Assembly (NCBI GenBank): GCA_963747695.1
Contig: CAVVFV010000010.1
Span: 261,618 to 325,617 of the forward strand
Length of the DNA stretch: 64,000 nucleotides
Reading direction: 5' to 3'
Source of the DNA: Candidatus Falkowbacteria bacterium
GTDB lineage: Bacteria > Patescibacteriota > Patescibacteriia > Patescibacteriales > WJLG01
In this document: positions 1-64,000 of the stretch, piece by piece
How the letters are laid out: the number at the start of each line of letters is the position of its first letter
How positions within the stretch are numbered: the first letter of the stretch is position 1
The notes under the pieces: model-generated
The model's input: only the letters and a program-made list of their open reading frames with translations
Told to the model about the DNA's origin: nothing
Database searches by the model: none
Made by a program: the position numbers and the translations under genes

Positions 1-1884
1 CTCAAATACCACGCCTGGGAAGCCGAGGAAGTTTTCAACGGCTGCCCGGTCAAAGAAGGCGCCAAGATCCATCTCTTTTACCGAGCCATGTCCAACCGGC
101 GTAATATTTTCGGCGTCGAGATGAATGTTTCCTCGATCGGCCATGCCGTCGGCAAGTTTCAACGGCCTTTCATCTGCCGCGAACAGTTCATCAAGCCGGG
201 CGACGATTTTGATAAATATGGCTGCGAAGATCCGCGCGTGACCAAGATCGACGGCAAATATTATATTTTCTATACGGCCTTGTCCCGCTATCCTTTTACC
301 GCCGACGGCATCAAAGTCGGCGTTGGCGTCACCCGAGATTTCAAAACCGTGGAAAAACACCAGGTTACCACTTTCAATTCCAAAGCGATGGCCCTTTTCC
401 CGGAAAAAATCAACGGTAAATTTGTTGCCATCCTGACCGCCAACACCGATCAGCCGCCGGCCAAGATCGCCTTGGCTTATTTTGACGAGGAAAAGGAGAT
501 CTGGTCCAAACGATATTGGAATGACTGGTATAAGAATGTCGATAAATATAAATTGAATTTCAACCAACCGCCCGAAGATCATATTGAAATGGGCGCCGCG
601 CCGATTCGCGTCAAGGAAGGCTGGCTCCTGATTTATTCCCATATCCGCAATTATTTCCGCGGCAATCCGACTTTTGAAATCAGAGCGGTATTGCTTGATG
701 CCAAAAATCCGACCAAGATAATCGGCCGAACGGAAAACGCGCTGCTCGTCCCGGAAGAACCATATGAAATTTACGGCAAGGTGCCGAGGATAGTTTTTCC
801 TTCCGGCGCCTATGTTGACGGCGAAAATCTCCATATCTATTACGGCGCCGCCGATACTGTTTGCTGCGCGGCGAGATTTTTGCTCCGCGACGTGATCAAA
901 GACGTCCTCTCCACGCCGGAAACCGAATTTTCATTCAAGCGTTACGAAAAGAATCCGATCATCAAACCGAACCCTAAACATCCCTGGGAGGCAAAAGCAA
1001 CTTTTAACGCCGGCGCGATATATGAGGGAGGGAAAGTTCATATCCTTTATCGCGCCATGTCAAATGACAATACTTCCGTCCTGGGATATGCCTCTACGAG
1101 GGACGGCTTTACGATTGACGAACGCCTGCCCGAACCGGTCTATGTGCCGCGGGAAGATTTTGAAAAAAAAGGCGTGCCGGGTGGAAATTCCGGCTGCGAA
1201 GATCCCCGCCTGATCAAATTCGGCGATCGCATCTATATGCTTTACACCGCTTTCAACGGCACTATTCCTCCCGGAATAGCGATGACTTCGATTTCCCGCG
1301 ATGATTTTATGGCAAAACGCTGGAACTGGGAAAAGCCGGTGCTGATCTCCAGCCAAGGCAAAGATAATAAGGACGCTGTTCTTATTCCGGAAAAAATCAA
1401 AGGCAAATATTATATGCTGCATCGCCTTAACAACGGCATTGATATCCATAGCCGGGCCGATCTCAATTTCCAGCCGAATGAATTGAGCGAGGAAACCGGC
1501 TGGGCTGAACCCCGGGCCGGCAAGTGGGACAGCTGCAAAATCGGCATTAACGGCGTCCCGATCAAAACCAAATACGGCTGGCTAGCTCTCTATCACGGCG
1601 TTTCCGCCGAGGATGGATCCTATCGTTTCGGCGCCCTGCTTTTGGATCTGGAGAATCCCGAGGAAATAATCGCCCGCACCGAGAATCATATTTTTGAACC
1701 CCTAAAGGATTATGAAAAGAGCGGTCAAGTCCATAACGTGGTTTTTTCCTGCGGTTCGGTCTTAAGAGACGATACGATCTTCATCTACTACGGCGGCGGC
1801 GATACGACTTTGAACGTCGCGACGGTTTCGCTGAAAAAATTATTGGCCGAGATCTGCACCAATTGTTACGGTTGCGACTGGTAA
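1..1884 (+). CDS. Tandem-domain glycoside hydrolase family 130-like glycosidase/phosphorylase (5' end runs off the window)
   Basis: ORF 88..1884 stays open in frame back to base 1. It has two ~300-aa repeats, each with CEDPR(V/L) and Y(I/M)xYTA motifs. Translated bases 1-87 (HAWEAEEVFNG..IHLFYRAMS) parallel the start of repeat 2 (HPWEAKATFNAG..VHILYRAMS). Confidence 0.7.
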   Translation, partial: LKYHAWEAEEVFNGCPVKEGAKIHLFYRAMSNRRNIFGVEMNVSSIGHAVGKFQRPFICREQFIKPGDDFDKYGCEDPRVTKIDGKYYIFYTALSRYPFTADGIKVGVGVTRDFKTVEKHQVTTFNSKAMALFPEKINGKFVAILTANTDQPPAKIALAYFDEEKEIWSKRYWNDWYKNVDKYKLNFNQPPEDHIEMGAAPIRVKEGWLLIYSHIRNYFRGNPTFEIRAVLLDAKNPTKIIGRTENALLVPEEPYEIYGKVPRIVFPSGAYVDGENLHIYYGAADTVCCAARFLLRDVIKDVLSTPETEFSFKRYEKNPIIKPNPKHPWEAKATFNAGAIYEGGKVHILYRAMSNDNTSVLGYASTRDGFTIDERLPEPVYVPREDFEKKGVPGGNSGCEDPRLIKFGDRIYMLYTAFNGTIPPGIAMTSISRDDFMAKRWNWEKPVLISSQGKDNKDAVLIPEKIKGKYYMLHRLNNGIDIHSRADLNFQPNELSEETGWAEPRAGKWDSCKIGINGVPIKTKYGWLALYHGVSAEDGSYRFGALLLDLENPEEIIARTENHIFEPLKDYEKSGQVHNVVFSCGSVLRDDTIFIYYGGGDTTLNVATVSLKKLLAEICTNCYGCDW

Positions 1885-1909
1885 TCGCGAGTGCCATATC
1901 AATTAATCT

Positions 1910-1935
1910 AAAAGGCGCTACAAGCGCCTTTTTTG
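1910..1935. terminator. Bidirectional intrinsic terminator between convergent genes
   Basis: Hairpin AGGCGCT-ACA-AGCGCCT flanked by an A-tract and a T-tract. Confidence 0.6.
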
Positions 1936-1959
1936 TTAGCTTATTTATTCTGCGAAAAT

Positions 1960-2514
1960 TCAAAACACCTGCGCCGTAAAAATTTCCAATTTGACCTCCG
2001 GGTCATTCTTGTAACAATCCGGCGGCAAGCCGGCCTTCTGATCACAAAGCTGAGCGAGAAATTCCTCCAAATCCCAGCCGGTCTCCGCGGCCACTTGCGG
2101 CAGGAAAACACCTGTATTACGGCCGCGGGAAACGATGACGCCGTGCTCTCCTAATTTTATTTCCCGCCAATTTTTGATGGCGCGCGGTTCGGACAAAACG
2201 CTGATCTCATAATCGAGCTCTGGTAATTCTGCGACAGCGACCGGTTCAAAGCGGGTATCTTCGGTCGCGGCGGCGATCGCCATCTCGCGCACATTTTCCC
2301 AAAGCGGCCGACCAGTCGAGACAATCAAACCGATACACCCGCGTAACTCACCTTTTTTATTAATCGTCACAAATACTCCTTCGGGCCTCATCAATCGTTT
2401 ATCGGTTACTTTAAATTCGGCAATTTTTTCTTCCCTGACAAAATTCTCAACCGCCGTCTTGGCGATATTTATTAATTCCTTCCGCTGTTCCTGGTTTAAA
2501 ATATTTTTTTCCAT
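1960..2514 (-). CDS. amrA: AMMECR1-domain protein (AmmeMemoRadiSam system protein A)
   Basis: LRGCIG, DTRF.P, GEHG and FLPQV motifs. Adjacent to the MEMO-like and radical SAM partners. Confidence 0.85.
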   Translation of the reverse strand: MEKNILNQEQRKELINIAKTAVENFVREEKIAEFKVTDKRLMRPEGVFVTINKKGELRGCIGLIVSTGRPLWENVREMAIAAATEDTRFEPVAVAELPELDYEISVLSEPRAIKNWREIKLGEHGVIVSRGRNTGVFLPQVAAETGWDLEEFLAQLCDQKAGLPPDCYKNDPEVKLEIFTAQVF

Positions 2515-2529
2515 AAAATTTTTAACTTT

Positions 2530-3390
2530 TCATTTTTCATTTTTAATTGAGAAAATGACGGCGCCATATCCGACCACCGAGTCTTTGCCGCCGATCGCCA
2601 CGTCGCCACTGTTGGCATAATGCAGAATTTTCGCCTGCCAATTAAGTTTTTCCGCCAGGCTCATCCCCGTTTTGACCGCCTCCAAGCCGCACAGCAAAGT
2701 CTCTTCGCCCGGCACTCCCGCTTCCATCGTGGCCGAAACATATTCATCAAGTTCGCCAATCCGCCCCCGCTTGATCAACTTCAAAGTTTGCTGATCGATC
2801 CGTTTGGCATCCTGATAAGCCGGATAATGCGACATATCGGAGCTGATCACCAGCAAGTCTTCATCGGTCAGCGCCGTTTCCAAAGCCGCGGCCAGCTGCC
2901 GGTAATTCTTATTCTCCATATTTCCCAAAGCGATCGGCACAATCTTGAATCCCGGCTCCAAGACGGTTTGCAGCCAGGGCAATTGAACCTCGATCATATG
3001 GTCTTCGGCCTGGACCGAACCTGATGATTTGATCTTTCTTTCCGCGGCTAGCAATTTTTGGGAAAATTCCCGATCAACCAAAACAAGACCGAGCGGCGTT
3101 TGCCACGCTTCATGGTCATCGATCACCGAGCCGTCAAAATACGATGTATGCGAACTGCCGATCAAAACGACTGTTTTAAAATTCCGGCCGGCAATCGCCG
3201 CATAAGCATAAGCCGCCACCGGGCCGCTATAATCATAACCGGCGTGCGGTACCATGATGGCGCGGATTTTTTCATCGCTCTTGGATAATTTTACTTGCGC
3301 CAAATCTTTTTTTATCATCCGCGATAATACTTCGGGATCGGCCGGATAAAAACTTCCGGCGACCGCCGGCGGCCTGATTGGATTTTCCAT
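2530..3390 (-). CDS. amrB: MEMO1-family protein (AmmeMemoRadiSam system protein B)
   Basis: PAVAGSFYP and PHAGYDYSG motifs typical of the MEMO family, in the expected three-gene context. Confidence 0.85.
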   Translation of the reverse strand: MENPIRPPAVAGSFYPADPEVLSRMIKKDLAQVKLSKSDEKIRAIMVPHAGYDYSGPVAAYAYAAIAGRNFKTVVLIGSSHTSYFDGSVIDDHEAWQTPLGLVLVDREFSQKLLAAERKIKSSGSVQAEDHMIEVQLPWLQTVLEPGFKIVPIALGNMENKNYRQLAAALETALTDEDLLVISSDMSHYPAYQDAKRIDQQTLKLIKRGRIGELDEYVSATMEAGVPGEETLLCGLEAVKTGMSLAEKLNWQAKILHYANSGDVAIGGKDSVVGYGAVIFSIKNEK

Positions 3391-3436
3391 ATTTTTTACT
3401 TTTTACATACTTGTCCCGCCGCAGCGGGATTACTTT

Positions 3437-4438
3437 TTACTTCAATATTGTTTCACCGCATTTGGGACATTTACCATTCTTATCAAATCGTCTAACTTGA
3501 TAGTAGATCCGTTCAATCGCCAGCTCGCCACAATTGGGGCAATAGGTATTATCCTGATAGCCGGACGCGTAGACAAATTTCAACCCGGCGTCTTTGCCGA
3601 TTTGCCAGGCCTTGGCTAAAATATCGCGGCTGGTTTCCGGCAGCTGTTTTAAATTCCAGGAAATCTCCGGAGAAAAACGAGATAAGTGCCAAGGAGTATC
3701 TTTACTCAAATTAAGCGCAATGAACGCGGCGATTTCTTTGAACAGACCGAGGTCGTCGGAAAGCGTGGGGATCACCAGCGTGGTTATTTCCAGATGAACG
3801 CCGGCATTGAACAGCGTCCGCAAATTTTCTAAAACCGGCGCGACTTGCGCGTGGCAGACTTTACCGTAAAAATTATCCGTCATTGATTTCAAATCAATAT
3901 TGGCAGCATCCAGATAAGGAATAATGGCGGCCAGACATTCGTCAGTCATAAACCCGTTAGAGACCCAGACATTCTTGATTTTCTTGGCGCGGGCCAATTT
4001 CATAATATCCAGCGCGTATTCGGTGAAAATCGTCGGCTCATTATAAGTATAGGCGATCGATTGGCACTGTGCCCGCTCGGCGCTGGCGATTATTTCTTCG
4101 GGCGAAACGAAAGACAATTTGGTTTTATCCAGCTTGGATTGGGTGATTTCATAATTATGGCAATTGGCGCAGCGGAAGTTGCAGCCCAAAGTTCCCAAAG
4201 AAAAAGCCGTCGAACCGGGCAGAAAATGATAAAGCGGTTTTTTTTCGATCGGATCGATATTCAGCGCGGCCGGCCGGCCGTAAACCAGCGAATATAATTC
4301 GCCGTTGATATTTTTCCGCGCCGTGCAGATCCCCGCGTTGTCCGGCAAGATATGGCAAAAATGATGGCAGAGCCGGCAATCGACGGTCTGATCGCGCGCC
4401 GGCTGATAAAATTTTGCTTGAACAAAATTATTATCCAT
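3437..4438 (-). CDS. amrS: AmmeMemoRadiSam system radical SAM enzyme
   Basis: CNFRCANC (CxxxCxxC) cluster motif, PflA-like fold signature, C-terminal CPNC..CPKC zinc-ribbon-like tail, in the three-gene context. Confidence 0.85.
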   Translation of the reverse strand: MDNNFVQAKFYQPARDQTVDCRLCHHFCHILPDNAGICTARKNINGELYSLVYGRPAALNIDPIEKKPLYHFLPGSTAFSLGTLGCNFRCANCHNYEITQSKLDKTKLSFVSPEEIIASAERAQCQSIAYTYNEPTIFTEYALDIMKLARAKKIKNVWVSNGFMTDECLAAIIPYLDAANIDLKSMTDNFYGKVCHAQVAPVLENLRTLFNAGVHLEITTLVIPTLSDDLGLFKEIAAFIALNLSKDTPWHLSRFSPEISWNLKQLPETSRDILAKAWQIGKDAGLKFVYASGYQDNTYCPNCGELAIERIYYQVRRFDKNGKCPKCGETILK

Positions 4439-4489
4439 TTATTTGAAGTTAGTTACACCTATATTCTATCCGCCTGGTGTTTTATGGTC

Positions 4490-4530
4490 AAATCAAATAA
4501 AAACCCCGCGCGCTAGTGTAGCGGCGGGGC
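4490..4530 (-). terminator. Intrinsic terminator downstream of purQ
   Basis: Minus strand reads CCCCGC-loop-GCGGGG followed by TTTTTATTT. Confidence 0.55.
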
Positions 4531-4551
4531 GGCTAAATTTCTCCTCCTTTC

Positions 4552-5199
4552 TTAAACGGCTTTGATGCCGTTGGCTAAGATTGCTAGGCCGTCTTCATTG
4601 CCGAACGGCCTTTCCGGATGGTCCATTACTCCCATGATGTTTCCCTTGTCGTTGCAAAGGGCGGCGATCGTGCCGCCATTCGGAGAAAACCCATCATAGG
4701 TCATGACCACGTTTTTCTGGCCTTCGCCGACGACCTTACCGCCGCCGTGTGCCGAATAAAATTTGAGAACCATGCCTTCCAGATCTCTGGTCCAGAGGCA
4801 ATTCGATCTCTCGACTTTGTGCAAAACCGGATGGCTGCAGAACGTTCCGCTGTCATTGGTAACGAGCGACAGACCGGAGCCGAATATTTTGGCCCGCATG
4901 CCGATCTGGAAACCGTTACAGATGAATATTCCCGGGATACCCGAGGCCAGAAATTCCGACACGAGATCTTTTACCATACTGGCGGCGATAATCCCGTGAG
5001 AGATGTAATCTCCCCCGGAAAAACCGCCCGGCCACCAGACCAGATCGCAATCGGTTACCCGGACTTTTCCGGTTATCAGATCATTCACCATGACGAGTTT
5101 GGGGATGGCGCCCAGATAACGGCAGGCGGCCATCGATTCCATCTCGCAATTAGTGCCCGGCCAATACCAGATGGCGACTTTTTTCTTGTTACGCGACAT
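4552..5199 (-). CDS. purQ: Phosphoribosylformylglycinamidine synthase, glutaminase subunit
   Basis: Class I amidotransferase with a CNGFQ nucleophile elbow and HPER motif. Overlaps purL by 11 nt. Confidence 0.85.
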   Translation of the reverse strand: MSRNKKKVAIWYWPGTNCEMESMAACRYLGAIPKLVMVNDLITGKVRVTDCDLVWWPGGFSGGDYISHGIIAASMVKDLVSEFLASGIPGIFICNGFQIGMRAKIFGSGLSLVTNDSGTFCSHPVLHKVERSNCLWTRDLEGMVLKFYSAHGGGKVVGEGQKNVVMTYDGFSPNGGTIAALCNDKGNIMGVMDHPERPFGNEDGLAILANGIKAV

Positions 5200-7945
5200 C
5201 TCTCATCACCTCTCTTTCAAAGGTAGTATTCCAGGATTGGAATAAACCTTCATAGTCAAGATATCGACCTTGCACTGAAATGCCCGGCTGGTCGGTAATT
5301 TCGCCGACTAACAAGGCGTCGGCACCGAACAACTTTTCCACTTTCGCAGCCTCCGACTGTTTGACTTCCACCAGCGCTGATCCGAAACTTTCCGGAAACA
5401 GCTCGGGACACAATTGGGTTCTCACGCCCAATCCCGATCCTTCCACTCCTTCGAACAGCCGACGGAAGATTCCGCCGCAATTGATGGGAGCCGCGGAGCA
5501 GAACAAATTTCTGCCGGCTCCCCGCTCAACTTTGTCGAGGAATGGACGCGCGGCTGCGATCCCGATGCTGTCGACGGTCGGACTGAAAATGTCCAGCGCC
5601 GAAGCCAACAGCGATCCGCCCAGCGATTGAGCTTGTCTGCCGATGGCATAAAGGTAATTACCCGGTGATTGCCAGCAATGCAATCTTAATTGCCGAGCGT
5701 CCTTGATTTTGCCCATCGCATAGATTGCCACGCTGATCGGCACATTAATCACGACTCCGCGATGTTCAGCGGAACCGGACGAACTATCCTTGCCGGTGAT
5801 GAACGGTGTCCGCAGTTTTTCAGACAGATCCGAAATACTTTGGACTTGCTCTCTCAAATACCAGTACGCGTAAGGATCCAGGCATGGCGTGTAAAAATTG
5901 TCCGCCAGGCAGATGTCATAGAGATAGACCCCGGCCACTACTTGCGTGACGATCGCATCCAACATGGCGTTGATCGCCGCATTGACCGGATTGGCGTCGA
6001 ATTGCCACGGACTGTAGCTGAAACTGTGCGTCAGCCCGTAATTCTTGCCATAGACCGGCTTTTGCACGGCCAAGGCTGAAGGGATGTTATAATTCTTTCC
6101 CCACAGCGGGCCCTGAAAACTAATGCCTTGGACTGTCGAGTCATACTGCGTTGTCGCCCATTTCTGATTACAAATGTCGAAATGGCCGACCACCTTCTGA
6201 CCCATCTCCTGAACATTGTCCAAAGTGATCGTGGGGAATTTTGCCTCATCCTTGGCCTGGGGCGGAACTATCACTTTGACGTCCGCGGGCAAAGGACAAC
6301 GATCGAAATACTTATACGGCATATCGAAGAGAATTTCACCGGACAGGGGCATAGCGGCAGAATATTTTTTGATCGTCGGATCATCGATAAACTGCAACCG
6401 CCCATTACCGGTGAAGACGCCGATAACCGTCGCTTCCAACCCGTACTTCTTGTAAATCTTCATCGCCAGTTTGAGTTTGGCCGGTATGATGCATTCGGCA
6501 AACCGTTCCTGGCTTTCTCCGCTGACCACGATCTTCTTCGGTAAACCGGCGCACTTCAAGGGTATATGCGCGGTGTTGATCAATACTCCGCCGCGATAGG
6601 ATCCCCAGGCATACTTTACCGGCTCTCCGAGCTCGCCAAAAGCGGAAGGAAAACCAGCCGCGCCGAAATCATTCCCGGCTCGGGCGCATCTTTTGTCCCG
6701 GAGCTCTCTGGTGGCGCGCATCTGCCTTTGCTCAGGCGTCGGATTGCCGATCTGAACGTGACAATTGTCGCCCTCATCAGTATGCTTATCCTGTTTAATG
6801 GAGCTTTCCAAAGCGCCCATAAAACCGTCATTCCCGGTTTTGCCGCCGGAAATTACGGCCAGGTCGCCTTGGCGCGGAACGCCCCGATGGGAGAATTCCT
6901 CTTTGGTCATCCCCACGGTTATTCCCAGCGCAAACGGCTTGCCGGTGAAGCCGGGATGACTGAGCATCCTAGCCAAGAGCATCGGAATGCCCATCGGATT
7001 GCCGTAATCCCGGATCGCCCGCACGGTATCGCGCGCGATAATACAGGCTGACAACACACAATCAGCAATTTCGCCGTACTTCTTCTGGGCGAATTCGCCG
7101 ACCGCCGTCATCTCGATATTGCCGATCGGGATGGCTCCCAGGGCAAACCGCAAGATATCGCGGATTACGCCGCCGATCTTCGTGAGCTGTCCGCCGTAAG
7201 CTTCTTTGCCGGCGGGACTATTGTGAGTTTCTCCCTTCAAGACCGCGACCAACTTCTTGAAGAATTTCCAACCGCCGGCATTGTCGATAAACGCCGATTT
7301 CATATTGCGGTTTTTGATTCTCATGGTCGCGCCTTTGAGGATCTTGAACAACCCGAGTTTTTTCCATTTGGTATGGTTGCAGTGATCAGACCATCTGACC
7401 GCGAAAATATACAGCCAGACGTCGCTGACCCGAGGGATATTTTCTTCCTTCTGGATTTTGACCAGTTCCTCCATTTGCTCCCTGTCCATCGATAACCGAT
7501 AGTTCTTGGAGAGGGCCAGCAATTCATCGGTCGACATACCGGTCAGATCGAAATATTCGATCGGCTGGGCGGATCCTCTGGGCCGCAAGGTGGTCATATC
7601 CGGTTCTTTGTCTTCGAACCAGACTTGCACCATCCGGTTGCAGGTCACACCTTTGGCCGAACCATTGTAATACCGATGAGCGACTTTGGCCGCCAGGACC
7701 TCGACGCCGTATTTACGGCAAGCGCCGCAAATCTCGTCGCTGGCCGGATCGACCACGCCATTGTGATACATCAGATGAAGGAAGTGGCCGTCCGGCATTT
7801 TTTCCACGATCCTTTCGGTATTGGCATCGTGAAAAAGTTCATTCGCCAAAGTGGCAATGTCCGGATCGGGCTGCTCAATCTCCAAATGATACACCTTGTA
7901 AACATCAGTCTCGCCTTTGGGGGCGACAGCAATACTGTAGATCAT
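5189..7945 (-). CDS. purL: Phosphoribosylformylglycinamidine synthase subunit PurL, with ~170-aa N-terminal extension (possible PurS fusion)
   Basis: ETHNSP..GG.IRD motif and duplicated AIR-synthase-like domains. At 918 aa it is longer than typical small PurL proteins. The N-terminal assignment is inference. Confidence 0.8.
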   Translation of the reverse strand: MIYSIAVAPKGETDVYKVYHLEIEQPDPDIATLANELFHDANTERIVEKMPDGHFLHLMYHNGVVDPASDEICGACRKYGVEVLAAKVAHRYYNGSAKGVTCNRMVQVWFEDKEPDMTTLRPRGSAQPIEYFDLTGMSTDELLALSKNYRLSMDREQMEELVKIQKEENIPRVSDVWLYIFAVRWSDHCNHTKWKKLGLFKILKGATMRIKNRNMKSAFIDNAGGWKFFKKLVAVLKGETHNSPAGKEAYGGQLTKIGGVIRDILRFALGAIPIGNIEMTAVGEFAQKKYGEIADCVLSACIIARDTVRAIRDYGNPMGIPMLLARMLSHPGFTGKPFALGITVGMTKEEFSHRGVPRQGDLAVISGGKTGNDGFMGALESSIKQDKHTDEGDNCHVQIGNPTPEQRQMRATRELRDKRCARAGNDFGAAGFPSAFGELGEPVKYAWGSYRGGVLINTAHIPLKCAGLPKKIVVSGESQERFAECIIPAKLKLAMKIYKKYGLEATVIGVFTGNGRLQFIDDPTIKKYSAAMPLSGEILFDMPYKYFDRCPLPADVKVIVPPQAKDEAKFPTITLDNVQEMGQKVVGHFDICNQKWATTQYDSTVQGISFQGPLWGKNYNIPSALAVQKPVYGKNYGLTHSFSYSPWQFDANPVNAAINAMLDAIVTQVVAGVYLYDICLADNFYTPCLDPYAYWYLREQVQSISDLSEKLRTPFITGKDSSSGSAEHRGVVINVPISVAIYAMGKIKDARQLRLHCWQSPGNYLYAIGRQAQSLGGSLLASALDIFSPTVDSIGIAAARPFLDKVERGAGRNLFCSAAPINCGGIFRRLFEGVEGSGLGVRTQLCPELFPESFGSALVEVKQSEAAKVEKLFGADALLVGEITDQPGISVQGRYLDYEGLFQSWNTTFEREVMRDVA

Positions 7946-8014
7946 TTACCTGCTCCTTTCTGAATTTTCAGTTTTTTCGATAAAATTGATACTCCATCCT
8001 TTCTGATAAGATTA

Positions 8015-8701
8015 TTATTTTGCGTCAGTCTTTTGCTCATCGAGAATTTTCATCGCGGCGATATTCACCGCAGTCGGCAGGATTGCCCATTCGTAAGGCA
8101 GGACGTGCTGCTGCAGCCGTTTGGCCGCCTCAGTGATATCGATGGCGCCATTGAGCCGATCAAGAATTATCCGCTGGGGAATTTTCACAAAGGCGCGCAG
8201 CAGCGGTTGGCCGCAATCATAATCAAGCGTGGCCTCATGAACAGTAGGATACGTAAAAAAATCATCTCCCGGCTTTTTCTTTCCCCGGTTGATCAAATCG
8301 ATCACGTTTTCCAAAACCCGCTCGTGGACCTTCAACCCGTACATTTTGTTGCCGCCGAAATCATGCGGATCGGCCGGATGGATGTTCCACATCGCTACTC
8401 CGGGAATCGGATAAATCTTCACGATGCAGCCGAGCAAGAAAAGCAGTTTGATCTGTTCCTCTTGAACATAGCCGGCCAAAAGCGCGTTAAGTCCGGCAAC
8501 GCCGTTTTCCTGGCGGTCGAATATTTTCGTCGTCACCTTCAGTATTCTAGCCTTATCCAGGCCTCCGGCGACGCGATTAGTGCTGATGAGACTCACCAGC
8601 TCAATATTGGGAATAAACCCCGCGACATACTTTTCCATCACCGCATTGGCATCAGTGCCTGATCCGGAAATGACTAACGCCGTCCTAACCTTGCCTTCCA
8701 T
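8015..8701 (-). CDS. purN: Phosphoribosylglycinamide formyltransferase-like protein
   Basis: N-terminal ISGSGT.ANA and NIHPA.P motifs of the formyltransferase fold. First gene of the pur cluster. Confidence 0.7.
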   Translation of the reverse strand: MEGKVRTALVISGSGTDANAVMEKYVAGFIPNIELVSLISTNRVAGGLDKARILKVTTKIFDRQENGVAGLNALLAGYVQEEQIKLLFLLGCIVKIYPIPGVAMWNIHPADPHDFGGNKMYGLKVHERVLENVIDLINRGKKKPGDDFFTYPTVHEATLDYDCGQPLLRAFVKIPQRIILDRLNGAIDITEAAKRLQQHVLPYEWAILPTAVNIAAMKILDEQKTDAK

Positions 8702-8731
8702 ACCGTCTCCTCTCTTTGAATTTAGTGTTTA

Positions 8732-8760
8732 TTTTTATCTTCAAGATTCTCAATTGTCAA
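8732..8760 (-). promoter_or_regulatory. Candidate sigma70-type promoter for purN-purL-purQ
   Basis: Minus strand reads TTGACA, a 17-nt spacer, then TAAAAA. It lies about 30 nt upstream of the GGAG RBS and the purN ATG. Confidence 0.3.
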
Positions 8761-8832
8761 AGGGCCGACATTCAATTTAACCTCTTTTCCGTCCGAAAGT
8801 CAAATCAAAAAACATTAACGATTCACTTGGTC

Positions 8833-8866
8833 AAAAACAAAAAACAGCCCCCAAAATGGGAGCTGT
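8833..8866 (-). terminator. Intrinsic terminator after the small membrane protein gene
   Basis: Minus strand reads ACAGCTCCC-ATTTT-GGGGGCTGT followed by TTTTTTGTTTTT. Confidence 0.6.
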
Positions 8867-8872
8867 TTCGTA

Positions 8873-9130
8873 TTATCTGATGGGGAAATAGATGAGTAAC
8901 CCGAGCGTGCTATGGATCAGGGCCAGAGCAATGGTAGTGTAGGCTAAAAATCGATGCGTAGCGAAAGTGATGATCGGCGGTTTGGCATGGCCGGAAAAAA
9001 CCAGATAGCCGACCGTCGCCGTGCCCAGGAGCGACAATAAAGTTAAGATGCCCAGGTACATAATCAGCGGATAACCGAAGATTGGATAATAAGTGATATT
9101 GAGTAGCATAATCAAAAAAGCTATTGTCAA
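8873..9130 (-). CDS. Small hydrophobic membrane protein (3 predicted TM segments)
   Basis: 85-aa ORF of almost pure hydrophobic helices immediately downstream of the cupredoxin gene. No recognised family. Confidence 0.45.
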   Translation of the reverse strand: MTIAFLIMLLNITYYPIFGYPLIMYLGILTLLSLLGTATVGYLVFSGHAKPPIITFATHRFLAYTTIALALIHSTLGLLIYFPIR

Positions 9131-9180
9131 ATAATTTTTTTGTCGGTCTTATAATCTTTTTTAAAAGAGGCCCCAAACTT

Positions 9181-9741
9181 CTACTTAACGATAACTTTGC
9201 CGGTCATTGAGGGATGGATGGCGCAATGGTAATCATAAGTTCCGGCGGCGGTGAATTTCTGCGAGAACGAATTGCCCTGGCTTAAAGGCGCGGAATTGAA
9301 GGAAGCGGAGGCGATTTGATGCGGAACCGGATCAAGATTGGTCCAGACTACGGTGTCGCCGACTGCCACGGTAACTTGCGCCGGGTTGAAAGCAAAATTT
9401 TGAATATTGATTTGAACCTTTGCTGCAGCCGGAGGCGTAACCGGTATAGGTGCCGGGGTCGGAGCGGGAGTCGGAGTAGGTGCCGGGGCGGGCGGAGGAA
9501 CCGGAGGCGTCGCCACCGACGAAGTATTTATTCCGACCGATACCGGCGCCGAAGTCGCGGTAGGATAATTCGGCGTGGGGGTCGGCGTAGGCTGAACCGC
9601 GGCTGGCGTTGGCGGGGCAACCGTAAATCCGCCGGAATTGTCCGCCGGCGCGACATTGAGAGCGGCCGGCTTAGTCGCGCAGCTATTGGCCGCGAGCATC
9701 ACCGCCGCCAAAAGCAAGGAGAGCACTAAGAATTTTTTCAT
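9181..9741 (-). CDS. Cupredoxin (plastocyanin/amicyanin-like blue copper) lipoprotein with Pro/Thr/Ala-rich linker
   Basis: Signal peptide ending LAANSC. Type-1 copper ligand pattern H(PHQI)...C-AI-H-PS-M in the C-terminal beta-sandwich. Confidence 0.75.
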   Translation of the reverse strand: MKKFLVLSLLLAAVMLAANSCATKPAALNVAPADNSGGFTVAPPTPAAVQPTPTPTPNYPTATSAPVSVGINTSSVATPPVPPPAPAPTPTPAPTPAPIPVTPPAAAKVQINIQNFAFNPAQVTVAVGDTVVWTNLDPVPHQIASASFNSAPLSQGNSFSQKFTAAGTYDYHCAIHPSMTGKVIVK

Positions 9742-9944
9742 AAATTTTATTTATTAACTTATTTAAAATTGACGATTAATCAATCCGGGTGTAAAATTCC
9801 TTTTACCCCCACCCCAGGTATTAAAAAATTACCGGCCCGGAGTCCTTCTTGATTCGGCCAGATATATTATACCACGTAATTGACCCTGGCAATAACTAAT
9901 GATAAGATTATAATTCCGATAAACATTCGTCAAATTTAACTAAT

Positions 9945-10361
9945 ATGAAAAAAAATGTCGTCATAATCATCCTCGGCTTGCTCGTCTTACTGGCTATTTC
10001 CGCCTTCATCGCCATCAGATATAGTCCAAACATCCTGATCACGGCGCCGGCCAAGAATATCGCCGGCGGAACCCAAGGTACCTCCAGCAATATCATCCTT
10101 TTTTACGGCAATGGCTGCCCGCACTGCGCCAATGTCGAAAAATATTTGTCCGACAATCAAGTCGCCGCGAAGATCAATTTTACGCAGAAGGAAGTTTTCA
10201 GTAATCAGACTAATACGGCGCTCTTGGGGGACAAGGCCCATAGCTGCGGCCTCAATGCCACCAGCGTCGGCGTGCCTTTCCTTTGGGACGGTTCCACCGG
10301 CAAATGCATCGAAGGCGATCAGCCGGTAATAGATTATTTTTCCGCTAAGCTAAAACAATAA
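9945..10361 (+). CDS. Membrane-anchored thioredoxin-fold protein (CPHC active site)
   Basis: N-terminal TM anchor followed by FYGNGCPHCANVEKY, a thioredoxin/DsbA-like CxxC motif. Confidence 0.65.
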   Translation: MKKNVVIIILGLLVLLAISAFIAIRYSPNILITAPAKNIAGGTQGTSSNIILFYGNGCPHCANVEKYLSDNQVAAKINFTQKEVFSNQTNTALLGDKAHSCGLNATSVGVPFLWDGSTGKCIEGDQPVIDYFSAKLKQ

Positions 10362-10362
10362 A

Positions 10363-10896
10363 ATGAAAAATAAATACGCTCTATTTTCAATTCCCTTTTT
10401 ACTTTTTACTTTTTACTTTTTACTTCCGCATGCGGCTTTAGCCGTCTGCCCGGTCTGCACCGTGGCAGTCGTCGGCGGCATCGAGTTATCTCGTTACCTC
10501 GGCGTTGACGACAGTATCACCGGCCTTTGGGTCGGCGGTTTGACCGTTTCGCTGATTTTCTGGACGATCGACTGGTTCAATCGAAAAAATATCCGCTTCA
10601 AAGGCCGGAAAATCCTGACCACTATCGGCTATTATGCATTAGTAGTCTTGCCGCTCTATTTTTTAAACATCATTCATCTGCATATTCCCCGCTATGAAAC
10701 TTTCTGCAGCTGCGGTATCGACAAGATGACAGTGGGTATCGCGGCCGGCAGCATCGGTTTTTTGATCGGCGCCCTGCTTTATGAAGAGGTTAAAGCAAAA
10801 AACAACGGCCATGCTCATTTTCCTTACGAAAAAGTCGTCTTCCCTATTTTACCGCTGATTATTTTAAGTATTATTTTTTATTATTTAACCAAGTAA
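10363..10896 (+). CDS. Polytopic membrane protein with CPVC and CSC cysteine motifs
   Basis: The start lies 2 nt after the stop of the Trx-like gene. ALA-VCPVC follows the signal-like N-terminus, then 4-5 TM helices. No recognised family. Confidence 0.5.
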   Translation: MKNKYALFSIPFLLFTFYFLLPHAALAVCPVCTVAVVGGIELSRYLGVDDSITGLWVGGLTVSLIFWTIDWFNRKNIRFKGRKILTTIGYYALVVLPLYFLNIIHLHIPRYETFCSCGIDKMTVGIAAGSIGFLIGALLYEEVKAKNNGHAHFPYEKVVFPILPLIILSIIFYYLTK

Positions 10897-11040
10897 TGCA
10901 ATAAGTTGACATCTATAATACGAATACTGCGAATTATATGCTAATACTACGAACTCCGCGAACCGAATCCCCTTTAGGTGAAATTTGTTAAATTGTTCGC
11001 TGTATTCGCGAAAAAATTTATAGTATTCGCATCATTTTTT

Positions 11041-11577
11041 ATGAATGATAATAATCCCATCAAAAACCTTAACGAATTGATCGCCAAGGCCGACCAGATG
11101 AAAAAACAGGAGAAAATGGATTTGTCGTCCGACGAAGATCTGTCGATCGCCATCATGAACTTAATTTCAATCGAGGAGCATTTTTTCTTCACCGGCGCCA
11201 AAACCGGCAAGCCGGAGTATTTCGATCTGCTGCAAGAAGTCCGTAAGATGCGCGGCGACCTATTGCGCAAAATCGTCAAAAATCCCGAAGGGGAAGAATG
11301 GTGCATCTCCAAGCATTTGTTGGCCGCCTCGATGCGTTTGATGGAAGTCGGCACCAAACAACAGGGCATGGGAAAAAAAGAAGAAGCCCGCGATTTATTT
11401 GAAAAATCTTTTAATCTTTATTCCCTTTTCTGGGGAATAAATATGAAAGTTATCAATGTCGGGGATATCAAAAAGATCGACGATAACGCTTTGAACAAAG
11501 CTGATACGGAAAAGAAAGGTTTCATGGGGAAGCTGGGCGAACTGGTAAAGAAAGTAATCAACTGCTGCATTGAATAA
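11041..11577 (+). CDS. Hypothetical protein
   Basis: ORF 10978..11577. The ATG at 11041 (MNDNNPIKN) is preferred because the upstream part lies in an intergenic word-repeat region. Confidence 0.5.
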   Translation: MNDNNPIKNLNELIAKADQMKKQEKMDLSSDEDLSIAIMNLISIEEHFFFTGAKTGKPEYFDLLQEVRKMRGDLLRKIVKNPEGEEWCISKHLLAASMRLMEVGTKQQGMGKKEEARDLFEKSFNLYSLFWGINMKVINVGDIKKIDDNALNKADTEKKGFMGKLGELVKKVINCCIE

Positions 11578-11670
11578 AATATTTTAAAAAACCGCCAACC
11601 ACTCTTGAGCGGTTTTTTGGTATAAAAAAACTCCCCGAATCCGTAGATTCGGGGAGATGACGGCTGACTA

Positions 11671-13656
11671 TCAACCCCATTCAATCGTCGACGGCGGCTT
11701 ATCGGAAATCCGATAAACTACAGAGCCGGCGCCATCAAGAACCTCTTTTCTTATTCGCTGCGCTGTAAGGCTGAGAAAACCCCAGGGCAATTCAGCCGCT
11801 TGAGCGGTAAAACCATTGACGCTCCAGACCGACCAAAGGGCGATCATCGGACCGCTTTTCGCATTTTTAGCAGTCGGCATGATCCGATAAACCACTGCCC
11901 CGACTTCGCGGATCTCGTTGGTTAATCGCTTCGCCGTCGCCTTGAGAAAATCCCAGGGCAATTCAGCCGCGCCAACGATCAAAGACTCGCTGACCCGATC
12001 GGCCCATAGCTCGATAACCATACCGTTCGTCGCGCCGTCGCCTTTGGTACAAGTAGTTACCGATCTGGTCACTACCGCGCCATAGTCGAACAGTGATTGC
12101 TCAAACTGCCAACGTTGAACTTCGGCAGTGTAAATATTCGCGACTCGCCAAGCGACTTTTTGTCTGATCTCATCCTCTTCTCCTTCGATCTGGAATCTTT
12201 CCGTCAAAGGTACAGTGGCTACTTTGGCGCTGCGGTAATAATAAGGCGGCAAGGCGACTGCTTTCGTTAACACCGCGCCAGCCTGCCAGACAGTGTGATA
12301 AAGATTCCGTCGGCGCAGTTCTTCGATATAGATACCGTCTACCTGGCCTTCGATATCAAGATTATTGGATGTAATTTCATCCTCGATTCTGACCACTTTT
12401 CCCGGACCAGGAAAAGGATGTCGAAGGAGAAGATCTTCGGGAACGCCGATTGAGCGGCCAATATTCCGTCCGCCGTCTTTGACACAATCAGAGAGAGGCA
12501 GAATTTCGGGCAAGGAAAAATCCAGATTGACGTTATGATGCAACTTGATCTGGGCTTTGTCTGCGCCGGTATTATATCCGCCGCCGGTTTCCGAGATATC
12601 AGTGTACAAAGTACCTTGGGAAATGAAGCTGGCTTTGCATCGGGCCGCCTCTCTCTCCAAAACCGGCTTATAGACATCGCGCATTGACACTCTTTTTTCC
12701 TTCATCGTAATTTTGCCTGCCAGGATTTTTAAGAAATCCTCAGTCGCGTCAACTACAGTTACCGTGATCCAGTCCTGATGGCCGAAATATTGCAGCACAT
12801 AAGACTCATCATCGGCGCGATCAATGCCCTTGATATAGACGCCGAATAGCTTGCCCTTGAAACCAGCCATGGCATTCTTCAGGAGATAAGCGCACGTGGA
12901 GGAATCCGAACCGCCGGACAAAGCCAGCAAAACATTCTTATCACCGATCTGCTTCCGCAATTCGTCGATTTTTCGTTTGGCTTTATCAGCGGCCGGAAAA
13001 CTGTCCTTGGCCTTACAGATATTGAAACAAAAATTCTTAAAAATCTGCTCACCGCAAGTCGTTTCCGTTACTTCAGGATGAAATTGGACTCCCCAAAGCG
13101 TTGCCGTGTTATCGGAACCGGCCGCCACTTCGGCATTATCGGTTTCTCCGAAGGAGTGTATCGTCGGCCCTTTTTCGATGCGATCGCCGTGACTTTCCAA
13201 GACTGGCATTTCCAGAGGACATCCGGCGAAAAGATCATAATTTCCCACGCCGTATTGTCTGAACTGATGAACGCCAAACTCTCGTTTTTTCGCCGGCGCG
13301 ACTTGACAGCCGACATGCTTCGCCCACATCTGAAATCCGAGGCAAATTCCGAGCACCGGAATGCCAAGATCAAAAATCTTTTCATCAAACGGCGGCGGAT
13401 CAGTATGAACCGATGCCGGACCTCCGGAAAGGATTATCCCAATCGGATTTATTTCTCTGACATCATCTGCGACAATACTTGCCGGATCGGCTACCATACA
13501 AAAAACGCCGAGTTTTTCCAGCGCCTGCTTGATCAGATGGTCGAATTGACTCCCCATTGAAAAAAGCAAAAACATCTCTTCAGTACCGCGGACTTTCTTT
13601 TCCTCAGCTATCCCGGCACGGGATTTTTCCTCAAGCCTGCTTAGGGTATAAACCAT
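11671..13656 (-). CDS. guaA: GMP synthase (glutamine-hydrolysing) with duplicated C-terminal dimerisation segment
   Basis: GATase domain, SGGSDSS PP-loop, and C-terminal KPPSTIEWG. The ELPW(D/G)FL...VVYRI segment occurs twice. The start may be the internal Met at 13575. Confidence 0.85.
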   Translation of the reverse strand: MVYTLSRLEEKSRAGIAEEKKVRGTEEMFLLFSMGSQFDHLIKQALEKLGVFCMVADPASIVADDVREINPIGIILSGGPASVHTDPPPFDEKIFDLGIPVLGICLGFQMWAKHVGCQVAPAKKREFGVHQFRQYGVGNYDLFAGCPLEMPVLESHGDRIEKGPTIHSFGETDNAEVAAGSDNTATLWGVQFHPEVTETTCGEQIFKNFCFNICKAKDSFPAADKAKRKIDELRKQIGDKNVLLALSGGSDSSTCAYLLKNAMAGFKGKLFGVYIKGIDRADDESYVLQYFGHQDWITVTVVDATEDFLKILAGKITMKEKRVSMRDVYKPVLEREAARCKASFISQGTLYTDISETGGGYNTGADKAQIKLHHNVNLDFSLPEILPLSDCVKDGGRNIGRSIGVPEDLLLRHPFPGPGKVVRIEDEITSNNLDIEGQVDGIYIEELRRRNLYHTVWQAGAVLTKAVALPPYYYRSAKVATVPLTERFQIEGEEDEIRQKVAWRVANIYTAEVQRWQFEQSLFDYGAVVTRSVTTCTKGDGATNGMVIELWADRVSESLIVGAAELPWDFLKATAKRLTNEIREVGAVVYRIMPTAKNAKSGPMIALWSVWSVNGFTAQAAELPWGFLSLTAQRIRKEVLDGAGSVVYRISDKPPSTIEWG

Positions 13657-13796
13657 AATCGCCCCCTTCTGATTGTTGATAGTTTTGAATGAGCTTTCAA
13701 TGATTGACCCCTTATCTTATAAGAAGTGGTATCATTTGTCAAAAACAAAACCCCTCACTATTTTTTGAAAGATTGTGAGGGGCTGCTGTAAAAATA

Positions 13797-14321
13797 CTAG
13801 ATGAATCTCTGGAACCGGTCGTGCGAGGCGCCGCAGATCGGGCAGACTTCGGGGGCATCCTCGCGGGCGCAGATGTAGCCGCAAACCGAGCAGCGCATCA
13901 CCGGGAAAGGGAGCTGATTGATGTCCTTGGGCTGATTTTGTTCTGCCATATATTTTTGTTTATTTTGTAATCTTATTTCTTTGTTAGGCCGGCGCTCGGG
14001 GATCGGCTTGGTCGGCGTCTTATCTTGAAATATTTTTTTGGAAACATACAAGCCGCAGTAGCAGACGCCGTATTGGAGCAAATCCGGATCGCGGTAATCG
14101 CAAGGGCAGATCGCATCCAGATCTCCTTCATAACTGCCGGATGTCATCCGACACGGGCAAAGCTGATGGCCATAACGTTTTTCATTCTTCAACAGGGCCT
14201 CGCACAAGCTTTTGGCCATTTTTTCGTTGTGATTCAAAAAATAACCCCGCCCTTCGCCTTGGATGGTGAGTTTGTTGAATAAATCTTCGGTTTCATTTGG
14301 CGGAATGACAATTTTTTCCAT
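13797..14321 (-). CDS. Ferredoxin:thioredoxin reductase catalytic-subunit-like protein fused to a rubredoxin-type domain
   Basis: CPCR..CPC..CYCGLY FTR-catalytic cysteine pattern plus C-terminal CSVCGY...CPICG rubredoxin-like knuckles. Confidence 0.75.
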   Translation of the reverse strand: MEKIVIPPNETEDLFNKLTIQGEGRGYFLNHNEKMAKSLCEALLKNEKRYGHQLCPCRMTSGSYEGDLDAICPCDYRDPDLLQYGVCYCGLYVSKKIFQDKTPTKPIPERRPNKEIRLQNKQKYMAEQNQPKDINQLPFPVMRCSVCGYICAREDAPEVCPICGASHDRFQRFI

Positions 14322-14327
14322 ATGCGC

Positions 14328-14447
14328 TTGTCATTGCGAGCGCCTCGCGTAGCAATCCGGTCTCTTCAGATGTTGACGGGGTTGCTTCGCCCGCCTCGAC
14401 TCGCCGTCTTCGGCGAGGCGGGTCGCTGTCGCTCCTCGCAATGACAA
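14328..14447. repeat. 120-bp palindromic intergenic element (MITE/REP-like)
   Basis: 13-bp terminal inverted repeats TTGTCATTGCGAG / CTCGCAATGACAA enclose an inner GC-rich hairpin CCCGCCTCG..CGAGGCGGG. Confidence 0.6.
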
Positions 14448-14454
14448 TAATATT

Positions 14455-14751
14455 TTATGCGACCAACGCCTTAAGCTCGGCTTCATTATAACCGATAATC
14501 ACTCTTTTGCCGTCATCCAAAACGATCGTCGGGAAAGACTGGTCAGGATTATATTTGGAAACCAATTCGTAAGCTTCATCTTGATCGGCGCCCTCCAAAA
14601 GATCGACCGTCAGATGACTGTAAGAAATCCCCAGTTCATCCAAAAGTTCCTTGGCTTTTTCGCACCACATACAGGTGCTCAAACCGTAAAGCATAATTTT
14701 GCTTTTCGCCGGCTTGCCCTTTACTGCTTCGATGTGTTCTTGATAAGACAT
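14455..14751 (-). CDS. Glutaredoxin-like / NrdH-like small redoxin (CMWC)
   Basis: 98 aa with LYGLSTCMWCEKAKELL, a thioredoxin-fold CxxC motif. Adjacent to the FTR-like gene. Confidence 0.75.
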   Translation of the reverse strand: MSYQEHIEAVKGKPAKSKIMLYGLSTCMWCEKAKELLDELGISYSHLTVDLLEGADQDEAYELVSKYNPDQSFPTIVLDDGKRVIIGYNEAELKALVA

Positions 14752-14889
14752 AAGTTTGGAATTACAAATTACAAATTATGAATTACAAATTTTATCCAAT
14801 AATTTATCATTTCTAATTTGTAATTTGTAATTTACTGTGGATTAAGCTATCTGTAATTTTAATGTTTTTTCCGCGCTTGTCAAACCGCA

Positions 14890-15555
14890 TTAATATGGTT
14901 TATTTAAGTCGCCGGAATTACTATAGCCGTTGCTTTCCCAATAGCCTTGGTAATTAGAATCGTCGGACAATTCGATCTTGGTAACCCACTTGATCCATTT
15001 GTAACCCCATTTATCTTCAGCCACCAACTGAAAAGGAAAGCCGTACTCCGGCGGGATGGTCGCGCCATTCATTTTGTAAGCCAAGATGATGTCATTATCA
15101 TAAAAGTAACTGAGCGGGAAAGAAGTCGTGTAGCCGTCGGCGGCATACAATATTACCGTATTGGCCGATGATTTCGGCTTGGCTTGATTAAGGAGATCCC
15201 TGACCAGTACTCCCTGCCAGAGAATTTTAGCGTTCCAACCCTCGACGCAAAAGAGCGTAACGACCTTCTGATAATTCGCAAAATTTTTGACCTGGTCATA
15301 AGTATAGCTTTGCGGCGCATCCGCCAAGCCGGTGATATCCAAATGATACGTCGAGATATCAACATGCTGCGTGCCTTTAATTGAAACCAGCGGCATATTG
15401 GCGATCGGAGACAAATTCTGCCCGTTGTAACTTTTAATTTCCACGCTGTCTAATTTAATCGGCTGGCCCAAACTGCAGCCCGCGCCCGCGGTCAGCAAAA
15501 ATACGAAAACGAAAAATAAAGCGAAAACTTTTTGTTTCATATTATTTTTTATCAA
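14890..15555 (-). CDS. Molybdopterin-binding oxidoreductase domain protein (MsrP/YedY-like), exported
   Basis: Lipoprotein-like signal (AGAGCS). FCVEGWNA..W.GV.V.DLL motif of the sulfite-oxidase-fold Moco domain. Confidence 0.6.
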   Translation of the reverse strand: MIKNNMKQKVFALFFVFVFLLTAGAGCSLGQPIKLDSVEIKSYNGQNLSPIANMPLVSIKGTQHVDISTYHLDITGLADAPQSYTYDQVKNFANYQKVVTLFCVEGWNAKILWQGVLVRDLLNQAKPKSSANTVILYAADGYTTSFPLSYFYDNDIILAYKMNGATIPPEYGFPFQLVAEDKWGYKWIKWVTKIELSDDSNYQGYWESNGYSNSGDLNKPY

Positions 15556-15787
15556 AAATTGTCTTTGTCCGCTGGAAATACCGGCGGCGATTCAGCCAGA
15601 GATGGATAATTATTAAAAGGCTTAAAGCCACTCCGCTCCAATCATGCAAATAGCTGATCGTTCGCCAAGGCAACGGATAATTATATAATCCCAAAAATAT
15701 CTGCAGCTCGGGGAATTTCATCAATCCGGTAAAAACCAAGGTGATAAAACTCAACAACATTAAGATATTCAAACAATAGCGAAACAT
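15542..15787 (-). CDS. Small membrane protein, DUF4405/YedZ-like partner
   Basis: 81 aa with 2-3 TM segments and conserved His residues. Overlaps the start of the Moco-domain gene by 14 nt. Confidence 0.5.
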   Translation of the reverse strand: MFRYCLNILMLLSFITLVFTGLMKFPELQIFLGLYNYPLPWRTISYLHDWSGVALSLLIIIHLWLNRRRYFQRTKTIFDKK

Positions 15788-15984
15788 ATTTTCCCGTTTA
15801 ATTTATCTTCTCCTATATTATAATCTACGCCGCCTTTTGCCGCAATTCCCGGCGCTCGGCCCATTTGACTGGACGGGCCATTTATTATAAGATTAGCCGA
15901 AGATATTGCCCTAAACACCGGCGATATCGCCGAACAATCGTACATTCACAATCAACTCTAAATATGGTCAGAAAGGCAGGAATC

Positions 15985-17754
15985 ATGAAGGAACAAATGT
16001 CAGCCTCGGCGGAAGTTCTCAGTATCAGAGAGATTAAGGACGGATCGGGAATCTTTCTCTTCCGTCTGCGGGTACCGGGAATTGAAAAAATAAAAATCAA
16101 AGCCGGACAATTCGTCACTTTGCGACCGCTGAACAGCAGGCGGATGAGACGGCCATTTTCCGTCGTTAAGATCGTCGGTGATGTAATCTATCTGATCATT
16201 GAAGCGGTCGGCGGAAAATCGTCTAACACGAGGCTTTATGCCAAGCTTCAACCCGGGGCGGAAATGGAAATTTGCGGACCGTGCGGCCAGGGTTTCGAGC
16301 TCCCGCCCGAAAATAATTTGATTTTCGCAAGCGGCGGCACGGGCGAAGTCGGATTGTACTCTCTGGTAAAAGACGCGATTGAAGCCGGGAAAAATATCCG
16401 CTTCCTCAAGGGCGCTCGGACGGAGCAGAAGCTGCTCGGTAACAAGATTTTGATCGATTTCGGAATTTTTCCGACCGACATCCAAAGCATTTGCGATGAT
16501 ACTCCGGTTGGCGGCGGGAAAGTTACGGATCTGTTACGCGAAGTGCTGGCCCCAAAAAAGCGGGATACCGCGGTGATCGCCTGCGGCCCGCGGCCGATGC
16601 TCAAAGCAGTTAATAATCTTTGCGCCGAGTACGGCGTACCGTGTTTTGTTTCCGTCGAAGTATTGATGGCTTGCGGCACCGGCGCTTGCCTGGGCTGCGC
16701 CATCAAAATGACTGACAAAACCTTCAAACAGGCTTGCAAACACGGACCGATCTTTCCGGCGGATAAAATTGATTGGTCGGAATTCGTCGTCGATTCGGAA
16801 ATAACCGTCAGGTCGGAAAAAGTTCCTCCGAGCGATCCCTTGTCGACTACCTTTCACGGGAAAGACGGTCGGACGCTTAAATTACGCGTGCCGATCACCA
16901 ACGGCTCGGGTTGTTTCGATGAAGAAGCGGCCCGAAAATTCGGCGGCTGTCTGGACACTCTTTTTACCAAGACAGTCACGCTCGAAGAACGCCCGGGAAA
17001 TCGCGGTCCGCGGATCTGTGAAACTGATTGCGGCGGGATGATCAATTCGATCGGTTTGGCCAATGTCGGCGTCAAGCGGTTTATCCGAGAAAAATGGCCG
17101 CTCTGGCAGGCGCTGGGCAAGCAGATCATCATCAATATCGCCGGCTCCACTTCCATGAATTATATCGAAGTGGTCGAGGAGCTTAACTCACTTCCTTGCG
17201 CCGGGTTTGAGATAAATATCTCTTGCCCCAACGTCAAAGAAGGCGGGATGGCCTTTGGAACCAATCCGGATATTGCCGCCCGCGTGGTCAGAGGAGTCCG
17301 CCAGGCAACGGATAAATTCCTGATCGTCAAATTGACGCCGAATGTTGCAAATGTTGTAGAAATCGGTCTGGCGGTGGAGGATGCCGGAGCCGATGCTGTT
17401 TCGGCCATTAATACCCTGAAAGGAATGATCATTGATACTCAAACTTTCCGGCCCAGGATCGGCTCCAATTACGGCGGCTATTCCGGCCATCCGATAATGC
17501 CGGTAGCGGTCGCCGACGTAAGTATGCTCTTTCATTCGAAGCTGAAAATTCCGATCATCGGCGGCGGCGGAATCACCGGCGTCGACGATGCGGCGCAATT
17601 TATGCTCGCGGGCGCGGCGGCGGTTTTCGTCGGTACCGAGACATTTCCCAACCAGCACGTTTTTGAGGATATCAGAAACGGCTTGCCGGAATTTCTTGAA
17701 TGCCGCGGATTGTCCCACGTCAGCCAACTGACCGGTAAGGTGAAGATGTTTTAA
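15985..17754 (+). CDS. pyrD: Fused dihydroorotate dehydrogenase electron-transfer subunit (PyrK-like) and catalytic subunit (PyrD class 1B-like)
   Basis: The N-terminal half has an FAD/NAD-binding fold ending in C..CGTGACLGC (2Fe-2S). The C-terminal half has NSIGLAN and EINISCPN motifs. The ATG at 15985 is preferred because of an AGGCAGG RBS. Confidence 0.8.
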   Translation: MKEQMSASAEVLSIREIKDGSGIFLFRLRVPGIEKIKIKAGQFVTLRPLNSRRMRRPFSVVKIVGDVIYLIIEAVGGKSSNTRLYAKLQPGAEMEICGPCGQGFELPPENNLIFASGGTGEVGLYSLVKDAIEAGKNIRFLKGARTEQKLLGNKILIDFGIFPTDIQSICDDTPVGGGKVTDLLREVLAPKKRDTAVIACGPRPMLKAVNNLCAEYGVPCFVSVEVLMACGTGACLGCAIKMTDKTFKQACKHGPIFPADKIDWSEFVVDSEITVRSEKVPPSDPLSTTFHGKDGRTLKLRVPITNGSGCFDEEAARKFGGCLDTLFTKTVTLEERPGNRGPRICETDCGGMINSIGLANVGVKRFIREKWPLWQALGKQIIINIAGSTSMNYIEVVEELNSLPCAGFEINISCPNVKEGGMAFGTNPDIAARVVRGVRQATDKFLIVKLTPNVANVVEIGLAVEDAGADAVSAINTLKGMIIDTQTFRPRIGSNYGGYSGHPIMPVAVADVSMLFHSKLKIPIIGGGGITGVDDAAQFMLAGAAAVFVGTETFPNQHVFEDIRNGLPEFLECRGLSHVSQLTGKVKMF

Positions 17755-17813
17755 TCATCTTTCTTTCAAAAAAAGCGCCTCGCTTGAATCGATTCAAGCG
17801 AGGCTTTTAAATA

Positions 17814-27617: not shown

Positions 27618-28322
27618 TTATCTATTGCTTAGCTTATCAGACAGCAAAAATTTACGCCAATTATCAGACCTGATCTTCTCCAGCTTAGCCGCTTGGCTTA
27701 CTTTGAATTTCCCCAACTCGGTACGCCTCAATCCGGCCAGATAAGCGCCGCAGCCGAGCTTAACGCCCAGATCGGCGGCGATCGAACGGATAAAAGTTCC
27801 GGATGAGCAATGAATCAGCAAGCGCAAGTCCGGCCATTTATATTTGATAATTTTTACTCGATAAATTTCAATCAAGCTCGGTTGGCGGACAATCTCGATC
27901 CCTTTCCTTGCCAGTTCGTATAATTTTTTTCCGCCGACTTTCTTGGCCGAAAACATCGGCGGAATCTGCTCTTGCTTGCCGGTCAATGCCGCCACAATTT
28001 TTTTTATTTCTTTTTTTGTGATTGGCTCGCCTGAATAGGTCTGCAAAATCTTTCCTTCCCGGTCATAAGTATCAGTGGTGATACCCAAACGGATCAGCGC
28101 CTCGTATTTTTTATCCATTTTGACGAAGCGGCTGATCTCCCGCGTCGCGGTCCGCTCGATCGCGCAGAGCAGAAGGCCGGAGGCGGCCGGATCAAGCGTG
28201 CCGGCATGGCCGATCTTTTTTACTCCGGTGATCCGGCGCAGACGGGCGATCACCCCGAAAGACGTCGGACCATCCGGCTTGTCGATCAAAATAAATCCCT
28301 CGTTTTTTGTTTCCGGCATCAT
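27618..28322 (-). CDS. truB: tRNA pseudouridine(55) synthase
   Basis: GHAGTLDPAASGLL catalytic motif. Length and order of motifs are typical of TruB. Confidence 0.9.
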   Translation of the reverse strand: MMPETKNEGFILIDKPDGPTSFGVIARLRRITGVKKIGHAGTLDPAASGLLLCAIERTATREISRFVKMDKKYEALIRLGITTDTYDREGKILQTYSGEPITKKEIKKIVAALTGKQEQIPPMFSAKKVGGKKLYELARKGIEIVRQPSLIEIYRVKIIKYKWPDLRLLIHCSSGTFIRSIAADLGVKLGCGAYLAGLRRTELGKFKVSQAAKLEKIRSDNWRKFLLSDKLSNR

Positions 28323-29213
28323 TTAACGGTTAATGAAAAAAGCTCCCGCCAAGATTATCACGATAAAAATAAATTTCTGCGCCAGCGTTTTGCGTGAGAT
28401 ATCTTCTTTGAATATTCTCGGCAATGACAAAGTCAAAACCGTTCCCATAAACAAGACGATAAGCGGCTGGGTGCTGCCGACGATCCAGACCAAAGCCAGC
28501 GGCGCGAACAGCGAAGCATAATTAAAAATAATCTTCGCGATGATATTGATGACTTCATTGATCAGATTGACTGTTAAAATCACTTTGCCGTTAATCCGCA
28601 AAGCCGCAAATATCTGTCGGCGGTAGCTTCTGATCAAAAGCATTGCCAGGGCGAGCAGCACAAAACCGCTATATTCTCAAAAACTGGTCGTCCAAAAATC
28701 AGAAGCCGTTTCGATGAATTTAAACAGAAAGATATTGCCAGCGAATAAAAAAGGTTGCCAGCGGATTCTTTTTATTTTGGATTTGAGATCAACGGTCAGA
28801 CCGATCGCCCCGAAGATGACGAGGAGCGAGGCGGCGATTTGCAGCAACGTCAATCTTTCGTGCAAAAAAATCAATCCTAAAAAATAAGAAAAAATCGGAA
28901 TCGCCTCGCAGTAGGGAGTAGCTCGCGAGGCGTCTTCTTTTCTTAACACAAAATAGTAAGGCAAAATCGCCATGACATAAACCGCCCCGGAAACCATCAG
29001 GATAAAAATATCTTGCAGCGGAATGCGCGAGACGTCCGGCCTAGCGATAATGATGGCGGGCAGCAGCAAAAAACCGATTGCGGCCGAGAAAAAAATCAGC
29101 ACGGCCAAACCGCTTTTTTGAAAATATCGGCTGACTAAATATTTATCAAAAAAAGCCGTGATGCTCCACAAAGTCGTACTCAATAACGCTAGCCAAAACC
29201 AATTCATATTCAA
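28323..29213 (-). pseudogene. EamA/DMT-family transporter interrupted by a single in-frame TGA
   Basis: ORFs 28677..29213 and 28323..28661 are in the same frame, separated only by a TGA at 28677-28679 plus 5 sense codons. Together they make about 296 aa, a normal two-EamA-domain length. Confidence 0.6.
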
Positions 29214-29362
29214 GATATCTTAATCCTTACAATGAATAAATTATATCACGGATTAAAATTATTATCGCCTTAACCTTGACAAATATTATAAAATGGTTTA
29301 TCATATTTATTCAACTAATCAAATGAATTAATCGAAACAAAAACCTCGGCCAAGGAGCTCGT

Positions 29363-29809
29363 ATGCGCAGATTAGTGATGTTTCTGTCCGTTCTTTGCCT
29401 GGTGTTCTTTGCCAATTGCTCATACTCTTGTTTCCACGCCCGGCGTAGTTCCGCTGATCCGAGGGATACCACTCCCAAAGCTTATTTGGTCGAAGCGATT
29501 GACAGCATCACTCCCGCCGCCTTCGACACCAATGTCGCCCCGATGTCCAGAATAAAGATCTTTTTCAAAAACAAGACGCAAACAGTCAGACTGGTGCCGG
29601 GGAAAACTTTCTTCGCCGTCACCACGGTCACCGAGCATTCGGAAAACGTCGCCTGCATTGCCAAATGCTCCAAAGGATCTTTTTCTCTTGTACCGGCACG
29701 GCCGTTTTATAACGGCATAAACTATCACGTCAGCATTGCCAATCTCGGCTGCGGCGATACGCTGCTATCGGGGATGATCAACTTGACGTTCAGAGTCAGC
29801 AATCGCTAA
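29363..29809 (+). CDS. Hypothetical lipoprotein
   Basis: Signal peptide with FFANCS lipobox-like cysteine. Predicted beta-rich. Confidence 0.5.
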   Translation: MRRLVMFLSVLCLVFFANCSYSCFHARRSSADPRDTTPKAYLVEAIDSITPAAFDTNVAPMSRIKIFFKNKTQTVRLVPGKTFFAVTTVTEHSENVACIAKCSKGSFSLVPARPFYNGINYHVSIANLGCGDTLLSGMINLTFRVSNR

Positions 29810-29868
29810 TTTTCAAAAGGCCCGCGAGTAATCTCTCGCGGGCCTATTTTTTTAACAAACTTCGGTAA

Positions 29869-30426
29869 TTATCTGAGGACGCCGATCTGCATATACCAGC
29901 CTTGCGGCTTCTGGCAGAGCGGGCATTTTTCCGGCGCCTCTTTGCCTTTATGGACGTAGCCGCAATTCAAACATTTCCATTCCACTTCCGTATCGCTCTT
30001 AAACATCATACCCGATTCCAGCCGGTCAGCCATCTTCACATAGCGTTCGGCATGTTTCTCTTCCACCTCGGCGATCTCATGAAAAAGATGCGCCGCTTTT
30101 TCTTCGCCTTCTTCGCGGGCTTCTCTTTCAAAATTTGGATACATCGTTCCCCATTCGAATTTTTCCCCTTCCGCGGCGTGGCGCAAATTATCCAGCGTAT
30201 TGCCCAACGGATGTATATCGTAGGTATTGGTCATCTCGGTATGCCCGGTGATCTGTTCCAATTCCTCCTTGGCATGAGCGCGCTCATTGCCGGCGGTCTC
30301 TTCAAATACTTCCGCCGCCCAGATCAAAGTTTCCTTGCGGGCGATATCGGCGTAAAAAGTATACTTGTTCCGCGCCAGCGATTCGCCGGCGATGGCTTTC
30401 AGCAGATTGGCTTGCGTTTTGCTCAT
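29869..30426 (-). CDS. Rubrerythrin
   Basis: Ferritin-like diiron E..H motifs (ERAHAKEE, EGEKFEW, EEKHAERY) plus a C-terminal CLNCGY...CPLC rubredoxin domain. Confidence 0.85.
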   Translation of the reverse strand: MSKTQANLLKAIAGESLARNKYTFYADIARKETLIWAAEVFEETAGNERAHAKEELEQITGHTEMTNTYDIHPLGNTLDNLRHAAEGEKFEWGTMYPNFEREAREEGEEKAAHLFHEIAEVEEKHAERYVKMADRLESGMMFKSDTEVEWKCLNCGYVHKGKEAPEKCPLCQKPQGWYMQIGVLR

Positions 30427-30444
30427 AAATTTATGGCTTAATTA

Positions 30445-31428
30445 TTAATGCTCTAAAACTTTTATCTCGCCTTGATTATTGGTTGCCTTGATTTTCATCA
30501 CGCCGCCGAGAGGCAAGGTCAGATAAGGGTCAGTGTGGCCAAAATCCAGATTGGCGATGATCGGCAGGCCGCGCAGCTCTTTCTTGGTGCTAATTATTTT
30601 TTCCAAAATCGGTCTGGTCATTTTTGAAGCGTTCTGAAAACGGCCGATTAAAATCCCCTTTACTCCGCTAAAACCCGGCTGATGGATCAGCGATTGCCAG
30701 TCACGGTCAAAATCCCGCGGCCAGGATTCCTCATCGTCTTCGATCAACAAGATGGAATTTTTCAAGTCAGGCCGATATTCGGTTCCTTGCAACAGATTAA
30801 AAGTACAAAGATTGCCACCGACGGTTTGTCCTTCAGCTTTTCCTTCCTGGATAATCCACCAGCCCGGATTAGGAATGAAATTCCGGTTTTCTTGATCTTT
30901 GAACCAAGCATCGTCGCTCCACTCCTGGCTCGGCAGCAGCATGAACGGTTCAGCGGCGAATAAACATTTTTGGAAATAATCCAGGGTATATTCTCCGCCC
31001 TTTTTTGCGCCAAAGGTGGAAAAATGCGGCCCTTGATAGGTAACTAACCCGGCTTTAGCGTTAAAAGCTCCATGTAAGGCCGTGATATCGGAAAACCCGC
31101 AAAAGATCTTGGGATTTTTTTTGATCAATTTATAATCGATATATCTTAAAAGCTGATTGGAATTATAACCGCCGACCACGGTCAAAATCCCTTTGACATT
31201 CTGGTCGGCAAAAGCGGCGTGTAGGTCTTCGACCCTTGAGCGGATTGAGGCCGAAAAAAAATCTTCGTCGCTTTCTTCGACGTGCCGACCAAAAGTTATC
31301 TGCAAACCCAGCGCGGCCAATTTTTCCTCGGCGATCTTTCTGGTTTCCGGCGAGATAATCGCCAGGCTGCGGGCCGGAGCGATAACGCGAACTTCATCGC
31401 CGGCTTTTAATTTTTGAGGAATGATCAT
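30445..31428 (-). CDS. LD-carboxypeptidase (peptidase S66 family)
   Basis: CGFSDITALH serine nucleophile motif and C-terminal GHT.P motif. Confidence 0.8.
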   Translation of the reverse strand: MIIPQKLKAGDEVRVIAPARSLAIISPETRKIAEEKLAALGLQITFGRHVEESDEDFFSASIRSRVEDLHAAFADQNVKGILTVVGGYNSNQLLRYIDYKLIKKNPKIFCGFSDITALHGAFNAKAGLVTYQGPHFSTFGAKKGGEYTLDYFQKCLFAAEPFMLLPSQEWSDDAWFKDQENRNFIPNPGWWIIQEGKAEGQTVGGNLCTFNLLQGTEYRPDLKNSILLIEDDEESWPRDFDRDWQSLIHQPGFSGVKGILIGRFQNASKMTRPILEKIISTKKELRGLPIIANLDFGHTDPYLTLPLGGVMKIKATNNQGEIKVLEH

Positions 31429-31438
31429 CTGTTTAAGA

Positions 31439-31927
31439 TTAAATTTTCTTATTCATAAATATGCAAGGAATTTTTTCTCCGTAAATTAAGATGATCGTCT
31501 TTTTAATCGGCTGATAGCCGTTTTTCTGGTAAAACCCGACAGCGGACAAACTGGAATTAAGCGCTAATTTTTTTATCCCTTTTTCCTTTGCCCGCTTTTC
31601 CAGGGCGGAGACGATTTTCCCGCCGATGCCGCGGCGGACTTGGCCGCAGGAAACATACATCCCGGAAATCATTTTCTTTTCAAGATTCAAAATTCCCTGA
31701 CCAATTACCGACCCCTCGTCTTCGGCGGCTAAAATAAACCGCCCGCCCGAGCTGATCATTTTCCGATAGCCAGTAGCGCTGATCGAATGCTTCAGCGCCC
31801 AAATCTGCCGTCCATTGTAAAACGGCTTGTTTAATCTGCTTATCGTAATTTTTGCCAGCCGGCTCATCGCTCCGGCATCGGCATTTTTCGCCTTTCTAAG
31901 TTTCATAACTGATCGATTATATTCCAA
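31439..31927 (-). CDS. GNAT-family N-acetyltransferase
   Basis: RRGIGGKIVSALEKRAKEKG acetyl-CoA binding motif. Confidence 0.75.
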   Translation of the reverse strand: MEYNRSVMKLRKAKNADAGAMSRLAKITISRLNKPFYNGRQIWALKHSISATGYRKMISSGGRFILAAEDEGSVIGQGILNLEKKMISGMYVSCGQVRRGIGGKIVSALEKRAKEKGIKKLALNSSLSAVGFYQKNGYQPIKKTIILIYGEKIPCIFMNKKI

Positions 31928-32029
31928 TTATATTCCAATTTCCCTTTAAAAACAATTCCTTTTGACAAAAACCGCCGCAGAGATTAAGATATCGGGAACG
32001 TCCTTTTTCTATTTACACCGGAGGTAGTC

Positions 32030-32815
32030 ATGAAAAAACATCGCTCATTCCTAACTTGCGGCTGGATCATTTTTATTGCCTTGTCAGTTTCGGCGCAAAA
32101 TGACTATTTAAACGAGAAGACTGTCACCCGCTATCTTGAAGCACATTTTTCCAGCGCCAATTCCTGGTGGCTGATTGAAGACGGGAAAGACAGCGCCTTA
32201 GCCGGAAAAATCGTGCAGCTGATCGATTATTTCGGTCGATTCAAGGGGAAGATTCCTCCCACTACCGAACTGGGTTTTTTCCTGGCTGGAAAGCCGACTT
32301 TCCGCTTCGGCTATCTTTTCGATGATTCAGTTTATTATCCGGCATCGATCAACGGGCCGAATAACAAAGCGGAGTTGTCGATCTGCTTCGTTCCTTTTCA
32401 CTATCGGAACGATCGGCCATTCGCCAGCTACGACCAAAAGGAAAAACGCTTGGTTTTTTTGGCAGTCGACTGTCCAAAAAATATTTTTGCCGCTTTCTTT
32501 TTCGGCGGGTTGCAATCAGCCGCCCTTGGCTCGACAAAAAATGATCTCAGCCTCAACCGATCCGCGCTGAAAACGGCGGCCGACATCCTCGACCGCGCCA
32601 GCGAGTATTTGTTTTTCAATTACTTAGACAGCGTCTTGGCCGCTCATCGAGGCGAAAATCCGCTGGAGCAAATCAGTGTCGATGATTTGAAAAATATCGA
32701 TACCTTGGTCGGCGCCGAGAAAATGGGTTTGGAGCTCGCCCAAGCGATCCTGCCGGTCTATGTCGAAGGGTTGAAATACCGCTTGATGATGCTGCATTAT
32801 CGCCAACAGAGATAA
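32030..32815 (+). CDS. Hypothetical exported protein
   Basis: Signal peptide (IFIALSVSAQN). No recognised family. Confidence 0.5.
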   Translation: MKKHRSFLTCGWIIFIALSVSAQNDYLNEKTVTRYLEAHFSSANSWWLIEDGKDSALAGKIVQLIDYFGRFKGKIPPTTELGFFLAGKPTFRFGYLFDDSVYYPASINGPNNKAELSICFVPFHYRNDRPFASYDQKEKRLVFLAVDCPKNIFAAFFFGGLQSAALGSTKNDLSLNRSALKTAADILDRASEYLFFNYLDSVLAAHRGENPLEQISVDDLKNIDTLVGAEKMGLELAQAILPVYVEGLKYRLMMLHYRQQR

Positions 32816-32848
32816 GCCGGGGCTTGAACAAGCCCCGGCCTTTTATTT
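32816..32848 (+). terminator. Intrinsic terminator
   Basis: GCCGGGGCTT-GAAC-AAGCCCCGGC followed by CTTTTATTT. Confidence 0.7.
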
Positions 32849-32923
32849 ATCCTTGACAAAAGAGACAGTATTTGTTAATATTTTATCAAACAAAAACCTT
32901 TTCTTCTCACAAAAGGGGACAAA

Positions 32924-33427
32924 ATGAAAAAAAATCCGATCCTTAAACGTGTCGCAGATTTGGGAGACTGTATCGCTATTGATTTACCTCCTGATCTGAA
33001 AAACCTCATTCCCGTGAAAGACGGCATGGTGATCAAAACCGAAACGCATAATCATCCGAAAGCCGGCCAGCACGACGAATTGGCGCAGGCCGAGGTCTAC
33101 CGGCGCGCAAATGACCATAGCCATTTTACTTCTTTTGCCCACCAGGGAATGGCCAGAGGTGTAATAGATAAAACTCCCGTTGCGCCCCCACTCTCCAATG
33201 ATCAGAAACCTTCACTTGTCGTCCCGCCCGATAGCGGCGCAACTAACCCGAATTCCGTGATCGGCAAACCATCCGCCATTCTCGAATCAAAAAGCAATCT
33301 GATTGGCGTTCGCTCACCGTCGCGCTGCAAAATAATCGGTAACGCAAAACCTCGAAAAAAAAGACAAGTTATCGCGACCATCATCCGCCAAGGCAATATC
33401 TCGGAAATGGGGATAGTGGAAATTTAG
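32924..33427 (+). CDS. Hypothetical protein
   Basis: 167-aa ORF preceded by AAAGGGGA. No recognised family. Confidence 0.45.
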   Translation: MKKNPILKRVADLGDCIAIDLPPDLKNLIPVKDGMVIKTETHNHPKAGQHDELAQAEVYRRANDHSHFTSFAHQGMARGVIDKTPVAPPLSNDQKPSLVVPPDSGATNPNSVIGKPSAILESKSNLIGVRSPSRCKIIGNAKPRKKRQVIATIIRQGNISEMGIVEI

Positions 33428-33441
33428 CGGCCAACAACAAA

Positions 33442-33475
33442 CCCGGGAACTTTTTGCTCCCGGGCTTTTTATTTT
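33442..33475 (+). terminator. Intrinsic terminator
   Basis: CCCGGGA-loop-TCCCGGG followed by CTTTTTATTTT. Confidence 0.65.
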
Positions 33476-33591
33476 GTATTTTGCATAATTGTGAGGGTCG
33501 GCGAATTCATTTCGTGACCCGAGCCTCCTTGGAAGGGGGAGTATTGATACCGCCGCGGCGGGACTGTCAAGGCGTTTCCCCCTCAAAAGTT

Positions 33592-35352
33592 TTATTCCAT
33601 AAATCCGCCAGCCTGCAATTCCCAAAGATGGCGATACAAGCCGTTTGGTTTCTTTTCCAATTCTTCGTGCGTGCCTTCTTCTTTGATTTTTCCTTCATCG
33701 ATGAAAATTATCCGGTCCATCTTGCGGATGGTCGAAAGACGATGAGCGATGACGATCACAGTCTTTTCCTTCATCAATTTCTCCAAAGCATCCTGAATCA
33801 AGCCTTCCGATTCTGAATCAAGTGAGGAAGTCGCTTCGTCCAAAACCAAGATCGGCGCGTTGCGCAAAATCGCCCGGGCGATGGCGACGCGCTGGCGTTC
33901 GCCACCGGACAATTTGATGCCGCGCTCACCGACAAAAGTATCATAGCCTTCCGGCAGGTCTTCGATGAATTCATGGCAATGCGCCATTTTCGAAGCTTTG
34001 ATTATTTCCGCTTCGGAAGCTCCCGGGCGGCCATAACGGATATTTTCCTTCAAGCTGCGGTGGAACAGGACCGGATCCTGCGGCACCAGGCTGATATTTT
34101 TCCAGAGGCTTTCCTGGGTAACGGCGGCGATATTCTGGCCGTCGATCAAAATTTTCCCGCCGGTCAGATCAAAATTCCGCAAGAGTAATTTTATCACGGT
34201 GGTCTTGCCCGCGCCGGAAGGGCCGATCAAAGCGATCTTTTCTCCGGCTTTGATCCGCAGATTAAAGTCGGACAAAATTTTTCTGGTTTCATGATAGCAG
34301 AAAACAACTTCTTTGAATTCGATTGCGCCGTCTTTTACTTCGAGTTCCTTGGCGCCCGGATGATCAAGGATGTCCGGCACGGTTTGCAAGAGCGTGGTCA
34401 TTTCTTCGGCGTCGGAAAAAGACCGATAAAAAGTCCTCACCATCCGTCCGAATTGCCAAGACTGGCCGATGATCATGATCACGTATGATTGCACCAAGAC
34501 GAAATCGCCGGGCGTAAACGAACCGTTCCGCCAAAGACGAACGGCGAAGATCAACAGGCCGAATTCCAAAAAAACCATCAACAGCGAGGAAGTGCCGTTG
34601 AATAATTCTTCCGTGCTCCAGGCATACTGCATTTTTTTCCTGGTATCTTCAGTCAGATCGGCGAAGGATCTGTTTTCGCGCTTATGCCCGTTGAATAATT
34701 TAATGCTGGAAAAATTAGTGATAGTATCGGATAAAAAACCGGTGGTTTTGGAAATCGCTTCAGTTTCCATCACATCAAATTTGTATTTCCAGGTGGCAAA
34801 GAAAAAATTCAGAGTAAAAAATATCGCCAGCCAGATCAACGTCGCCAACCCCATCGCCAGATTACGGTAAACGAGGACCGAGACGATAACCGCCATTTCG
34901 ACGATCATCGGCAATAAATTCCAGAAAAAATTATCAGTGATCGTTTCAAAGGCGCGGGTGAAGTAGTTGACTTTTTTTACCAGCGAGCCGGAAAAATTAT
35001 CGGTGAAAAAAGAAAAAGATTGCAGATGCAGATGTTTGAAGCTGGCGTTATTCATTTCGGCGATCAGGCGGGATACGATCCTGATATCCAGAATGATGGC
35101 GATGCGCCAAAGCGCCCAGCGCAAAAAAGACAAACCGGCCGCGATCAGCAACAAAATCAGAGCGCTATGAAAAATCTCCGCTCTCACGCCCGGCGCGGAG
35201 ATTACGTCGATGACCCGCTTAAAATAAATCGGCACGATGGCTTCGAAAACGCTCGCCGCCATAATGCAGATGGCCACGGCAAAAAACACCACCTTCCGTT
35301 TGCCGATATGGCTCCAATAGATCTTGATTGTCGTAAATGCCTTGCTTTTCAT
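33592..35352 (-). CDS. ABC transporter, fused permease/ATP-binding protein (type I exporter, MsbA-like)
   Basis: Six N-terminal TM helices. Walker A GPSGAGKTT, signature LSGGERQR, Walker B ILVLDEATS. Confidence 0.9.
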   Translation of the reverse strand: MKSKAFTTIKIYWSHIGKRKVVFFAVAICIMAASVFEAIVPIYFKRVIDVISAPGVRAEIFHSALILLLIAAGLSFLRWALWRIAIILDIRIVSRLIAEMNNASFKHLHLQSFSFFTDNFSGSLVKKVNYFTRAFETITDNFFWNLLPMIVEMAVIVSVLVYRNLAMGLATLIWLAIFFTLNFFFATWKYKFDVMETEAISKTTGFLSDTITNFSSIKLFNGHKRENRSFADLTEDTRKKMQYAWSTEELFNGTSSLLMVFLEFGLLIFAVRLWRNGSFTPGDFVLVQSYVIMIIGQSWQFGRMVRTFYRSFSDAEEMTTLLQTVPDILDHPGAKELEVKDGAIEFKEVVFCYHETRKILSDFNLRIKAGEKIALIGPSGAGKTTVIKLLLRNFDLTGGKILIDGQNIAAVTQESLWKNISLVPQDPVLFHRSLKENIRYGRPGASEAEIIKASKMAHCHEFIEDLPEGYDTFVGERGIKLSGGERQRVAIARAILRNAPILVLDEATSSLDSESEGLIQDALEKLMKEKTVIVIAHRLSTIRKMDRIIFIDEGKIKEEGTHEELEKKPNGLYRHLWELQAGGFME

Positions 35353-35496
35353 AAAAAATTACGGCTTCGGGCGCGAAAGCCCAAGCCGGTTATACTAATA
35401 TATACGTAAATGAACGTAAATCGTTACACTTAAAAAGCGGCCGCGACTATCGTCGTGACCGCCTGTTTCTAATTTACTCTAACCCTCCAGTATTGA

Positions 35497-36819
35497 CTAC
35501 TTGGCGGGTTGCAGTTCGACAGCCAGCTCTTCCTTCAAAACCCGGAAGATCTCTGCCACCGGATCGGGCGACGTGAGAAACTGTCTGCCCCCGACGAAGA
35601 AATTGCCGCCGTACTCCTTTGCTCCGGCAAAAGTACCGGTCCGTTTTTGTTCATTCTTACCTGCTTCGGGAGAGCGAAGCGCGGGAATGACAATAACCGC
35701 TTCGGGATATTTCTTCCGCAGCATTGCCGCTTCTTCGGCTGAGCAGACAAAGCCGCGCGCCCCCGCGTCGTAGGCGATCTGCGCCAGCTTCTCCACTTGG
35801 GGCAGCGGCAGGCGACAGAAAATCTCCTCGGACTGCGGGCCAATTGAAGTCAGAACCGTTACTGCCAACACAATGGTCGGAGTTCCAGCCATTCCTTCGA
35901 CTGCAGCCTTGACCATTTCACCGGCACCGGAAGCGTGAACGGTAACTGCCCAAGGCGGCGTTTTCCGCAAACGGTTACAGTAATTTGTTATGGTGGGAGG
36001 AATGTCGTGCCACTTGGGGTCATACATTACCCGCGCGTAGACGGAAAGGTCAGCGATCAATTCGTTTACATTGTCAATCATGGAAAAATCATTAATTTTG
36101 GCAATGCAACCGCTTGGACGCAGACGATCAAGTAAGGAAAAAACTTCTTCCCGTGGCTTGCCGTCATAGGCAACGATCAAGGGATTGATCTTTTCGAGTT
36201 CCGGATCGCAGCGTTCCATCAGTTTGTTTTCGACGAGAAAACGACGCACATGATGCAACGTCATTCCGGCCCAGACTTCGACATCGCCGAAACCGGCTTC
36301 GGCCAGCTTCTTCTGCCAGCCCTGCTGACGGTCGACCAAAACTACGATCGCGACAATGACGGCTCCGACCGCCCGAAGTTCCGTAAGCGGCGCCAACTTC
36401 GAAGCGCCGTCGGTTACGACGTCGTCAACGATCACCACTCGGTCACCGCGTTTTATATCGCCGATCAGTTTCCCTTTTGTTACGCGTCCAAGCTTGGCCT
36501 CTTCCCTGATAGTTACCAGCGGTATGCCGGTGATGACGGAAAGATGGCCGGCCAGCGGACTGACCGCGTCCGGCACTTCGACGATCCGATCAACATGCAG
36601 CCGCCGCACCGGATTTTCGTATAGCCCGGCCAGGTAGCCGATCAGTTCAGGATGGCTGCGCATGTCGCGCAAGTTGATGTACACGTCAGTAGAGCCGCCT
36701 TTTTTGAGCGGCAAGCTCCGCTTGTTGTCCCACTTGATAATACCGGTTTTTACCATCTTCTGGCACGCCTCTTCCTGCTCGAGTTCGGCCAGCCAAGGAG
36801 AATCGCTGATCTTCTTCAT
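35497..36819 (-). CDS. Bifunctional orotate phosphoribosyltransferase / orotidine-5'-phosphate decarboxylase (UMP synthase-like fusion)
   Basis: N-terminal PRTase motif VVIVDDVVTDGAS. The C-terminal half has DPKWHDIP and OMP-decarboxylase-like motifs. The Met at 36819 is preceded by an AAAGGG RBS. Confidence 0.75.
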   Translation of the reverse strand: MKKISDSPWLAELEQEEACQKMVKTGIIKWDNKRSLPLKKGGSTDVYINLRDMRSHPELIGYLAGLYENPVRRLHVDRIVEVPDAVSPLAGHLSVITGIPLVTIREEAKLGRVTKGKLIGDIKRGDRVVIVDDVVTDGASKLAPLTELRAVGAVIVAIVVLVDRQQGWQKKLAEAGFGDVEVWAGMTLHHVRRFLVENKLMERCDPELEKINPLIVAYDGKPREEVFSLLDRLRPSGCIAKINDFSMIDNVNELIADLSVYARVMYDPKWHDIPPTITNYCNRLRKTPPWAVTVHASGAGEMVKAAVEGMAGTPTIVLAVTVLTSIGPQSEEIFCRLPLPQVEKLAQIAYDAGARGFVCSAEEAAMLRKKYPEAVIVIPALRSPEAGKNEQKRTGTFAGAKEYGGNFFVGGRQFLTSPDPVAEIFRVLKEELAVELQPAK

Positions 36820-36931
36820 ATCAACCCTTTCGTTAAGGTGAATATTAGTTATGCGTGTTAAAAAAGTACATTCCAATCATCACAATTTATCCGATAATTA
36901 CAACAAAGTCAATAAGTTGAAAAAGGTGTCG

Positions 36932-37399
36932 TTATTTTTTCAAGATGATATTTTCACCAAGACTTATTCCCATTTTTTTAACCAGACCTCCGTTAACTTC
37001 CAAAACGTATTTCGCCGGGGCGGCTGATTGATAGGTCGGACAGGGGTCAGCGGTGCAGGGTAAAAAATTATTTTTAAGATCGACGATCTTTTGGTCGGCC
37101 GAGATGAAAATCATATCTAGGGGGATCAAAGTATTCTTCATCCAGAAGGATTGGATCGACTCTTGGGGAAAAATAAATAGCATGCCGGAATCGGCCGGCA
37201 ACGACGGGCGATACATCAAGCCTCTAGACCATTGGGCCGGAGTCTTAGCCAATTCAGCGTGAATGATAAAATTCGGGTGGCTCGCCGACAAAACATCGAT
37301 CGTCTTAGCTTTATAGAAAAATAAAAACAAATAGGCCGCGCCGGCGGCGATAATTATCAGGCTGAAAAAGATTATAAAACTCCTGTTTATAACTTTCAT
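36932..37399 (-). CDS. DUF192-family protein
   Basis: GLMYR..L....GMLF.F......FWMKNT..PLD..F motif pattern with an N-terminal TM anchor. Confidence 0.7.
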   Translation of the reverse strand: MKVINRSFIIFFSLIIIAAGAAYLFLFFYKAKTIDVLSASHPNFIIHAELAKTPAQWSRGLMYRPSLPADSGMLFIFPQESIQSFWMKNTLIPLDMIFISADQKIVDLKNNFLPCTADPCPTYQSAAPAKYVLEVNGGLVKKMGISLGENIILKK

Positions 37400-37485
37400 A
37401 TCAACATAATTACTCGGTAGGAACGCGATACCTTGCGTTCTACAGCCGACGTTTCAATACCCAAGGAACGCAAAGTATTGCGTTC

Positions 37486-38382
37486 CTACGAATTAATAAA
37501 TGGATTTGGTTGATTAAAATCCGGCAAAAATATTTCGCCCGCTTCCGGCTCCTGTGTCCAGCCATTCTCCAGTCCAAGTTCAATTTTTTTCTTTTCCGCC
37601 GCCGCGATTTCTTCGGGCGATATTTGCCGGCTCAATTCCGGAAATTCGGCCGCGCGATTCACCCCGCCTTTTCCGGAAAGGGAGGGGTAAACCGGGAAAT
37701 ACTGGCTCATCAAACTCAAATGGATTTTTTTATCAATAGCGGCGATCTTTTCCAGCGCAGAAAAAGTATTGGGCAAATTATTCGGCAATATCATGTGCCG
37801 AATGATCAAACCTTTTTTGGCCAAGCTATTATCATCAACAGCCAATAAACCAACTTGCCGATACATTTCCCTGATCGCCTTATCCGCCACCTCGGAATAC
37901 TTTGGCGCGTGCGAATATTTCGCCGCCGCGACATCGTCCCCATATTTAAAATCGGGGAGATAAATATCAATCAACCCTGCTAAATCTTTAATCGCCTCGA
38001 CCGATTCATAAGCGTTGGAATTCCAAGCCAGCGGAATTTTTAATCCTTTTTCTTTGGCCAGAACAATCGCCTGCTTTATTTCCCGCCGCCACGGTGTGGG
38101 AGTCACTAAATCAATATTAGCCGCTCCCTGCTTTTGCAGATCCAACATTATTTGTGCCAATTCTTCGACCGAATATTCTTTGCCCAAATTTTCCCAACTG
38201 ATCTGCCAATTCTGGCAAAAAACGCAATGCAAATTACAGCCGGAAAAGAATATCGTCCCCGCTCCGAATTTCTCCCCTCCTTCCGAAGGAGGGGTTTGGG
38301 GGTGGTTTGCCTGTCCGACTAGCGGCGGTTCCTCGCCGAAATGCTTGCCGAACCAAGCAATTTTGATTTTTCTTTCAGCCAT
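37486..38382 (-). CDS. Radical SAM protein (PflX/PflA-like), carrying two palindrome-encoded in-frame inserts
   Basis: GCNLHCVFCQNWQIS CxxxCxxC motif. The inserts PPSEGGEKF and SLSGKGGVNRA coincide with GC-rich palindromes. Confidence 0.75.
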   Translation of the reverse strand: MAERKIKIAWFGKHFGEEPPLVGQANHPQTPPSEGGEKFGAGTIFFSGCNLHCVFCQNWQISWENLGKEYSVEELAQIMLDLQKQGAANIDLVTPTPWRREIKQAIVLAKEKGLKIPLAWNSNAYESVEAIKDLAGLIDIYLPDFKYGDDVAAAKYSHAPKYSEVADKAIREMYRQVGLLAVDDNSLAKKGLIIRHMILPNNLPNTFSALEKIAAIDKKIHLSLMSQYFPVYPSLSGKGGVNRAAEFPELSRQISPEEIAAAEKKKIELGLENGWTQEPEAGEIFLPDFNQPNPFINS

Positions 38383-38429
38383 ACTTAAAGCTTACAACAA
38401 AAGGCGTTCCAATGAAACGCCCTCTGCCC

Positions 38430-38795
38430 TTGTCGGGGTACTGGGATTCGGTCACGGCTCTCGTCGGCTTCCGCCTCCTCGGCCGCGAACCCCGCCTCGC
38501 GATGCGGCTCGCCAAATGCTCGCCACATATCGCTCCGGCATTCAAATCCCATCGCGAGCCAAGCAGTTGGCTCGCTTTACCCCGACAAAAAAACGGCTTA
38601 GGCCGTTTTTCCTTGTCGGGGTACTGGGATTCGGTCACGGCTCTCGTCGGCTTCCGCCTCCTCGGCCGCGAACCCCGCCTCGCGATGCGGCTCGCCAAAT
38701 GCTCGCCACATATCGCTCCGGCATTCAAATCCCATCGCGAGCCAAGCAGTTGGCTCGCTTTACCCCGACAAAAAAACGGCTTAGGCCGTTTTTCC
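38430..38795 (-). repeat. Tandem array (2 x 183 bp, identical) of tRNA-linked GC-rich element, subfamily 1
   Basis: Period 183 bp measured at 38430, 38613 and 38796. Each unit carries tRNA-Pro acceptor strands, a T-loop copy and a terminator-like hairpin. Confidence 0.85.
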
Positions 38796-38798
38796 TTG

Positions 38799-38884
38799 TC
38801 GGGGTACTGGGATTCGAACCCAGAACCTTCCACCTACGTTCCGAGGCGGAACTTCGGTGGACGCAGCACGCACCTTCGTGAAAA
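38799..38884 (-). pseudogene. tRNA-Pro 3' half (anticodon stem 3' strand to acceptor end) with a 38-nt hairpin insertion
   Basis: Minus strand reads GGTGCGTG + TCCACC...GGTGGA hairpin + AGGTT-CTGGG-TTCGAAT-CCCAG-TACCCCG-A. No matching 5' half adjoins it. Confidence 0.7.
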
Positions 38885-38961
38885 TGGTCGGGGTACTGGG
38901 ACTCGAACCCAGAACCTCACGCACCCGAAGCGTGCGCCATAGCCAATTAGGCCATACCCCG
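38885..38961 (-). tRNA. tRNA-Pro(CGG), CCA encoded
   Basis: Acceptor CGGGGTA/TACCCCG, anticodon arm CACGC-TTCGGGT-GCGTG, T arm CTGGG-TTCGAGT-CCCAG, A73, CCA. Confidence 0.9.
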
Positions 38962-39028
38962 ACCATTTTCGCGAATTTAAAAAATAATGTAAGCACCTTT
39001 ACCCGCCGAAGCGATTAGCGAAGGCGGG

Positions 39029-39064
39029 CGAAGCGTGCGCCATAGCCAATTAGGCCATACCCCG
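39029..39064 (-). pseudogene. tRNA-Pro 5' fragment (first 36 nt)
   Basis: 36/36 identical to 38926-38961. It then diverges into the hairpin CCCGCC...GGCGGG. Confidence 0.75.
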
Positions 39065-39188
39065 AAAAAACAATTAAAAATTAAAAATGAAAAGTTAAAA
39101 ATTTAATATATAATTTCAGCCTACAGTATAAACAGTCTGTCGTCAATAAAAATATTTTTAATTTTGCATTTTTAATTTTTAATTGTTT

Positions 39189-39273
39189 TGGTGGGCATGG
39201 AGAGACTCGAACTCTCAAGGATTGCTCCGTACGCACCTGAAGCGTATGCGTCTACCAATTTCGCCACATGCCC
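39189..39273 (-). tRNA. tRNA-Leu(CAG), CCA encoded
   Basis: Acceptor GGGCATG/CATGCCC, anticodon arm TACGC-TTCAGGT-GCGTA, long variable arm, T arm GAGAG-TTCGAGT-CTCTC, A73, CCA. Confidence 0.9.
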
Positions 39274-39382
39274 GAAATAGTATCTCGTATTTAGTATTTG
39301 GTATTTCGTATATAAATTTTCTGTCTGGCTCGTTCTTCTTCAAATAAAATTAAAAATCAAAAAACTGATTTTCGATTTTATG

Positions 39383-39455
39383 AGCGGGAGACGGGGCTTG
39401 AACCCGCTGCCTCAACCTTGGGAAGGTCGCGCTCTACCAGATGAGCTACTCCCGC
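39383..39455 (-). tRNA. tRNA-Gly(CCC)
   Basis: Acceptor GCGGGAG/CTCCCGC, anticodon arm CGACC-TTCCCAA-GGTTG, T loop TTCAAGC, U73. No encoded CCA. Confidence 0.9.
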
Positions 39456-39501
39456 CTCTCATCGTCTTGTTTGCTCGTCCGCCTTGGGCGGAGGAAGCAA
39501 A

Positions 39502-39526
39502 CATTCTACCGTTGAATTACTCCCGC
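39502..39526 (-). pseudogene. tRNA 5' fragment (Gly-like acceptor plus D arm)
   Basis: Minus strand reads GCGGGAGTAATTCAACGGTAGAATG, followed by the palindrome TTTGCT..TCCGCC-CAAG-GCGGA..AGCAAA. No T arm. Confidence 0.6.
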
Positions 39527-39569
39527 CGTCATTCGCCGGAACCTCAGCGAAGGCGAACTTCGCCAAATC

Positions 39570-40253
39570 CTAATTATCAATATGTTTAATTCCAATTTCC
39601 GGAAAAACAACCTCTTCGCCAGTCGAAAGCAGAAAAGCCACGGTTGCCGCAACTTCTTTCGTATCTAAGGCATTATTCATGTCTTTTTTTAAGCCCATCT
39701 TTTCAAACATCTTTGTTTTCATTTTTCCCAAATAGAGACCAGTAACCCTAATATGATATTTTGATAATTCCTCCTGAATCGATTTAGTAAATCCGGTTAT
39801 TGCCCATTTGGAGGCGGTGTAAACGGATCTATCCGCCTTGGCGTAAAGCCCTGCTTGCGAAACGACATTGATGATAAAACCATTCTTTTGTTTTTTCATA
39901 ATCGGCACAACTTTTTGAGTAAGCAAAATTGTTCCTGTCGTGTTAACAGCGATTACTTCTTTAATTTTTTCGGCGTCACTTTGGTCAATGCCTCCCTCAA
40001 TCCAAAGCCCGGCATTATTTATCAAGCAATCAATTCTCTGATATTTTTTCTCAATTGCGCTTACCGCCGATTCAATTTCCTTTTCACTGGAAATATCACA
40101 AACCAAAAAATCGCATCCTAATTCTTTGGCCGTCTGTTTCAACTTGACGCTGTCATGAGCAAGCAAAATAACACTGTAATCGGATGCCAATTTTTGGGCA
40201 ATCTCCCTGCCTAGCCCATCGCTACCTCCGGAAATGACGACTACTTTTTTCAT
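39570..40253 (-). CDS. Short-chain dehydrogenase/reductase (SDR) family oxidoreductase
   Basis: SGGSDGLG cofactor motif, NNAG, and YTASKWA catalytic YxxxK. Confidence 0.85.
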   Translation of the reverse strand: MKKVVVISGGSDGLGREIAQKLASDYSVILLAHDSVKLKQTAKELGCDFLVCDISSEKEIESAVSAIEKKYQRIDCLINNAGLWIEGGIDQSDAEKIKEVIAVNTTGTILLTQKVVPIMKKQKNGFIINVVSQAGLYAKADRSVYTASKWAITGFTKSIQEELSKYHIRVTGLYLGKMKTKMFEKMGLKKDMNNALDTKEVAATVAFLLSTGEEVVFPEIGIKHIDN

Positions 40254-40272
40254 AGATAATAATATTATCTTG

Positions 40273-40343
40273 TGGACCTAGGCGGAGTCGAACCGCCGCC
40301 TCTGCAATGCGAATGCAACGTCATACCGCTAGACTATAGGCCC
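40273..40343 (-). tRNA. tRNA-Ala(CGC)
   Basis: Acceptor GGGCCTA/TAGGTCC with G3:U70, anticodon loop TTCGCAT, T arm GGCGG-TTCGACT-CCGCC, A73. No encoded CCA. Confidence 0.9.
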
Positions 40344-40351
40344 GCAAACTT

Positions 40352-40476
40352 TGTGGACAATACTGGGCTCGGTCACAGCTCTCGCTCGCTTCCGCTCGCT
40401 CGGCCGCGACCCCGCCTCGCCGTCTTGCTCGCCAAATAGCTCGCAAGACATGGCTCCGGCATTCGAGCCCTGCCCC
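40352..40476 (-). repeat. tRNA-linked GC-rich element, subfamily 1 (solo copy belonging to tRNA-Val)
   Basis: Its first 21 nt (TTGTGGACAATACTGGGCTCG) equal the tRNA-Val 3' end at 40511-40531. The core is collinear with the 183-bp units. It ends in GGCATTCGAGCCC, an inverted tRNA-Val T loop. Confidence 0.8.
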
Positions 40477-40513
40477 TAAAATATTTATCTGACGAAGGTC
40501 AGTAAATATTTTG

Positions 40514-40587
40514 TGGACAATACTGGGCTCGAACCAGTGACCTCTGCAATGTGAATGCAGCGCTCTAACCAACTGAGCTAATTGTCC
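40514..40587 (-). tRNA. tRNA-Val(CAC)
   Basis: Acceptor GGACAAT/ATTGTCC, anticodon arm CTGCA-TTCACAT-TGCAG, T arm ACTGG-TTCGAGC-CCAGT, A73. Confidence 0.9.
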
Positions 40588-40607
40588 GAAACGCCAGAAA
40601 ATTAGCG

Positions 40608-40670
40608 TGTCGGGGTACTGGCCCCGCCAGCCGGCGGGGTCTCCGCTTCGCTCCGAGAATCTCACCACTC
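40608..40670 (-). repeat. Degenerate element remnant ending in a tRNA-Pro-type 3' end
   Basis: TGTCGGGGTACTGG (as in the 38430 array) is followed by the GC-rich hairpin CCCCGCC-AGCC-GGCGGGG. Confidence 0.5.
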
Positions 40671-40675
40671 ACTTG

Positions 40676-40746
40676 TCGGGCTGCGCGGAATCGAACCGCG
40701 GCTACATGCACCCCATGCACGCGTACTACCATTATACGACAGCCCG
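40676..40746 (-). tRNA. tRNA-Pro(GGG)
   Basis: Acceptor CGGGCTG/CAGCCCG, anticodon arm CGTGC-ATGGGGT-GCATG, T arm CGCGG-TTCGATT-CCGCG, A73. Confidence 0.85.
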
Positions 40747-40760
40747 CTATTAAGGCGCGC

Positions 40761-40806
40761 CTGTCCCGCCTTCACGGCGGGATACTACCGCTATACTATA
40801 CCCCGC
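40761..40806 (-). pseudogene. tRNA 5' fragment (GCGGGGTA acceptor plus D-arm-like) fused to a GC hairpin
   Basis: Minus strand reads GCGGGGTATAGTATAGCGGTAGTA, then TCCCGCC-GTGAA-GGCGGGA. No T arm or 3' acceptor strand adjoins it. Confidence 0.55.
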
Positions 40807-40932
40807 CCCTCACCATTTTTCACAAAAAAATCGAACGCCTCCGTAAACTAAAAACGACCTTTTGAATAGTTTACGAAAAATGGTGAGGGGTCGTTTTTAA
40901 TACTATAAAACTTTACCAAAAAAAGCAAGAAA

Positions 40933-41094
40933 TCAGTCTCTTGACTGGAAAAAATCGCAATGGCCGTTGGGCGGGACTTCGCATTTGGCCTCCGAGCAGG
41001 CTCCGGTTTCCGGATCAAAACCGGTGCAACGGGAACATTCATTGTCGGGATTGGACCAGTCGGCGACAAAATTGGCTTCGATTTCGTGAGACAT
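40933..41094 (-). CDS. Small cysteine-rich protein (53 aa), HiPIP-like C-x2-C...C...C pattern
   Basis: Hand-translated as MSHEIEANFVADWSNPDNECSRCTGFDPETGACSEAKCEVPPNGHCDFFQSRD. Below the 60-aa ORF-track cutoff. The competing 73-aa ORF in another frame looks non-protein-like. Confidence 0.45.
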   Translation of the reverse strand: MSHEIEANFVADWSNPDNECSRCTGFDPETGACSEAKCEVPPNGHCDFFQSRD

Positions 41095-41125
41095 ACTTAT
41101 TATCAGATTAATTTTTAATACTGTA

Positions 41126-42154
41126 TTATTGCGCGGTCGAGGTTGCCTCCGGCGTTAAAATTTTGAAACTCTGGGCCATGCCTTCCAGAACCAGATTGAT
41201 CTTTAAGCGATCAAACTGCTTGATCCCCTGTTCGGGAGGGTAATTCAAAATATCGTTGGAATGGATGATCGACTCGACGGCATAGCATTGGCCATTGTAA
41301 ACAGTCCGGTAACTGGTGACATCGTAATAATTTCCAACGCCGGCGTCGGTGAAAATTATTTTGGTGAAATTGCGGTTGCCGATTATCACCTTGGTGGTGG
41401 TGGCAAAATTGCCAAAGTCCGAGATCAGGCAATTCTTGACCGCGCCGGGATCGGCGCTTGTCCCCACCGAAAATTTGGCTTCGCCGAAATTAGTTCCCGG
41501 CATAAATGAGCGGGGAATATTCACGACCGCCAGCAATAGACCAGTGCTGGAGGAATTATAACTCCAGTCTTGGGAAAAACCGATTTCTCCGCCGGAGAGA
41601 ACGAATTGGCTGGGATGGGAAAAAGAGAAAGTATTTTCCTCGTCCGTATATGTATTGATATCTCCGGAAGATGTCTGGTTGCCGGCCACGCAATTGGTAT
41701 AGGTAGTAATATCTTTTTGCGTCAAGAAAGCGTTATCGCCCTTGCTTACCAGAACCGTCGTCCCCGATTCATAGCGGATCCCCGAACCGGACCTAACTTG
41801 CGGCAAGGTCGTCGTACTGCCGTCTTTAAAGATCAGACTGACCGAACTCGAACCGTAATTAGCGCGCAGCACGCCCTCCTGACAAAAATATTTGATGATA
41901 TTAGAACTGGTGGCCGCCGTGCAATCCTCTTCCCAAGGCCGCAGGCATTTCTGCTTGACTTCGCACCAAGAATATCCGGCTGAACCGATACACCCGTGCG
42001 CGTCACGGTCATTGCCGACTAATGATCCGGCTGGAGTAGGATTACTCATCTTTTCCAGCCAGGGGAATTTTTGCCGGTTAAGATACAGATATCCGCCGCC
42101 GACAACCAAGACAATAATAATGATCAAAACAAAGGTTAAAAATTTATCTTTCAT
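41126..42154 (-). CDS. Membrane-anchored exported protein with MliC-like (lysozyme-inhibitor fold) domain
   Basis: N-terminal TM anchor. The central segment LRANYGSSSVSLIFKDGSTTTLPQVRSGSGIRYESG..VLVSKGDNAFL matches the MliC pattern. Confidence 0.55.
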   Translation of the reverse strand: MKDKFLTFVLIIIIVLVVGGGYLYLNRQKFPWLEKMSNPTPAGSLVGNDRDAHGCIGSAGYSWCEVKQKCLRPWEEDCTAATSSNIIKYFCQEGVLRANYGSSSVSLIFKDGSTTTLPQVRSGSGIRYESGTTVLVSKGDNAFLTQKDITTYTNCVAGNQTSSGDINTYTDEENTFSFSHPSQFVLSGGEIGFSQDWSYNSSSTGLLLAVVNIPRSFMPGTNFGEAKFSVGTSADPGAVKNCLISDFGNFATTTKVIIGNRNFTKIIFTDAGVGNYYDVTSYRTVYNGQCYAVESIIHSNDILNYPPEQGIKQFDRLKINLVLEGMAQSFKILTPEATSTAQ

Positions 42155-42214
42155 AGGTTTAATGATGTGTTTAATTACGCCTCAATTATAGCAGCTTTTA
42201 GATTTAAAAAACAA

Positions 42215-42814
42215 CCTGACGCAGGTCGGACTGATTCGGTCACGGCTCTCACTCGCTTCCGCCTCCTCGGCCTCGACCCCGGCTCGCGGTGCTCGGCGCC
42301 GGAATGCGCCTCGCACAACGCTGCGCCTTTCGAATCCTCTCATTTTCCATTCTAACTTAAAAGACCTGACGCAGGTCGGACTGATTCGGTCACGGCTCTC
42401 GTCGGCTTCCGCCTCCTCGGCCTCGACCCCGGCTCGCGGTGCTCGGCGCCGGAATGCGCCTCGCACAACGCTGCGCCTTTCGAATCCTCTCATTTTCCAT
42501 TCTAACTTAAAAGACCTGACGCAGGTCGGACTGATTCGGTCACGGCTCTCGTCGGCTTCCGCCTCCTCGGCCTCGACCCCGGCTCGCGGTGCTCGGCGCC
42601 GGAATGCGCCTCGCACAACGCTGCGCCTTTCGAATCCTCTCATTTTCCATTCTAACTTAAAAGACCTGACGCAGGTCGGACTGATTCGGTCACGGCTCTC
42701 GTCGGCTTCCGCCTCCTCGGCCTCGACCCCGGCTCGCGGTGCTCGGCGCCGGAATGCGCCTCGCACAACGCTGCGCCTTTCGAATCCTCTCATTTTCCAT
42801 TCTAACTTAAAAGA
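42215..42814 (-). repeat. Tandem array (4 x 150 bp) of tRNA-linked GC-rich element, subfamily 1 (tRNA-Ser copy)
   Basis: Period 150 bp measured at 42215, 42365, 42515, 42665 and 42815. Copies 2-4 are identical. A 40-nt run is identical to the 183-bp units. Each unit carries an inverted 15-nt copy of the tRNA-Ser T-loop/acceptor region. Confidence 0.85.
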
Positions 42815-42843
42815 CCTGACGCAGGTCAGGTCTTTTAAGTTAG

Positions 42844-42930
42844 CGGAGATGAGAGGATTCGAACCTCTGATGCCCTTACGGACATACCGCATTTCGAGTG
42901 CGGCCCATTCGACCACTCTGGCACATCTCC
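42844..42930 (-). tRNA. tRNA-Ser(CGA)
   Basis: Acceptor GGAGATG/CATCTCC, anticodon arm CCGCA-CTCGAAA-TGCGG, long variable arm, T arm AGAGG-TTCGAAT-CCTCT, G73. Confidence 0.9.
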
Positions 42931-43124
42931 ATTTTTTAATTACAAATTATGAATTATTAATTATAAATTTTATGGATATTAGTTAATCTACTATTTAAAC
43001 TACAAAGAGTCAATATTGCTAATTTGCCAAAATTTTTTAATACCCGCTTTTGACAAAATTCGACGCGGGTGATAATTTAAAGCGTTGATCTTTGCTTGAC
43101 TGAACATTTTCCTGGAGGTAAAAA

Positions 43125-43448
43125 ATGTATTATTACAGTAAGAAACATCACAAAAAAATAAATGTCAGGGTAAGGGAAGGTTTACGGATGATCGTTGAGG
43201 AAGCGACCGGTAATTTTTCATTCGCTTATCCGAAAAATTCGCCGCTCGCGGAGGCAACACTGTTCTGGGAAACAGCCAGCAATACGGCAGTCATGAAACC
43301 GGAACAATTGAGCAACGGCAAAATCAATTATTTAACGGCGGCCAATCTCTGCGCAAATCTGTCTGGCTTAACGGCTTTCCCGGAAGAATTCAAAGAGAAA
43401 GACAAATATCGTGAATTCGTTTTTGCCAAAACGTCCAATAATCTTTGA
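43125..43448 (+). CDS. Hypothetical protein
   Basis: 107-aa ORF preceded by GGAGG. No recognised family. Confidence 0.4.
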   Translation: MYYYSKKHHKKINVRVREGLRMIVEEATGNFSFAYPKNSPLAEATLFWETASNTAVMKPEQLSNGKINYLTAANLCANLSGLTAFPEEFKEKDKYREFVFAKTSNNL

Positions 43449-43467
43449 AGCCAACCAATCATAACGC

Positions 43468-44964
43468 TCATTGAACCTTCCGCCCGCCAATCGGAAGGTT
43501 TTTATTTTTTTCAGAAATTAAAGCCAGCATGGCGACCAGAATCCAAAACAATGCAGCTAAATCATTTTTAAAATACGGCACATCGACCAAGCCATGGACA
43601 ACAATCACAATCATTGCCGCTAATAAACCAAGATGTAAATATTTATATTCATTTCCCTTAATTGAAAATTTAAAGTTGACAATTGAAAATTTTATTATTA
43701 TCCATGCAAAAATAAATAATCCCGCCAAACCCAGCTCGCTCCAAAAATTCAAAATGATGTCGTGCGGATATAAATATATTTCCACCGGCTGCCAAGTGCG
43801 GGCGCGAACGGCGGCGCTGTTAATCGTATCCTGATGAAAATTAGGATCCGTACCATCATCATAAAAAAAACCTTTCTGGTGATACGGCGCCACGGCAGTT
43901 TGATAATTCCCCAAACCCACGCCTAAAATTTTTGCGTTGCCGTTTAACATCATCAAAGTTTCCTTCCATTGCAAGCGGCGGATCTGACCGGAAAGATCAT
44001 GGGCCGTAATTTTTCTGATGAGCGGTTTCTCGATCGGTGGATAAAAATAGATTCCCGCGCTGGCCACCAGGACAATGATGATAGCCGCGATCCGCGCTTT
44101 TTTATTGGCGTATAAACAAAAAATAAAGGCGGCGGCGGCCAGACCGATCAGGGCGCCGTCGGATTTGGCAAAATAAATCGCGGCTAATGACAAAAGGATG
44201 ATAAACCCCAAAAAGGCTTTGGATAAACCGATCGCAGAAATTCTTTCTTTTGGTAGCGGATAACAGATTTTCTCCTCAAACGGCGTGCATTCCTTTTTGG
44301 CCGGCAGTAATAAGAAGCTGAACAGGACCGGAATGATGGGGCCAAGATACAGGCCGACCGCGTTGGGATAGCCGAAAAACGAGACCGCCCGGCGCGTGGC
44401 TGCCGCGGCCCAGAGCGGATTATCAATCCCGATCCCGGTGAACTTTTGAAAAATCGCGTAGGCGGAAACAAGCAAGGCGCCAACCGCCAAGCTCAAGCCG
44501 ATTTTATTCAAACCATTCTTGCCGGGAAGAATATTGAGGATCAAGACATACAACAAGGCTGGTTCAAAAAAATAGGCCTTCCACAAACCCAAAGAAGCCG
44601 CAGAGAAATGAGGCAGACTGGCCGCGAAAAGTGAAACGATCAACAATAAAATGATTTCAATCCCAAAAGGATATTTTCGCCGGCCTTCCGCGCTGCCGCC
44701 CTTTCGCCACGGGCTGTTCATTAAAAAATCTTTAACTGAATATTTACCGTGCAAAAAATCCCAAAACTTTGTTTTGAAAACAAACCAACAAAAAAAAGCG
44801 ATCAGGATCATCGCCTCCAAAAGCGTCAGCGGGACTAATATTTTGAATCTAACCAAATACAAAGGCAGGCCGGCGATGACGAGCATCACGGCCCAGTCTG
44901 ACCTTTTGAGCGACAAGACAAAAAAGGCGAGTAAAAATATGGCCAAAAATATTGCGTAACTCAT
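43468..44964 (-). CDS. O-antigen ligase/polymerase-like (Wzy_C family) polytopic membrane protein
   Basis: About 12 TM helices with a central periplasmic loop, typical of O-antigen ligase-like proteins. Confidence 0.5.
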   Translation of the reverse strand: MSYAIFLAIFLLAFFVLSLKRSDWAVMLVIAGLPLYLVRFKILVPLTLLEAMILIAFFCWFVFKTKFWDFLHGKYSVKDFLMNSPWRKGGSAEGRRKYPFGIEIILLLIVSLFAASLPHFSAASLGLWKAYFFEPALLYVLILNILPGKNGLNKIGLSLAVGALLVSAYAIFQKFTGIGIDNPLWAAAATRRAVSFFGYPNAVGLYLGPIIPVLFSFLLLPAKKECTPFEEKICYPLPKERISAIGLSKAFLGFIILLSLAAIYFAKSDGALIGLAAAAFIFCLYANKKARIAAIIIVLVASAGIYFYPPIEKPLIRKITAHDLSGQIRRLQWKETLMMLNGNAKILGVGLGNYQTAVAPYHQKGFFYDDGTDPNFHQDTINSAAVRARTWQPVEIYLYPHDIILNFWSELGLAGLFIFAWIIIKFSIVNFKFSIKGNEYKYLHLGLLAAMIVIVVHGLVDVPYFKNDLAALFWILVAMLALISEKNKNLPIGGRKVQ

Positions 44965-45012
44965 AACGCGTAGCGCGTAACGATTCTGCCGTTATGCGTT
45001 ACGCGTTATGCG

Positions 45013-45996
45013 TTATGTGCCGGTCACTGCCAACATATACAAGCCGATGATGATCAGCAAGGCGCCGATGACTTTTTGAAACAAGACTTCGCCGCCCAGT
45101 TCTTCTTTCAGCACTTTTGGATATTTGGCGGACAGGAACATCACGATGACGAAAAGGAAGATATATTGAATGCCCTGCAAAGCGTTGGTGACGGCCACGC
45201 TGCCCATGCTGACCGCCCGATTCAAAAGAATAAAAGCGAAGGCGGCCAGACCGCGGATCAAGAAAAAGAGCACCAAATTTTGCGGCTTATTGCTGTGGCC
45301 GACATGCTTTTCTAAAATCAATTTGCGCCACGACGGGATCAGCAGCATCAGATGCACGCCGATGAAACTGCCCATTCTCGACCAGACAAAACCGCCGATA
45401 AACGGCTGGGTGGAATAGACATATTTGATCAGCACATAGAATACCGCGAAGAAAAAAGCCGCCACCACCGAATTGACGATCAATCGGCTGTTGGGGCGGT
45501 ACTCGGCGTGAATTCCGCCTAAGGAATTGCCAAAAACAGCGCGAACCCGATTGGCCACGGCATGCAGCTCATAAAACCTGGTGTGTTTGACTGAGATCAG
45601 CACACCGCCGATGATCAAAATCAAGAATGCCAGCAATTCCCGTTCGGTCAGCTGCTCGTGCAGAAAGAAGAAACCTAGGACAAAACTGAAAACGGGGATC
45701 AGCGCCCCGACGATCGGCACGACGCGCGTCGCTTCCGACTGATGCAAAGCTTTATACCAAAAAATCAAAGTCGCCAAAAAAATCAGGCCAGCCAGCAAAT
45801 CAACCCCCAGCTGCTGCCAATTAGGAACCCAGGGGTCGAGGAAAAGCAGGAAGATATTCAAGAAACTCCAAATGCCCACATAAAAAGCATAAGCGACCGA
45901 AGAGTGGACCTTCTTGGAAAGCAAGAATTTATCGCCGACATAGACGCCGGCATTGATCAGATAAGAGATGGAGGCGATGGCTAACCACATAATCAA
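45013..45996 (-). CDS. DMT/EamA-family transporter
   Basis: 10 TM helices in two halves. ATRVVPIVGALIPVFSFVLGFFFLHEQLT is typical of the end of an EamA domain. Confidence 0.55.
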   Translation of the reverse strand: MIMWLAIASISYLINAGVYVGDKFLLSKKVHSSVAYAFYVGIWSFLNIFLLFLDPWVPNWQQLGVDLLAGLIFLATLIFWYKALHQSEATRVVPIVGALIPVFSFVLGFFFLHEQLTERELLAFLILIIGGVLISVKHTRFYELHAVANRVRAVFGNSLGGIHAEYRPNSRLIVNSVVAAFFFAVFYVLIKYVYSTQPFIGGFVWSRMGSFIGVHLMLLIPSWRKLILEKHVGHSNKPQNLVLFFLIRGLAAFAFILLNRAVSMGSVAVTNALQGIQYIFLFVIVMFLSAKYPKVLKEELGGEVLFQKVIGALLIIIGLYMLAVTGT

Positions 45997-46033
45997 TTAA
46001 GAATTAAGAGGGAAGAATTAAAAAATATATTTA

Positions 46034-46642
46034 TTATAACTTTTTTTTAAAATTCTTCACCGCTTTTATAAAAATCGCGGTATCGGGAAATTTTTTCCAA
46101 TCCCAATCGGATTTGCCCGCCAGAGAGGCGATAACTCTTCTTAAATATTGCGCAGGCAGCGGCGAATTAACTTCCGCGACATATCTTTTCCCGACAGGCG
46201 CTTCCACAAAAAAATATGATGACTTTGCCTTCCGGTTTATTTTTCTCAAAGGCGCAAATGCTCTTATTTCTCTGAGTTTAAAAAACTTCTTAAGATATCT
46301 AATGATATCAACTTCGAGCGGCACAAGGTGAAAATGGGCATGATCAAGGCAGCCGCCACCTTTGAAACAACCGAGGCGAGGGCCGTGTTCAAAGACGACA
46401 ACTTCGGTTTTATAAAATTTAGTCAACTTTATCTTCACCCTTTCCAAAATTTTTTCCAACTCTTTTTCTAACGGCGCCGGAATATCTCCGACTCCTTGAT
46501 AGTGTTTTTTTGAGCAGAGCAACAAATATCCTTCAATCCCCATCGAACCGAGAGCCGGAACTACAAAAAAATTTTTACTTTCCAATAAAATATTTTCTTT
46601 TTTTACCAGCTCTTCTCCTAAGGCGCAGCAAGGTTCCTCCAT
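46034..46642 (-). CDS. HIT-superfamily nucleotide hydrolase/transferase-like protein
   Basis: DHAHFHLVP histidine-triad motif. Confidence 0.65.
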   Translation of the reverse strand: MEEPCCALGEELVKKENILLESKNFFVVPALGSMGIEGYLLLCSKKHYQGVGDIPAPLEKELEKILERVKIKLTKFYKTEVVVFEHGPRLGCFKGGGCLDHAHFHLVPLEVDIIRYLKKFFKLREIRAFAPLRKINRKAKSSYFFVEAPVGKRYVAEVNSPLPAQYLRRVIASLAGKSDWDWKKFPDTAIFIKAVKNFKKKL

Positions 46643-46656
46643 ACAACTCTTCTCTC

Positions 46657-47889
46657 TTAATTCTTAATTCTTATCTGATTGTCGCGGCAGATTTCCGCGT
46701 AGACCGCGGCGCTCGGTCGGGCCGTCCGCTTGAAAGTCTGGCGATCCACCGAATAGAGGCCGAATTTCATCGCATATCCCGCCGCCCATTCGAAATTATC
46801 CAAGAGCGACCAGTGAAAATAACCGCGAATATCTTCTCCTTCCTCGATGGCTTGGTGGACATAGCGCAGATGATCGACGATGAATTTTGCGCGTTTGGAA
46901 TCGGTTGCATCAGCAATACCATTCTCCATGATATAGATCGGCTTATTGAAACGCCGCAAATCTTTTAGGATGCCGTAAATGCCTTCGGGAAAAATCTCCC
47001 AGCCGAAATCGTTGACTTCTTTGCTCAGATTCTTGAGAAAGGGCGGATACCAGACGATCCGATTGGAAAAATAATAATCCAAACCGATGAAATCACATTG
47101 TTTATGCACCAGACTGATAAACAAATTATTGCAAACCAAATTCAGAAACCAAGCCAGCAGTATTTCCGGAAACAACCAGGCTCTAGCCGGATAAAAATTA
47201 TCACCCAAGTGAGTGAAGCCGACGTTGGTGCGCAAGTTTGCCCGATGGATAATTTCATACGCTTTTTTGTGCGCCGCAGCGAGATTTAAGAAAGTCTTCG
47301 CTCCCAAGAACCAATTCTTCTTATTCGGCGGGAACTCGCCGATAAAATAACCTTTATGTACATGGATCGTCGGTTCGTTGACCGTAATCCAGAAATCGAC
47401 CAGATCGCCTAATTCAGCCACGACAAATTCGACATAGCGAGCGTAATAATCAACGATCTTCTTATTCGCCCAGCCACCTTCGTTAACGACCCAGAGTGGG
47501 TTGGTCCAATGCCAGATTGTCAGCACGACCTTGATATTTTTTTCTTTTAGATTCATCAGAGCTTTCCGGTAATGTTCGATCTCGGCACGATTAAATTCTC
47601 CTTCCTTAGGTTCGATCCTGGCCCATTCGATCCCCAACCGATAGGCACCGCAATTCAAAGCTTTGACCATTTCCGCATCTTCTTCGTAGCGGTTATAAGA
47701 ATCGCAAGCGGTACCGGCGACAAAATCGCGATAATTCAATTTCTTTTTACGCAATTCCTTCAGCCTTTTTTCCGACATCTCCCACTGGCTCCAATCATTG
47801 GTGATGCCGCCTTCGATCTGATAAGCCGAGGTGGAAACCCCCCAAAGGAAGCCTTCGGGAAATTTTAAAATTTTCTGTTCATTTTCCAT
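46657..47889 (-). CDS. Glycoside hydrolase family 1 beta-glucosidase
   Basis: TVNEP (acid/base) and YIMENG (nucleophile) motifs, plus FLWG..SAYQIEG at the N-terminus. The Met at 47889 is preferred as the start. Confidence 0.9.
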   Translation of the reverse strand: MENEQKILKFPEGFLWGVSTSAYQIEGGITNDWSQWEMSEKRLKELRKKKLNYRDFVAGTACDSYNRYEEDAEMVKALNCGAYRLGIEWARIEPKEGEFNRAEIEHYRKALMNLKEKNIKVVLTIWHWTNPLWVVNEGGWANKKIVDYYARYVEFVVAELGDLVDFWITVNEPTIHVHKGYFIGEFPPNKKNWFLGAKTFLNLAAAHKKAYEIIHRANLRTNVGFTHLGDNFYPARAWLFPEILLAWFLNLVCNNLFISLVHKQCDFIGLDYYFSNRIVWYPPFLKNLSKEVNDFGWEIFPEGIYGILKDLRRFNKPIYIMENGIADATDSKRAKFIVDHLRYVHQAIEEGEDIRGYFHWSLLDNFEWAAGYAMKFGLYSVDRQTFKRTARPSAAVYAEICRDNQIRIKN

Positions 47890-47997
47890 ATTGGCATTAT
47901 AGCAAAATCTTTGTGCTTTTGGAATTATTGGCCAAAAACAAAAAACATCCTGATCAGGATGTAAAAATTCCCTCGACACTAAGCTCTTTATTACTTC

Positions 47998-49404
47998 TTA
48001 CTTCCCTGTCCGCCTTGGGCGGATGACTTCTGCCTTAAACAGATCGCCCCGTTCCTTATAATTCTTAAAACAGCCGAAACTGGCGCAGCCGGTCGAGAGC
48101 AGAACGATGTCGCCGAGTTCAGATTCTTGTTTGGCGATTCTAACAGCGTCTTTCATATTATTGACTACTCGTAACCCATAACTCGTAACCCGTAACTCTT
48201 TTTTTAACCGCTCGGACCCTTTACCTTTGAATAATATTAAAAATTTTACTCGCTTATTTATTTCTTGGGCGAATTTTTTGAAATCCGAGCCTTTGTTGGC
48301 GCCGCCGGCCAAGAGAATGATATTTTTCTTTCCCGCGAATGATTTCAAAGCGATAACGCTGACATCCGGCACCGTGGCAAAACTGTCATCAAAATAGCGC
48401 ACGCCGTTAATTTCGGCGACAAATTCCAGGCGATGCGGCAAGCCTTTGAAATTTTTCACTGTCCGAGCCACGATTATCGGCTTGATCTTCAAAATCTTAG
48501 CCACCGCAACTGCGGCGGCGATATTCTCCTTATTATGTTTGCCGATCAAATTGCTGACTAATTCCGATTTTCCGTAAACAATAACCTTTGCCGGAGTTCG
48601 GACGCCGTAATCCTTAATCTGCAAATCTTCATTGACAACTAGATAATCTTTCTTGGCCTGATGAGCGAAAATATTCGCTTTGGCGGTCCAATAATCTTTC
48701 ATCGATTTGTGATAATTCGGATTGTGCGGATCAGCTGGAGCCAGATGTTCTTTGAATAAATTAGTTACCACGGCGATGTGTGGGCTAATATCCAAATCTT
48801 CCAATTGAAAGCTGGATAATTCCAAAACAACATAATCATCCGGCTTAATTTTCTCGATAAATTCAAACGGCGCATTGCCAATATTCCCACCGAGAAAAAT
48901 ATGGCGCTTTCGTAGGAACGCAAGATTTTGCGTTCCTACCTTAAGAATTTCATAAATCAGCGACGAGGTTGTCCCCTTGCCTTTCGATCCGGTGACGCCA
49001 ATGATATTTTTCGTCGGACATAATTGAAAAAATAATTTCATCGGGCTGGATATTTCCACGCCGGCTTTCTTAGCCTTGAGCAGATTGGGATTAAAAAGCG
49101 GGTAGCCGGGCGAACGAAAAATAATGTCAAAATCCGCCAGATGCTTATCGTAATCCTTGCCGGTCATCAAATTTATCCCCGGCATTTTATTCTTCCGCGC
49201 CAATTCCTTAATCTCCAAAAACCGATCGCCCAATTCCGCCGCCGATTTCGGATCGCAAACCGTAATATGCAACCCTTGCCCCGCCGCAGTCTCCGCCGCG
49301 TGACTGCGGCGCAATAAATATTTCACCAACGCCAAATTCTCCACCCCCAACCCGAGCATGGCAATCTTCTTATTCTGCAAAAATTTTAATTTATCCTTTA
49401 TCAT
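47998..49404 (-). CDS. murD: UDP-N-acetylmuramoylalanine--D-glutamate ligase
   Basis: GVTGSKGKGTT P-loop, Mur ligase middle and C-terminal domains. Carries two repeat-derived in-frame inserts. Confidence 0.85.
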   Translation of the reverse strand: MIKDKLKFLQNKKIAMLGLGVENLALVKYLLRRSHAAETAAGQGLHITVCDPKSAAELGDRFLEIKELARKNKMPGINLMTGKDYDKHLADFDIIFRSPGYPLFNPNLLKAKKAGVEISSPMKLFFQLCPTKNIIGVTGSKGKGTTSSLIYEILKVGTQNLAFLRKRHIFLGGNIGNAPFEFIEKIKPDDYVVLELSSFQLEDLDISPHIAVVTNLFKEHLAPADPHNPNYHKSMKDYWTAKANIFAHQAKKDYLVVNEDLQIKDYGVRTPAKVIVYGKSELVSNLIGKHNKENIAAAVAVAKILKIKPIIVARTVKNFKGLPHRLEFVAEINGVRYFDDSFATVPDVSVIALKSFAGKKNIILLAGGANKGSDFKKFAQEINKRVKFLILFKGKGSERLKKELRVTSYGLRVVNNMKDAVRIAKQESELGDIVLLSTGCASFGCFKNYKERGDLFKAEVIRPRRTGK

Positions 49405-49460
49405 GCGTTTTTCTTACTTCTTAATTCCTACTTCTTACTTTCTTGTCCGCCTTGGGCGGG

Positions 49461-52295
49461 TTACTTCTTACTTTCCAGCTTTTCCAATTCTCCCCAACTC
49501 TCCCCGATCTCAATATCCACCACGACCGGAACTTTTAATTTTAAGATGTTGCGCATGATGTCCTGAATGCGGCCGGCCGCTTCTTTCATCTTGTCTTCGC
49601 GCATCTCGAAAACCAGTTCGTCATGGACTTGGATTATCATCTTCACGCTCTCGGAATATTTTTCGTCAATTAAATTTTGAGTGAGGATCATCGCCTTCTT
49701 GATCATATCGGCGTTTGTGCCTTGTAGCGGCGTGTTGACGGCCATCCGTTCGGCGGCGGCGCGGACCGGCGCCACTTGCGAAGTTATCTCCGGCAAGTAA
49801 CGGCGGCGGCCAAATAAAGTTTCGACATAACCATTCTTGCGGGCGAAGGCCACCATATCTTCGGTATAGGTCCGGATATTCTTGTAGAGATCAAAATAAT
49901 GCTCAATGAATTCCTTGGCGCGGTTCAACGGCATATCGGTATTCTGCGCCAGGCCATAAGGTCCTTGGCCGTATAAAATCCCGAAGTTGATCGCCTTGGC
50001 TTCCTGGCGCATCTTTTTAGTAACGTCTTCGATCTTTACATTATTAATGGCGGCCGCGGTGGAAGTGTGGATGTCCAGGTTGCGCTCGAAGGTATCGATC
50101 ATCCTTTTGTCGCCGGACAAATGGGCGGCCAGGCGCAATTCGATCTGCGAATAATCGAGCGACACGATTTTCCAGCCTGGTTGGGAAATAAACGCCTTAC
50201 GGATTTCCTGGCCGAGTTCGGTGCGGATCGGAATATTCTGCAGATTCGGATCAGAAGAAGAAAGACGGCCGGTCGCGGTGACAGTCTGGTTAAAGCTGGT
50301 ATGGACGCGGCCGGTGATCGGATTGACGAGCAGCGGCAACGCCTCAATATAAGTAGATTGTAATTTAGCCAATTCGCGATACTCCTGGATCAACGGGATT
50401 ATTTCGTGCTCGTGCTTTAATTTTTCCAATTCATCGGCGGCGGTCGAATAACCGGTCTTGGTATGGCCGATGCCGGCCGTGGAAATATTTAATTTCTCAA
50501 ACAAGACTTCTTTCAATTGCTGGGTGGAATTAATATTAAATTCGCCGCCGGCCAAAGCATAAATCTTTTTTTCCAATCCCGTGATCCGCTTGGCTAATTT
50601 TTTATCCATCGCCGCCAAAAAATCCTTATCAATTTTCACGCCATTATCTTCAACGGTGGCCAAAACCGGCACCAGCGGCATTTCGATTTCTTCGAACAGC
50701 TTGGTCAGTTCTTTGTCGCGCAGATGCTTAGCCAATTTAGCTTGCAGCCGGTGGGTGAAATCCGCGTCCTCGCAGGAATAGAGCGCCAGCTTGGCCGTCT
50801 CCACCGTGGCAAAAGTTTTCTTATCCTTGCCCGATCCGAGCAAATCTTCCGTGCTGATTTTTTCAAAACTCAACTCGGAAAAAGTCACGGCATCCAGATT
50901 ATGCTGCCTGGTGCCCGGATTCAATAAATACGAGGCGATCATCGTATCAAAATCGATTCCTTTCATATCAATCCCGGCGTGCCGCAGAACGCGCAAATCA
51001 AATTTGATATTATGCCCGCACTTCTTGATCTTCTCATCTTCCAAAATCAGTCTCAACTTTTCCAACCAAGGGTTAATATTTTTTGAACTAGTTTTTTCTT
51101 TAGTGTCAAAAAGACTATTTTGATTTTTCTTCTCTCTTATCTCCTCTCTCTTAACTGAAACATAATAGGCCTCCCCTTCGCGCCAAGAAAAACTGATGCC
51201 GAGCAATTCTTCCAGCAGCGGATCAAATCCGGTCGTTTCCGTATCGATCGTAAATTCTTTTTGCTTAGCAAGCGCCGCCAAAAATTTGGCGAATTTTTTA
51301 TCATCGTCAACTAAAGTATATTTGAATTCAGTCCGATTGCGCTCGAACTTGTCCGCCGTGGCCTGCGCATACGCGGCTTTATCGGAAACTTTGAAATGGG
51401 CGGAAACCAGATCCTGCACCCGCGGCAGTAACGATTTGAAACCCAGCTCGCTGAAGAGCCCGGCAACTTTTTCGCGGTCAAAATCATAAGCGCGGCATTT
51501 TTCCAAATCGAATTTTATCGGTACATCCAGTTTAATGGTGGCTAGATCTTTTGATAAATAGGCATCTTTCTTATGTTCAAGCAATAAATCAACAACCCGG
51601 GGCGGAATTTGGAATTTGGAATTTGGAATTTGGAATTTTTTATACAAATTATCCAGCGTCCCAAATTCTTGCAAAAGTTTAGTCGCGGTTTTTTCGCCGA
51701 TGCCGCGGACGCCGGGAATATTATCGGACGGATCACCGCGCAAAGCTTTGTAATCGATCATCTGGTCCGGCGCGAGGCCGTATCTTTCTTTGACTCGGGC
51801 GTCATCATAAACAACGCTTTCGCTTAAGCCATGCCCCATGGTAAAAACTTTGGTCGAAGAGTCGACCAGTTGCAAAGTATCCATATCACCGGTGACGATT
51901 ATTTTTTCCACTTCCGGACCGACCGTCTTATCGATCGTGCCGATCAGATCATCAGCCTCAAAACCTTGCAGCTCGAAAATCGGGATATTGAAAGCCTTGG
52001 CCACCTCTTTGACGCGCGGAATCTGATCATAAAGATCTTGCGGCGCCTTAATTCTGGTAGCTTTATATTCTTTATATTTAAGATGACGGAAGGTCGGACC
52101 TTTCATATCCAAAGTCAGGGCGATATAATCCGGTTTCAATTCGCGCCAGGCCTTCAATAAGACCGCGGAAAAACCATAAACTGCGTTGACCAATTCGCCG
52201 TCTTTGGTGCGCAAAGTCGGCGGCAGAGCGTGAAAACTGCGGTGGATCAAAGCGTTGCCGTCGATAATGACTAATTTTCCTTTCTGTTTAGACAT
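49461..52295 (-). CDS. polA: DNA polymerase I (5' nuclease, 3'-5' exonuclease-like and polymerase domains)
   Basis: 5'-nuclease GIGEKTA H3TH motif. Polymerase motifs DYSQIELR, RR.AK..NFG..YG and QVHDE. Confidence 0.95.
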   Translation of the reverse strand: MSKQKGKLVIIDGNALIHRSFHALPPTLRTKDGELVNAVYGFSAVLLKAWRELKPDYIALTLDMKGPTFRHLKYKEYKATRIKAPQDLYDQIPRVKEVAKAFNIPIFELQGFEADDLIGTIDKTVGPEVEKIIVTGDMDTLQLVDSSTKVFTMGHGLSESVVYDDARVKERYGLAPDQMIDYKALRGDPSDNIPGVRGIGEKTATKLLQEFGTLDNLYKKFQIPNSKFQIPPRVVDLLLEHKKDAYLSKDLATIKLDVPIKFDLEKCRAYDFDREKVAGLFSELGFKSLLPRVQDLVSAHFKVSDKAAYAQATADKFERNRTEFKYTLVDDDKKFAKFLAALAKQKEFTIDTETTGFDPLLEELLGISFSWREGEAYYVSVKREEIREKKNQNSLFDTKEKTSSKNINPWLEKLRLILEDEKIKKCGHNIKFDLRVLRHAGIDMKGIDFDTMIASYLLNPGTRQHNLDAVTFSELSFEKISTEDLLGSGKDKKTFATVETAKLALYSCEDADFTHRLQAKLAKHLRDKELTKLFEEIEMPLVPVLATVEDNGVKIDKDFLAAMDKKLAKRITGLEKKIYALAGGEFNINSTQQLKEVLFEKLNISTAGIGHTKTGYSTAADELEKLKHEHEIIPLIQEYRELAKLQSTYIEALPLLVNPITGRVHTSFNQTVTATGRLSSSDPNLQNIPIRTELGQEIRKAFISQPGWKIVSLDYSQIELRLAAHLSGDKRMIDTFERNLDIHTSTAAAINNVKIEDVTKKMRQEAKAINFGILYGQGPYGLAQNTDMPLNRAKEFIEHYFDLYKNIRTYTEDMVAFARKNGYVETLFGRRRYLPEITSQVAPVRAAAERMAVNTPLQGTNADMIKKAMILTQNLIDEKYSESVKMIIQVHDELVFEMREDKMKEAAGRIQDIMRNILKLKVPVVVDIEIGESWGELEKLESKK

Positions 52296-52396
52296 ATGAT
52301 TATCAGTTACCTAATTATATCACAATCTTCTGAATAAAATTAAAGCCGTTGTTATTCCTTGAATGAACAACAACGGCAAATTTTTAACCGGTCTCA

Positions 52397-52738
52397 TCAC
52401 TTCCTCCTGGCGGCTGCGGTTTGAAAAAATTCCCGGGCGTTGGGCTGATTAGCGTCTTCGGCCGGAATTTCATCATAGGCCTGAAAAATTCTTGTTTTCA
52501 AGGCCAACGCTTGCGCGATTTTTTTCCTGATTAAATCCAATCGTTCGTTCTTGACCTCGCTCGCGACATTAGCTGCGGCTTTTTCAGCGTCAGACAATTT
52601 GGTTTCGGCGGCGAGTACTGCTTCCATGGCCTCCACCAGCCGATCAACTTTTTTTTCTTCAAGCGCTTTGTCAATCGCCACTGCCGCTTCCAGGAAAAGA
52701 TCAGGAACCGTCTGGCTGTTAAAATCGCTGGTTAACAT
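52397..52738 (-). CDS. Hypothetical alpha-helical protein
   Basis: 113-aa ORF preceded by GGAGG. Ala/Glu/Lys-rich. Confidence 0.4.
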   Translation of the reverse strand: MLTSDFNSQTVPDLFLEAAVAIDKALEEKKVDRLVEAMEAVLAAETKLSDAEKAAANVASEVKNERLDLIRKKIAQALALKTRIFQAYDEIPAEDANQPNAREFFQTAAARRK

Positions 52739-52841
52739 CTTTCACCTCCTTTCCGGAAGTTTTAAAAAATGGAATAAAGGGCTGTCTACCGCTAATCTAT
52801 CACACTTTTCGCAGAAAATCCAGAGCGGCTTCCGGGCGGGT

Positions 52842-53747
52842 TCAAGGACAATTCTTCGCCTTGCGCCAACCGGCCTGAACCGCTTCCGCTTCAGTGCAAA
52901 ACCATTTTTCGCCTTTGCTTTCGTCGATTACCGTCTGATCATAATAATCGCAGCCGGGAACGTGATAGATTTTCTCGCCGCTCGCGCTGATATTCCCTTT
53001 GATCAAACAATTATTAGCTGCCGTTGCCGGAAAGGAACTTGAACGCGCCGGCGATAAAGTGACCGCGCTTGGCGGAAAATTTACGCAAGCGCCCGGCGCC
53101 CAGAGCCCCGCGTGATTTTCCTGGGCCAATTTTTGCGCGGTTTTGAATTCTTGTTGATATTGATAAGGAACTTGATAAGTATATTCATAAGCAAAACCGT
53201 CCTGGATTGCCTCCAGATTATAAAATAATCCGTCGCTCCGCCAGACATAGCGTAACGACCTTCCATATATATCTTTATCATCCTGGCTCGGGTCGGCGGC
53301 GATCCGTACCTGCTGTCCATCAAGTAATTTTTTGGCATTATCAGAAGCCTCTTTACCAAAACATTCGACCGGCTTCCGCGGATCCACTACTTCCGGCGTG
53401 TTGATGCCGATCAACCGCAACCGCTCGGTCTTACCATTAATTAAAATATCAATCGTATCGCCATCGACGACCTTGATTACCGGATAAAACTGCGAATTCG
53501 ATTCCCCTCTCGAGAGGGGTGGCGCCGCCGCGGCGACGGGGTGTGTTATCGCGGCAGAATCCGAAGCGATCGAATTTTGGACTGACAACTTTTCCAAAAC
53601 GACCTGACTGACTGCGGCCGCCACCGGTTCTGCCACCGTCTTGTCTGTCGTCACTGCCGGATAAGATCCGAAATGCAACCGGGACGCCAAAATTAAAAAA
53701 ACAAAACCCGCCAGCAATAAAAACAAGGTTTTGTTTTTTCTCCGCAT
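52842..53747 (-). CDS. Secreted thermonuclease (SNase fold) with C-terminal Cys-containing domain
   Basis: VVDGDTIDI...RLIGINTPE SNase motifs, an N-terminal TM/signal, and a C-terminal IKGNIS..GEKIYH.PG...Y....I.....WFC.EAEA..AGWR motif. Confidence 0.8.
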   Translation of the reverse strand: MRRKNKTLFLLLAGFVFLILASRLHFGSYPAVTTDKTVAEPVAAAVSQVVLEKLSVQNSIASDSAAITHPVAAAAPPLSRGESNSQFYPVIKVVDGDTIDILINGKTERLRLIGINTPEVVDPRKPVECFGKEASDNAKKLLDGQQVRIAADPSQDDKDIYGRSLRYVWRSDGLFYNLEAIQDGFAYEYTYQVPYQYQQEFKTAQKLAQENHAGLWAPGACVNFPPSAVTLSPARSSSFPATAANNCLIKGNISASGEKIYHVPGCDYYDQTVIDESKGEKWFCTEAEAVQAGWRKAKNCP

Positions 53748-53759
53748 ATCTTTTCTTAA

Positions 53760-54395
53760 CTATTCTAAAGTCTCAAAATAATCCGCGGCGGCGGTTATCA
53801 GATCGCTCGGTTTTTCAACAATTCGGAATGGTTTCCCTTGCCGCAAGGTTTTCGGAAAATGAAACCCCCAAGTGACGGCAATCGCTCCCACGCCCATCTT
53901 TGCCGCCTCGCGCATATCACCCAGCGTATCAGTGATAAAAACACAATCATCCGGGATGATGCCGTATCTCTCAAAAACCATTTTAATTTTTTCAACCTTG
54001 CTTTGATGAATATCATTGCCCAAAATTTTCGCGAAATGATCCGCCAACCCGGCTTTTTCCAAAAAATTCTGAATCGGGCTGGTGATAGTGGAAGATACAA
54101 CGACCAAAAAATAATTTTTTTCCAACGCGATGATCGCCTCTTTTATGCCGGGCACTATTTTGACTTCCTTTTCCATCCGCGGGATATATTCCGCGAAAAA
54201 ATCAATCCCGTGCCGGCATTCCTTGGTATGTCCGTTTACCGGATCTTCCCAATCATTAATATTTCCGTCAAAGCGCCGGCGATAATCTTTTTCGCTCAAC
54301 CGCGGACAAATCATTTTATTAATTTCAAAAGCTAACCCGTAAGAATCGGCGATGACGCCATCGAAGTCAAAGAGTAAATATTTTTTCATGCTCAA
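53760..54395 (-). CDS. HAD-superfamily hydrolase (phosphatase-like)
   Basis: LLFDFDGVIADS motif I, SS motif II, and a late GD..D motif. Confidence 0.8.
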   Translation of the reverse strand: MSMKKYLLFDFDGVIADSYGLAFEINKMICPRLSEKDYRRRFDGNINDWEDPVNGHTKECRHGIDFFAEYIPRMEKEVKIVPGIKEAIIALEKNYFLVVVSSTITSPIQNFLEKAGLADHFAKILGNDIHQSKVEKIKMVFERYGIIPDDCVFITDTLGDMREAAKMGVGAIAVTWGFHFPKTLRQGKPFRIVEKPSDLITAAADYFETLE

Positions 54396-54885
54396 TTGGA
54401 TTTTTAATTATTTTGGTGAGTTGTCTTATGTCGCCGGGAGTTGTCAGATAGATTCCGTGGCCGGACGGCAGCGTATATAAAGTGATATGAGTCGGCGGCA
54501 CTTCAATTTCTAGATGGTATTTTTTATTTAATAACGTAAAAAAATTATCCAAGAAAGAAACATCCGCCATGATAACCACCGTTCGCCGCTCATTTTGCTC
54601 GACAAATCTGAATTCATCGCGGAAAGCCGTCAGAGAAACATCGTGCGCCTTGGTAAATTCGCAAAAATCCTTGATGACTGACTTGGCAAAATCCGGAATC
54701 GCAATCTTATTTTTTTCAATGATCTTTCCGATGCAAACCAGGCTGACATGAAAAGATGATCTCAACGCCAATCGATATCCTTCAACTTCAATCTCGCGCG
54801 GCAAATCCCTTAACTCTACCGGCAGCACAATATTCTCCCACTCCAGAAGATATTTTTTCTTCCCGCAAAGATATTTATTTTCCAT
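54367..54885 (-). CDS. 2H-phosphoesterase-superfamily protein (LigT-like)
   Basis: Two HxS/Tx motifs (FHVSLV and THITLY) at the appropriate spacing. Confidence 0.5.
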   Translation of the reverse strand: MENKYLCGKKKYLLEWENIVLPVELRDLPREIEVEGYRLALRSSFHVSLVCIGKIIEKNKIAIPDFAKSVIKDFCEFTKAHDVSLTAFRDEFRFVEQNERRTVVIMADVSFLDNFFTLLNKKYHLEIEVPPTHITLYTLPSGHGIYLTTPGDIRQLTKIIKNPIEHEKIFTL

Positions 54886-54894
54886 AAAATAAAG

Positions 54895-55347
54895 CTACGC
54901 CTCTAATTTAATGCTGTCATTGGTGACAATTTTGCCGTAAAAATCTAATTTTTCTTGGGTATTATCGTTGATGCCTAAACTCAAATAACTTTTATCCTCC
55001 GCTTGATAATCCCAGAATCTTTCGCTATCGCCTTTTTTAAAAATCTCTTCTCCTTCAATTTCTTCGGCGACGGCATGGGCCGCATACTGAAATTTGAATT
55101 TCTTTCCGTCAAAGTCAAGCTCGGGCGGAAATGGCTGTTGAAAATGCGTTGGCGTTTCTTTAACCAAAAGAAAGATATTTTCTTTCAGGTCATCGGCAAA
55201 AACATAATCGTCGCTCAGAAAACATTTGATATAAAAACTGCCATCGTCAAACCTGAATTTGACCACTTCTTTAACGATAAAATCCCGGCCCTCAACCGAC
55301 AATTTAATGTTTGGTTTAATTTTTGAGCGAAACTCCTTTACTTCCAT
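54895..55347 (-). CDS. Hypothetical protein
   Basis: 150-aa ORF. No confident family. Confidence 0.4.
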   Translation of the reverse strand: MEVKEFRSKIKPNIKLSVEGRDFIVKEVVKFRFDDGSFYIKCFLSDDYVFADDLKENIFLLVKETPTHFQQPFPPELDFDGKKFKFQYAAHAVAEEIEGEEIFKKGDSERFWDYQAEDKSYLSLGINDNTQEKLDFYGKIVTNDSIKLEA

Positions 55348-55371
55348 AGATAGCCCCGGCTATGAATAAAA

Positions 55372-55836
55372 TTATTCCGTTTCTAAACTCTTTTCCCAGC
55401 CCTCAATGACTTGCAAAGCCTGATTCTCTAATTCTAAAAAATGAATAAGCTCGATAGGGTGTCGTGTAAGTCGATTGATTGAATTAAGATCGTGCTTTCC
55501 TTCGTAGTGTTGTTGGGAAACTCGTTCACGGCTGCAAGCATAAACTATTTTGGGTACAGAAGCCCAGATTGAAGCAGAGAAACACATCATGCAAGGTTCC
55601 AGCGAAGAGTACAAGACAACCTTTCTTAAATCCCTAGTTTGCAATTTTTGGCATGCCTCACGTATTGCCGCCGTTTCCGCATGGCTTGTCGGGTCATTAA
55701 GTTGCTTGCCGTTGCTTATTCCAGAAGCCAAAATTTCTCCGTTTTTAACAATGATTACTCCAACGGGAAAACCACCCAAAGCAACAGACTCCTTTGATTT
55801 TTCTATCGCAACTTGTAGAAATTTTGCGTCATCCAT
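55372..55836 (-). CDS. CMP/dCMP-type zinc deaminase (TadA/guanine deaminase-like)
   Basis: HAETAAI and PCMMC zinc-binding motifs. Confidence 0.8.
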   Translation of the reverse strand: MDDAKFLQVAIEKSKESVALGGFPVGVIIVKNGEILASGISNGKQLNDPTSHAETAAIREACQKLQTRDLRKVVLYSSLEPCMMCFSASIWASVPKIVYACSRERVSQQHYEGKHDLNSINRLTRHPIELIHFLELENQALQVIEGWEKSLETE

Positions 55837-55886
55837 ATTTTAAAAAGATGTTTGTCCACGACAAAGGTCAGATTGAAAAAAATATG

Positions 55887-55924
55887 TGGACCAGAGGAGG
55901 TTCGAACTCCTTACCTCCGCGTTG
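55887..55924 (-). pseudogene. tRNA-Ala-like 3' fragment (anticodon stem 3' strand to acceptor end)
   Basis: Minus strand reads CAA-CGCGG-AGGTA-AGGAG-TTCGAAC-CTCCT-CTGGTCC-A. It pairs with the 5' fragment at 56136-56156, including G3:U70. Confidence 0.65.
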
Positions 55925-55939
55925 TCCCGCACCTTTTTG

Positions 55940-56011
55940 TGGAGATAAGGAGACTCGAACTCCTGACCCTCGCGTTGCAAACGCGATGCTCTACCACTGA
56001 GCTATATCCCC
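55940..56011 (-). tRNA. tRNA-Ala(TGC)
   Basis: Acceptor GGGGATA/TATCTCC with G3:U70, anticodon arm TCGCG-TTTGCAA-CGCGA, T arm AGGAG-TTCGAGT-CTCCT, A73. Confidence 0.9.
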
Positions 56012-56135
56012 AAAAAAAGGTGCGGGACGGCGCTCCCTGTCCCGCTCCAGTTTTCAATATTAAAACAAAGATTTGTTTTTTTTATATATTATTTAAAATT
56101 TCGAACCCTATTCTTCTGCAAAAACTGGGGCGGGA

Positions 56136-56156
56136 TACCAACTGAGCTACTGGCCC
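56136..56156 (-). pseudogene. tRNA-Ala-like 5' fragment (acceptor plus D stem/loop)
   Basis: Minus strand reads GGGCCAG-TA-GCTC-AGTTGGTA, then diverges into TCCCGCCCCAG. Confidence 0.6.
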
Positions 56157-56283
56157 AATTCATAAATAACCAATAATCAATATCAAATATCCAATAAACA
56201 TTCAAGTCGAATAATTTTTGAATATTAATTTATTAAAATATTTTTTTGATATTGGTTATTTGATATTTGATATTTTTTTCTAA

Positions 56284-56535
56284 TTATCCTCTTCCGGCAT
56301 TGATCAGCGGCGACAAGAGCCACATCATAAAATCGCCGAAAACATTAGTCGCGAGCATCACTCCGATGATAAAGACCAAAATTCCCAACAACTTATAGCC
56401 CAGGCGCGATCCGCCTTCGGTGCCTAAATATTTTTCAAAGAAACCGACTCGACCGAACATATTTAACATCGCCTCTGATTTAATTGTGATCAGCGCGCCG
56501 ACTACGGCAAGCACCAAGCCGAGGATGATACTCAT
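56284..56535 (-). CDS. Small membrane protein (2-3 TM)
   Basis: Hydrophobic 83-aa ORF downstream of the M23 peptidase gene. Confidence 0.45.
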   Translation of the reverse strand: MSIILGLVLAVVGALITIKSEAMLNMFGRVGFFEKYLGTEGGSRLGYKLLGILVFIIGVMLATNVFGDFMMWLLSPLINAGRG

Positions 56536-56559
56536 AAGATTTAATTGATTAAATTATTT

Positions 56560-57888
56560 TTATCTTAAATAATCCAACGGATTATACAGCTTGCCGTTGA
56601 TATGTACTTCAAAATGCAAATGCGGACCGGTCGAATTTCCGGTCGAGCCGATCAGGGCGATCACGTCGCCCTTTTGCACCACATCGCCTTTCTTGACCAA
56701 TAATTTGGAGGCATGGGCGTAGCGGGTGAACATCCCGCCGCCGTGATTGATCTCCACCATATTCCCGTAACCGACCGTGCTCCAGCCGGCAAACTGGATC
56801 GTCCCCGATTCAGCGGCATAGATCGGCGTTCCCAACGGATTGGCGATATCGATTGCCTGATGCTTCCAGGAAAAATATTGCGTAATCGTGTGGGTGACGG
56901 TCGGCCAAAGCAGCTTCCCCGCGGCGGCGACAACTTTACTCGGACTTAACAAACTTTTGAGCACGTTCAGCGGATTGTAAGCTGCGGCTGTTTTGGAGGC
57001 GGGCGGCGCGTAATAAATTTTGACGCCTCCCGGGATGAACAGGCTTTGTCCCAGCGCCAATTTCGTATCATCCGGCAGATTGTTAGCCGTTAAAATATCA
57101 CTGGAATCGACGCCGAACTTATTGGCGATCGACCCGAGCGTTTCCCCTTTGGCAACCTTATAAGTAATTCCAGTCGATGGCAAGATTACCAAAGTATCAC
57201 CAGGCCTGATTAAACTGGTGGCGCTCAAATTATTTTCCCAAAGGATCGTATTGACGCTGATATCAAAATTAACCGCGATTGAACTGATCGTATCGCCCGA
57301 CTGAACCGTATAATTGATCGATGATTTGCGCGTCTTTATGCTCTTTTGGGTCGTGGCTACTTCCGGCTTAACCAGCATCCCGTCGTTCTGTGAACCCAGA
57401 TCGGCCAAGCTGGTATCTTCTTCGACCGGAGTGGAAGTGGCAATGGTCATTTGATTAACAGCCACTTCGCCATTGTTCAAATATTGCGTCCCAGTTTGCG
57501 GCATCGCCACGCCGGTGGCGGCCGTTTCTTCGATCAGCCCGCCATCGTCGGTGCTGCCGACTTCACTGGTGATCAGTCCGGCAATGATGGTTTTCCCGGC
57601 GTTATCAAACAACGTTTTGGCGTTGGCTTGCTGGCTCATGATGCCGGAGGCGCAGATAATCGCCACCAAGATCGCCAAAAAAATATGCACTGTCTTACGG
57701 CTCACCAAAAAAGAAAAGAAATTTCCGCCCAGCCGGCTCCAGCCGACTTTCTTGGCAAAAGAAAAATAGGCCAGATAAGCCTTGGCGAATAATTTTAAGA
57801 AGATAAATTTGCCCAACGCGATCAAGGGTCTGGCCGCCAATGACAAAAAAGCCGCTAAAAAGGTTTTGAGCCAGGAGAGCAGCTTCAT
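56560..57888 (-). CDS. LysM-domain M23-family metallopeptidase
   Basis: Two LysM repeats (YTVQSGDTISSIA, YKVAKGETLGSIA). M23 HxxxD/HxH motifs (GNSTGPHLHFEV). Confidence 0.9.
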   Translation of the reverse strand: MKLLSWLKTFLAAFLSLAARPLIALGKFIFLKLFAKAYLAYFSFAKKVGWSRLGGNFFSFLVSRKTVHIFLAILVAIICASGIMSQQANAKTLFDNAGKTIIAGLITSEVGSTDDGGLIEETAATGVAMPQTGTQYLNNGEVAVNQMTIATSTPVEEDTSLADLGSQNDGMLVKPEVATTQKSIKTRKSSINYTVQSGDTISSIAVNFDISVNTILWENNLSATSLIRPGDTLVILPSTGITYKVAKGETLGSIANKFGVDSSDILTANNLPDDTKLALGQSLFIPGGVKIYYAPPASKTAAAYNPLNVLKSLLSPSKVVAAAGKLLWPTVTHTITQYFSWKHQAIDIANPLGTPIYAAESGTIQFAGWSTVGYGNMVEINHGGGMFTRYAHASKLLVKKGDVVQKGDVIALIGSTGNSTGPHLHFEVHINGKLYNPLDYLR

Positions 57889-58147
57889 AATTATCAGTAA
57901 TATTTCGACGATAATCCGCTTGATTGTCTCGTTTTTTCGGGGAATATTATTTATCGGTTACGGCTCTCATCTTAACATTTAAAAGACTGGCGGTCAATTT
58001 GAGTTGCGCCAAAATTCTACTGTTATATTGCTATATTGTTTGACTATTTTTCTCGTTGCGCAGCAATATGGCAATATAACAATATAACAATTCGATTGTC
58101 CTTTAAAAAACTTTGTGCTAAAATTATGGTATGTTAATAAACTAATT

Positions 58148-58333
58148 AAAGGCGTCTGAGGGACTGTCGCCAAATACAGTTTTCGGCCTAAATTCTTATC
58201 TTTCGGCAAATTTCGTAAAAAATTTCTTAGCTGATAAACCATATCACCTAAAAAATTTTTTACGAAATTTGCTCGAAATCTAAAAATTTATGCTCGAAAG
58301 AGTATTTGGCGACAGCCCCTAAAAAGCGTCTTT
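58148..58333. repeat. ~185-bp imperfect palindrome (MITE-like, or a long 5'-UTR hairpin) upstream of the pilin-like cluster
   Basis: Outer arms GGGACTGTCGCCAAATAC / GTATTTGGCGACAGCCCC. Inner arms CGGCAAATTTCGTAAAAAATTT / AAATTTTTTACGAAATTTGCTCG. Confidence 0.6.
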
Positions 58334-58349
58334 AGAGGGGAGGTGAATT

Positions 58350-58736
58350 ATGAACAAAATCGTCAAGTATTTAATGATCGTGGCCATGGTTTTGGCCATC
58401 GCCGTACCGGTCCTTTCCATGCCAGCTTTGGCAACAACTCTGGATCTGGGCACCAGCTATGTCAACAATCAGGTAACCGGTCTGGGCACCAATGATCCGC
58501 GCACCATCGCGGGTATCGTCATCCGCATCGCCTTGGGTTTCCTCGGCGTTCTGGCGGTAATCATCATCCTGATCGGCGGTTTCAAATGGATGACCGCGGC
58601 CGGCAACGAAGAGCAGATCGAAGATGCCAAGAAAGTTTTGATGGCCGGAATCATCGGCTTGGTCATTATCCTGGCCTCCTGGGGTATCGCCACCTTTGTC
58701 CTCACCAGCCTACTCACGGCGACGACAGGCTCTTAG
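58350..58736 (+). CDS. TrbC/VirB2-like (T4SS_pilin-type) small membrane protein, paralogue 1
   Basis: Signal peptide, variable region, then the conserved LG.LGV....I.GG..WM.A.G.E..I..AK......IGL.I.... Confidence 0.7.
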   Translation: MNKIVKYLMIVAMVLAIAVPVLSMPALATTLDLGTSYVNNQVTGLGTNDPRTIAGIVIRIALGFLGVLAVIIILIGGFKWMTAAGNEEQIEDAKKVLMAGIIGLVIILASWGIATFVLTSLLTATTGS

Positions 58737-58852
58737 TAATTTTTCCAAAACTAGTTTTAGGAAAATTGGTGGGTCTTATTCCTAAAGTAAGACTCACTGC
58801 CTTGGACAGAAATATTTTGTGTTCAGAGCAGTAAAAAATTCATCATAAAAAT

Positions 58853-59314
58853 ATGTCGGTAAAAAAAATCAGCTTGTTTTTTCTGGCCCCGCTTCTTCTT
58901 TTAGGAATTTTTGTGTTATTTTCTACTGCCCAAGCTTCCGCTCCTGACCACAGATTAATTGCTCAAACCACCCAAGGAGACGTTAACAATGCCGCAGATA
59001 AACTCAATTCTCTCCAGGATACCACCCAGGGAAATTATGGCCTGGATGAAGCCTCGCAAAACACACCCTTGATTGATAACACGCCGCAGCAGATCGTCGG
59101 CACGGTAATCGGCGCCGCCCTTTCTTTATTGGGCGTGATTTTCTTTTTACTGATCATCTACGGCGGCCTGCGTTGGATGCTCGCCCAAGGCAATGAGCAG
59201 GAAGTGGAAAAAGCCAAAGAGGTGCTGATCGCCGCGGTAATCGGCCTTATTATCGTCCTCTCCGCCTACGCCATCACCACCTTCATCGGCACGCAATTGA
59301 CCGGCGGCAAATAA
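58853..59314 (+). CDS. TrbC/VirB2-like small membrane protein, paralogue 2
   Basis: Same C-terminal two-helix module (IYGGLRWMLAQGNEQEVEKAKEVL). Confidence 0.7.
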   Translation: MSVKKISLFFLAPLLLLGIFVLFSTAQASAPDHRLIAQTTQGDVNNAADKLNSLQDTTQGNYGLDEASQNTPLIDNTPQQIVGTVIGAALSLLGVIFFLLIIYGGLRWMLAQGNEQEVEKAKEVLIAAVIGLIIVLSAYAITTFIGTQLTGGK

Positions 59315-59372
59315 AATCTCCGCTCTTAAGATTATTACACCAAATATTTTAACCTAATCATCAAGCCCCCCG

Positions 59373-59738
59373 ATGTTTATTCTTTCCCCCCTTGTTTCGC
59401 TCCACAGCAAACTCATCGCCTACAGTTTTGTGGAAAATAGCGGCGTGAATGAAACCGCCAACCAGGCCGGTTTCTCCGGCCCGTCCGGCCAAGCCGGCGT
59501 CACCTCCATCACCGGCACGGTTATCAGTGTGATTTTGTCGTTGCTCGGCGTGATTTTTTTAGCCCTAACCATCTACGGCGGAATAATGTGGATGACAGCG
59601 GAAGGCAAAGAAGAGCGGATCGAGAAAGCCAAGAATATCATTATCAACAGCGTAATCGGACTGGTTATCGTGATGGCCGCCTATGCCATCAGCTACTTTG
59701 TCATTAATGCTTTAACCCAAGCGCCGCCGACAGTATGA
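59373..59738 (+). CDS. TrbC/VirB2-like small membrane protein, paralogue 3
   Basis: Same module (IYGGIMWMTAEGKEERIEKAKNII). The N-terminus is atypical and the start is uncertain. Confidence 0.6.
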   Translation: MFILSPLVSLHSKLIAYSFVENSGVNETANQAGFSGPSGQAGVTSITGTVISVILSLLGVIFLALTIYGGIMWMTAEGKEERIEKAKNIIINSVIGLVIVMAAYAISYFVINALTQAPPTV

Positions 59739-60130
59739 AAAAATTTTTTGGCCTACAAATTATTCCTATCCTCTTTTACTTATTGGCTGTTTCTTTTTTT
59801 CCTGTTCAAGCAGCCGGTAATTTAAGTAATGCTTTTGATACGAACACCCTTAGCGCCGCCTCCGGAAACACCGCCAATGCCGGTACCGATGTCTATCAAA
59901 TTATCGGAACAGTGATCCAAGCTTTGCTCGGCCTGCTGGGAGTCATCTTTCTCTCGCTCATAGTTTACGGCGGGGTCAGTTGGATGCTGGCCGAAGGAGA
60001 AGAAACTAAGATTGAAAAAGCGCAAGGAATCATCCGTTCGGCGATTATCGGCTTGGTCGTGGTGGTTGCCGCCTACGCCATCAGCTTCTTCGTAATCGGC
60101 GCGCTAAATAAAGCCGCCTTGGGTAAATAG
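59735..60130 (+). CDS. TrbC/VirB2-like small membrane protein, paralogue 4
   Basis: Same module (VYGGVSWMLAEGEETKIEKAQGII). 4-nt overlap with paralogue 3. Confidence 0.7.
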   Translation: MKKFFGLQIIPILFYLLAVSFFPVQAAGNLSNAFDTNTLSAASGNTANAGTDVYQIIGTVIQALLGLLGVIFLSLIVYGGVSWMLAEGEETKIEKAQGIIRSAIIGLVVVVAAYAISFFVIGALNKAALGK

Positions 60131-60159
60131 CGATTATTCCTTCAAAATATTTCAATTGT

Positions 60160-60552
60160 ATGAAAAAAATAATCAAAAGAATTTCTGTCTTGGCGAGTCT
60201 GCTTGTTTTTTTAGTGCTCCCTTATTTTGTTTTCGCTGATTCTCCGATCAACGCTTTGCAGAACGTGGGCAATGCCGCCGGTTACAGCAAAACGACCAAC
60301 GAAACGACCATTTCGGTCATCGCCGGCACAGTTGTCGGCGCCGTCTTAGGCTTGCTGGGCGTCATATTTATCATTCTAATAATCTATTCTGGAATAATGT
60401 GGATGACGGCCTCAGGCGATGAAGCTAAAGTTGAGAAAGCCCAGAAAATCTTACGAAATGCTATTATCGGATTAATCATTACGGTAAGTGCCACAGCAAT
60501 TTATCTTGTGGTTGCGCAAATTTTCTCCGTAACAATCGGCAACCCTTCTTGA
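60160..60552 (+). CDS. TrbC/VirB2-like small membrane protein, paralogue 5
   Basis: Same module (IYSGIMWMTASGDEAKVEKAQKIL). Confidence 0.7.
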   Translation: MKKIIKRISVLASLLVFLVLPYFVFADSPINALQNVGNAAGYSKTTNETTISVIAGTVVGAVLGLLGVIFIILIIYSGIMWMTASGDEAKVEKAQKILRNAIIGLIITVSATAIYLVVAQIFSVTIGNPS

Positions 60553-60632
60553 TTACGAATGCCCGGCGCCTAACAAAAGAGATGCCCGAGGAGGAAGAAA
60601 TATCACTTATTGATTAATATATCATTAAAAAT

Positions 60633-61043
60633 ATGAAGAATGCTTTAAAGGTAAAGATCTTTGCTTTCATAATACTGCTTTCTGCCCTTTTTACCTCAAG
60701 CTTTGCCAATGCCCAAGTCCCCGGCAGACAAGATCAAAATGCTGCCTTTGCCAAGGCCGCCAACCTAAACACTGGCAGTTCCGTTGGATCGATCATTGGA
60801 GTCCTCATTACTGCCGCGCTTGGCCTTTTGGCCGTAATTTTTATCATCTTATTGATCATCGCCGGTTTCCAGTGGATGACCGCCGAAGGCGATGAGGAAA
60901 AAATCAATAAAGCCAAGCAGACCATCAGCCGCGCCATCATCGGCCTGGCGATCGTCATCGCCGCCTATTCAATCACCTACTTCGTCTTTAATGCCTTAAG
61001 CAGCGCGTCGGTCGGCGGAACGCATACGGTCGGCGGCAGCTGA
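60633..61043 (+). CDS. TrbC/VirB2-like small membrane protein, paralogue 6
   Basis: Same module (IIAGFQWMTAEGDEEKINKAKQTI). Confidence 0.7.
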   Translation: MKNALKVKIFAFIILLSALFTSSFANAQVPGRQDQNAAFAKAANLNTGSSVGSIIGVLITAALGLLAVIFIILLIIAGFQWMTAEGDEEKINKAKQTISRAIIGLAIVIAAYSITYFVFNALSSASVGGTHTVGGS

Positions 61044-61125
61044 ACAAATCAAATTATCCACTATCTCAAATATATGAAAAGGACCATCAAATTCGATGGT
61101 CCTTTTAAATTTCCGACTTTGGGTC

Positions 61126-61647
61126 TTAATTTGCCCATACGTGCCAATGGCCGATCTTGCCGTGAGATTTATCGACTGGCGATGGAACGTGGAAGATATG
61201 AAACCTGGAGTATCCTTCCAGAAAAGAAAATTTTGCCTCGTATTTACCGGGAGGAAGCAAAAGCGAATCGGCGACATAATCCAGATTGTATTGCTGGGTA
61301 GTAAACCGTTCGTTCTGAACAGAATTCAAACGGCCTGTCCCCATCACCACTCCGTCCCGATCATAAATTTTCCAATCAACCGCCTCGCTGAAGCACTCAT
61401 TAAATATAAACCCGCGATAGCCGGTGCTGTCACCATAGACCGGTAATTTCTTGATCCGATGCATACTTATATGCCTTTCCAACGAATGCCGATCAAGATA
61501 ATTGGCATTAGAATCGAGTTCATAGCCGATCCCCTTGGGCCCGTAATTGGCAACATTTTGCCGATAATCCCAGGCCGAATACGAGGCACACCCGCAAATC
61601 ACCGAGAGCACCGCCATCAGCAATGCCAGTTTAACTAACGGATTCAT
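61126..61647 (-). CDS. Hypothetical lipoprotein
   Basis: Signal peptide with LSVICGC lipobox. No recognised family. Confidence 0.5.
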   Translation of the reverse strand: MNPLVKLALLMAVLSVICGCASYSAWDYRQNVANYGPKGIGYELDSNANYLDRHSLERHISMHRIKKLPVYGDSTGYRGFIFNECFSEAVDWKIYDRDGVVMGTGRLNSVQNERFTTQQYNLDYVADSLLLPPGKYEAKFSFLEGYSRFHIFHVPSPVDKSHGKIGHWHVWAN

Positions 61648-61974
61648 ATGATCTCCTTTGAAATTGGGTTTAGGTACAAACTATTAAAATAATAGCAATT
61701 TTAACTTAGCATAATTAATGCTAATTGTCAACTATACCCCTGCATGATATCTCAATCTTCATCTTATTAATGATTCCCCCATATAATTAAGCACGGGCAA
61801 TCAAACATCTATCAAATCTCGTCGAAGCTAGAGCGAGATTATGCGATCCCTGCCTACCGGCAGGCAGACGCCACTCGCCAGTAGCCGAGGCGGCCATGGC
61901 TTCCTCCCAAGGCGGACAAGCTGGCGGCTTTCACATAAAAAAATTCGCATTATCTAAATTCGTATCATTCGTAG

Positions 61975-62010
61975 TAAAAAAAGAGGCCCAGACGGGCCTC
62001 TAATTTTTTA
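61975..62010. terminator. Orphan bidirectional intrinsic terminator in an ORF-free region
   Basis: AAAAAA-AGAGGCCC-AGAC-GGGCCTCT-AATTTTTT. No annotated gene ends nearby on either strand. Confidence 0.55.
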
Positions 62011-62707
62011 TAAAAAAATAATTAAATAGGCCTAGTTCTGAGCCCCGACCTTAAAATATAAATTGTTTATTACTCTACCTTATTCCAATTTATTTTTCAA
62101 GGCTGGATAATCTTACTATCGACTTAGGTAAGATCGGCCTTCTATCCATCTTTGTAGAACCTGAATAAACTTGAGAACATCAGATCCTGCTATTTTTTTA
62201 TTTTTGTTTTTGCGTCGTGTCGATTCCGACAAGTTAAGACGAATAGAAAGCAAAGAAATTTCTCCTAGTATTTTTTCTAAGGGAGATTTCTCTTGACTCG
62301 GTTTTCAAAGATCAGGAAAGGACTATAAATCTCGTTAAGGAACCATATTATTGTCTATTAATATAATACCATATCTAAAATTGCACGTCAATAATAAGTC
62401 AAAAACATCGCGTTACCGCTACTTAATTATCTAAAATTAGCAAAAAAGCTGTATACAATTTGTATACAACTTTTAAGTTATGCACTGCTTTAGTCCACTC
62501 TGGCGTAGACTAAAGTCGGATACTTATGCACTCAAAACACAGGTTATCCACAGTTTCCTTCATCTTTAGTACACTCTAAAGTGGACTTAAATATCATCGT
62601 TTTAGCCTCATTTTCGAATACAAAAGTCCACTTTATAGTGGACTTTAGATGCATGAATAAATTATTCATTCAGGAATAAAAAACCTTAAATCGTAATAAG
62701 ATGGATC

Positions 62708-62829
62708 GCTCTGGGTAATCCCGCGGCAGTCTCGGGATGCCGACTTTGCGTCGGCAGAATCTCCGCTACATCGGCCCCTGGCCGTGAGCGGATCCGCGCA
62801 CGCCTACGGCGACTTCGCGGAGAACTCAC
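62708..62829 (-). repeat. tRNA-linked GC-rich element, subfamily 2 (tRNA-Cys copy)
   Basis: The minus strand starts GTGAGTTC (like the tRNA-Cys T stem plus loop) and ends GATTACCCAGAGC (like the tRNA-Cys 3' end GATTCTCACCCAGACC). The start of the core, CCGCGGCAGTC, matches the Arg-linked element. Confidence 0.6.
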
Positions 62830-62862
62830 AAAAAAACAGCCAGCTATAAAATAGCTGCTGTC
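62830..62862 (-). terminator. Intrinsic terminator after tRNA-Cys
   Basis: Minus strand reads CAGCAGCTAT-TTTA-TAGCTGGCTG followed by TTTTTTT. Confidence 0.6.
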
Positions 62863-62869
62863 CAGTTTG

Positions 62870-62940
62870 AGGTCTGGGTGAGAATCGAACTCACGATAAG
62901 GGTTTTGCAGACCCTTGCCTTACCACTTGGCGACCAGACC
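62870..62940 (-). tRNA. tRNA-Cys(GCA)
   Basis: Acceptor GGTCTGG/CCAGACC, anticodon arm AGGGT-CTGCAAA-ACCCT, T arm GTGAG-TTCGATT-CTCAC, U73. Confidence 0.9.
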
Positions 62941-63096
62941 AAATCAGAAACTTGAAATTGGAAATGAGTAAATCCAATTTTCTTAGAATTAGCTGCAACG
63001 ACTTTTTTCCTCCTTAGCTTGCTTTAATATACCAAACCGTTAAAACAAAAACAAGGGATTGCCCTTGCCTTTGTTGAAATTTTTTTATATCAAATG

Positions 63097-63687
63097 TTAT
63101 TCCAGTACTTCCATTTTGGCAACCTTAACGCCGAAACTTTTCGCATCAGCGCGGCTCAACATCCAAACATCGGCATGCTCTGATCCGTAGCGGGCATTCA
63201 TCCGGTCTCTGACCACAAAAACTCTGTCTCCGAAAAGCTCGGGGAATCTGACCTTGGTTCCCATCTTAATGCCATTTATAGCCACAGTATCTTCCTGAGC
63301 ATGCTTGCATAAATCAAACCCGTTGGCGGTTACACAGGGCGTCTGGTCGGTCTGGCCGATATCAGAATTATACGCGGTAATTACCGCGGTAACCGTATAT
63401 TTAGCCTCCAGGCCCTTGTTTTGGGGCAAATGGCTGCTTTCAGACTGCTCGCTGCCATCAATCATTACCTGGGGATTAAGGATATCAATTATGCTAAACC
63501 CTTGATTTTCCGGCGCCAATTGATAATTAGTAATATTACCCGAACTAATGCTGGGATTTTCCGTATCAGCAAAAGTCGGAACCGGGAATAGGATGAAATT
63601 AGCTAACATAAGCAAGGAAATTAAGAGAAGTAATCTCTCGATTAGCTTGTTTTGGGCTAATTTTACATATTGTCTAAAATTGTTCAT
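63097..63687 (-). CDS. 3D-domain (MltA/YuiC-like) cell-wall protein
   Basis: N-terminal TM/signal. C-terminal TAYNSDIGQTDQTPCVTANG...VAINGIKMGTKVRF...VVRDRMN pattern of 3D domains. Confidence 0.7.
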   Translation of the reverse strand: MNNFRQYVKLAQNKLIERLLLLISLLMLANFILFPVPTFADTENPSISSGNITNYQLAPENQGFSIIDILNPQVMIDGSEQSESSHLPQNKGLEAKYTVTAVITAYNSDIGQTDQTPCVTANGFDLCKHAQEDTVAINGIKMGTKVRFPELFGDRVFVVRDRMNARYGSEHADVWMLSRADAKSFGVKVAKMEVLE

Positions 63688-63869
63688 AATTTTGTGGAAA
63701 CAAAAAATCCTATCATCAAGATAGGAGATATCGTTAATCGAATATCAATGCAGCATAGCATATTTAAACAATCTTGTCAATACTACTAGGCTGCGACGTA
63801 TTATATCTTTTTAGCATACCTGCTAATAAAAATCAAGGGCTCCGGTGCTCAACGGCAATATTTCCCGAC

Positions 63870-63900
63870 AAAAAAAGACCGGGCCGCTGCCCTGTCTTTT
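63870..63900 (-). terminator. Intrinsic terminator after the partial gene at the window end
   Basis: Minus strand reads AGACAGGGC-AGC-GGCCCGGTCT followed by TTTTTTT. Confidence 0.5.
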
Positions 63901-63910
63901 TAAAATTATT

Positions 63911-64000
63911 TTACTTGGACGGCTCAACGGTAATGACTTTATTCTTATCGCGGTCGAGGATCCGGTTAAAAATGAATAGCTGCTGCAAAATAGTTAGTAA
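63911..64000 (-). CDS. 3' end of an unidentified gene (continues beyond the window)
   Basis: Open minus-strand frame ending ...QQLFIFNRILDRDKNKVITVEPSK-TAA at 63911-63913, followed by a terminator hairpin. Confidence 0.35.
   Translation of the reverse strand, partial: LLTILQQLFIFNRILDRDKNKVITVEPSK

Follow-up and report, generated by a model that had tools for sequence, protein, structure and literature searches.

Tandem 150-bp units behind tRNA-Ser(CGA) belong to a structured, non-coding family adjoining tRNA genes in Patescibacteria

The tRNA-Ser locus and its array

The window, meaning the whole 64,000-nt stretch of DNA that was analysed, contains a minus-strand tRNA-Ser(CGA) gene followed by a tandem array at 42214-42827, for which TRF reported a period of 150 bp, 4.1 copies as assembled and 99% matches. 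The G+C content of the array is 62%, compared with 47% for the window. The features of the locus are listed below in the direction of tRNA transcription; X' denotes an inverted copy of the tRNA 3' end, and arms A and B are the two GC-rich arms of the unit.

43013-42985, minus strand: promoter-like site of tRNA-Ser(CGA)
42843..42930, minus strand: tRNA-Ser(CGA) (ARAGORN; Rfam tRNA, 58.5 bits)
42802..42843, minus strand: tRNA-proximal perfect palindrome CTAACTTAAAAGACCTGAC-CTGC-GTCAGGTCTTTTAAGTTAG, 19+19 nt, exact (inverted-repeat listing)
42673..42793, minus strand: element core of unit 4, nearest the tRNA, with inverted box, arm A, arm B and truncated direct copy (cmsearch with R1, 124.4 bits)
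42523..42643, minus strand: element core of unit 3 (cmsearch with R1, 124.4 bits; RNA fold)
42373..42493, minus strand: element core of unit 2 (cmsearch with R1, 124.4 bits)
42223..42343, minus strand: element core of unit 1, distal (cmsearch with R1, 120.8 bits; 4-base difference; alignments)
42779-42793, also 42629-42643, 42479-42493 and 42329-42343, minus strand: X', inverted copy of tRNA-Ser positions 54-68, minus-strand reading AUGAGAGGAUUCGAA
42683-42722, also 42533-42572 and 42383-42422, minus strand: 40-nt tract (CGAAUC and the 3' two-thirds of arm B), also found unchanged in the Pro units
42663-42677, also 42813-42827, 42513-42527 and 42363-42377, minus strand: inter-unit terminator-like hairpin GACCUGCGUCAGGUC followed by UUUU
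42212..42228, minus strand: distal terminator CGACCUGCGUCAGGUUG followed by UUUUUU

Direct comparison of the units beginning at 42215, 42365, 42515 and 42665 showed that units 2-4 are identical and that unit 1 differs from them only at unit positions 37-40 (ACTC versus GTCG), a change of four adjacent bases. The period, the unit starts and the pattern of identity are those given in a preliminary description made from the sequence alone, which also assigned copy 1 a divergent leader. That difference exists, with AACCTGACGCAGGTC in place of GACCTGACGCAGGTC, but it sits just outside the unit rather than within it. A 15-nt box, TTCGAATCCTCTCAT, is present at 42329, 42479, 42629 and 42779. Its reverse complement occurs once, within tRNA-Ser at 42849-42863, which confirms the earlier identification of the box as an inverted copy of the tRNA-Ser T loop and acceptor. 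The 3' end of tRNA-Ser from the T loop onward, designated X_a, is the first, direct copy of a triplicated segment. A 40-nt tract described as common to these units and the 183-bp units behind tRNA-Pro was likewise recovered, with exactly five occurrences (38445, 38628, 42383, 42533 and 42683) where chance predicts none; it is missing from Ser unit 1.

The hairpin that had been described as closing each unit, GACCTGCGTCAGGTC followed by TTTT, obtained a terminator-like score on the minus strand in every Ser unit, and the extended hairpin noted beside the tRNA proved to be the exact 19+19-nt palindrome. This palindrome is the terminator of tRNA-Ser and the centre of a quasi-palindrome of ~85 nt that links the first inverted box with the 3' end of the tRNA; the DNA fold of 42772-42868 has a free energy of -36.7 kcal/mol (z = -11.7). 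The inter-unit hairpin is a short repeat shared with the distal native terminator, and it sets the 150-bp period. The distal terminator is orthologous to the native tRNA-Ser terminator of relatives (contigs L036, 4914-4950, and L159, 3735-3765). A terminator precedes every Ser unit, and no internal promoter was detected in the units.

An assembly artefact or a repetitive protein-coding gene is a scarcely credible account of the array. The contigs of an independent short-read assembly (sample ERR11748453) end exactly at the repeats, so the sequence is indeed repeated, although the breaks do not give the number of repeats. The presence of two unit variants means that at least two Ser copies are real, and second copies also occur in contigs L046 and L160. 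One frame of the array is open, forming a 244-aa ORF (42182-42916, minus strand), and public protein sets include a spurious ORF that covers the Pro array (P0121). The 244-aa ORF, however, crosses the tRNA gene; 5.8 billion proteins include no homologue of it apart from the window's own sequence, and substitutions are of the kind that compensates in RNA stems rather than of synonymous type. Protein coding was also rejected from the open frames of a six-frame translation, of which the three least repetitive matched only the window's own spurious ORF.

Family membership and the covarying fold

Members of the same family were found at two further tRNA loci in the window, of which the Val locus was missed in the first sequence reading.

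38885..38961, minus strand: tRNA-Pro(CGG), within a 21-nt inverted repeat (ARAGORN; repeat listing)
38428..38816, minus strand: Pro array of two identical 183-bp units, cores 38435-38555 and 38618-38738 (TRF; cmsearch, 122.4 bits)
40513..40587, minus strand: tRNA-Val(CAC), neighbour of the Val element (ARAGORN; Rfam)
40350..40512, minus strand: single Val element, between tRNA-Val and tRNA-Ala (cmsearch, 126.2 bits; fold z = -4.85)

CGAATCCCAGTACCCCGACAAGG is present as a direct repeat whose three copies border the Pro units (38428-38450, 38611-38633 and 38794-38816 on the plus strand), and the array folds with -100.9 kcal/mol (z = -7.9). tRNA-Pro(CGG) has half-pseudogenes on both sides, a 5' half at 39029-39065 and a 3' half at 38797-38884, and the units are joined to the 3' end of the latter; the same arrangement of tRNA-Pro and half-pseudogenes is seen in L159 in the absence of the units. 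Within the Val element, the terminator palindrome occupies 40477-40512 and the core 40356-40476, and the tRNA-Val 3' end is repeated directly at 40350-40371. The genes downstream of the window elements encode an MliC-like lipoprotein (Ser), a radical SAM protein, and tRNA-Ala followed by an SDR protein (Val). Apart from the element, these same tRNA loci contain tRNA halves, cassettes with homing endonucleases and inserts of GC-rich hairpins.

Covariance model R1 recovered all seven copies at the three window loci (four Ser, two Pro and one Val; 99-126 bits), every one behind a tRNA, together with members in eight other Patescibacteria contigs (L002, L003, L005, L008, L016, L020/L029, L046 and L160). 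The Ser and Pro arrays are thereby placed in one family, as had been proposed, and the combination of locus-specific ends with a shared core extends across the family loci. The elements are ~125-180 bp long, non-coding, GC-rich and located directly behind genes for Ser(cga), Asp, Met, Gly(gcc), Val(cac) and Pro(cgg) tRNAs, with a remnant after Val(tac). Members come from Saccharibacteria and Patescibacteria MAGs, and the lineage of the window itself is Parcubacteria-like. Most members are single-copy and the tandem arrangement is atypical, tandem or partial second copies being found also in L046 and L160. The family is rare: a strict pattern gave three true matches in 185,579 species genomes and about four contigs in a metagenome scan.

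No Rfam 15 family was matched in an E-value scan of 37500-43500, which returned only seven tRNAs and sub-threshold noise, and a permissive Rfam scan of one Pro unit (38600-38800) gave only terminator-like fragments of at most 16 bits. Neither ARAGORN nor Rfam RF00005 called a tRNA cloverleaf in the units, in which only the acceptor and T-stem strands are imitated. No Intron_gpI match was obtained at E-values up to 5-10, and the upstream tRNA is complete without splicing. A full-text literature search found no description of the element, the nearest paper being one on group I introns in Patescibacteria tRNA genes.

In tRNA-sense order, a complete locus consists of the tRNA with X_a (from T-loop position 56 on), an AT-rich spacer with a palindromic terminator, X', the core, and a second direct copy, X_b. 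X' is the inverted tRNA 3' end back to T54, and X_b usually extends a few bases beyond the mature end. The fold is a three-way junction in which X' pairs with X_b as the closing helix, and the core of ~100 nt forms the two GC-rich arms. In the family alignment 91.5% of cells are paired, with compensatory change in 21 of 34 pairs, a level reached by 0 of 500 shuffles; slid controls are ~35% paired. Covariation was also computed with a 9-sequence version of the alignment. The fold is specific to the tRNA-sense strand by virtue of one invariant G-U pair and of alternation between GC and GU at several positions; fold z-scores are -4 to -8 for the minus strand and -1.3 to -2.3 for the plus strand. 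Between the window and L160, substitutions in one orthologous pair fall in 2/68 paired and 12/53 unpaired columns; in a second pair the counts are 9/68 and 10/52, and six of seven changed base pairs are kept.

Arm B carries a GGAA tetraloop with tandem G-A motifs. Its GGC-GGAA-GCC / GAC / GA...GA arrangement fits, by eye, a putative kink-turn, or alternatively may form two tandem G-A pairs. In an informal comparison by eye with consensus sequences, neither the hammerhead, nor group II domain 5, nor SRP helix 8 fitted the junction or arm B. Arm B is near-identical between Saccharibacteria and Parcubacteria members and has been swapped for unrelated hairpins in L020 and L046; arm A covaries. In the alignments, arm B of Ser unit 1 is a mismatched hybrid of a type-1 5' strand and a type-2 3' strand (GCGAGUGAG). 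Unit 1 keeps the older arm B 3' strand, and elsewhere the Ser unit is most similar to the L016 element, which is linked to tRNA-Asp. The 40-nt identity between Ser and Pro units is accordingly read, from these sequence comparisons, as a probable gene-conversion patch and not as a boundary of the conserved core.

The closing helix reproduces the acceptor and T-stem of the neighbouring tRNA. The direct 3' copy equals the end of the adjacent tRNA over 18-25 nt at six loci, namely window Val (22 nt), window Pro (23 nt), L003 Ser (25 nt, 7 nt of trailer included), L016 Asp (19 nt), L020 Gly (19 nt) and L160 Val, and because direct copies run into the trailer the copying is placed at the DNA level. 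Those in L016 and at the L160 Pro locus end in CCA. The inverted 5' strand is clearly cognate in L020 (19 nt), the window Ser units (17), L003 (15) and L016 (14) and weakly so at the Val elements; for Val and Pro elements the criterion used to score cognate against non-cognate 5' strands is lenient. A match of the end boxes to the adjacent tRNA elsewhere, which the preliminary description had named as a check that could overturn it, was thus found for the direct copy at six loci, whereas the inverted strand is weak at Val. Pro-type closing helices include the full acceptor 5' strand, which is GUCGGGGUA in window Pro and GGAGGCG with a G-U pair in L003; in L020 the helix is perfect over 17 bp. 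The complementarity of X' to the tRNA extends from position 54 to about 68-72, without the discriminator and CCA. X'/X_b is the sole inverted repeat of the element, differing with each tRNA and measuring 6-19 bp; the direct repeats are also variable (18-25 bp). The tRNA end, terminator and X' together form one quasi-palindrome (z -6.7 to -11.7).

These relationships revise the proposed role of the 15-nt box. It had been suggested to act in trans by antisense pairing or targeting; across the family it is primarily the 5' strand of the closing helix, whose 3' strand, the direct tRNA-end copy of the element, is its partner in cis. Together with the upstream tRNA end it also forms a long quasi-palindrome, in which it is the outer arm. 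In the window Ser units the direct copy is shortened to CGAATC, so that the box appears unpaired there, which is a derived state.

Two further ideas were considered and set aside. If X' had arisen as a simple hairpin-capped inverted duplication of the downstream flank, the stretches that precede X' and follow X_b should be reverse complements, and inspection of window Val and L016 showed that they are not. A restriction-site explanation was dropped because TTCGAA is missing from some target T loops.

Presence, decay and candidate origin

Orthologous loci in relatives include empty sites. In the syntenic region of L036, the terminator of tRNA-Pro(cgg) and then the radical-SAM gene come immediately after the tRNA, and in L035 tRNA-Val and tRNA-Ala are separated by 2 nt. 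The element is also absent from L159 and L161, and L160 has one copy at each of all three loci; contigs of three more relatives did not include the Ser locus. Decayed copies were observed as well: the L020/L029 remnant retains half of arm B and the direct repeat only, the second L046 copy is degenerate, and the L160 Ser copy has lost its closing helix. Some spacers are similar to native terminators: the spacer terminator of the window Pro units to that of tRNA-Pro in L035 and L160, and the hairpin in the L016 (Asp) spacer to that of tRNA-Ser in L036 and L159. With the near-identical arm B across lineages, this may point to a horizontal component.

The reading we favour, with a confidence that falls somewhat short of even, is that the Ser units are tandem amplified copies of a small, selfish, non-autonomous insertion element linked to tRNA T-loops, the amplification having occurred by unequal recombination. 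The element would enter or recombine at the universally conserved T loop, at a junction of the form ...UUCGAA^AG(C/G)C...GUGAC^CGA... (carets mark the joins). It would bring a replacement tRNA 3' end and terminator, leaving the tRNA functional, and the original 3' end would be displaced downstream. A precedent is provided by tRNA-integrating islands, which regenerate the gene and leave a displaced fragment (PMC4383910). The conserved fold may be the substrate of a trans-acting factor, either as RNA or as folded single-stranded DNA; a terminator before every Ser unit and the lack of an internal promoter imply that an RNA intermediate would be scarce. Arrays would be secondary products of unequal recombination or slippage between short direct repeats flanking a unit, the amplifying repeat being the GACCTGCGTCAGGT hairpin in the Ser array and the 23-nt tRNA-end copy in the Pro array. 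The unit borders do coincide with the repeated hairpin (Ser) and the direct repeat (Pro). Gene conversion between loci may afterwards have homogenised part of arm B.

Several observations weigh against insertion. The usual terminal inverted repeats are absent, and a change to a new tRNA species requires X_a, X' and X_b to change together, for which the insertion reading offers no demonstrated mechanism. The patchy distribution could also reflect one old insertion followed by precise losses via the direct repeats, the reduced number of stem substitutions between orthologues also fits an RNA useful to the host, and such rarity is unusual for an active mobile element. A bolder version, which we regard as doubtful, is a new class of mobile element that needs no linked gene and targets the T loop. 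The inverted and direct copies of its folded strand would rebuild a duplex mimic of the target, or act as an RNA or DNA guide to it. With every move the parts specific to one tRNA would be copied afresh from the new target, one conceivable route being copy-back synthesis that starts at a staggered break in the T loop. Such renewal of the ends would explain one core at no fewer than seven tRNA species.

The strongest competitor of the insertion element, though unlikely, is a host-used, tRNA-like small RNA. Transcription starting at the tRNA promoter would read through into the element, and RNase P together with 3' processing would release the RNA because its closing helix resembles the acceptor/T-stem minihelix. 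The conserved junction and arms would bind a protein or serve as decoy or regulator, and in the Ser array, where the direct copy is lost, the four unpaired 15-nt boxes could be antisense to tRNA-Ser(CGA). Strong covariation, G-U pairs, the GGAA tetraloop with tandem G-A, and stems less substituted than unpaired columns between orthologues are all expected of it, as are a closing helix that mimics acceptor and T-stem (with the full acceptor 5' strand in Pro-type elements) and the CCA that ends some direct copies. Yet the units have no promoter of their own and most copies follow a terminator. Copies decay, shorten and are missing in close relatives, with no replacement elsewhere in the regions fetched, and arm B has been exchanged for unrelated hairpins in L020 and L046. 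The antisense box is paired in cis in most members, and the Val elements show little preference for their cognate tRNA.

The units may instead be a neutral by-product of DNA metabolism, an explanation we consider improbable, in which template switching at the palindromic terminator triplicates the tRNA end in direct, inverted and direct orientation as a quasi-palindrome extension, GC-rich REP-like hairpins of the kind abundant in these genomes gather in the loop, and arrays arise by slippage, with neither function nor a mobility of their own. The long quasi-palindromes are centred exactly on terminator loops, as this would predict. Moreover, unrelated GC-rich inserts at the same loci share the frame of inverted strand, hairpins and direct tRNA end (L036 Ser, 4714-4913; L035 Pro, 8444-8552), the L036 insert having the X' frame of the window Ser units around another core, and GC-rich hairpins occupy the loops of tRNA pseudogenes (L159, 5977-6110; L035, 7580-7640). 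Independent accretion cannot, however, give one core, with its junction and both arms, behind seven tRNA species in distant lineages with compensatory substitutions, and the loops evolve faster than the stems.

It is very improbable that the units are what remained beside the attachment site of a prophage, island or other large integrative element once its body had been deleted. In such elements the tRNA 3' end is classically repeated in direct orientation (PMC4383910), and the L046 contig is listed as viral in IMG/VR. Against this, size (125-180 bp) and content are the same at all loci, no integrase or phage gene is attached, and pattern scans of IMG/VR gave L046 as the single true contig, in which the genes adjacent to the copy are cellular (epimerase, deaminase and GDSL lipase). 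No blastn match was found in 50,697 phage or 72,556 plasmid records, and a phage or plasmid origin was rejected on these grounds. Counting against the insertion element itself, Pfam searches of the 65 ORFs of at least 90 aa in the 64-kb window found no recombinase, integrase, transposase, reverse transcriptase, homing endonuclease, HNH, GIY-YIG or Y1/RAYT domain, and phmmer found no homologue of the GIY-YIG and HNH homing endonucleases of L035.

Patescibacteria have tiny genomes and few classical mobile elements. If the insertion-element reading is true, they carry a gene-less element of ~150 bp that regenerates its tRNA as islands do and imitates the top half of whichever tRNA it adjoins, with a covarying three-way junction. 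It would be a testable entry into the remodelling of tRNA loci in reduced genomes, would add an uncatalogued family of structured nucleic acids, and may point to a principle of targeting by structural mimicry. In practical terms, the arrays break short-read assemblies, and spurious ORFs derived from them are already in public protein sets.

Comparison with known systems

Type III toxin-antitoxin ToxI loci resemble the arrays, since both consist of non-coding units in tandem and have a terminator. A ToxI unit measures 36 nt, and a toxin gene comes after the units, whereas the Ser array is followed by an MliC-like lipoprotein gene and most family members are single copies; no ToxN-type gene follows the repeats at the Ser, Pro or Val loci. 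Group I introns in Patescibacteria tRNA genes are likewise structured RNA insertions at tRNA genes, in the same phylum. They lie in the anticodon loop (35/36 and others) and have a group I catalytic core. The element, in contrast, is positioned behind the tRNA and built on a core of 100 nt, and Rfam showed no group I match to it.

Primer-binding sites of retroviruses and LTR elements are similar in that 13-19 nt are complementary to the 3' part of a specific tRNA. In the element, a partner is present in cis, and complementarity begins with T54 but dwindles before it reaches the discriminator and CCA, which would leave the tRNA 3'-OH unpaired; neither CCA complementarity nor an adjacent RVT domain was found among the window ORFs. 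tRNA-like structures (the tmRNA domain, plant-virus 3' ends and the 3' end of the Neurospora retroplasmid) share the acceptor/T-stem stack, the discriminator and sometimes CCA. The element differs in that a 100-nt two-arm domain replaces the T loop, the D and anticodon parts are not mimicked and each copy imitates another tRNA. The Rfam tRNA and tmRNA models did not match the elements, and no evidence of charging or priming was found.

MITEs, REP/REPIN sequences and cis-mobilisable elements are also small, non-coding, GC-rich, multi-copy, rich in hairpins, situated downstream of genes by terminators, and subject to decay. Unlike MITEs and REPINs, the element is present in very few copies per genome, its ends copy the local tRNA, and it folds as a three-way junction, not a simple hairpin. 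Shared terminal inverted repeats and a target-site duplication of fixed length, which define MITEs, are lacking. Compared with REP/REPIN systems, there are three loci in 64 kb, all at tRNAs, and no Y1_Tnp domain in the window. Integron attC sites, CTX-phage attP and quasi-palindrome template switching are alike in that an inverted and a direct copy rebuild a duplex target in a single strand. The strand-specific fold and the palindromes centred on hairpin loops are further resemblances; the likeness would be one of logic only, and no IntI- or Xer-type sites or enzymes were identified.

A further parallel is with islands and prophages of tyrosine integrases (T-loop class attachment sites; Islander, PMC4383910), which also start in the T loop and supply a new 3' end that keeps the tRNA intact. 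Their displaced 3' end forms a direct repeat of 18-25 bp that may pass the mature end, and tandem accretion is possible. The element differs in its length of 125-180 bp, in having no integrase or other gene (no Phage_integrase or recombinase domain occurs in the 65 window ORFs), in its extra inverted copy, in a covarying fold throughout, and in its occurrence at seven tRNA species. What it shares with islands, a regenerated tRNA followed by a displaced 3' direct repeat, was observed at window Val, window Pro, L003, L016, L020 and L160 Val.

Repeat units within a cluster of seven tRNA genes

Tandem Repeats Finder and direct comparison of the units bore out the preliminary description of four 150-bp tandem units behind tRNA-Ser(CGA). 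The features concerned are listed here, with Ser and Pro copy numbers as assembled, the short-read contigs of ERR11748453 ending at the repeats.

38428-38816: Pro array, period 183 bp, 2.1 copies, 100% matches (Tandem Repeats Finder)
40350-40512: Val unit, a single element at a third locus, between tRNA-Val(cac) and tRNA-Ala(cgc) (repeat search)
42214-42827: Ser array, period 150 bp, 4.1 copies, 99% matches (Tandem Repeats Finder)
42843-42930, minus strand: tRNA-Ser(cga) (ARAGORN)

Ser units 2-4 were mutually identical, as had been described, and the reported deviation of unit 1 was located to four consecutive bases. The proposed 15-nt inverted tRNA-Ser copy, TTCGAATCCTCTCAT, was found once per Ser unit, and its reverse complement occurred once, within the tRNA-Ser gene. 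Identity between the Ser and Pro units over 40 nt, also claimed earlier, held for both Pro units and Ser units 2-4, against a chance expectation of none. The Val unit shares 67-71% identity with the other units across about 103 nt. G+C content is 62% in the units compared to 47% in the window.

According to ARAGORN, tRNA-Ser(cga) ends a series of seven minus-strand tRNA genes (38885-42930): Pro-CGG, Leu-CAG, Gly-CCC, Ala-CGC, Val-CAC, Pro-GGG and Ser-CGA. All except Pro-GGG have C as the first anticodon base and so read G-ending codons. The order of the cluster is kept in five other contigs (L035, L036, L159, L160 and L161). Long open reading frames cross both arrays (42182-42916, minus strand, and 38412-38942, plus strand), one of them also crossing the tRNA-Ser gene. 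The 176-aa frame across the Pro array corresponds to a predicted protein in public collections (P0121) and is almost certainly spurious. Elsewhere in the window, 58350-61043 contains six successive small genes, each with a T4SS_pilin family (PF18895) match.

Anatomy and predicted fold of the units

Read on the minus strand, Val and Pro units terminate in an exact copy of the adjoining tRNA's 3' end, running from T-loop position 56 through the discriminator to a few trailer bases (22 nt in Val, 23 nt in Pro), and the complementary strand is carried at the core's 5' side. For the Pro units, this 5' strand has two parts, acceptor-type GUCGGGGUA and T-stem-type UGGGAUUUG, with a CUGC-loop hairpin between them; the predicted fold resembles an acceptor/T-stem stack carrying the 100-nt core in place of the T loop. 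For the Ser units, the 15-nt box forms the 5' strand, and the 3' copy is shortened to CGAAUC, followed by AGUCC and a hairpin.

The tRNA 3' end, trailer, terminator and inverted strand form one extended quasi-palindrome with the terminator loop at its centre. The example at 42772-42868 folds as DNA with -36.7 kcal/mol (z = -11.7), and equivalents were identified at the window Val and Pro loci, at the Pro locus of L160 and in L016, a metagenome contig. By this layout the tRNA 3' end is present in triplicate, direct (in the tRNA), inverted and direct, with the core between the second and third copies. The inverted copy invariably extends to T54 (...UCGAA|AG...), and C56 is invariably the first base of the second direct copy (...GUGAC|CGA...). 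The junctions therefore fall within the universal T-loop sequence, offset by 2 nt. Template switching combined with hairpin accretion could have left such inverted copies and hairpins as a neutral by-product, a live if improbable alternative.

Minus-strand fold z-scores were -4.85 for Val, -4.25 and -7.87 for Pro and -1.5 for Ser, compared to plus-strand values of -1.3 to -2.3; predicted folding favours the tRNA-sense (minus) strand. A common architecture was predicted for all three types, in which a closing helix opens into a three-way junction from which two GC-rich arms extend; arm B bears a GGAA tetraloop and tandem G-A motifs. By inspection, arm B may contain a kink-turn, and a comparison by eye with ribozyme consensus sequences showed no fit.

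Across 15 distinct sequences, in an alignment whose fitting to the covariance model favours the structure, 91.5% of pair cells were standard and two-sided changes were observed in 21 of 34 pairs. These values were reached by 0 of 500 shuffles, and pairing fell to about 35% when partners were slid. Independent MAFFT/RNAalifold analysis of nine sequences gave eight compensatory pairs in arm A. Because an invariant G-U and several GC/GU alternations in the fold would be A-C mismatches on the opposite strand, the fold is assigned to the tRNA-sense strand, as RNA or single-stranded DNA. That strand would be the lagging-strand template, since GC skew is negative almost throughout the window and its genes, tRNAs included, are nearly all on the minus strand.

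Between the window and L160 Val orthologues, substitutions were rarer in paired (2 of 68) than in unpaired (12 of 53) columns. The same held for the Pro orthologues (9 of 68 paired against 10 of 52 unpaired columns), in which pairing was retained at six of the seven pairs that had changed. Covariation also links the closing helix to the tRNA T loop (CGAAUCCCA with UGGGAUUUG in the window versus CGAGUCCCG with CGGGGCUCG in L160).

Distribution, proposed array growth and a selfish reading

An arm B pattern scanned against 185,579 species genomes identified three Patescibacteria MAGs (two Candidatus Saccharibacteria), the other two matches being due to chance. A metagenome scan yielded contigs L008, L016 and L020/L029 besides many chance matches in GC-rich coding DNA. 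Both scans used strict patterns, so the rarity of the family, of which this is a small sample (15 distinct sequences), may be overstated. Members on other contigs include the following.

L003: behind tRNA-Ser(cga), 25-nt direct repeat including 7 nt of trailer
L005: behind tRNA-Met
L016: behind tRNA-Asp, 19-nt repeat
L020: behind tRNA-Gly(gcc), closing helix perfect over 17 bp and spanning T loop, T stem and entire acceptor strand

A remnant on L020/L029 behind tRNA-Val(tac) keeps half of arm B and the repeat, and nothing more. A covariance model built from nine sequences detected exactly seven copies in the window and zero elsewhere within it, and two, the second degenerate, on the IMG/VR contig L046. 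Clear members score 99-126 bits and divergent ones 40-70; these scores are a safer guide than the E-values, which are rough, coming from a shortened calibration. Rfam gave no family match, even at permissive thresholds. L046 (IMGVR_UViG_3300033463_005745) is the sole 'viral' contig bearing the element; the adjoining genes are of cellular type (epimerase, cytidine deaminase, GDSL lipase, hexapeptide transferase), and its viral assignment is doubtful for the element-bearing part.

The MliC-like gene adjoining the Ser array has homologues in Parcubacteria-type MAGs, and the seven-tRNA cluster was present in all syntenic contigs examined. In L036, tRNA-Pro(cgg) is followed directly by its terminator and then a radical-SAM gene; in L035 only 2 nt separate tRNA-Val and tRNA-Ala. 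Both are empty sites. L159 and L161 contained zero family members, and L160 carried single copies at the Val locus, Pro locus and Ser-locus position. Occupancy of the same sites by the elements thus differs between related genomes.

The conserved fold could be that of a tRNA-like functional RNA used by the host, a live though rather unlikely alternative. A selfish mobile insertion element, rather than a housekeeping RNA, is argued for by the regenerated tRNA and its displaced 3' fragment, by the variable occupancy of sites, by decayed copies, and by an arm B that is near-identical in distant lineages even as arm A covaries. Spacer terminators resembling native tRNA terminators of other lineages point the same way: the window Pro spacer terminator resembles the native tRNA-Pro terminator of L035 and L160, and that of L016 resembles the tRNA-Ser terminator of L036 and L159. 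The selfish reading is put forward as a serious possibility, though one still somewhat short of probable.

The Ser repeating unit is delimited by GACCTGCGTCAGGT, present in the tRNA-adjacent palindrome and in the distal terminator, itself an orthologue of the native tRNA-Ser terminator in L036 and L159; the Pro unit has the 23-nt tRNA-end copy at its borders. The observed 150- and 183-bp periods would follow from unequal recombination or slippage between these bounding repeats. At the L160 Ser-locus position a unit is followed by the beginning of a second, which, with the two L046 copies, indicates that tandem growth recurs in the family. Arm B exists in two compensating versions, GAGGAGGC...GCCGACGAG and GAGCGAGC...GCGAG(C/U)GAG. 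In Ser unit 1 a 5' strand of the first version is joined to a 3' strand of the second; units 2-4 are of the first version throughout, with the 40-nt match to the Pro units, and the remainder of the Ser unit is nearest to L016. From these sequences we infer the trace expected of a gene-conversion patch from the Pro locus.

Remodelling of tRNA loci and comparison with known systems

The tRNA genes are clearly remodelling hot spots in this lineage. Other small GC-rich inserts occupy corresponding positions in L036 (4714-4913, behind tRNA-Ser) and L035 (8444-8552, behind tRNA-Pro), and like the element are framed as inverted strand, hairpins and direct tRNA end. The L036 insert has TAGA(T)AATGGAAAA..AGGATTCGAA in common with the window Ser units, but its core is unrelated. 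At L035 3862-4700 a broken tRNA-Ser (5' fragment 3862-3885) contains, in order, a gene for a GIY-YIG protein, a different and complete tRNA-Ser(cga) and a gene for an HNH protein, which together look like a homing-endonuclease cassette with its own replacement tRNA; zero homologues of the two proteins were found in the window.

In the window, tRNA-Pro(CGG) (38885-38961) sits between copies of its own 5' half (39029-39065, stopping in the anticodon loop, with a GC-rich hairpin after it) and 3' half (38797-38884, carrying a variable-region hairpin). Joined, the halves would give a complete tRNA-Pro(CGG), and a 21-nt inverted repeat (38875-38895/38955-38975) flanks the intact gene, as if it were a cassette inserted in the anticodon loop of an older gene. 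The same half/intact/half arrangement occurs in L159. Downstream of tRNA-Pro(GGG), 40600-40674 holds a GC-rich hairpin and then CCAGTACCCCGACA, the 3' end of the other proline tRNA, a remnant conserved in L035 (7462-7530). Short GC-rich palindromes of the TCCGCC..GGCGGA or CCTGCC..GGCAGG type (L159 5977-6110, L035 7580-7640, L160 4405-4425) occupy D-loop, anticodon-loop or inter-stem sites of tRNA pseudogenes and tRNA-end copies, and similar hairpins lie in window intergenic DNA, e.g. 38985-39028 and 39465-39495. Possibly these form a REP-like family of their own that prefers hairpin loops.

The only related topic returned by a literature search was group I introns in the anticodon loops of Patescibacteria tRNAs (PMC13011429), a different phenomenon. 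No recombinase, reverse transcriptase, transposase or homing endonuclease was found in the 64-kb window. Islands integrating in tRNA genes leave a regenerated tRNA and a displaced 3' fragment (PMC4383910); the element is without any gene, and its signature is exactly that of such islands.

Follow-up and report, generated by a model that had tools for sequence, protein, structure and literature searches.

The murD gene in the window analyzed here (the whole 64,000-nt stretch of DNA) carries a 28-nt palindrome of the GTAG...CTAC REP type at 48912..48939, in frame with the minus-strand codons V156-R165. The palindrome belongs to a dispersed repeat family, is absent from outgroup orthologues and occupies a loop position in the predicted structure of the protein. 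Its distribution among relatives is not vertical, and at other loci the same palindrome is linked to RayT-like transposase genes. The most probable reading, to which we give roughly three chances in four, is that the murD element is a GTAG-tagged REP, non-autonomous and presumably mobilized by RayT, which survives in frame at surface loops.

The host gene lies at 47998..49404 on the minus strand and encodes UDP-N-acetylmuramoylalanine--D-glutamate ligase of 468 aa. It was identified as murD by its Pfam domains (PF21799, PF08245 and PF02875), by its match to solved structures (3lk7, E = 3.5e-49), by a Foldseek search with the AlphaFold model, in which solved MurD structures were the best hits (3lk7, E = 3e-29), and by synteny, the order polA-murD-GH1-EamA-Wzy being conserved. 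The palindrome, GTAGGAACGCAAGATTTTGCGTTCCTAC, is perfect and is composed of 12-nt arms and a 4-nt loop (GTAGGAACGCAA-GATT-TTGCGTTCCTAC). Written in its tagged form, GTAG-GAACGCAA-N4-TTGCGTTC-CTAC, it is a 28-bp palindrome with the conserved GT(A/G)G end and the length (20-40 bp) of a GTAG-tagged REP. The coding strand reads GTA GGA ACG CAA AAT CTT GCG TTC CTA C, that is, V156-L164 and the first base of the R165 codon, and the resulting VGTQNLAFLR lies five residues ahead of LGGNIG. Coordinates and translation thus agree with an earlier note on this DNA, which had described a translated palindrome just before LGGNIG. The same note regarded the palindrome as GC-rich; since it has 50% G+C in a window of 46.6% G+C, it is not really so. 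The same murD sequence with the palindrome is present in an independent Logan assembly (L139), and the element is found in four orthologues from different samples, which rules out an assembly artefact.

The murD segment is a lineage-specific insertion, as was found by aligning 33 MurD orthologues of 56-80% identity (alignment A1). Instead of the segment, a short linker of the form K-x-x-(G)-K-K is found in basal and outgroup MurD proteins (e.g., P0014, P0032, P0075, P0096 and P0109). The segment is also absent from solved MurD structures, and Streptococcus agalactiae MurD (3lk7) has an 8-residue HMMER gap there. In one outgroup pair, P0038/P0047, an unrelated longer segment is found at the position of the element. 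The VGTQ-type peptide is present in three other orthologues (P0003, P0009 and P0013), and many orthologues have unrelated peptides, such as THPVSRGASHPSQEG and TTPGTTPKPLLRKEG, at exactly this position. Close relatives have at these codons either nothing or a different palindrome. The uninserted murD genes of L004 and L005 are free of G+C-rich hairpins (stem of at least 7), and inserted murD genes contain 2-4 G+C-rich hairpins, each located at an alignment hot spot. The segment is not an ancestral part of the coding sequence, since basal and outgroup orthologues lack it, that of P0038/P0047 being unrelated, and since other genes read this DNA in a different frame. Orthologues that have the same peptide without the palindrome would have spoken against insertion; we looked for them among the orthologues and observed none, the four carriers all keeping the palindrome.

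In these four carriers the palindrome is nearly base for base alike, and the flanking synonymous sites differ. Between genomes, 11-12 of the 12 insert codons are identical, versus a background of 0.54-0.68 (P ~1e-3 for pairs that contain the window and for L001-L003, and 0.01-0.08 for other pairs). A stem that is nucleotide-invariant in four genomes despite diverged flanking synonymous sites could mean that the hairpin is retained as a cis-acting DNA or RNA signal, acting in mRNA stability or processing, as a pause or as a protein-binding site, and that the peptide is a by-product. The stability predicted for the RNA hairpin (-19.7 kcal/mol, z = -4.8) is consistent with this idea. However, the site is empty or filled by an unrelated palindrome in the nearest relatives, the 28-mer is dispersed over unrelated genes, spacers and both frames, and an Rfam search returned tRNAs only, with no family matching the hairpin. 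Retention as a signal is therefore unlikely.

The AlphaFold model of MurD has a mean pLDDT of 84. Mapped onto it, residues 156-165 are predicted to lengthen the P-loop helix (H143-159) at its end and to form the surface loop before the strand at 169-173, as the earlier note had anticipated for its insertions. Confidence drops to pLDDT 72 in the 161-170 block, and the last C-terminal residues (466-468) are below pLDDT 50.

The palindrome is not confined to murD. A metagenome scan with GTAGGAACGCAA-N4-TTGCGTTCCTAC gave 25 loci, which together with extended matches from a genome scan make at least 28 non-redundant perfect copies. The genome scan, carried out with an 18-base core and a variable loop, returned mostly chance hairpins and terminators of unrelated phyla, and only its extended GTAG...CTAC forms were informative. 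In the viral contigs searched, no REP core was found. Half of the listed perfect copies (14/28) are intragenic, in frame in long ORFs of real genes. Ten of them are read in frame a as VGTQxxAFL and four in frame c as xRNAxxCVPT; the third frame, which opens with TAG, is not among them. ValRS carries the 28-mer at the same site in L009, L116 and L126 (EKYPxVGTQ..AFLP), and further in-frame copies are located in LeuRS (L123), MnmA (L135), an RsmI-like TP_methylase (L138), a PHP-domain protein (L011) and large surface proteins (L129 and L133/L121). In L001 murD the 28-mer is present at two sites in two frames, the second at codons 34-43 (CRNARFCVPT) in a different hot spot, and the peptide of this site is shared by P0010, P0016 and P0020. 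In L132 and L136, upstream ORFs of at least 137 aa end on the TAG of the REP. Since the element is read in two frames in unrelated genes and the TAG of the third is used as a stop, it is the DNA that is conserved as a unit, the peptide being incidental.

CPR genomes are known for insertions in their rRNA genes, and a segment excised from the mRNA or the protein in an intron- or intein-like manner would leave mature MurD unaltered. For the murD element this has no direct support and is highly improbable. The intragenic copies are all in the two stop-free frames with the downstream frame kept. Among the listed copies, no split genes were found around TAG-frame copies, barring the two 3'-end overlaps. 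In addition, 28 nt is indivisible by three, and neither motifs of inteins or introns nor an Rfam match were found in the element.

Several observations on individual copies may be added. The 4-nt loop of the ValRS element is in opposite orientation among L009, L116 and L126 (AATC vs GATT), which implies either loop inversion or independent insertion. The PHP-domain protein of L011 (7259-7999) contains three REP-like in-frame segments, VETQNFASL, VGTQNFAFL and LGTQNLASL. The REP and the RayT family are also found on contigs binned elsewhere, in a Cyclobacteriaceae MAG (L011) and a Bdellovibrionales MAG (L081); either the REP-RayT pair was transferred between phyla or these contigs were mis-binned.

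Within the window, the core pattern has three matches, whereas 0.05 are expected from shuffled sequences, and none of 100 shuffles reached three. Two of the copies lie in one spacer, a degenerate one (GTAGGAACGCGATACCTTGCGTTCTAC) at 37417..37443 and one with an intact 3' CTAC end at 37462..37489. They form a doublet at 37409..37497 that folds as a single long REPIN-like hairpin (32-nt arms, 84% complementary; -38 to -41 kcal/mol, z about -6 to -7), which is the inverted-doublet arrangement of GTAG-tagged REPs. Near-identical hairpins had previously been noted at 37408-37480; the spacer holds two variant copies, and their doublet spans the interval given above. The minus-strand radical-SAM gene at 37486..38382 takes its TAG stop from the CTAC (37486-37489) in which the second of these copies ends.

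Seven loci with transposase homologues (L114, L119, L137, L081, L036, L128 and L011) had been fetched for the palindrome alone. They encode homologous proteins of 170-200 aa that have the HUH-like motif MPNHIHGII and a C-terminal YIxxNP motif. These proteins score 25.4 bits against Pfam Y1_Tnp (PF01797; cut-off 23) and, over nearly the full length, 67.8 bits against the NCBIfam 'REP-associated tyrosine transposase' (NF047646), short of the 80 bits set as the equivalog cut-off. Their alignment with E. coli TnpA-REP (4er8) is weak but covers both motifs. The palindrome lies on both flanks of the transposase gene in L081, just upstream of its start codon in L114, L119 and L137, inside it in L036 and L128, and nearby in L011. 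The transposase family comprises 2828 homologues, many of which are from Patescibacteria and some of which are named RayT by JGI. A transposase gene or RayT homologue was sought in the 64-kb window and none was found, and none of the best 120 of the 2828 homologues is on the 453,905-bp source contig. Since the window has no RayT gene, mobility of the element in the source genome is something that we infer from linkage at these other loci. With mobility here understood in that way, the suggestion of the earlier note that mobile palindromes invade essential genes in frame is supported by the insertion itself, by the copies in unrelated genes and by the RayT linkage.

Weighing against mobilization by RayT, three RayT loci picked regardless of REPs (L140-L142) contained no GTAGGAACGCAA in 20 kb except a variant inside the gene. 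This internal REP variant, GTAGGAACGCGC..GCGCGTTCCTAC, is carried by RayT-like genes at a fixed position (L141, 10266-10293; L142, about 10268; L140, 10266 and 10396; L114, 5538-5565). Its reading frame varies by homologue, giving RRNAPRRVPT or VGTRHGAFL, so the DNA hairpin and not the peptide is conserved. In L140 some 100 nt of additional sequence interrupt the variant. A regulatory role is conceivable for this conserved REP-like hairpin within the RayT gene.

The net gain in MurD is 8 codons and the element is 28 nt, which is indivisible by three, so that a clean cut-and-paste of the 28-mer fails to explain the junctions. Such junctions would suit a local origin by template switching or slippage (quasipalindrome correction), with the similarity of the copies being convergent or due to gene conversion, as would partial half-site duplications, such as VGTQNVGTQNVGTQNLAFL in L036 and L128, and the inverted loop between the orthologous ValRS sites. 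Even so, a local origin is very unlikely because the identical 24 specified bases occur at 28 or more non-redundant sites spread over many genomes and genes, which is beyond local mutation, and because the palindrome is specifically linked to the Y1 transposase family.

The distribution of the element was evaluated in a neighbour-joining bootstrap of the MurD orthologues with 500 replicates. Carriers of the REP at hot spot 2 were monophyletic in 0/500 bootstraps, by which a single ancestral insertion followed by vertical inheritance is ruled out. The window MurD grouped with P0002 and P0004, both of which have other inserts there, in 459/500 replicates, and P0003 grouped with P0021, bearing yet another insert, in 415/500. 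Since the carriers are non-monophyletic and the element is without synonymous drift, the sequences point to repeated insertion at one permissive position or to element-by-element replacement there.

The preferred reading, a RayT-mobilized REP, may imply the following course of events. A RayT-type HUH/Y1 transposase, acting in trans and on single-stranded DNA, would move a 28-bp hairpin repeat, as may be supposed by analogy with REP/RAYT systems of other bacteria. In a compact Patescibacteria genome, many landings would be intragenic. Because one of the three frames of the element opens with TAG, copies landing in this frame would be lost, as would copies in structural cores. Copies that fall in surface loops and in either of the two open frames would survive, probably as neutral insertions, and add 9-10 extra residues (VGTQxxAFL or xRNAxxCVPT). 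In MurD the added residues would thereby lengthen the P-loop helix at its end, together with the loop that leads to the GGNIG strand, and the copy is most probably without function for the enzyme. To our knowledge, transposition of a REP has never been demonstrated in vivo.

GTAG-tagged REPs and RAYTs were reportedly the subject of work by Nunvar (2010) and Ton-Hoang (2012). GTAG-tagged REPs have a GTAG head and a 20-40 bp palindrome, form inverted doublets and flank a Y1 transposase gene (PMC3733652); the association of REPs with RAYT genes was treated by Bertels and Rainey in 2011 (PMC3116915). The family described here resembles them in its copies dispersed over many genomes and genes, in its inverted doublets, in copies abutting the 3' ends of genes and, at related loci, in a transposase gene flanked by the same repeat (L081 and L114). 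It also shares with GTAG-tagged REPs of other phyla the in-frame intragenic copies, including those in tRNA synthetases. In 2013 Di Nocera et al. already described in-frame REPs within genes, among them genes for tRNA synthetases and repair, and related intragenic REPs to Rickettsia palindromic elements (PMC3733652), so the kind is known. Five features differ from the described cases. The host is a Patescibacteria/CPR lineage; about half of the listed perfect copies are intragenic, whereas a small minority of the described GTAG REPs are; the element is a perfect palindrome with the tag at both ends; the RayT homologues fall under the NCBIfam equivalog cut-off; and no RayT was found in the window. 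A literature search for REP/RAYT in Patescibacteria/CPR found no paper. The element is best filed as a Patescibacteria-associated member of the GTAG-REP/RAYT kind with in-frame intragenic copies, a new example of a known phenomenon. It extends REP/RAYT, together with the decoration of essential proteins, to reduced CPR genomes.

Rickettsia palindromic elements (RPE; Ogata et al. 2000, cited in PMC3733652) are the other relevant comparison. They are selfish palindromes of 100-150 bp, restricted to Rickettsia and with no identified transposase, which lie in frame in essential genes of a reduced genome and are translated at permissive surface positions. The murD element is like an RPE in being in frame at a surface position of an essential gene, but it is 28 bp long, has a Patescibacteria host, is unrelated in sequence and is linked to a Y1 transposase family, and is not an RPE.

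MurD contains other repeat-derived sequences. A second palindrome family, CGCCGCAGTC-N10-GACTGCGGCG, unrelated to the first, lies at 49282..49311 in hot spot 1 and encodes RRSHAAETAA. The earlier note had missed it. It is shared at the DNA level with the sister orthologue L006 (P0002), and P0004 has the matching peptide RRSPAAE at hot spot 1. In the model this segment (residues 32-41, with the loop to about 44) is predicted with low confidence, 39-42 being below 50.

At the 3' end of murD, the palindrome TCCGCCTTGGGCGGA at 48009..48023 is read through as the MurD tail IRPRR. The earlier note had correctly recognized the tail as palindromic; however, it had placed the palindrome at 48011-48025 and assigned to it the codons of IRPRRTGK, whereas TGK and the stop codon come from adjoining GAAGTAA-type heptamers outside the palindrome. 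Siblings of TCCGCCTTGGGCGGA are located at 39478-39492, 49446-49460 and 61902-61916. That at 49446..49460 lies in the polA-murD spacer with TTCTTAC heptamers alongside (49411-49440), and polA ends inside the heptamers of this neighbouring copy. P0017 MurD shares the murD tail. The palindrome and the GAAGTAA heptamers are a composite 3'-flanking element overlapped by murD, with no internal insertion.

Cyanobacterial STRR are repeats of the heptamer type, and murD also contains a degenerate array of this period. It lies at 48167..48198 on the minus strand, begins ACTCGTAACCC, consists of 4.6 x 7 nt and encodes ELRVTSYGLRV. A word repeat at 48166-48197 had been taken for a second insert, but the sequence in question, ELRVTSYGLRVV, is this array, with no palindrome and no gain in length. 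All close orthologues have a heptamer array at the site, and its units differ (GAGTTAC, GCGTTAC, TCTCAAA and AAATTAC). In length the segment does not exceed that of outgroups or 3lk7, and the model predicts it as well folded (pLDDT 85; loop and strand 411-414). Since three heptamers make 21 nt, the peptides ELRVTSYELRV, QISNLKSQIS and NTKYQIPNT look internally repeated. The murD array is thus a repeat-derived sequence, neither an insertion nor a palindrome. Arrays of heptamer direct repeats are represented by the TAACTGA repeats of Beggiatoaceae, Cyanobacteria and Bacteroidetes (PMC4679880). The murD array resembles them in its 7-nt units and about 4-5 copies, and the arrays of the window are likewise mostly intergenic, often upstream of start codons and occasionally in ORFs. 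Unlike TAACTGA arrays, they have units that vary between arrays and orthologues, are often inverted pairs and are in frame in murD and polA.

Heptamer arrays and further palindromes are widespread in the window and its relatives. About 20 period-7 arrays with a uniform 4.4-5 copies and differing unit sequences are present in the window, most of them intergenic; in-frame arrays are found in polA (51604-51638, KFQIPNSKFQIP, perfect), murD and Wzy (43660-43691). Palindromes of at least five families are found at the MurD hot spots of the clade. One of them, CCCCTCCTT-N3-AAGGAGGGG, fills murD hot spot 2 of L006 and in the window lies in frame in the radical-SAM gene (38274..38294, TPPSEGG). Another, CCCCTCTCGAGAGGGG, is found in murD hot spot 3 of L006 and L003, and in the window an in-frame copy forms part of an SNase-domain protein, in its N-terminal linker (53504..53519, PPLSRGE). 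When polA, GH1, EamA and Wzy of the window were compared with those of its closest relative, L006, palindromes made up two of the three internal indels of at least 4 codons; the MurD insertions, counted in addition, were all palindromes or heptamer arrays. MurD orthologues of 62-80% identity range from 425 to 574 aa, a spread that results from several palindrome families striking a few hot spots. It is possible, though we hold this only tentatively, that the length differences among orthologous essential proteins of the clade are mostly due to the palindrome families (at least five) and heptamer arrays turning over at hot spots faster than lineages diverge, which would make them a general and so far undescribed driver of protein insertions in CPR. 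Such turnover could account for the large length differences among closely related CPR orthologues. In annotation, VGTQNLAFL, CRNARFCVPT, PLLRKEG and RRSPAAETAAG should be treated as repeat-derived and not as functional motifs, and the copies in MurD, ValRS, LeuRS and MnmA offer natural maps of insertion-tolerant loops.

Some minor observations concern the same repeats. L006 has 12-aa in-frame inserts that are absent from the window genes, SPLERGGRPLAG in PolA (7539-7574) and ESPLLSKEGFGG in Wzy (15339-15374), encoded by CCCCTCTTGAGAGGGG and CCCCTCCTTTCTAAGGAGGGG. Two more MurD hot spots, at A1 columns 346-400 and 496-560, receive inserts of up to about 50 aa, for example in P0002 and P0017, and have no counterpart in the window murD. 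Peptides that recur at these two hot spots, PLLRGVAAPRGRGVLNGG and CHCEES..RRGN..EIASRGARNDK, look like translated widespread repeats. Period-7 arrays dominate the tandem-repeat list of the window (e.g., 10395-10425, 14760-14833, 44957-45017, 49411-49440 and 51604-51638); several are inverted pairs, and some lie just before start codons, as at murD. Two perfect tandem arrays of 61% G+C with a common core of about 70 nt adjoin tRNA genes, one at 38428-38816 (183 nt x 2.1) by tRNA-Pro and the other at 42214-42827 (150 nt x 4.1) by tRNA-Ser. The core was not found in viral contigs. ARAGORN and Rfam made no call on the 183-nt unit; its acceptor ends resemble those of tRNA-Pro, it carries a terminator hairpin of its own, and its predicted fold has -100.9 kcal/mol.

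Follow-up and report, generated by a model that had tools for sequence, protein, structure and literature searches.

The 270-nt region described here, part of a 64-kb stretch of DNA (the window), quite probably represents one tRNA-Ala(UGC) locus that holds two generations of the gene: a broken ancestral outer gene and an inner gene that replaces it. Most likely, what remains of the outer gene is a shell and not a second tRNA awaiting splicing. Its pieces cannot give a decoding tRNA because nt 30-35, two anticodon bases included, are gone, and the nested locus is a compensated tRNA gene disruption. The original prediction had offered two options, a disrupted pseudogene or an unusual precursor from which the inner tRNA is excised. 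Intact orthologues at the syntenic place in two relatives, together with the missing nt 30-35, bear out the former. As to the latter, an outer tRNA product is not supported, given the lack of an anticodon, the lack of a bulge-helix-bulge motif and the shared isoacceptor, while excision of the inner tRNA probably does occur. The host is a CPR/Patescibacteria bacterium whose closest relative with a name is a Candidatus Sungbacteria genome, and the PolA, Mur ligase and M23/LysM genes of the window are bacterial.

Architecture of the nested locus

All predicted pieces are present on the minus strand, i.e., the outer 5' piece, the hairpin GCGGGAC..GTCCCGC, the inner tRNA, the outer 3' piece and the G3:U70 pair (Table 1). 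The outer 3' piece pairs with GGGCCAG at 7/7 positions, G3:U70 included, and the outer T stem pairs at 5/5. Nt 1-21 of the outer gene are the same as those of the intact syntenic tRNA-Ala(UGC) in the relative L042. Nt 22-29, whose final G doubles as part of the left arm, are the same in the intact genes of L042 and L097 and unchanged across four nested genomes. Outer nt 30-35, which include anticodon positions 34-35, are absent from the window. The joined outer pieces are not called as a tRNA by ARAGORN; with CGTTTG added as nt 30-35, they are called as tRNA-Ala(UGC).

Table 1. Features of the tRNA-Ala(UGC) locus, in window coordinates.
Feature	Position	Strand	Sequence or remarks
Putative sigma-70-type promoter of the whole unit	56177..56205	(-)	TTGAAT, 17 nt, TATTGA; inferred by reading the sequence
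Outer tRNA-Ala relic, nt 1-21	56136..56156	(-)	GGGCCAGTAGCTCAGTTGGTA; acceptor 5' strand, positions 8-9, D-stem 5' strand, D loop; read from 56156 to 56136 as GGGCCAG-TA-GCTC-AGTTGGTA
Insertion 1, GC-rich hairpin element in D loop	56036..56135	(-)	after outer D-loop nt 21
Insertion 1, first hairpin strand	56135-56125	(-)	TCCCGCCCCAG
Insertion 1, AT-rich loop	56124-56051	(-)	
Insertion 1, second hairpin strand	56050-56040	(-)	CTGGAGCGGGA
Insertion 1, end	56039-56036	(-)	CAGG
Outer relic, nt 22-29	56028..56035	(-)	GAGCGCCG; D-stem 3' strand, position 26, first 3 nt of anticodon stem
Left arm of perfect 15-bp inverted repeat	56014..56028	(-)	GTCCCGCACCTTTTT; inner tRNA 5' leader
Inner complete tRNA-Ala(UGC)	55940..56011	(-)	ARAGORN; Rfam tRNA 74.1 bits, full length
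Right arm of 15-bp inverted repeat	55924..55938	(-)	AAAAAGGTGCGGGAC; inner tRNA 3' trailer
Outer tRNA-Ala relic, nt 36-73	55887..55924	(-)	CAA CGCGG AGGTA AGGAG TTCGAAC CTCCT CTGGTCC A

The pairing of TCCCGCCCCAG back to CTGGAGCGGGA in the D-loop insertion was confirmed at 10/11 positions. The AT-rich stretch between them measures 74 nt (18% GC), not 80 nt as first described. Moreover, this helix encloses the AT-rich stretch only: the inner tRNA, proposed to be looped out by a 10-bp helix, is bracketed by the 15-bp helix instead. The hairpin differs in each nested genome. At this position, the hairpins of L045 and L065 are short, with loops of 4 nt, and the region is degenerate in L047/L048. 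The AT-rich loop contains a short GCA-GAA-GAA-TAG frame, and both are absent from the relatives, including L045 and L065; a tmRNA-like role is therefore unlikely. This candidate was rejected also on the grounds that ARAGORN finds no tmRNA and that the match to Rfam tmRNA_permuted reaches 13.6 bits against a gathering threshold of 47. Hairpins of the type of insertion 1 recur at 40759-40786 and at intergenic sites.

In the anticodon arm, a cassette of ~105 nt substitutes for outer nt 30-35. The inner tRNA that it carries scores highest against the Rfam tRNA model of all tRNAs in the window and is the same in the relatives but for one D-loop T. The perfect 15-bp inverted repeat was rightly predicted to bracket this tRNA, with the downstream arm corrected from 55925-55939 to 55924-55938. 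Comparison of the cassette junctions, GAGCGCCG and CAACGCGG, with the intact sequence GAGCGCCGCGTTTGCAACGCGG shows that six nucleotides are replaced and none duplicated; thus, there is no target-site duplication relative to the intact orthologues. Within the 64-kb window, neither the 15-bp arms nor the outer 3' end has a second copy, and no att-like direct repeat flanks the cassette. Pfam scans of 26 window ORFs, neighbouring genes among them, revealed neither a transposase nor an integrase. In viral contigs, neither the inner tRNA nor the cassette arm nor the structured repeat described below had a match. Rfam searches at the gathering threshold and at permissive E-values (up to 10) returned only tRNAs and no intron. 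The TCCCGC/GCGGGA ends of the arms match a family of hairpins dispersed over the genome. A metagenome scan with the pattern GCGCCGTCCCGCACCTTTTT, which contained bases of the outer gene and would have missed any other insertion site, gave 41 matches, of which one (L065) is the cassette, at the same locus; the others are unrelated, several of them from human-gut assemblies.

The putative promoter was not called by a consensus promoter scan, but a TTGNAT-17-TATTAA/TATTGA layout also precedes the outer 5' piece in L045 and L047. Directly 5' of the inner tRNA in the window, GCGGGAC-N10-GTCCCGC-ACC-T7 is terminator-like; a terminator scan did not call it. Folding of the 270-nt RNA, suggested as a check in the original prediction, gives -111 kcal/mol against -73.6 +/- 4.7 for shuffled sequences (z = -8.1, with 0/200 shuffles as good). 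Both long helices and the inner cloverleaf are formed in this fold, as are the acceptor stem, D stem and T arm of the outer gene. At the locus, the window sequence recurs unchanged in an independent Logan contig, and three other genomes share the architecture. Hence, the nested structure is no assembly artefact.

The locus in related genomes

The order of M23 peptidase, 83-aa protein and tRNA-Ala locus is kept in more than ten related genomes, with SNase and PolA next in most; the 83-aa gene adjoining the tRNA locus encodes a membrane protein. The proposed comparison across genomes recovered an intact tRNA-Ala(UGC) at the syntenic place in L042 and L097. L042 has a single intact gene between the 83-aa gene and SNase, identical at 66/73 positions to the window outer pieces plus the six nucleotides. 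The outer allele of L047/48 and L065 is found intact in L097. The intact outer orthologues carry the UGC anticodon, as the inner gene does, and thus the outer gene was not a different isoacceptor. Anchoring the comparison on the downstream deaminase gene in species-representative genomes revealed no conserved synteny and no upstream tRNA-Ala in relatives, and synteny was likewise not conserved when the Pro/Gly/Val cluster was compared with a relative using an SDR gene as anchor.

The same nested junctions occur in L045, L047/48 and L065, with two outer alleles that also exist intact elsewhere: GGGCCAG/CTGGTCC, shared by the window and L045 (intact in L042), and GGGCTGT/ACAGTCC, shared by L047/48 and L065 (intact in L097). 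The window outer gene is itself a mosaic, its acceptor stem being identical and its T arm nearly identical to L042, and its anticodon-stem remnant matching L097. A further arrangement is found in L040 and L092-94, where an intact gene follows an older copy that has decayed and has a hairpin after GGTA. The inner tRNA of L047/48 and L065 is set apart from the right arm and the outer 3' piece by a 165-nt element that has its own terminator-like hairpin, with 18 nt of the inner tRNA 3' end repeated at its flanks. L065 and L048 share the whole module, and their upstream spacers cannot be aligned. The tree of the M23 peptidase and the 83-aa protein is star-like and cannot say whether the nested state arose once. 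Extra genes lie 3' of the tRNA locus in the window, L045 and L048. An integrated genomic island as the cause was rejected, since SNase immediately follows the nested locus in L065 and att-like repeats are absent.

Conservation is uneven along the unit. Both arms are invariant in the window, L045, L065 and L047/48, and the right arm is unchanged even where the 165-nt element parts it from the inner tRNA. L045 agrees with the window at all 55 nt of arms and junctions, against 81% identity in the intergenic DNA upstream; under neutrality of the arms, 0/55 differences would have P ~9e-6. The invariance of the arms suggests that the 15-bp stalk might matter for release of the inner tRNA. The outer pieces are conserved at 56/59 positions between the same two genomes, which again exceeds the 81% of the upstream spacer (P ~0.002); thus, the outer pieces may still be under some constraint, or the module may have been transferred recently. 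The three changes in the L045 outer 3' piece fall in the T loop (TTCTAAC), a T-stem pair, which is broken, and the variable loop. The D-loop GG and the hairpin are lost in L047/48. None of the four nested genomes has lost pairing in the outer acceptor stem (7/7, G3:U70), and three have an unbroken T stem; in the window, acceptor stem and T arm are still perfect.

Origin of the nested state

We propose that two insertions broke an ancestral tRNA-Ala(UGC) with the acceptor GGGCCAG/CTGGTCC. One, a palindromic GC-rich hairpin element, would have entered after D-loop nt 21, its loop later growing by 74 AT-rich nt in this genome. The ~105-nt cassette, a different complete tRNA-Ala(UGC) between 15-bp inverted repeats, would have replaced anticodon-arm nt 30-35, and the inner gene, with the same anticodon, would supply the tRNA in place of the outer one. 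The unit may still be transcribed from the old promoter 5' of the outer 5' piece, the relic thereby serving as leader and trailer of the inner pre-tRNA. As the only promoter-like site to be conserved is the one ahead of the outer 5' piece, the inner tRNA must most likely be cut from a transcript that also holds the outer pieces. In such a transcript the 15-bp arms would lengthen the inner acceptor stem into a long stalk, and the usual enzymes of tRNA end maturation could release the inner tRNA: RNase P, RNase Z or exonucleases, with RNase III perhaps acting on the stalk. Related genomes might also have acquired the module or its central part from one another, whether through recombination or because it is itself mobile: the same cassette sits in two outer alleles, each intact elsewhere, which points to one of the two. 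Two sets of observations sit less easily with a relic and a replacement gene: the terminator-like hairpin upstream of the inner tRNA would speak against read-through, and the perfect outer acceptor stem and T arm of the window and the better conservation of the outer pieces than of the spacer speak against a mere relic.

That conservation could mean that the outer pairing has a function. The outer frame might keep the precursor tRNA-like and so aid the inner tRNA, or the released outer pieces might stay paired through the 15-bp helix and the acceptor stem and be charged by AlaRS via G3:U70. AlaRS recognises acceptor minihelices through this pair, the acceptor and T stems have largely survived in the nested genomes, the whole-region fold retains the outer cloverleaf frame, and arms and outer pieces alike are more conserved than the neighbouring spacer. 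We nevertheless regard such a scaffold or two-piece RNA as improbable. The compensatory differences between the outer alleles are no sign of selection after the disruption because the intact L042 and L097 genes have the same differences, which predate the disruption or were imported. Furthermore, the T loop and T stem are damaged in L045 and the D loop in L047/48, the 165-nt element with its terminator-like hairpin splits the inner tRNA from the outer 3' piece in L047/48 and L065, the D-loop hairpin varies from genome to genome, and the AT-rich loop, with no likely tmRNA-like role, has no counterpart in the relatives. Still less credible is an intron-containing or split outer tRNA, in which the insertions would be introns and the outer exons would be ligated into a second tRNA-Ala; we consider it very improbable. 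The outer pieces are collinear and able to pair, and group I introns are known from Patescibacteria, at position 35/36 in the anticodon loop of tRNAs (PMC13011429). However, the exons lack nt 30-35 with anticodon positions 34-35 and make no tRNA when joined, Rfam yields no Intron_gpI match at either stringency, and the junction consists of a 3-bp helix, a 5-nt one-sided bulge and the 15-bp helix, not a bulge-helix-bulge. The organism is, moreover, a bacterium, and nothing would be gained by splicing, as the intact orthologue and the inner gene share their anticodon.

The remaining alternative concerns the origin of the cassette. A non-autonomous mobile element could have entered the anticodon loop of a resident cognate tRNA gene, destroying and replacing it such that the host cannot lose the element; the nested form would then be the signature of the element and not a one-off accident. 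Identical cassette junctions in two resident alleles, the mosaic of L042-like and L097-like parts in the window, the perfect 15-bp terminal inverted repeats and the match of the arm ends to the scattered hairpin family are all consistent with such mobility. The same applies to comparable tRNA insertions into the anticodon-loop region of a resident tRNA-Pro at two Pro loci of the window; the likeness to a Pro locus claimed in the original prediction is thus real. Against it stand the replacement of six nucleotides without target-site duplication, the single copy of the arms in the window, the lack of a transposase or integrase among the 26 ORFs scanned and of viral-contig matches, and a metagenome scan that found one further instance, at the same locus, with a pattern blind to other insertion sites. 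For the module shared by L065 and L048 next to unalignable upstream spacers, homologous recombination of the whole locus fits equally well. On balance, we hold an element of this kind to be doubtful. It is similarly a tentative suggestion, and in our judgement an unlikely one, that the Ala cassette and the insertions at the two Pro loci form a class of small, protein-less, hairpin-bounded and self-addicting "kill-and-replace" elements among CPR bacteria, alongside the D-loop hairpin element and the structured repeat at tRNA 3' ends. This repeat, ~111 nt long, is found nearby, attached to the 3' ends of tRNAs, and may be a more novel item than the nested tRNA-Ala. Several other tRNA loci in the same 64 kb carry similar relics.

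Known systems and implications

Phage and plasmid integration into tRNA genes brings a replacement segment. At the tRNA-Thr(GGU) locus of Caldiarchaeum subterraneum, a tRNA gene has been disrupted by integrating mobile elements, with tRNA fragments left (PMC3293823). The locus described here is similar to these in that a resident gene is interrupted, an old fragment is left beside a functional copy, locus states vary among related genomes and breaks fall in the anticodon-arm region. It differs in its bacterial host, in the ~105-nt insert without a recombinase, in the whole tRNA gene brought in, in the two fragments that both stay and flank the new gene, and in the six target nucleotides lost with no att-type direct repeat. 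Archaeal tRNA genes exist in forms with bulge-helix-bulge introns, in split forms (Nanoarchaeum/Caldivirga) and in permuted forms. Interruption at non-canonical positions (D loop, anticodon arm) is common to these and to the locus here, and the GC-rich helix that joins the flanks resembles the leader helices of split tRNA halves; in contrast, the present genome is bacterial, the exons are incomplete, no bulge-helix-bulge is formed and the inner gene makes the outer one redundant.

Group I introns have been described in Patescibacteria tRNA genes at position 35/36 (PMC13011429). They share with the present locus the phylum and the interrupted anticodon-loop region around 35/36, whereas here a tRNA gene lies inside, anticodon nucleotides are removed and neither a group I structure nor an Rfam match is present. 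Miniature inverted-repeat and REP-like palindromic elements occur in bacteria. The cassette is likewise small and non-coding with perfect terminal inverted repeats, and the GC-rich hairpin family, of variable loop size, also occupies intergenic sites; unlike such elements, the cassette has a complete tRNA gene as cargo, no target-site duplication and no second arm copy in the 64-kb window. Nested tRNA genes in bacteria were not described in any of the literature that our searches returned.

For annotation, the outer halves should not be labelled as a split or intron-containing tRNA. GC-rich hairpins seem to have entered after position 21 of the D loop, and whole tRNA genes to have entered anticodon loops, although no recombinase was found nearby; such cassettes might be selfish. 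The invariant 15-bp stalk is a candidate pre-tRNA processing signal in a bacterium. Among close relatives, one syntenic locus holds an intact gene, a hairpin-broken gene with a new copy behind it, or a broken gene with a new copy inside it. tRNA genes in these reduced CPR genomes thus seem to turn over fast and in an unusual manner.

Layout of the locus and identity of the outer gene

The tRNA-Ala locus holds a complete inner tRNA-Ala between two 15-nt arms, embedded in the pieces of an outer tRNA-Ala gene (table). Re-reading the minus strand at 56156-55887 bears out the pieces of the original prediction, apart from three small corrections. The AT-rich stretch is a loop of 74 rather than 80 nt, the downstream arm had been placed at 55925-55939, and the 10-bp helix thought to loop out the inner tRNA encloses the AT-rich stretch only. 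Inverted-repeat analysis finds this helix paired at 10 of 11 positions (15 nt at 93% counting the flanking A/T runs). The two arms are perfect reverse complements, and their pairing continues into the inner acceptor stem (29 nt, 86%). The AT-rich loop also holds AGGGTTCGAAAT (56100-56112, minus), which resembles a T-arm fragment; the loop is missing in two relatives compared at this locus, L045 and L065. Folding of the locus RNA, proposed with the original prediction, yields -111 kcal/mol versus -73.6 +/- 4.7 for shuffles (z = -8.1). The predicted fold contains the inner cloverleaf and both long helices, together with the outer acceptor stem, D stem (GCUC/GAGC) and T arm. A Logan contig, assembled independently, has the same sequence across the whole locus.

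Features of the tRNA-Ala locus, its counterparts in relatives (L-numbers) and other elements of the window
Feature	Position or genome	Strand	Sequence or remark
Outer tRNA nucleotides 1-21	start of 56156-55887	minus	GGGCCAG TA GCTC AGTTGGTA
D-loop insertion	after outer nucleotides 1-21	minus	TCCCGCCCCAG, 74 nt (18% GC), CTGGAGCGGGA, CAGG
Outer piece	between CAGG and left arm	minus	GAGCGCC
Left 15-nt arm	5' of inner tRNA	minus	GTCCCGCACCTTTTT, then TT
Complete inner tRNA-Ala(TGC)	56011-55940	minus	
Right 15-nt arm	3' of inner tRNA, 55924-55938	minus	C, then AAAAAGGTGCGGGAC
Outer 3' piece	end of 56156-55887	minus	AA CGCGG AGGTA AGGAG TTCGAAC CTCCT CTGGTCC A
Intact single tRNA-Ala(UGC)	L042-44		GGGCCAGTAGCTCAGTTGGTAGAGCGCCGCATTTGCATTGCGGAGGTAAGGGGTTCAAATCCCCTCTGGTCCA
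Intact single tRNA-Ala(UGC)	L097/98		GGGCTGT...GAGCGCCGCGTTTGCAACGCGGAGGTCGCCGGTTCAAATCCGGCACAGTCCA
Intact single tRNA-Ala(UGC)	L049/50		third allele, starts GGGCCCG
Nested	L045/46		outer allele as in window
Nested	L047/48, L065		outer allele GGGCTGT/ACAGTCC
Tandem	L040, L092-94		decayed older copy first, different intact tRNA-Ala(UGC) after
D-loop hairpin	window		TCCCGCC..., 74-nt loop
D-loop hairpin	L045		CCCCGTC ATTC GACGGGG
D-loop hairpin	L065		CCCGCCTG CCGG CAGGC(A)GGG
D-loop hairpin	L047/48		hairpin gone; D-loop GG also lost
Nested tRNA-Pro(CGG)	39064-38798	minus	
tRNA-Pro(GGG) locus	40815-40609	minus	
tRNA-Gly(CCC) relic	39531-39456	minus	
GC-rich hairpin family	3400-3430, 48000-48025, 49440-49462	minus	
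~111-nt repeat	38428-38816	minus	2 copies, period 183
~111-nt repeat	40363-40473	minus	
~111-nt repeat	42214-42827	minus	4 copies, period 150
~111-nt repeat, diverged copy	about 19511-19700		
~111-nt repeat in relatives	L047 3067-3178, L048 1307-1418, L065 701-812		

The outer pieces of the window correspond to nucleotides 1-21, 22-29 and 36-73 of intact orthologues. With CGTTTG restored they are called as tRNA-Ala(TGC), 66/73 identical to the intact gene of L042. Thus, the outer gene is the former resident tRNA-Ala(UGC); it shares its anticodon with the inner gene, which rules out a second isoacceptor. The original prediction left open whether the outer gene is a disrupted pseudogene or part of an unusual precursor. 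Joined without CGTTTG, the pieces are not recognised as a tRNA, which supports the pseudogene reading. A spliced outer tRNA is rejected: part of the anticodon arm is missing, anticodon positions 34 and 35 included, so that removal of the inserts could not rebuild it. Furthermore, no intron family matches the locus in an Rfam search, and the junction is no bulge-helix-bulge: a bulge of 5 nt, on one side only, separates a 3-bp from a 15-bp helix.

Among the proteins encoded in the window are PolA, a Mur ligase and an M23/LysM peptidase. The adjacent deaminase has its closest named relative in a Candidatus Sungbacteria genome, and many matches are labelled Patescibacteria. The host is thus a CPR bacterium, not an archaeon.

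States of the locus in relatives, movement and constraint

Genome comparison, another check proposed originally, sorts the intergenic sequences at the syntenic locus into three states: intact single gene, nested and tandem (table). All nested junctions are exactly alike, GAGCGCC being followed by GTCCCGCACCTTTTT, the inner tRNA and AAAAAGGTGCGGGAC, and this by AACGCGG. The decayed tandem copy comprises nucleotides 1-21, a hairpin TCCCGAG..CTCGGGA immediately after GGTA, and remnants. The order M23 peptidase, conserved 83-aa membrane protein (56284-56535; homologues 50-93% identical) and tRNA-Ala locus recurs, with SNase and PolA next in most relatives. The downstream deaminase is not a conserved neighbour among the relatives compared. 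Before the SNase, the window encodes the deaminase, a DUF4178 protein, a 172-aa protein and a HAD hydrolase (53760-55836), L045 only the 172-aa protein and L048 a different HAD; elsewhere in the set compared (L040, L042, L045, L048, L065) the SNase directly follows tRNA-Ala.

A tree built from the M23 and 83-aa proteins has a star-like shape; in these proteins, the nested, tandem and one intact genome are mutually 75-82% identical, and the other two intact genomes lie further out. The identical cassette, with its junctions, occurs in two different outer alleles. The window outer gene is a mosaic: it shares its acceptor stem exactly and its T arm almost exactly with L042, and its anticodon-stem remnant CCG...CAACGCGG with L097. 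Moreover, the nested modules of L065 and L048 are nearly identical, yet the spacers upstream of them cannot be aligned. Taken together, these comparisons indicate that the locus or its central part moved between lineages; homologous recombination and a cassette that is itself mobile would both account for this. We regard a mobile cassette as unlikely. No hallmark of integration or transposition was found: its junctions lack a target duplication, no recombinase is found among the neighbouring genes scanned, the 15-nt arms have no second copy within the 64-kb window, and the viral contigs searched hold no counterpart.

Across the four nested genomes, GAGCGCC, both arms and the first nucleotides of the 3' piece are invariant, as is the inner tRNA except for one D-loop T. 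The D-loop hairpin differs in each. The outer T arm of L045 (AGGAG TTCTAAC CCCCT) has one broken pair and, at T-loop position 57, T instead of the usual purine. Hairpin variation, the D-loop loss in L047/48 and the T-arm damage in L045 are probably marks of relaxed constraint. The upstream spacers of window and L045 agree at 81% of positions; at this rate, the absence of any change in arms and junctions (55 nt) has P ~9e-6, and the 56/59 identity of the outer pieces P ~0.002. We therefore read the 15-bp stalk formed by the arms as probably selected or recently homogenised, and the evidence on constraint of the outer pieces is mixed. The two outer alleles differ by compensatory changes in three acceptor pairs and two T-stem pairs. 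As the same differences already exist in intact L042 and L097, they are no evidence of selection after the disruption.

Other interrupted tRNA genes and repeats in the window

The parallel drawn with the Pro locus holds, tRNA-Pro genes being nested in or between tRNA-Pro pieces at other loci. A tRNA-Pro(CGG) with encoded CCA lies within an almost identical outer tRNA-Pro(CGG), whose joined pieces, unlike those of tRNA-Ala, give a complete tRNA. The acceptor stem of the inner gene is lengthened by its leader and trailer (GAAAATGGT/ACCATTTTC). Two hairpins also sit in the outer gene, CCCGCC...GGCGGG at position 35/36 and a 38-nt insert at 43/44. tRNA-Pro(GGG) lies between a tRNA-Pro 5' piece (CGGGGTA...GGTAGTA, then the hairpin TCCCGCC GTGAA GGCGGGA CAGG) and a short tRNA-Pro 3' end terminating in CCAGTACCCCGACA; a 16-bp inverted repeat (CCCCTCACCATTTTTC/GAAAAATGGTGAGGGG) is found just upstream. 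Its hairpin is the same as that of tRNA-Ala: GTA, then TCCCGCC-loop-GGCGGGA-CAGG. The tRNA-Gly(CCC) relic, directly upstream of an intact tRNA-Gly(CCC), spans nucleotides 1 to ~48 and holds a 15-nt hairpin (TCCGCC CAA GGCGGA) in its anticodon loop. CCGCC-N(3-30)-GGCGG occurs 14 times in the window versus 3 expected. Short hairpins of the family GTA(A)-YCCSGC(C)-loop-(G)GCSGGR-CA(A/G)G stand at gene ends and also inside tRNA relics; a 14-nt direct repeat (GAAAGTAAGAAGTA) flanks the one at 49442, and a similar repeat the one at 3410.

Just downstream of tRNA-Pro, Val, Ser and Arg genes, a terminator-like hairpin is followed by a GC-rich structured repeat of ~111 nt. The start of the repeat is the reverse complement of the T loop and the 3' strand of the T stem in the neighbouring tRNA; at Pro, Val and Arg, its end copies the 3' end of that tRNA. 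The predicted structure is a three-way junction that contains tandem G-A motifs (repeated GCGAG). Compensatory changes among six sequences affect ten of the 35 consensus pairs, versus 4.2 +/- 1.3 in shuffles and 0-3 with partners slid; no Rfam family matches the repeat. L047/48 and L065 carry it as an insertion behind the inner tRNA-Ala, with an 18-nt duplication of the tRNA 3' end on its flanks. A GC-rich, GCGAG-rich intergenic element at 14330-14440 (minus), closed by TTGTCATTGCGAG...CTCGCAATGACAA and preceded by a small ORF, weakly matches the tRNA-associated repeat model (16.9 bits).

Putative expression and comparison with known systems

Complete and high-scoring, the inner tRNA-Ala(UGC) gene lies in a broken outer gene, between perfectly complementary, invariant arms. 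Transcription would begin at a promoter-like TTGAAT-17-TATTGA (56205-56177), a layout that L045 and L047 have kept ahead of the outer 5' piece. The relic and hairpin would form a leader, and the right arm and outer 3' piece a trailer. Lengthened by the arms, the inner acceptor stem would become a stalk, and normal end-processing enzymes would release the inner tRNA from it. Two features limit this scheme. The stalk seems dispensable in some lineages, because a 165-nt element with its own terminator-like hairpin separates inner tRNA and right arm in L047/48 and L065. GCGGGAC-N10-GTCCCGC-ACC-T7, present in the window only, could be a terminator competing with the first helix; a terminator scan did not call it. 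AT-rich inverted repeats of ATATCAAATA/CCAATA motifs surround the putative promoter (56164-56287) as a possible operator; L045 and L047 conserve these repeats, whereas L065 does not.

A literature search found no description of such a nested bacterial tRNA arrangement. It most resembles tRNA genes that integrating elements have disrupted, as at the Caldiarchaeum tRNA-Thr locus, where fragments of the old gene are left (PMC3293823). More distant are archaeal split and intron-containing tRNAs and the group I introns at position 35/36 of Patescibacteria tRNAs (PMC13011429). Unlike these, the tRNA-Ala locus is bacterial, its insert is tiny and encodes no protein, and both old halves remain in place around the new gene. 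Moreover, the insert supplies a whole tRNA gene with the same anticodon. We class the locus as a tRNA gene disruption that has been compensated.

Follow-up and report, generated by a model that had tools for sequence, protein, structure and literature searches.

The window (the whole 64-kb stretch of DNA that was analyzed) carries on its minus strand an intact tRNA-Cys(GCA) gene (62869..62940; ARAGORN, Rfam tRNA score of 65.5 bits), followed by a hairpin with a T run that resembles an intrinsic terminator (62831..62863; terminator scan). Beyond the terminator, on the same strand, lies GTGAGTTC (62822..62829), an 8-mer identical to positions 49-56 of tRNA-Cys, i.e., the 5' strand of the T stem plus TTC, the first three bases of the T loop. 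The next 101 nt (62721-62821) are GC-rich and comprise a double hairpin, H1-H2 (62762..62821; H1 62793-62821, H2 62762-62792), the 5-mer GATTC (62757..62761) and a second, nested pair of hairpins, H3-H4 (62719..62756 according to the folds; H3 62738-62756, H4 62719-62737). GATTC corresponds to the 3' half of the relic T loop (G57-U60) with the first base of the 3' strand of the T stem; H1-H2 is placed between C56 and G57 of the relic, and H3-H4 begins 5 nt downstream of this first insertion. The locus ends in GATTACCCAGAGC (62708..62720), a degraded rest of the relic that covers the end of the T-stem 3' strand together with the acceptor 3' strand and differs from the tRNA-Cys end GATTCTCACCCAGACC by a 3-nt deletion and one substitution. 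Read as a direct repeat, the tRNA 3' segment begins in the T loop, flanks the insert and has the form GATT---ACCCAGAGC when set against GATTCTCACCCAGACC; the context of the T-arm DNA motif is GGTTCGAATCC. The intact tRNA-Cys(GCA) is the source of the duplicated sequence and forms its context, outside the relic itself. All the parts described in the initial annotation (tRNA-Cys, terminator, GTGAGTTC, the GC-rich 101 nt and GATTACCCAGAGC) were found at their positions on the minus strand.

The interrupted piece starts at tRNA position 49, immediately past the T run of the terminator, and lacks the 5' two-thirds of a tRNA gene, i.e., the acceptor 5' strand, the D arm and the anticodon arm. Both ARAGORN and Rfam detected only one tRNA-Cys at the locus, the upstream intact gene. 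Rfam searches at E <= 10 over 62300-63100 revealed no Intron_gpI and no family besides tRNA; at the gathering threshold, the whole window and 10 related loci gave tRNAs only, and so did the element regions at E <= 10 or E <= 5. Folding of the 101 nt produced four separate hairpins, independent on both strands, with z-scores of -2.9 for the GC-rich segment as RNA and -4.1 for the opposite strand as DNA. The H4 stem contains one broken pair. The insert of about 100 nt holds no ORF, and the relic (62708-62829) lies downstream of the terminator with no predicted promoter. A survey of perfect GC-rich hairpins across the window returned mostly ordinary terminators.

The similarity to tRNA-Cys was assessed by aligning the final 28 nt of the gene to the 179 nt downstream (spliced local alignment). 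The score of 22 compared with 14.0 +/- 2.5 for dinucleotide shuffles (n = 1000), and 10/1000 shuffles (about 1%) reached it; BLAST within the window found no significant repeat for Cys. Taken from the window alone, the match is weak and only modestly above chance. The syntenic locus in GCA_028707065.1 (L024; neighboring protein 77% identical) contains three tandem units, each built of a terminator, GTGAGTTC, an insert and the tRNA-Cys 3' end. The 8-mer GTGAGTTC heads all three units and the break position is identical in 3/3. Units 1 and 2 hold perfect halves, GTGAGTTC before the insert and GATTCTCACCCAGACCTC after it, with perfect 18-nt repeats and the break between C56 and G57. Unit 3 shows the same order as the window (H1-H2-GATTC-H3-H4, with GATTC in the same place) and ends in GATCACTCAGACCTC; its H4 stem is perfect, and H3-H4 is missing from units 1 and 2. 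The comparison with L024 is decisive for the homology of the split T arm to tRNA-Cys. The proviso of the initial annotation, that the similarity might prove no better than chance, was thus answered modestly by the window and refuted by the perfect halves of L024. Tandem amplification of one event and repeated integration fit the identical break in all L024 units equally well.

The insert is present in the window and in L024 and absent from the syntenic site of two other relatives (L026 and L028/L029; neighboring protein 76% and 73% identical), where tRNA-Cys and its terminator stand without the element. The tRNA-Cys genes of the window and of L028 are identical. Their terminators can be aligned and share the GACAG..CTGTC type of stem, with strongly diverged sequences, and the window terminator appears, from this alignment, which also took in L024 and L026, orthologous to that of the empty site. 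The earlier suggestion of a displaced tRNA 3' portion split in the T loop therefore stands in part: a copy of the T arm and acceptor strand is broken between C56 and G57, but its displacement by integration is not borne out, given the seemingly orthologous terminator and the lack of any mobile-element gene among the 40 window ORFs that were scanned.

The H1-H2 module of ~60 bp has homologs elsewhere. Five copies could be aligned (alignment A2, mean identity 81%), representing three independent insertion events, and one of them resides in the 64-kb window (Cys copy, nhmmer E = 7.7e-17); when the Cys element was compared by BLAST with the window and the fetched loci, no second window copy emerged. 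GCA_028707065.1 carries the module at three unrelated sites, the Cys T loop of L024 and two sites of another locus, L031. One of the latter is the T loop of a tRNA-Pro(CGG) relic (9466-9528, + strand, nhmmer 1.3e-12), where the flanks are Pro-specific (CTGGGG.. / ..TCCCAGTACCCCGACA). The other is the D loop of the 5' fragment of an old tRNA-Ser gene (4884-4949, - strand, nhmmer 5e-15), where the module interrupts the TCGAAT-like sequence GGTCG^AATGG in inverted orientation and without an adjoining tRNA 3' end. The orientation is securely assigned, since forward and reverse nhmmer matches of the Cys copies are ~15 orders of magnitude apart. The check proposed in the initial annotation, a search for the same core next to other tRNA genes outside the window, thus turned up the tRNA-Pro and tRNA-Ser relics of L031.

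All 19 pairs of the module are of the Watson-Crick type in all copies (95/95 pair cells, no G-U), as expected for a DNA palindrome readable on either strand. Two pairs are compensatory, with both sides changed, which keeps the stems paired and suggests that the DNA or RNA structure is under some constraint and the stems are not pure junk. Mini-hairpins of the form TCCGCC-NNN-GGCGGA occur in several genomes and also nested inside H1 of the L031 Pro copy. The cut site varies by one base between the events (TTC^GA vs. TT^CAA), and no clear target-site duplication is visible among the insertions. Judged by sequence comparison, the recurrence in T loops and in a T-loop-like D loop, together with the empty sites, argues for a loop-targeted insertion at the DNA level. 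To this extent the T-loop-targeting insertion proposed in the initial annotation gained support from the Pro-relic T loop, the inverted copy in the Ser-relic D loop and the empty sites in two relatives.

The tRNA loci of these genomes are unusually fluid: genes are nested in their predecessors, one replacement cassette is flanked by nuclease genes, relics stand in tandem, and nested or replaced tRNA genes are common. The tRNA-Pro(CGG) relic is shared by the window and L031 with the same junction, CCAttttcacga, whereas its inserts are lineage-specific: L031 has H1-H2 in the T loop, and the window has another hairpin, placed in the variable region. At this locus, therefore, the relic came first and the insertions later. 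The same site is empty in a further locus, L032. The tRNA-Ser locus has the same pseudo T arm, AATGGAAAA..AGGATTCGAA, with different inserts in L032 and in the window. At the Cys locus, too, the relic would predate the insertion. Direct repeats that start at G57 and reach or pass the tRNA end were found in the window for Arg (17 nt) and Val (19-22 nt), and elsewhere in L002 (31 nt, 2 mismatches) and L035 (27 nt, perfect).

The initial annotation had extended its mechanism to a whole family of elements, and this extension was not supported. Local alignments of the Cys insert with the Arg-linked copy and with the Pro/Val/Ser-linked elements scored no better than shuffles and BLAST found nothing between them; the covariance model of the Pro/Val/Ser core (R1) detected 7 copies in the window and neither the Cys nor the Arg element. 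Unlike at Cys, the 5' junction of the Arg- and Pro/Val/Ser-linked elements is the complement of the tRNA 3' end. Strong covariation is seen in both of these groups and G-U-containing helices in the Pro/Val/Ser elements, and both look like structured RNAs. What the Cys, Arg and Pro/Val/Ser elements have in common is position, after the tRNA and usually past the terminator, with the 3' junction at G57 of the repeated tRNA end; the junctions read ..GCGGA|GATT for Cys, ..GTGACC|GAATCC or GAGCCC for Pro/Val/Ser and ..GCGGA|ATTCC for Arg. By their sequences, then, the three are not one family. A motif search for the core family returned three true loci in genome contigs and two in metagenome contigs, 16/18 of the metagenome matches being chance hits in GC-rich coding DNA. 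Scans of viral contigs gave nothing real, and a literature search on tRNA-linked elements of CPR found nothing relevant. The Arg-type and core elements, RNA-like and with ends that fit the host tRNA, are more surprising than the Cys copy and merit a study of their own.

Of the readings considered, we lean, with guarded confidence and on sequence comparison, towards the colonization of a redundant 3' fragment of tRNA-Cys by a small, palindromic, mobile DNA element with a preference for loop sequences of the TTCRA type. The segment at 62708-62829 on the minus strand would be a non-functional, decaying spare of the terminal ~25 nt of tRNA-Cys, which comprise the T arm and the acceptor 3' strand. 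Its T loop was presumably split exactly between C56 and G57 by the ~60-bp GC-rich double hairpin H1-H2; the H3-H4 pair would have been inserted later, 5 nt further on. The double hairpin would belong to a small family of palindromic mini-elements of this Patescibacteria clade, which may insert as DNA, in either orientation, at TTC^RA-type sequences (the T-loop core TTCGAWT and its look-alikes) and may nest in one another. Their movement as DNA might depend on a trans-acting enzyme or on recombination at the conserved loop motif, and the element is likely to have no cellular function. A hit on a single working tRNA gene would presumably be lethal, which would explain why insertions are seen only in redundant fragments of tRNA genes; such fragments are common in the clade because tRNA genes are often duplicated or replaced. 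The window copy itself, with its shortened T stem and broken H4 pair, is probably inert. Several points count against this reading: the five copies stem from three events and one of them lies in the window, no transposase, integrase, Y1/RAYT or reverse transcriptase turned up among the 40 scanned ORFs, a clear target-site duplication is lacking, the cut shifts by one base between events, and the compensatory changes suggest some constraint. Nor does the colonization of a spare fragment account for the direct contact of the 25-nt T-arm fragment with the T run of the terminator.

An alternative, which we regard as unlikely although still worth weighing, is an integrative mini-element that enters the T loop of the live tRNA-Cys, restores the gene with its own 3' end and pushes the old 3' end downstream, in the manner of attL and attR of tRNA-integrating islands. 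Its unit would consist of the tRNA 3' part from G57, the trailer with the terminator, GTGAGTTC and the hairpins, moving by site-specific recombination or through the homology of the 18-nt 3' end, and tandem units would record successive integrations. Such a course agrees with the direct repeats that extend from G57 to the tRNA end or beyond at many loci (L024, Arg, Val, L002, L035). It agrees as well with the position of the most decayed copy, which is the outermost one in the window and in L024 (unit 3), as expected of the oldest displaced end, and with the sequence after the last unit, which differs from that after the inner units. Tyrosine integrases that cross over in the T loop with identity to the tRNA 3' end reportedly represent the classic pattern, described by Williams in 2002 (Nucleic Acids Res 30:866) as the T-loop class of sublocation, and the present arrangement would fit it; genomic islands are known to accrete in tandem at a single tRNA. 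However, no recombinase gene was found in or near any copy: a Pfam scan of 40 window ORFs revealed no transposase, integrase, Y1/RAYT or reverse transcriptase, and the Pfam matches of the genes in L024, L026, L028, L031 and L032, among the relatives' loci of 6-13 kb, included no recombinase. The unit of 95-190 bp is also far below the size for a conventional double-stranded circular intermediate, H1-H2 also sits inverted in a D loop without a tRNA 3' end, the Pro(CGG) relic is older than its insert, and the terminator beside the tRNA looks orthologous to the one at the empty site of L028. Set against attL/attR scars, the locus shares the succession of an intact tRNA, inserted DNA and a direct repeat of the tRNA 3' end from the T loop, with decay of the outer copy. 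It departs from them in that only about 100-190 bp without integrase or cargo separate the repeats, the T-stem 5' strand stands beside the insert so that a complete pseudo T arm encloses it, one copy of the module is inverted in a D loop, and the terminator appears ancestral.

In a wider form of the same idea, the Cys double hairpin, the Arg-type elements and the three-way-junction core would together make up an undescribed class of T-loop-targeting, self-rescuing mobile elements, the Cys copy being a stripped-down, decaying end state. Each element may bring a substitute 3' end and terminator into the T loop of a live tRNA gene, and a tRNA-like minihelix RNA, its 5' strand being the complement of the host tRNA 3' end, may serve in targeting or processing. 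We hold this generalization to be just as doubtful.

It is rather improbable that the relic is a repair scar. According to this explanation, a homing-type endonuclease cuts the T-arm motif in tRNA genes and their relics, gene conversion and short duplications follow, and GC-rich palindromic filler from other places is captured, so that it is the nuclease, rather than the inserted DNA, that sets the target. A precedent is SegB of T4, a homing endonuclease of the GIY-YIG type whose gene lies in a tRNA gene cluster. Its 27-bp site includes a conserved 11 bp corresponding to the T-arm motif; the enzyme cleaves many tRNA genes and converts the tRNA region (PMC2330249). In L031 a replacement tRNA-Ser within the old tRNA-Ser gene lies between a GIY-YIG ORF and an HNH_3 ORF. 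The frequent nesting and replacement of tRNA genes and the finding of inserts in either orientation point the same way. Against it, the L031 GIY-YIG protein of 81 aa is a bare catalytic domain without a SegB-like DNA-binding domain, the window, the Cys locus included, holds no endonuclease gene, and by tblastn neither the GIY-YIG nor the HNH protein of L031 has a homolog there. Random filler would not yield the same 60-bp module three times or conserved hairpin pairing, and SegB homing leaves no hairpin insertions of the kind seen in the Cys relic.

We consider it very unlikely that the tRNA-like T arm with its expanded loop is a functional structured RNA read through from tRNA-Cys, such as a processing or stability element, a decoy for T-arm-binding enzymes or an additional terminator or insulator by the probable replication origin. 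In favor of this, the segment folds more stably than shuffles (z = -2.9), follows the tRNA immediately and on the same strand, preserves its hairpin pairing between lineages with the two compensatory pairs, and has neighbors in the same genome, the other tRNA-linked elements, that look like conserved RNAs. Nevertheless, it is missing in two close relatives, its copy number and insert content vary (1 unit vs. 3), the window copy lacks part of its T stem and one H4 pair, no promoter-like site was predicted for it past the terminator, the orientation of one family member is opposite to that of its tRNA fragment, and there are neither G-U pairs nor an Rfam match.

Accidental resemblance of a GC-rich intergenic stretch to the ends of tRNA-Cys, for which the weak window statistic (10/1000 shuffles) and the lack of a significant BLAST repeat might speak, has a practically negligible chance of being correct and is already refuted by L024, where the same insert lies between perfect 8-nt and 18-nt matches to tRNA-Cys and recurs in two further units; moreover, the same module in the Pro relic bears Pro-specific flanks.

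Several other candidates were discarded. ARAGORN found neither a tmRNA nor a two-piece tmRNA. A hammerhead or other ribozyme lacks an Rfam match and the core motifs are absent, and the sequence of the core hairpin does not match the K-turn consensus. There is no complement to the CCA end, as a retroviral-type primer-binding site would need, and the repeats contain trailer and terminator without CCA, unlike a retro-copied mature tRNA. An archaeal split tRNA or intron does not agree with the bacterial context and the intact tRNA upstream. The likeness to archaeal bulge-helix-bulge T-loop introns and bacterial group I tRNA introns is limited to extra sequence in a tRNA loop between tRNA halves: the interrupted piece is not a tRNA gene, no complete tRNA gene surrounds the insert, an intact tRNA-Cys stands upstream in a bacterial host, and the fold consists of four simple hairpins with no group I core in the Rfam search.

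The favored colonization of a redundant tRNA-Cys fragment would mean that GC-rich palindromic modules settle at the T loop in ultra-small Patescibacteria genomes, and only in spare fragments of tRNA genes. The T loop is the most conserved stretch of tRNA genes, and an agent targeting it has ~45 essential landing sites per genome. The split relics point to an activity directed at the T-arm motif, for which a nuclease, a transposase or microhomology recombination are the candidates. They will confuse the annotation of tRNAs and ncRNAs in CPR genomes and may serve as natural markers of strain-level variation.

Among the known systems, the PATEs derived from IS200/IS605 resemble the Cys module in having two subterminal hairpins, no target duplication and a short specific adjacent sequence (here ..TTC); the differences are the size of only 60 bp and the lack of TnpA or TnpB in the available DNA. 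REP sequences are marked by a conserved GTAG beside the stem and by a RAYT transposase, whereas here GTAG is present inside H2 and no RAYT was found in the window. We liken the Cys module to the GC clusters and double-hairpin elements of mitochondria (yeast GC42 and M-class, Allomyces DHEs), to REP/BIME and to the Rickettsia RPE. Like these, it is a short (15-60 bp) GC-rich palindromic module without coding capacity in an AT-richer genome, sporadic between close relatives and found in both orientations. The nested TCCGCC..GGCGGA hairpins recall the "dynamic merger and shuffling" described for yeast mitochondrial GC clusters (PMC4478555). Unlike in all of them, the host belongs to Patescibacteria and no target-site duplication was seen. 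In contrast to GC clusters, REP and RPE, which occupy generic AT-rich spacers, the insertions described here lie in the loops of tRNA fragments, namely the T loop (TTC^GAWT), a look-alike D loop and the edges of D loops or D stems.

All 11 tRNA genes of the window lie on the minus strand, surrounded by ordinary cellular genes (TruB, a short-chain dehydrogenase, a radical SAM protein, MliC, Wzy, an M23 peptidase and T4SS pilins), and the homologues of the window proteins came from Patescibacteria/CPR metagenome-assembled genomes. The tRNA-Cys(GCA) gene (62869–62940) is followed on the same strand by a terminator-like hairpin with a T run, detected in the terminator scan (62831–62863), and by GTGAGTTC (62822–62829), equal to tRNA-Cys positions 49–56. 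Next come the GC-rich hairpins H1 (62793–62821) and H2 (62762–62792), the pentamer GATTC (62757–62761), two further GC-rich hairpins, H3 (62738–62756) and H4 (62719–62737, one broken pair), and finally GATTACCCAGAGC (62708–62720), a degraded tRNA-Cys 3' end with a 3-nt deletion and one substitution. The description of the minus-strand stretch 62708–62869 in the initial annotation was accurate. The segment folds as four independent hairpins on both strands, and no promoter-like site was found for the element, which sits behind the terminator.

The window alone lent modest support to a tRNA-Cys relic beyond chance. A spliced alignment of the tRNA-Cys tail with the 179 nt downstream scored 22, compared with 14.0 ± 2.5 for 1000 dinucleotide shuffles, 10 of which reached at least 22; no significant Cys repeat was detected by BLAST. 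Judged by sequence comparison, the doubt whether the similarity exceeded chance was settled in favor of homology by syntenic loci, fetched via homologues of the 3D-domain protein encoded upstream of tRNA-Cys and sharing the gene order rpmH-rnpA-yidD-yidC-3D protein-tRNA-Cys ... T4SS pilins. In locus L024 (GCA_028707065.1, neighboring protein 77% identical), three tandem units follow tRNA-Cys, each with a terminator ahead of GTGAGTTC, an insert and GATTCTCACCCAGACCTC, and the T-arm halves are perfect, with the break between C56 and G57. The insert is a pair of 15-nt hairpins in unit 1, H1-H2 in unit 2 and H1-H2-GATTC-H3-H4 in unit 3, the slightly decayed end of which (GATCACTCAGACCTC) closes the orthologue of the window copy. 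The relatives L026 and L028/L029 have tRNA-Cys and the terminator and lack the element.

In L028 (3740–3860), where the downstream element is absent, a degenerate partial tRNA-Cys (GGTCTGGTCGCTGGGGTTGTAAGGTGAGTTTCTGCAAC...) lies directly upstream of the intact gene; therefore, duplication and decay of tRNA-Cys took place on the 5' side too. Window 62380–62660 is a probable replication origin; it holds four of the five AGTCCAC copies and a perfect DnaA box (62544–62552), the window having no other. The block TGTGGATAACCTGTGTTTT ... TATACAGCTTTTTTGCTAATTTTAG, in the ~1.2-kb non-coding gap 3' of tRNA-Cys, is strongly conserved in L024, L026 and L028. The rpmH-rnpA-yidD-yidC order was seen in the relatives, the window ending before rpmH-yidC.

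H1-H2 constitutes a ~60-bp double-hairpin module, five copies of which were aligned with 81% mean identity: that of the window Cys relic, those of L024 units 2 and 3, and two in L031, another locus of GCA_028707065.1, so that the module also occurs in other tRNA relics outside the window. One L031 copy (9466–9528) sits in a tRNA-Pro(CGG) relic, within its T loop, with the flanks CTGGGG../..TCCCAGTACCCCGACA; the other (4884–4949) is inverted and interrupts the D loop of what remains of an old tRNA-Ser 5' end (GGTCG^AATGG). The D-loop copy was matched by nhmmer on the opposite strand (5e-15), and the orientation calls are reliable because the forward and reverse scores of the remaining copies were ~15 orders of magnitude apart. 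Three independent insertion events were recognized, all in TTC^RA-type sequences (in element orientation, GAGTTC^GATT, GGGTT^CAAAT and CCATT^CGACC). In the outer H1 stem and in H2, every one of the 95 pair cells was Watson-Crick, none was G-U, and two pairs had changed on both sides; pairing and folding of this kind are characteristic of a DNA palindrome, not of a strand-specific RNA.

Small 15-nt hairpins (TCCGCC-NNN-GGCGGA or CCCGCC-NNN-GGCGGG) were also encountered in the window (39478–39492 and 48009–48023), in L006 (4784–4813), in L024 unit 1 (3892–3906) and in L031 (8601–8630 and 9476–9490), where one is nested within H1 of the Pro copy. Their settings were 5' of tRNA-Gly, near a gene boundary, in tandem pairs in other genomes and in the D loop of an old tRNA-Val (L031). 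Away from tRNAs, a GC-rich intergenic stretch (61850–61935, minus strand) holds the hairpin CTGCCTGCCGGTAGGCAGGGA, identical at 21 of 21 positions to L018 1845–1865 and 4132–4152 of an unrelated Patescibacteria contig, which suggests a widely dispersed, REP-like hairpin.

The tRNA loci of this clade are in flux. At 40608–40830 (minus strand), remnants of an ancestral tRNA-Pro(GGG) that is intact in locus L032 (8585–8656), namely its first 23 nt (40783–40805) and last 14 nt (40608–40621), bracket a GC hairpin, a complete but distinct tRNA-Pro(GGG) (40675–40746) and GC-rich filler. This is a tRNA within a tRNA, a gene replacement inside the old gene, and in L031 (8334–8527) the same remnants also enclose a different complete tRNA-Pro(GGG). 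The window tRNA-Pro(CGG) (38885–38961, CCA encoded; region 38798–39064, minus strand), has a leader that pairs with its trailer over about 12 bp. On one side of it, 36 nt of its own 5' half are repeated exactly and lead into a GC hairpin (39029–39064); on the other lies a 3' half (38798–38880) with a 38-nt hairpin inserted in its variable region. The Pro(CGG) relic and its junction (CCAttttcacga) are common to L031 and the window, yet each has its own insert: H1-H2 in the T loop in L031 and another hairpin in the variable region in the window. One pseudo T arm at the Ser locus likewise bears different inserts in L032 and the window. Such sharing of relics with differing inserts argues that, at least at the Pro(CGG) and Ser loci, the fragment was already present when it was colonized.

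Within L031 4862–5700, a replacement tRNA-Ser(CGA), differing from the old tRNA-Ser in its acceptor stem, lies inside the old gene between a GIY-YIG ORF (81 aa) and an HNH_3 ORF (105 aa), preceded by the old 5' end (21 nt, with the inverted H2-H1 in the D loop) and followed by the old 3' flank. The arrangement resembles a tRNA replacement cassette with associated nucleases; neither ORF has a homologue in the window. The intact window tRNA-Ala(TGC) (55939–56011) is flanked by tRNA fragments on the minus strand (55885–55912 and 56136–56156), a 5' piece GGGCCAGTAGCTCAGTTGGTA running into the start of a GC hairpin and a 3' piece of T arm and acceptor AAGGAGTTCGAACCTCCTCTGGTCCACA; their acceptor strands complement each other, and an 18-nt inverted repeat (GTCCCGCACCTTTTT / AAAAAGGTGCGGGAC) encloses the gene as well.

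The initial annotation had proposed a T-loop-targeting insertion as one mechanism for a whole family of tRNA-adjacent elements. A T-loop position holds for the Cys and Pro relics, and the inverted copy lies in a T-loop-like sequence of the tRNA-Ser D loop; the single mechanism was not upheld, since the Cys insert shows no similarity to the Arg-linked copy or to the Pro/Val/Ser-linked (core) elements. The observation in that annotation was confirmed and the interpretation partly supported. The Arg-linked and core elements are different objects. The core is a ~105-nt three-way junction with 8 of 28 pairs compensatory and invariant G-U pairs, present in seven window copies, all on the minus strand, after tRNA-Pro(CGG) (38428–38816, two tandem units of 183 nt), tRNA-Val (40353–40475) and tRNA-Ser (42214–42827, four units of 150 nt), and also in Saccharibacteria and other Patescibacteria (L001 835–942, L002 718–824, L003 2361–2469, L006 100–210, L018 7415–7541). 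Its sequence reads ...GAGGCGGGGTCGCGGCCGAGGAGGCGGAAGCCGACGAGAGCYGTGACC|GAATCC..., and its 5' strand complements the 3' end of the host tRNA, so that a tRNA-like minihelix forms, 16 bp long in L018. In several copies there is also a hairpin, the loop of which (AACUGCUU) is invariant. In L003 (2471–2547), a second insertion separates the T-stem 3' and acceptor 3' strands in the tRNA-Met-like end of the core, and its hairpin loop AAGCAGUU exactly complements the AACUGCUU loop of the same element. This may reflect a kissing interaction or an inverted copy. The last 17 nt of the Arg-type element (19511–19672, minus strand) repeat the tRNA-Arg 3' end exactly. Its orthologue in L035 (3797–3975) is AT-richer and keeps the architecture, both partners having changed in 19 of the 39 predicted pairs, and is followed by 27 nt that repeat the tRNA end of its own lineage perfectly; the site is empty in L034 (3357–3446), a closer relative. 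The core and Arg-type elements look like conserved RNAs; neither they nor the Cys element matched Rfam. All three have in common solely where they lie, their 3' junction falling at G57 of a tRNA end that is repeated, and this set of tRNA-end-linked structured elements is a more novel lead than the Cys element.

The Cys element is most likely an inert relic with GC-cluster-like insertions. The segment 62708–62829 would be a redundant, decaying tRNA-Cys 3' fragment, the T loop of which was struck by a small palindromic mobile DNA module before a second hairpin pair inserted 5 nt further on. The T-arm piece itself amounts to 25 nt and directly adjoins the terminator. Insertions would be tolerated solely in spare tRNA copies, and the window copy would represent the degraded end stage. 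No recombinase, transposase or reverse transcriptase was found among the 40 window ORFs scanned. The main rival explanation is a self-rescuing, attL/attR-like mini-element importing its own 3' end and terminator, a reading favored by the direct repeats that begin at G57 at many loci and by the decay, which is always greatest in the outermost copy; the terminator 3' of the window tRNA-Cys seems orthologous to that of the empty-site L028, which argues weakly against such an incoming element. Alternatively, the insertion specificity may reside in a T-arm-directed nuclease, T4 SegB recognizing exactly the T-arm motif (PMC2330249). Junctions at this loop, which is universally conserved, would also result from microhomology recombination there. 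For the relic with palindromic insertions, the closest parallel is provided by the GC clusters of yeast mitochondria, with behavior comparable to that of the recurring, nested small hairpins (PMC4478555); the insertions in the Cys relic resemble them, here in an unusual host and an unusual target.
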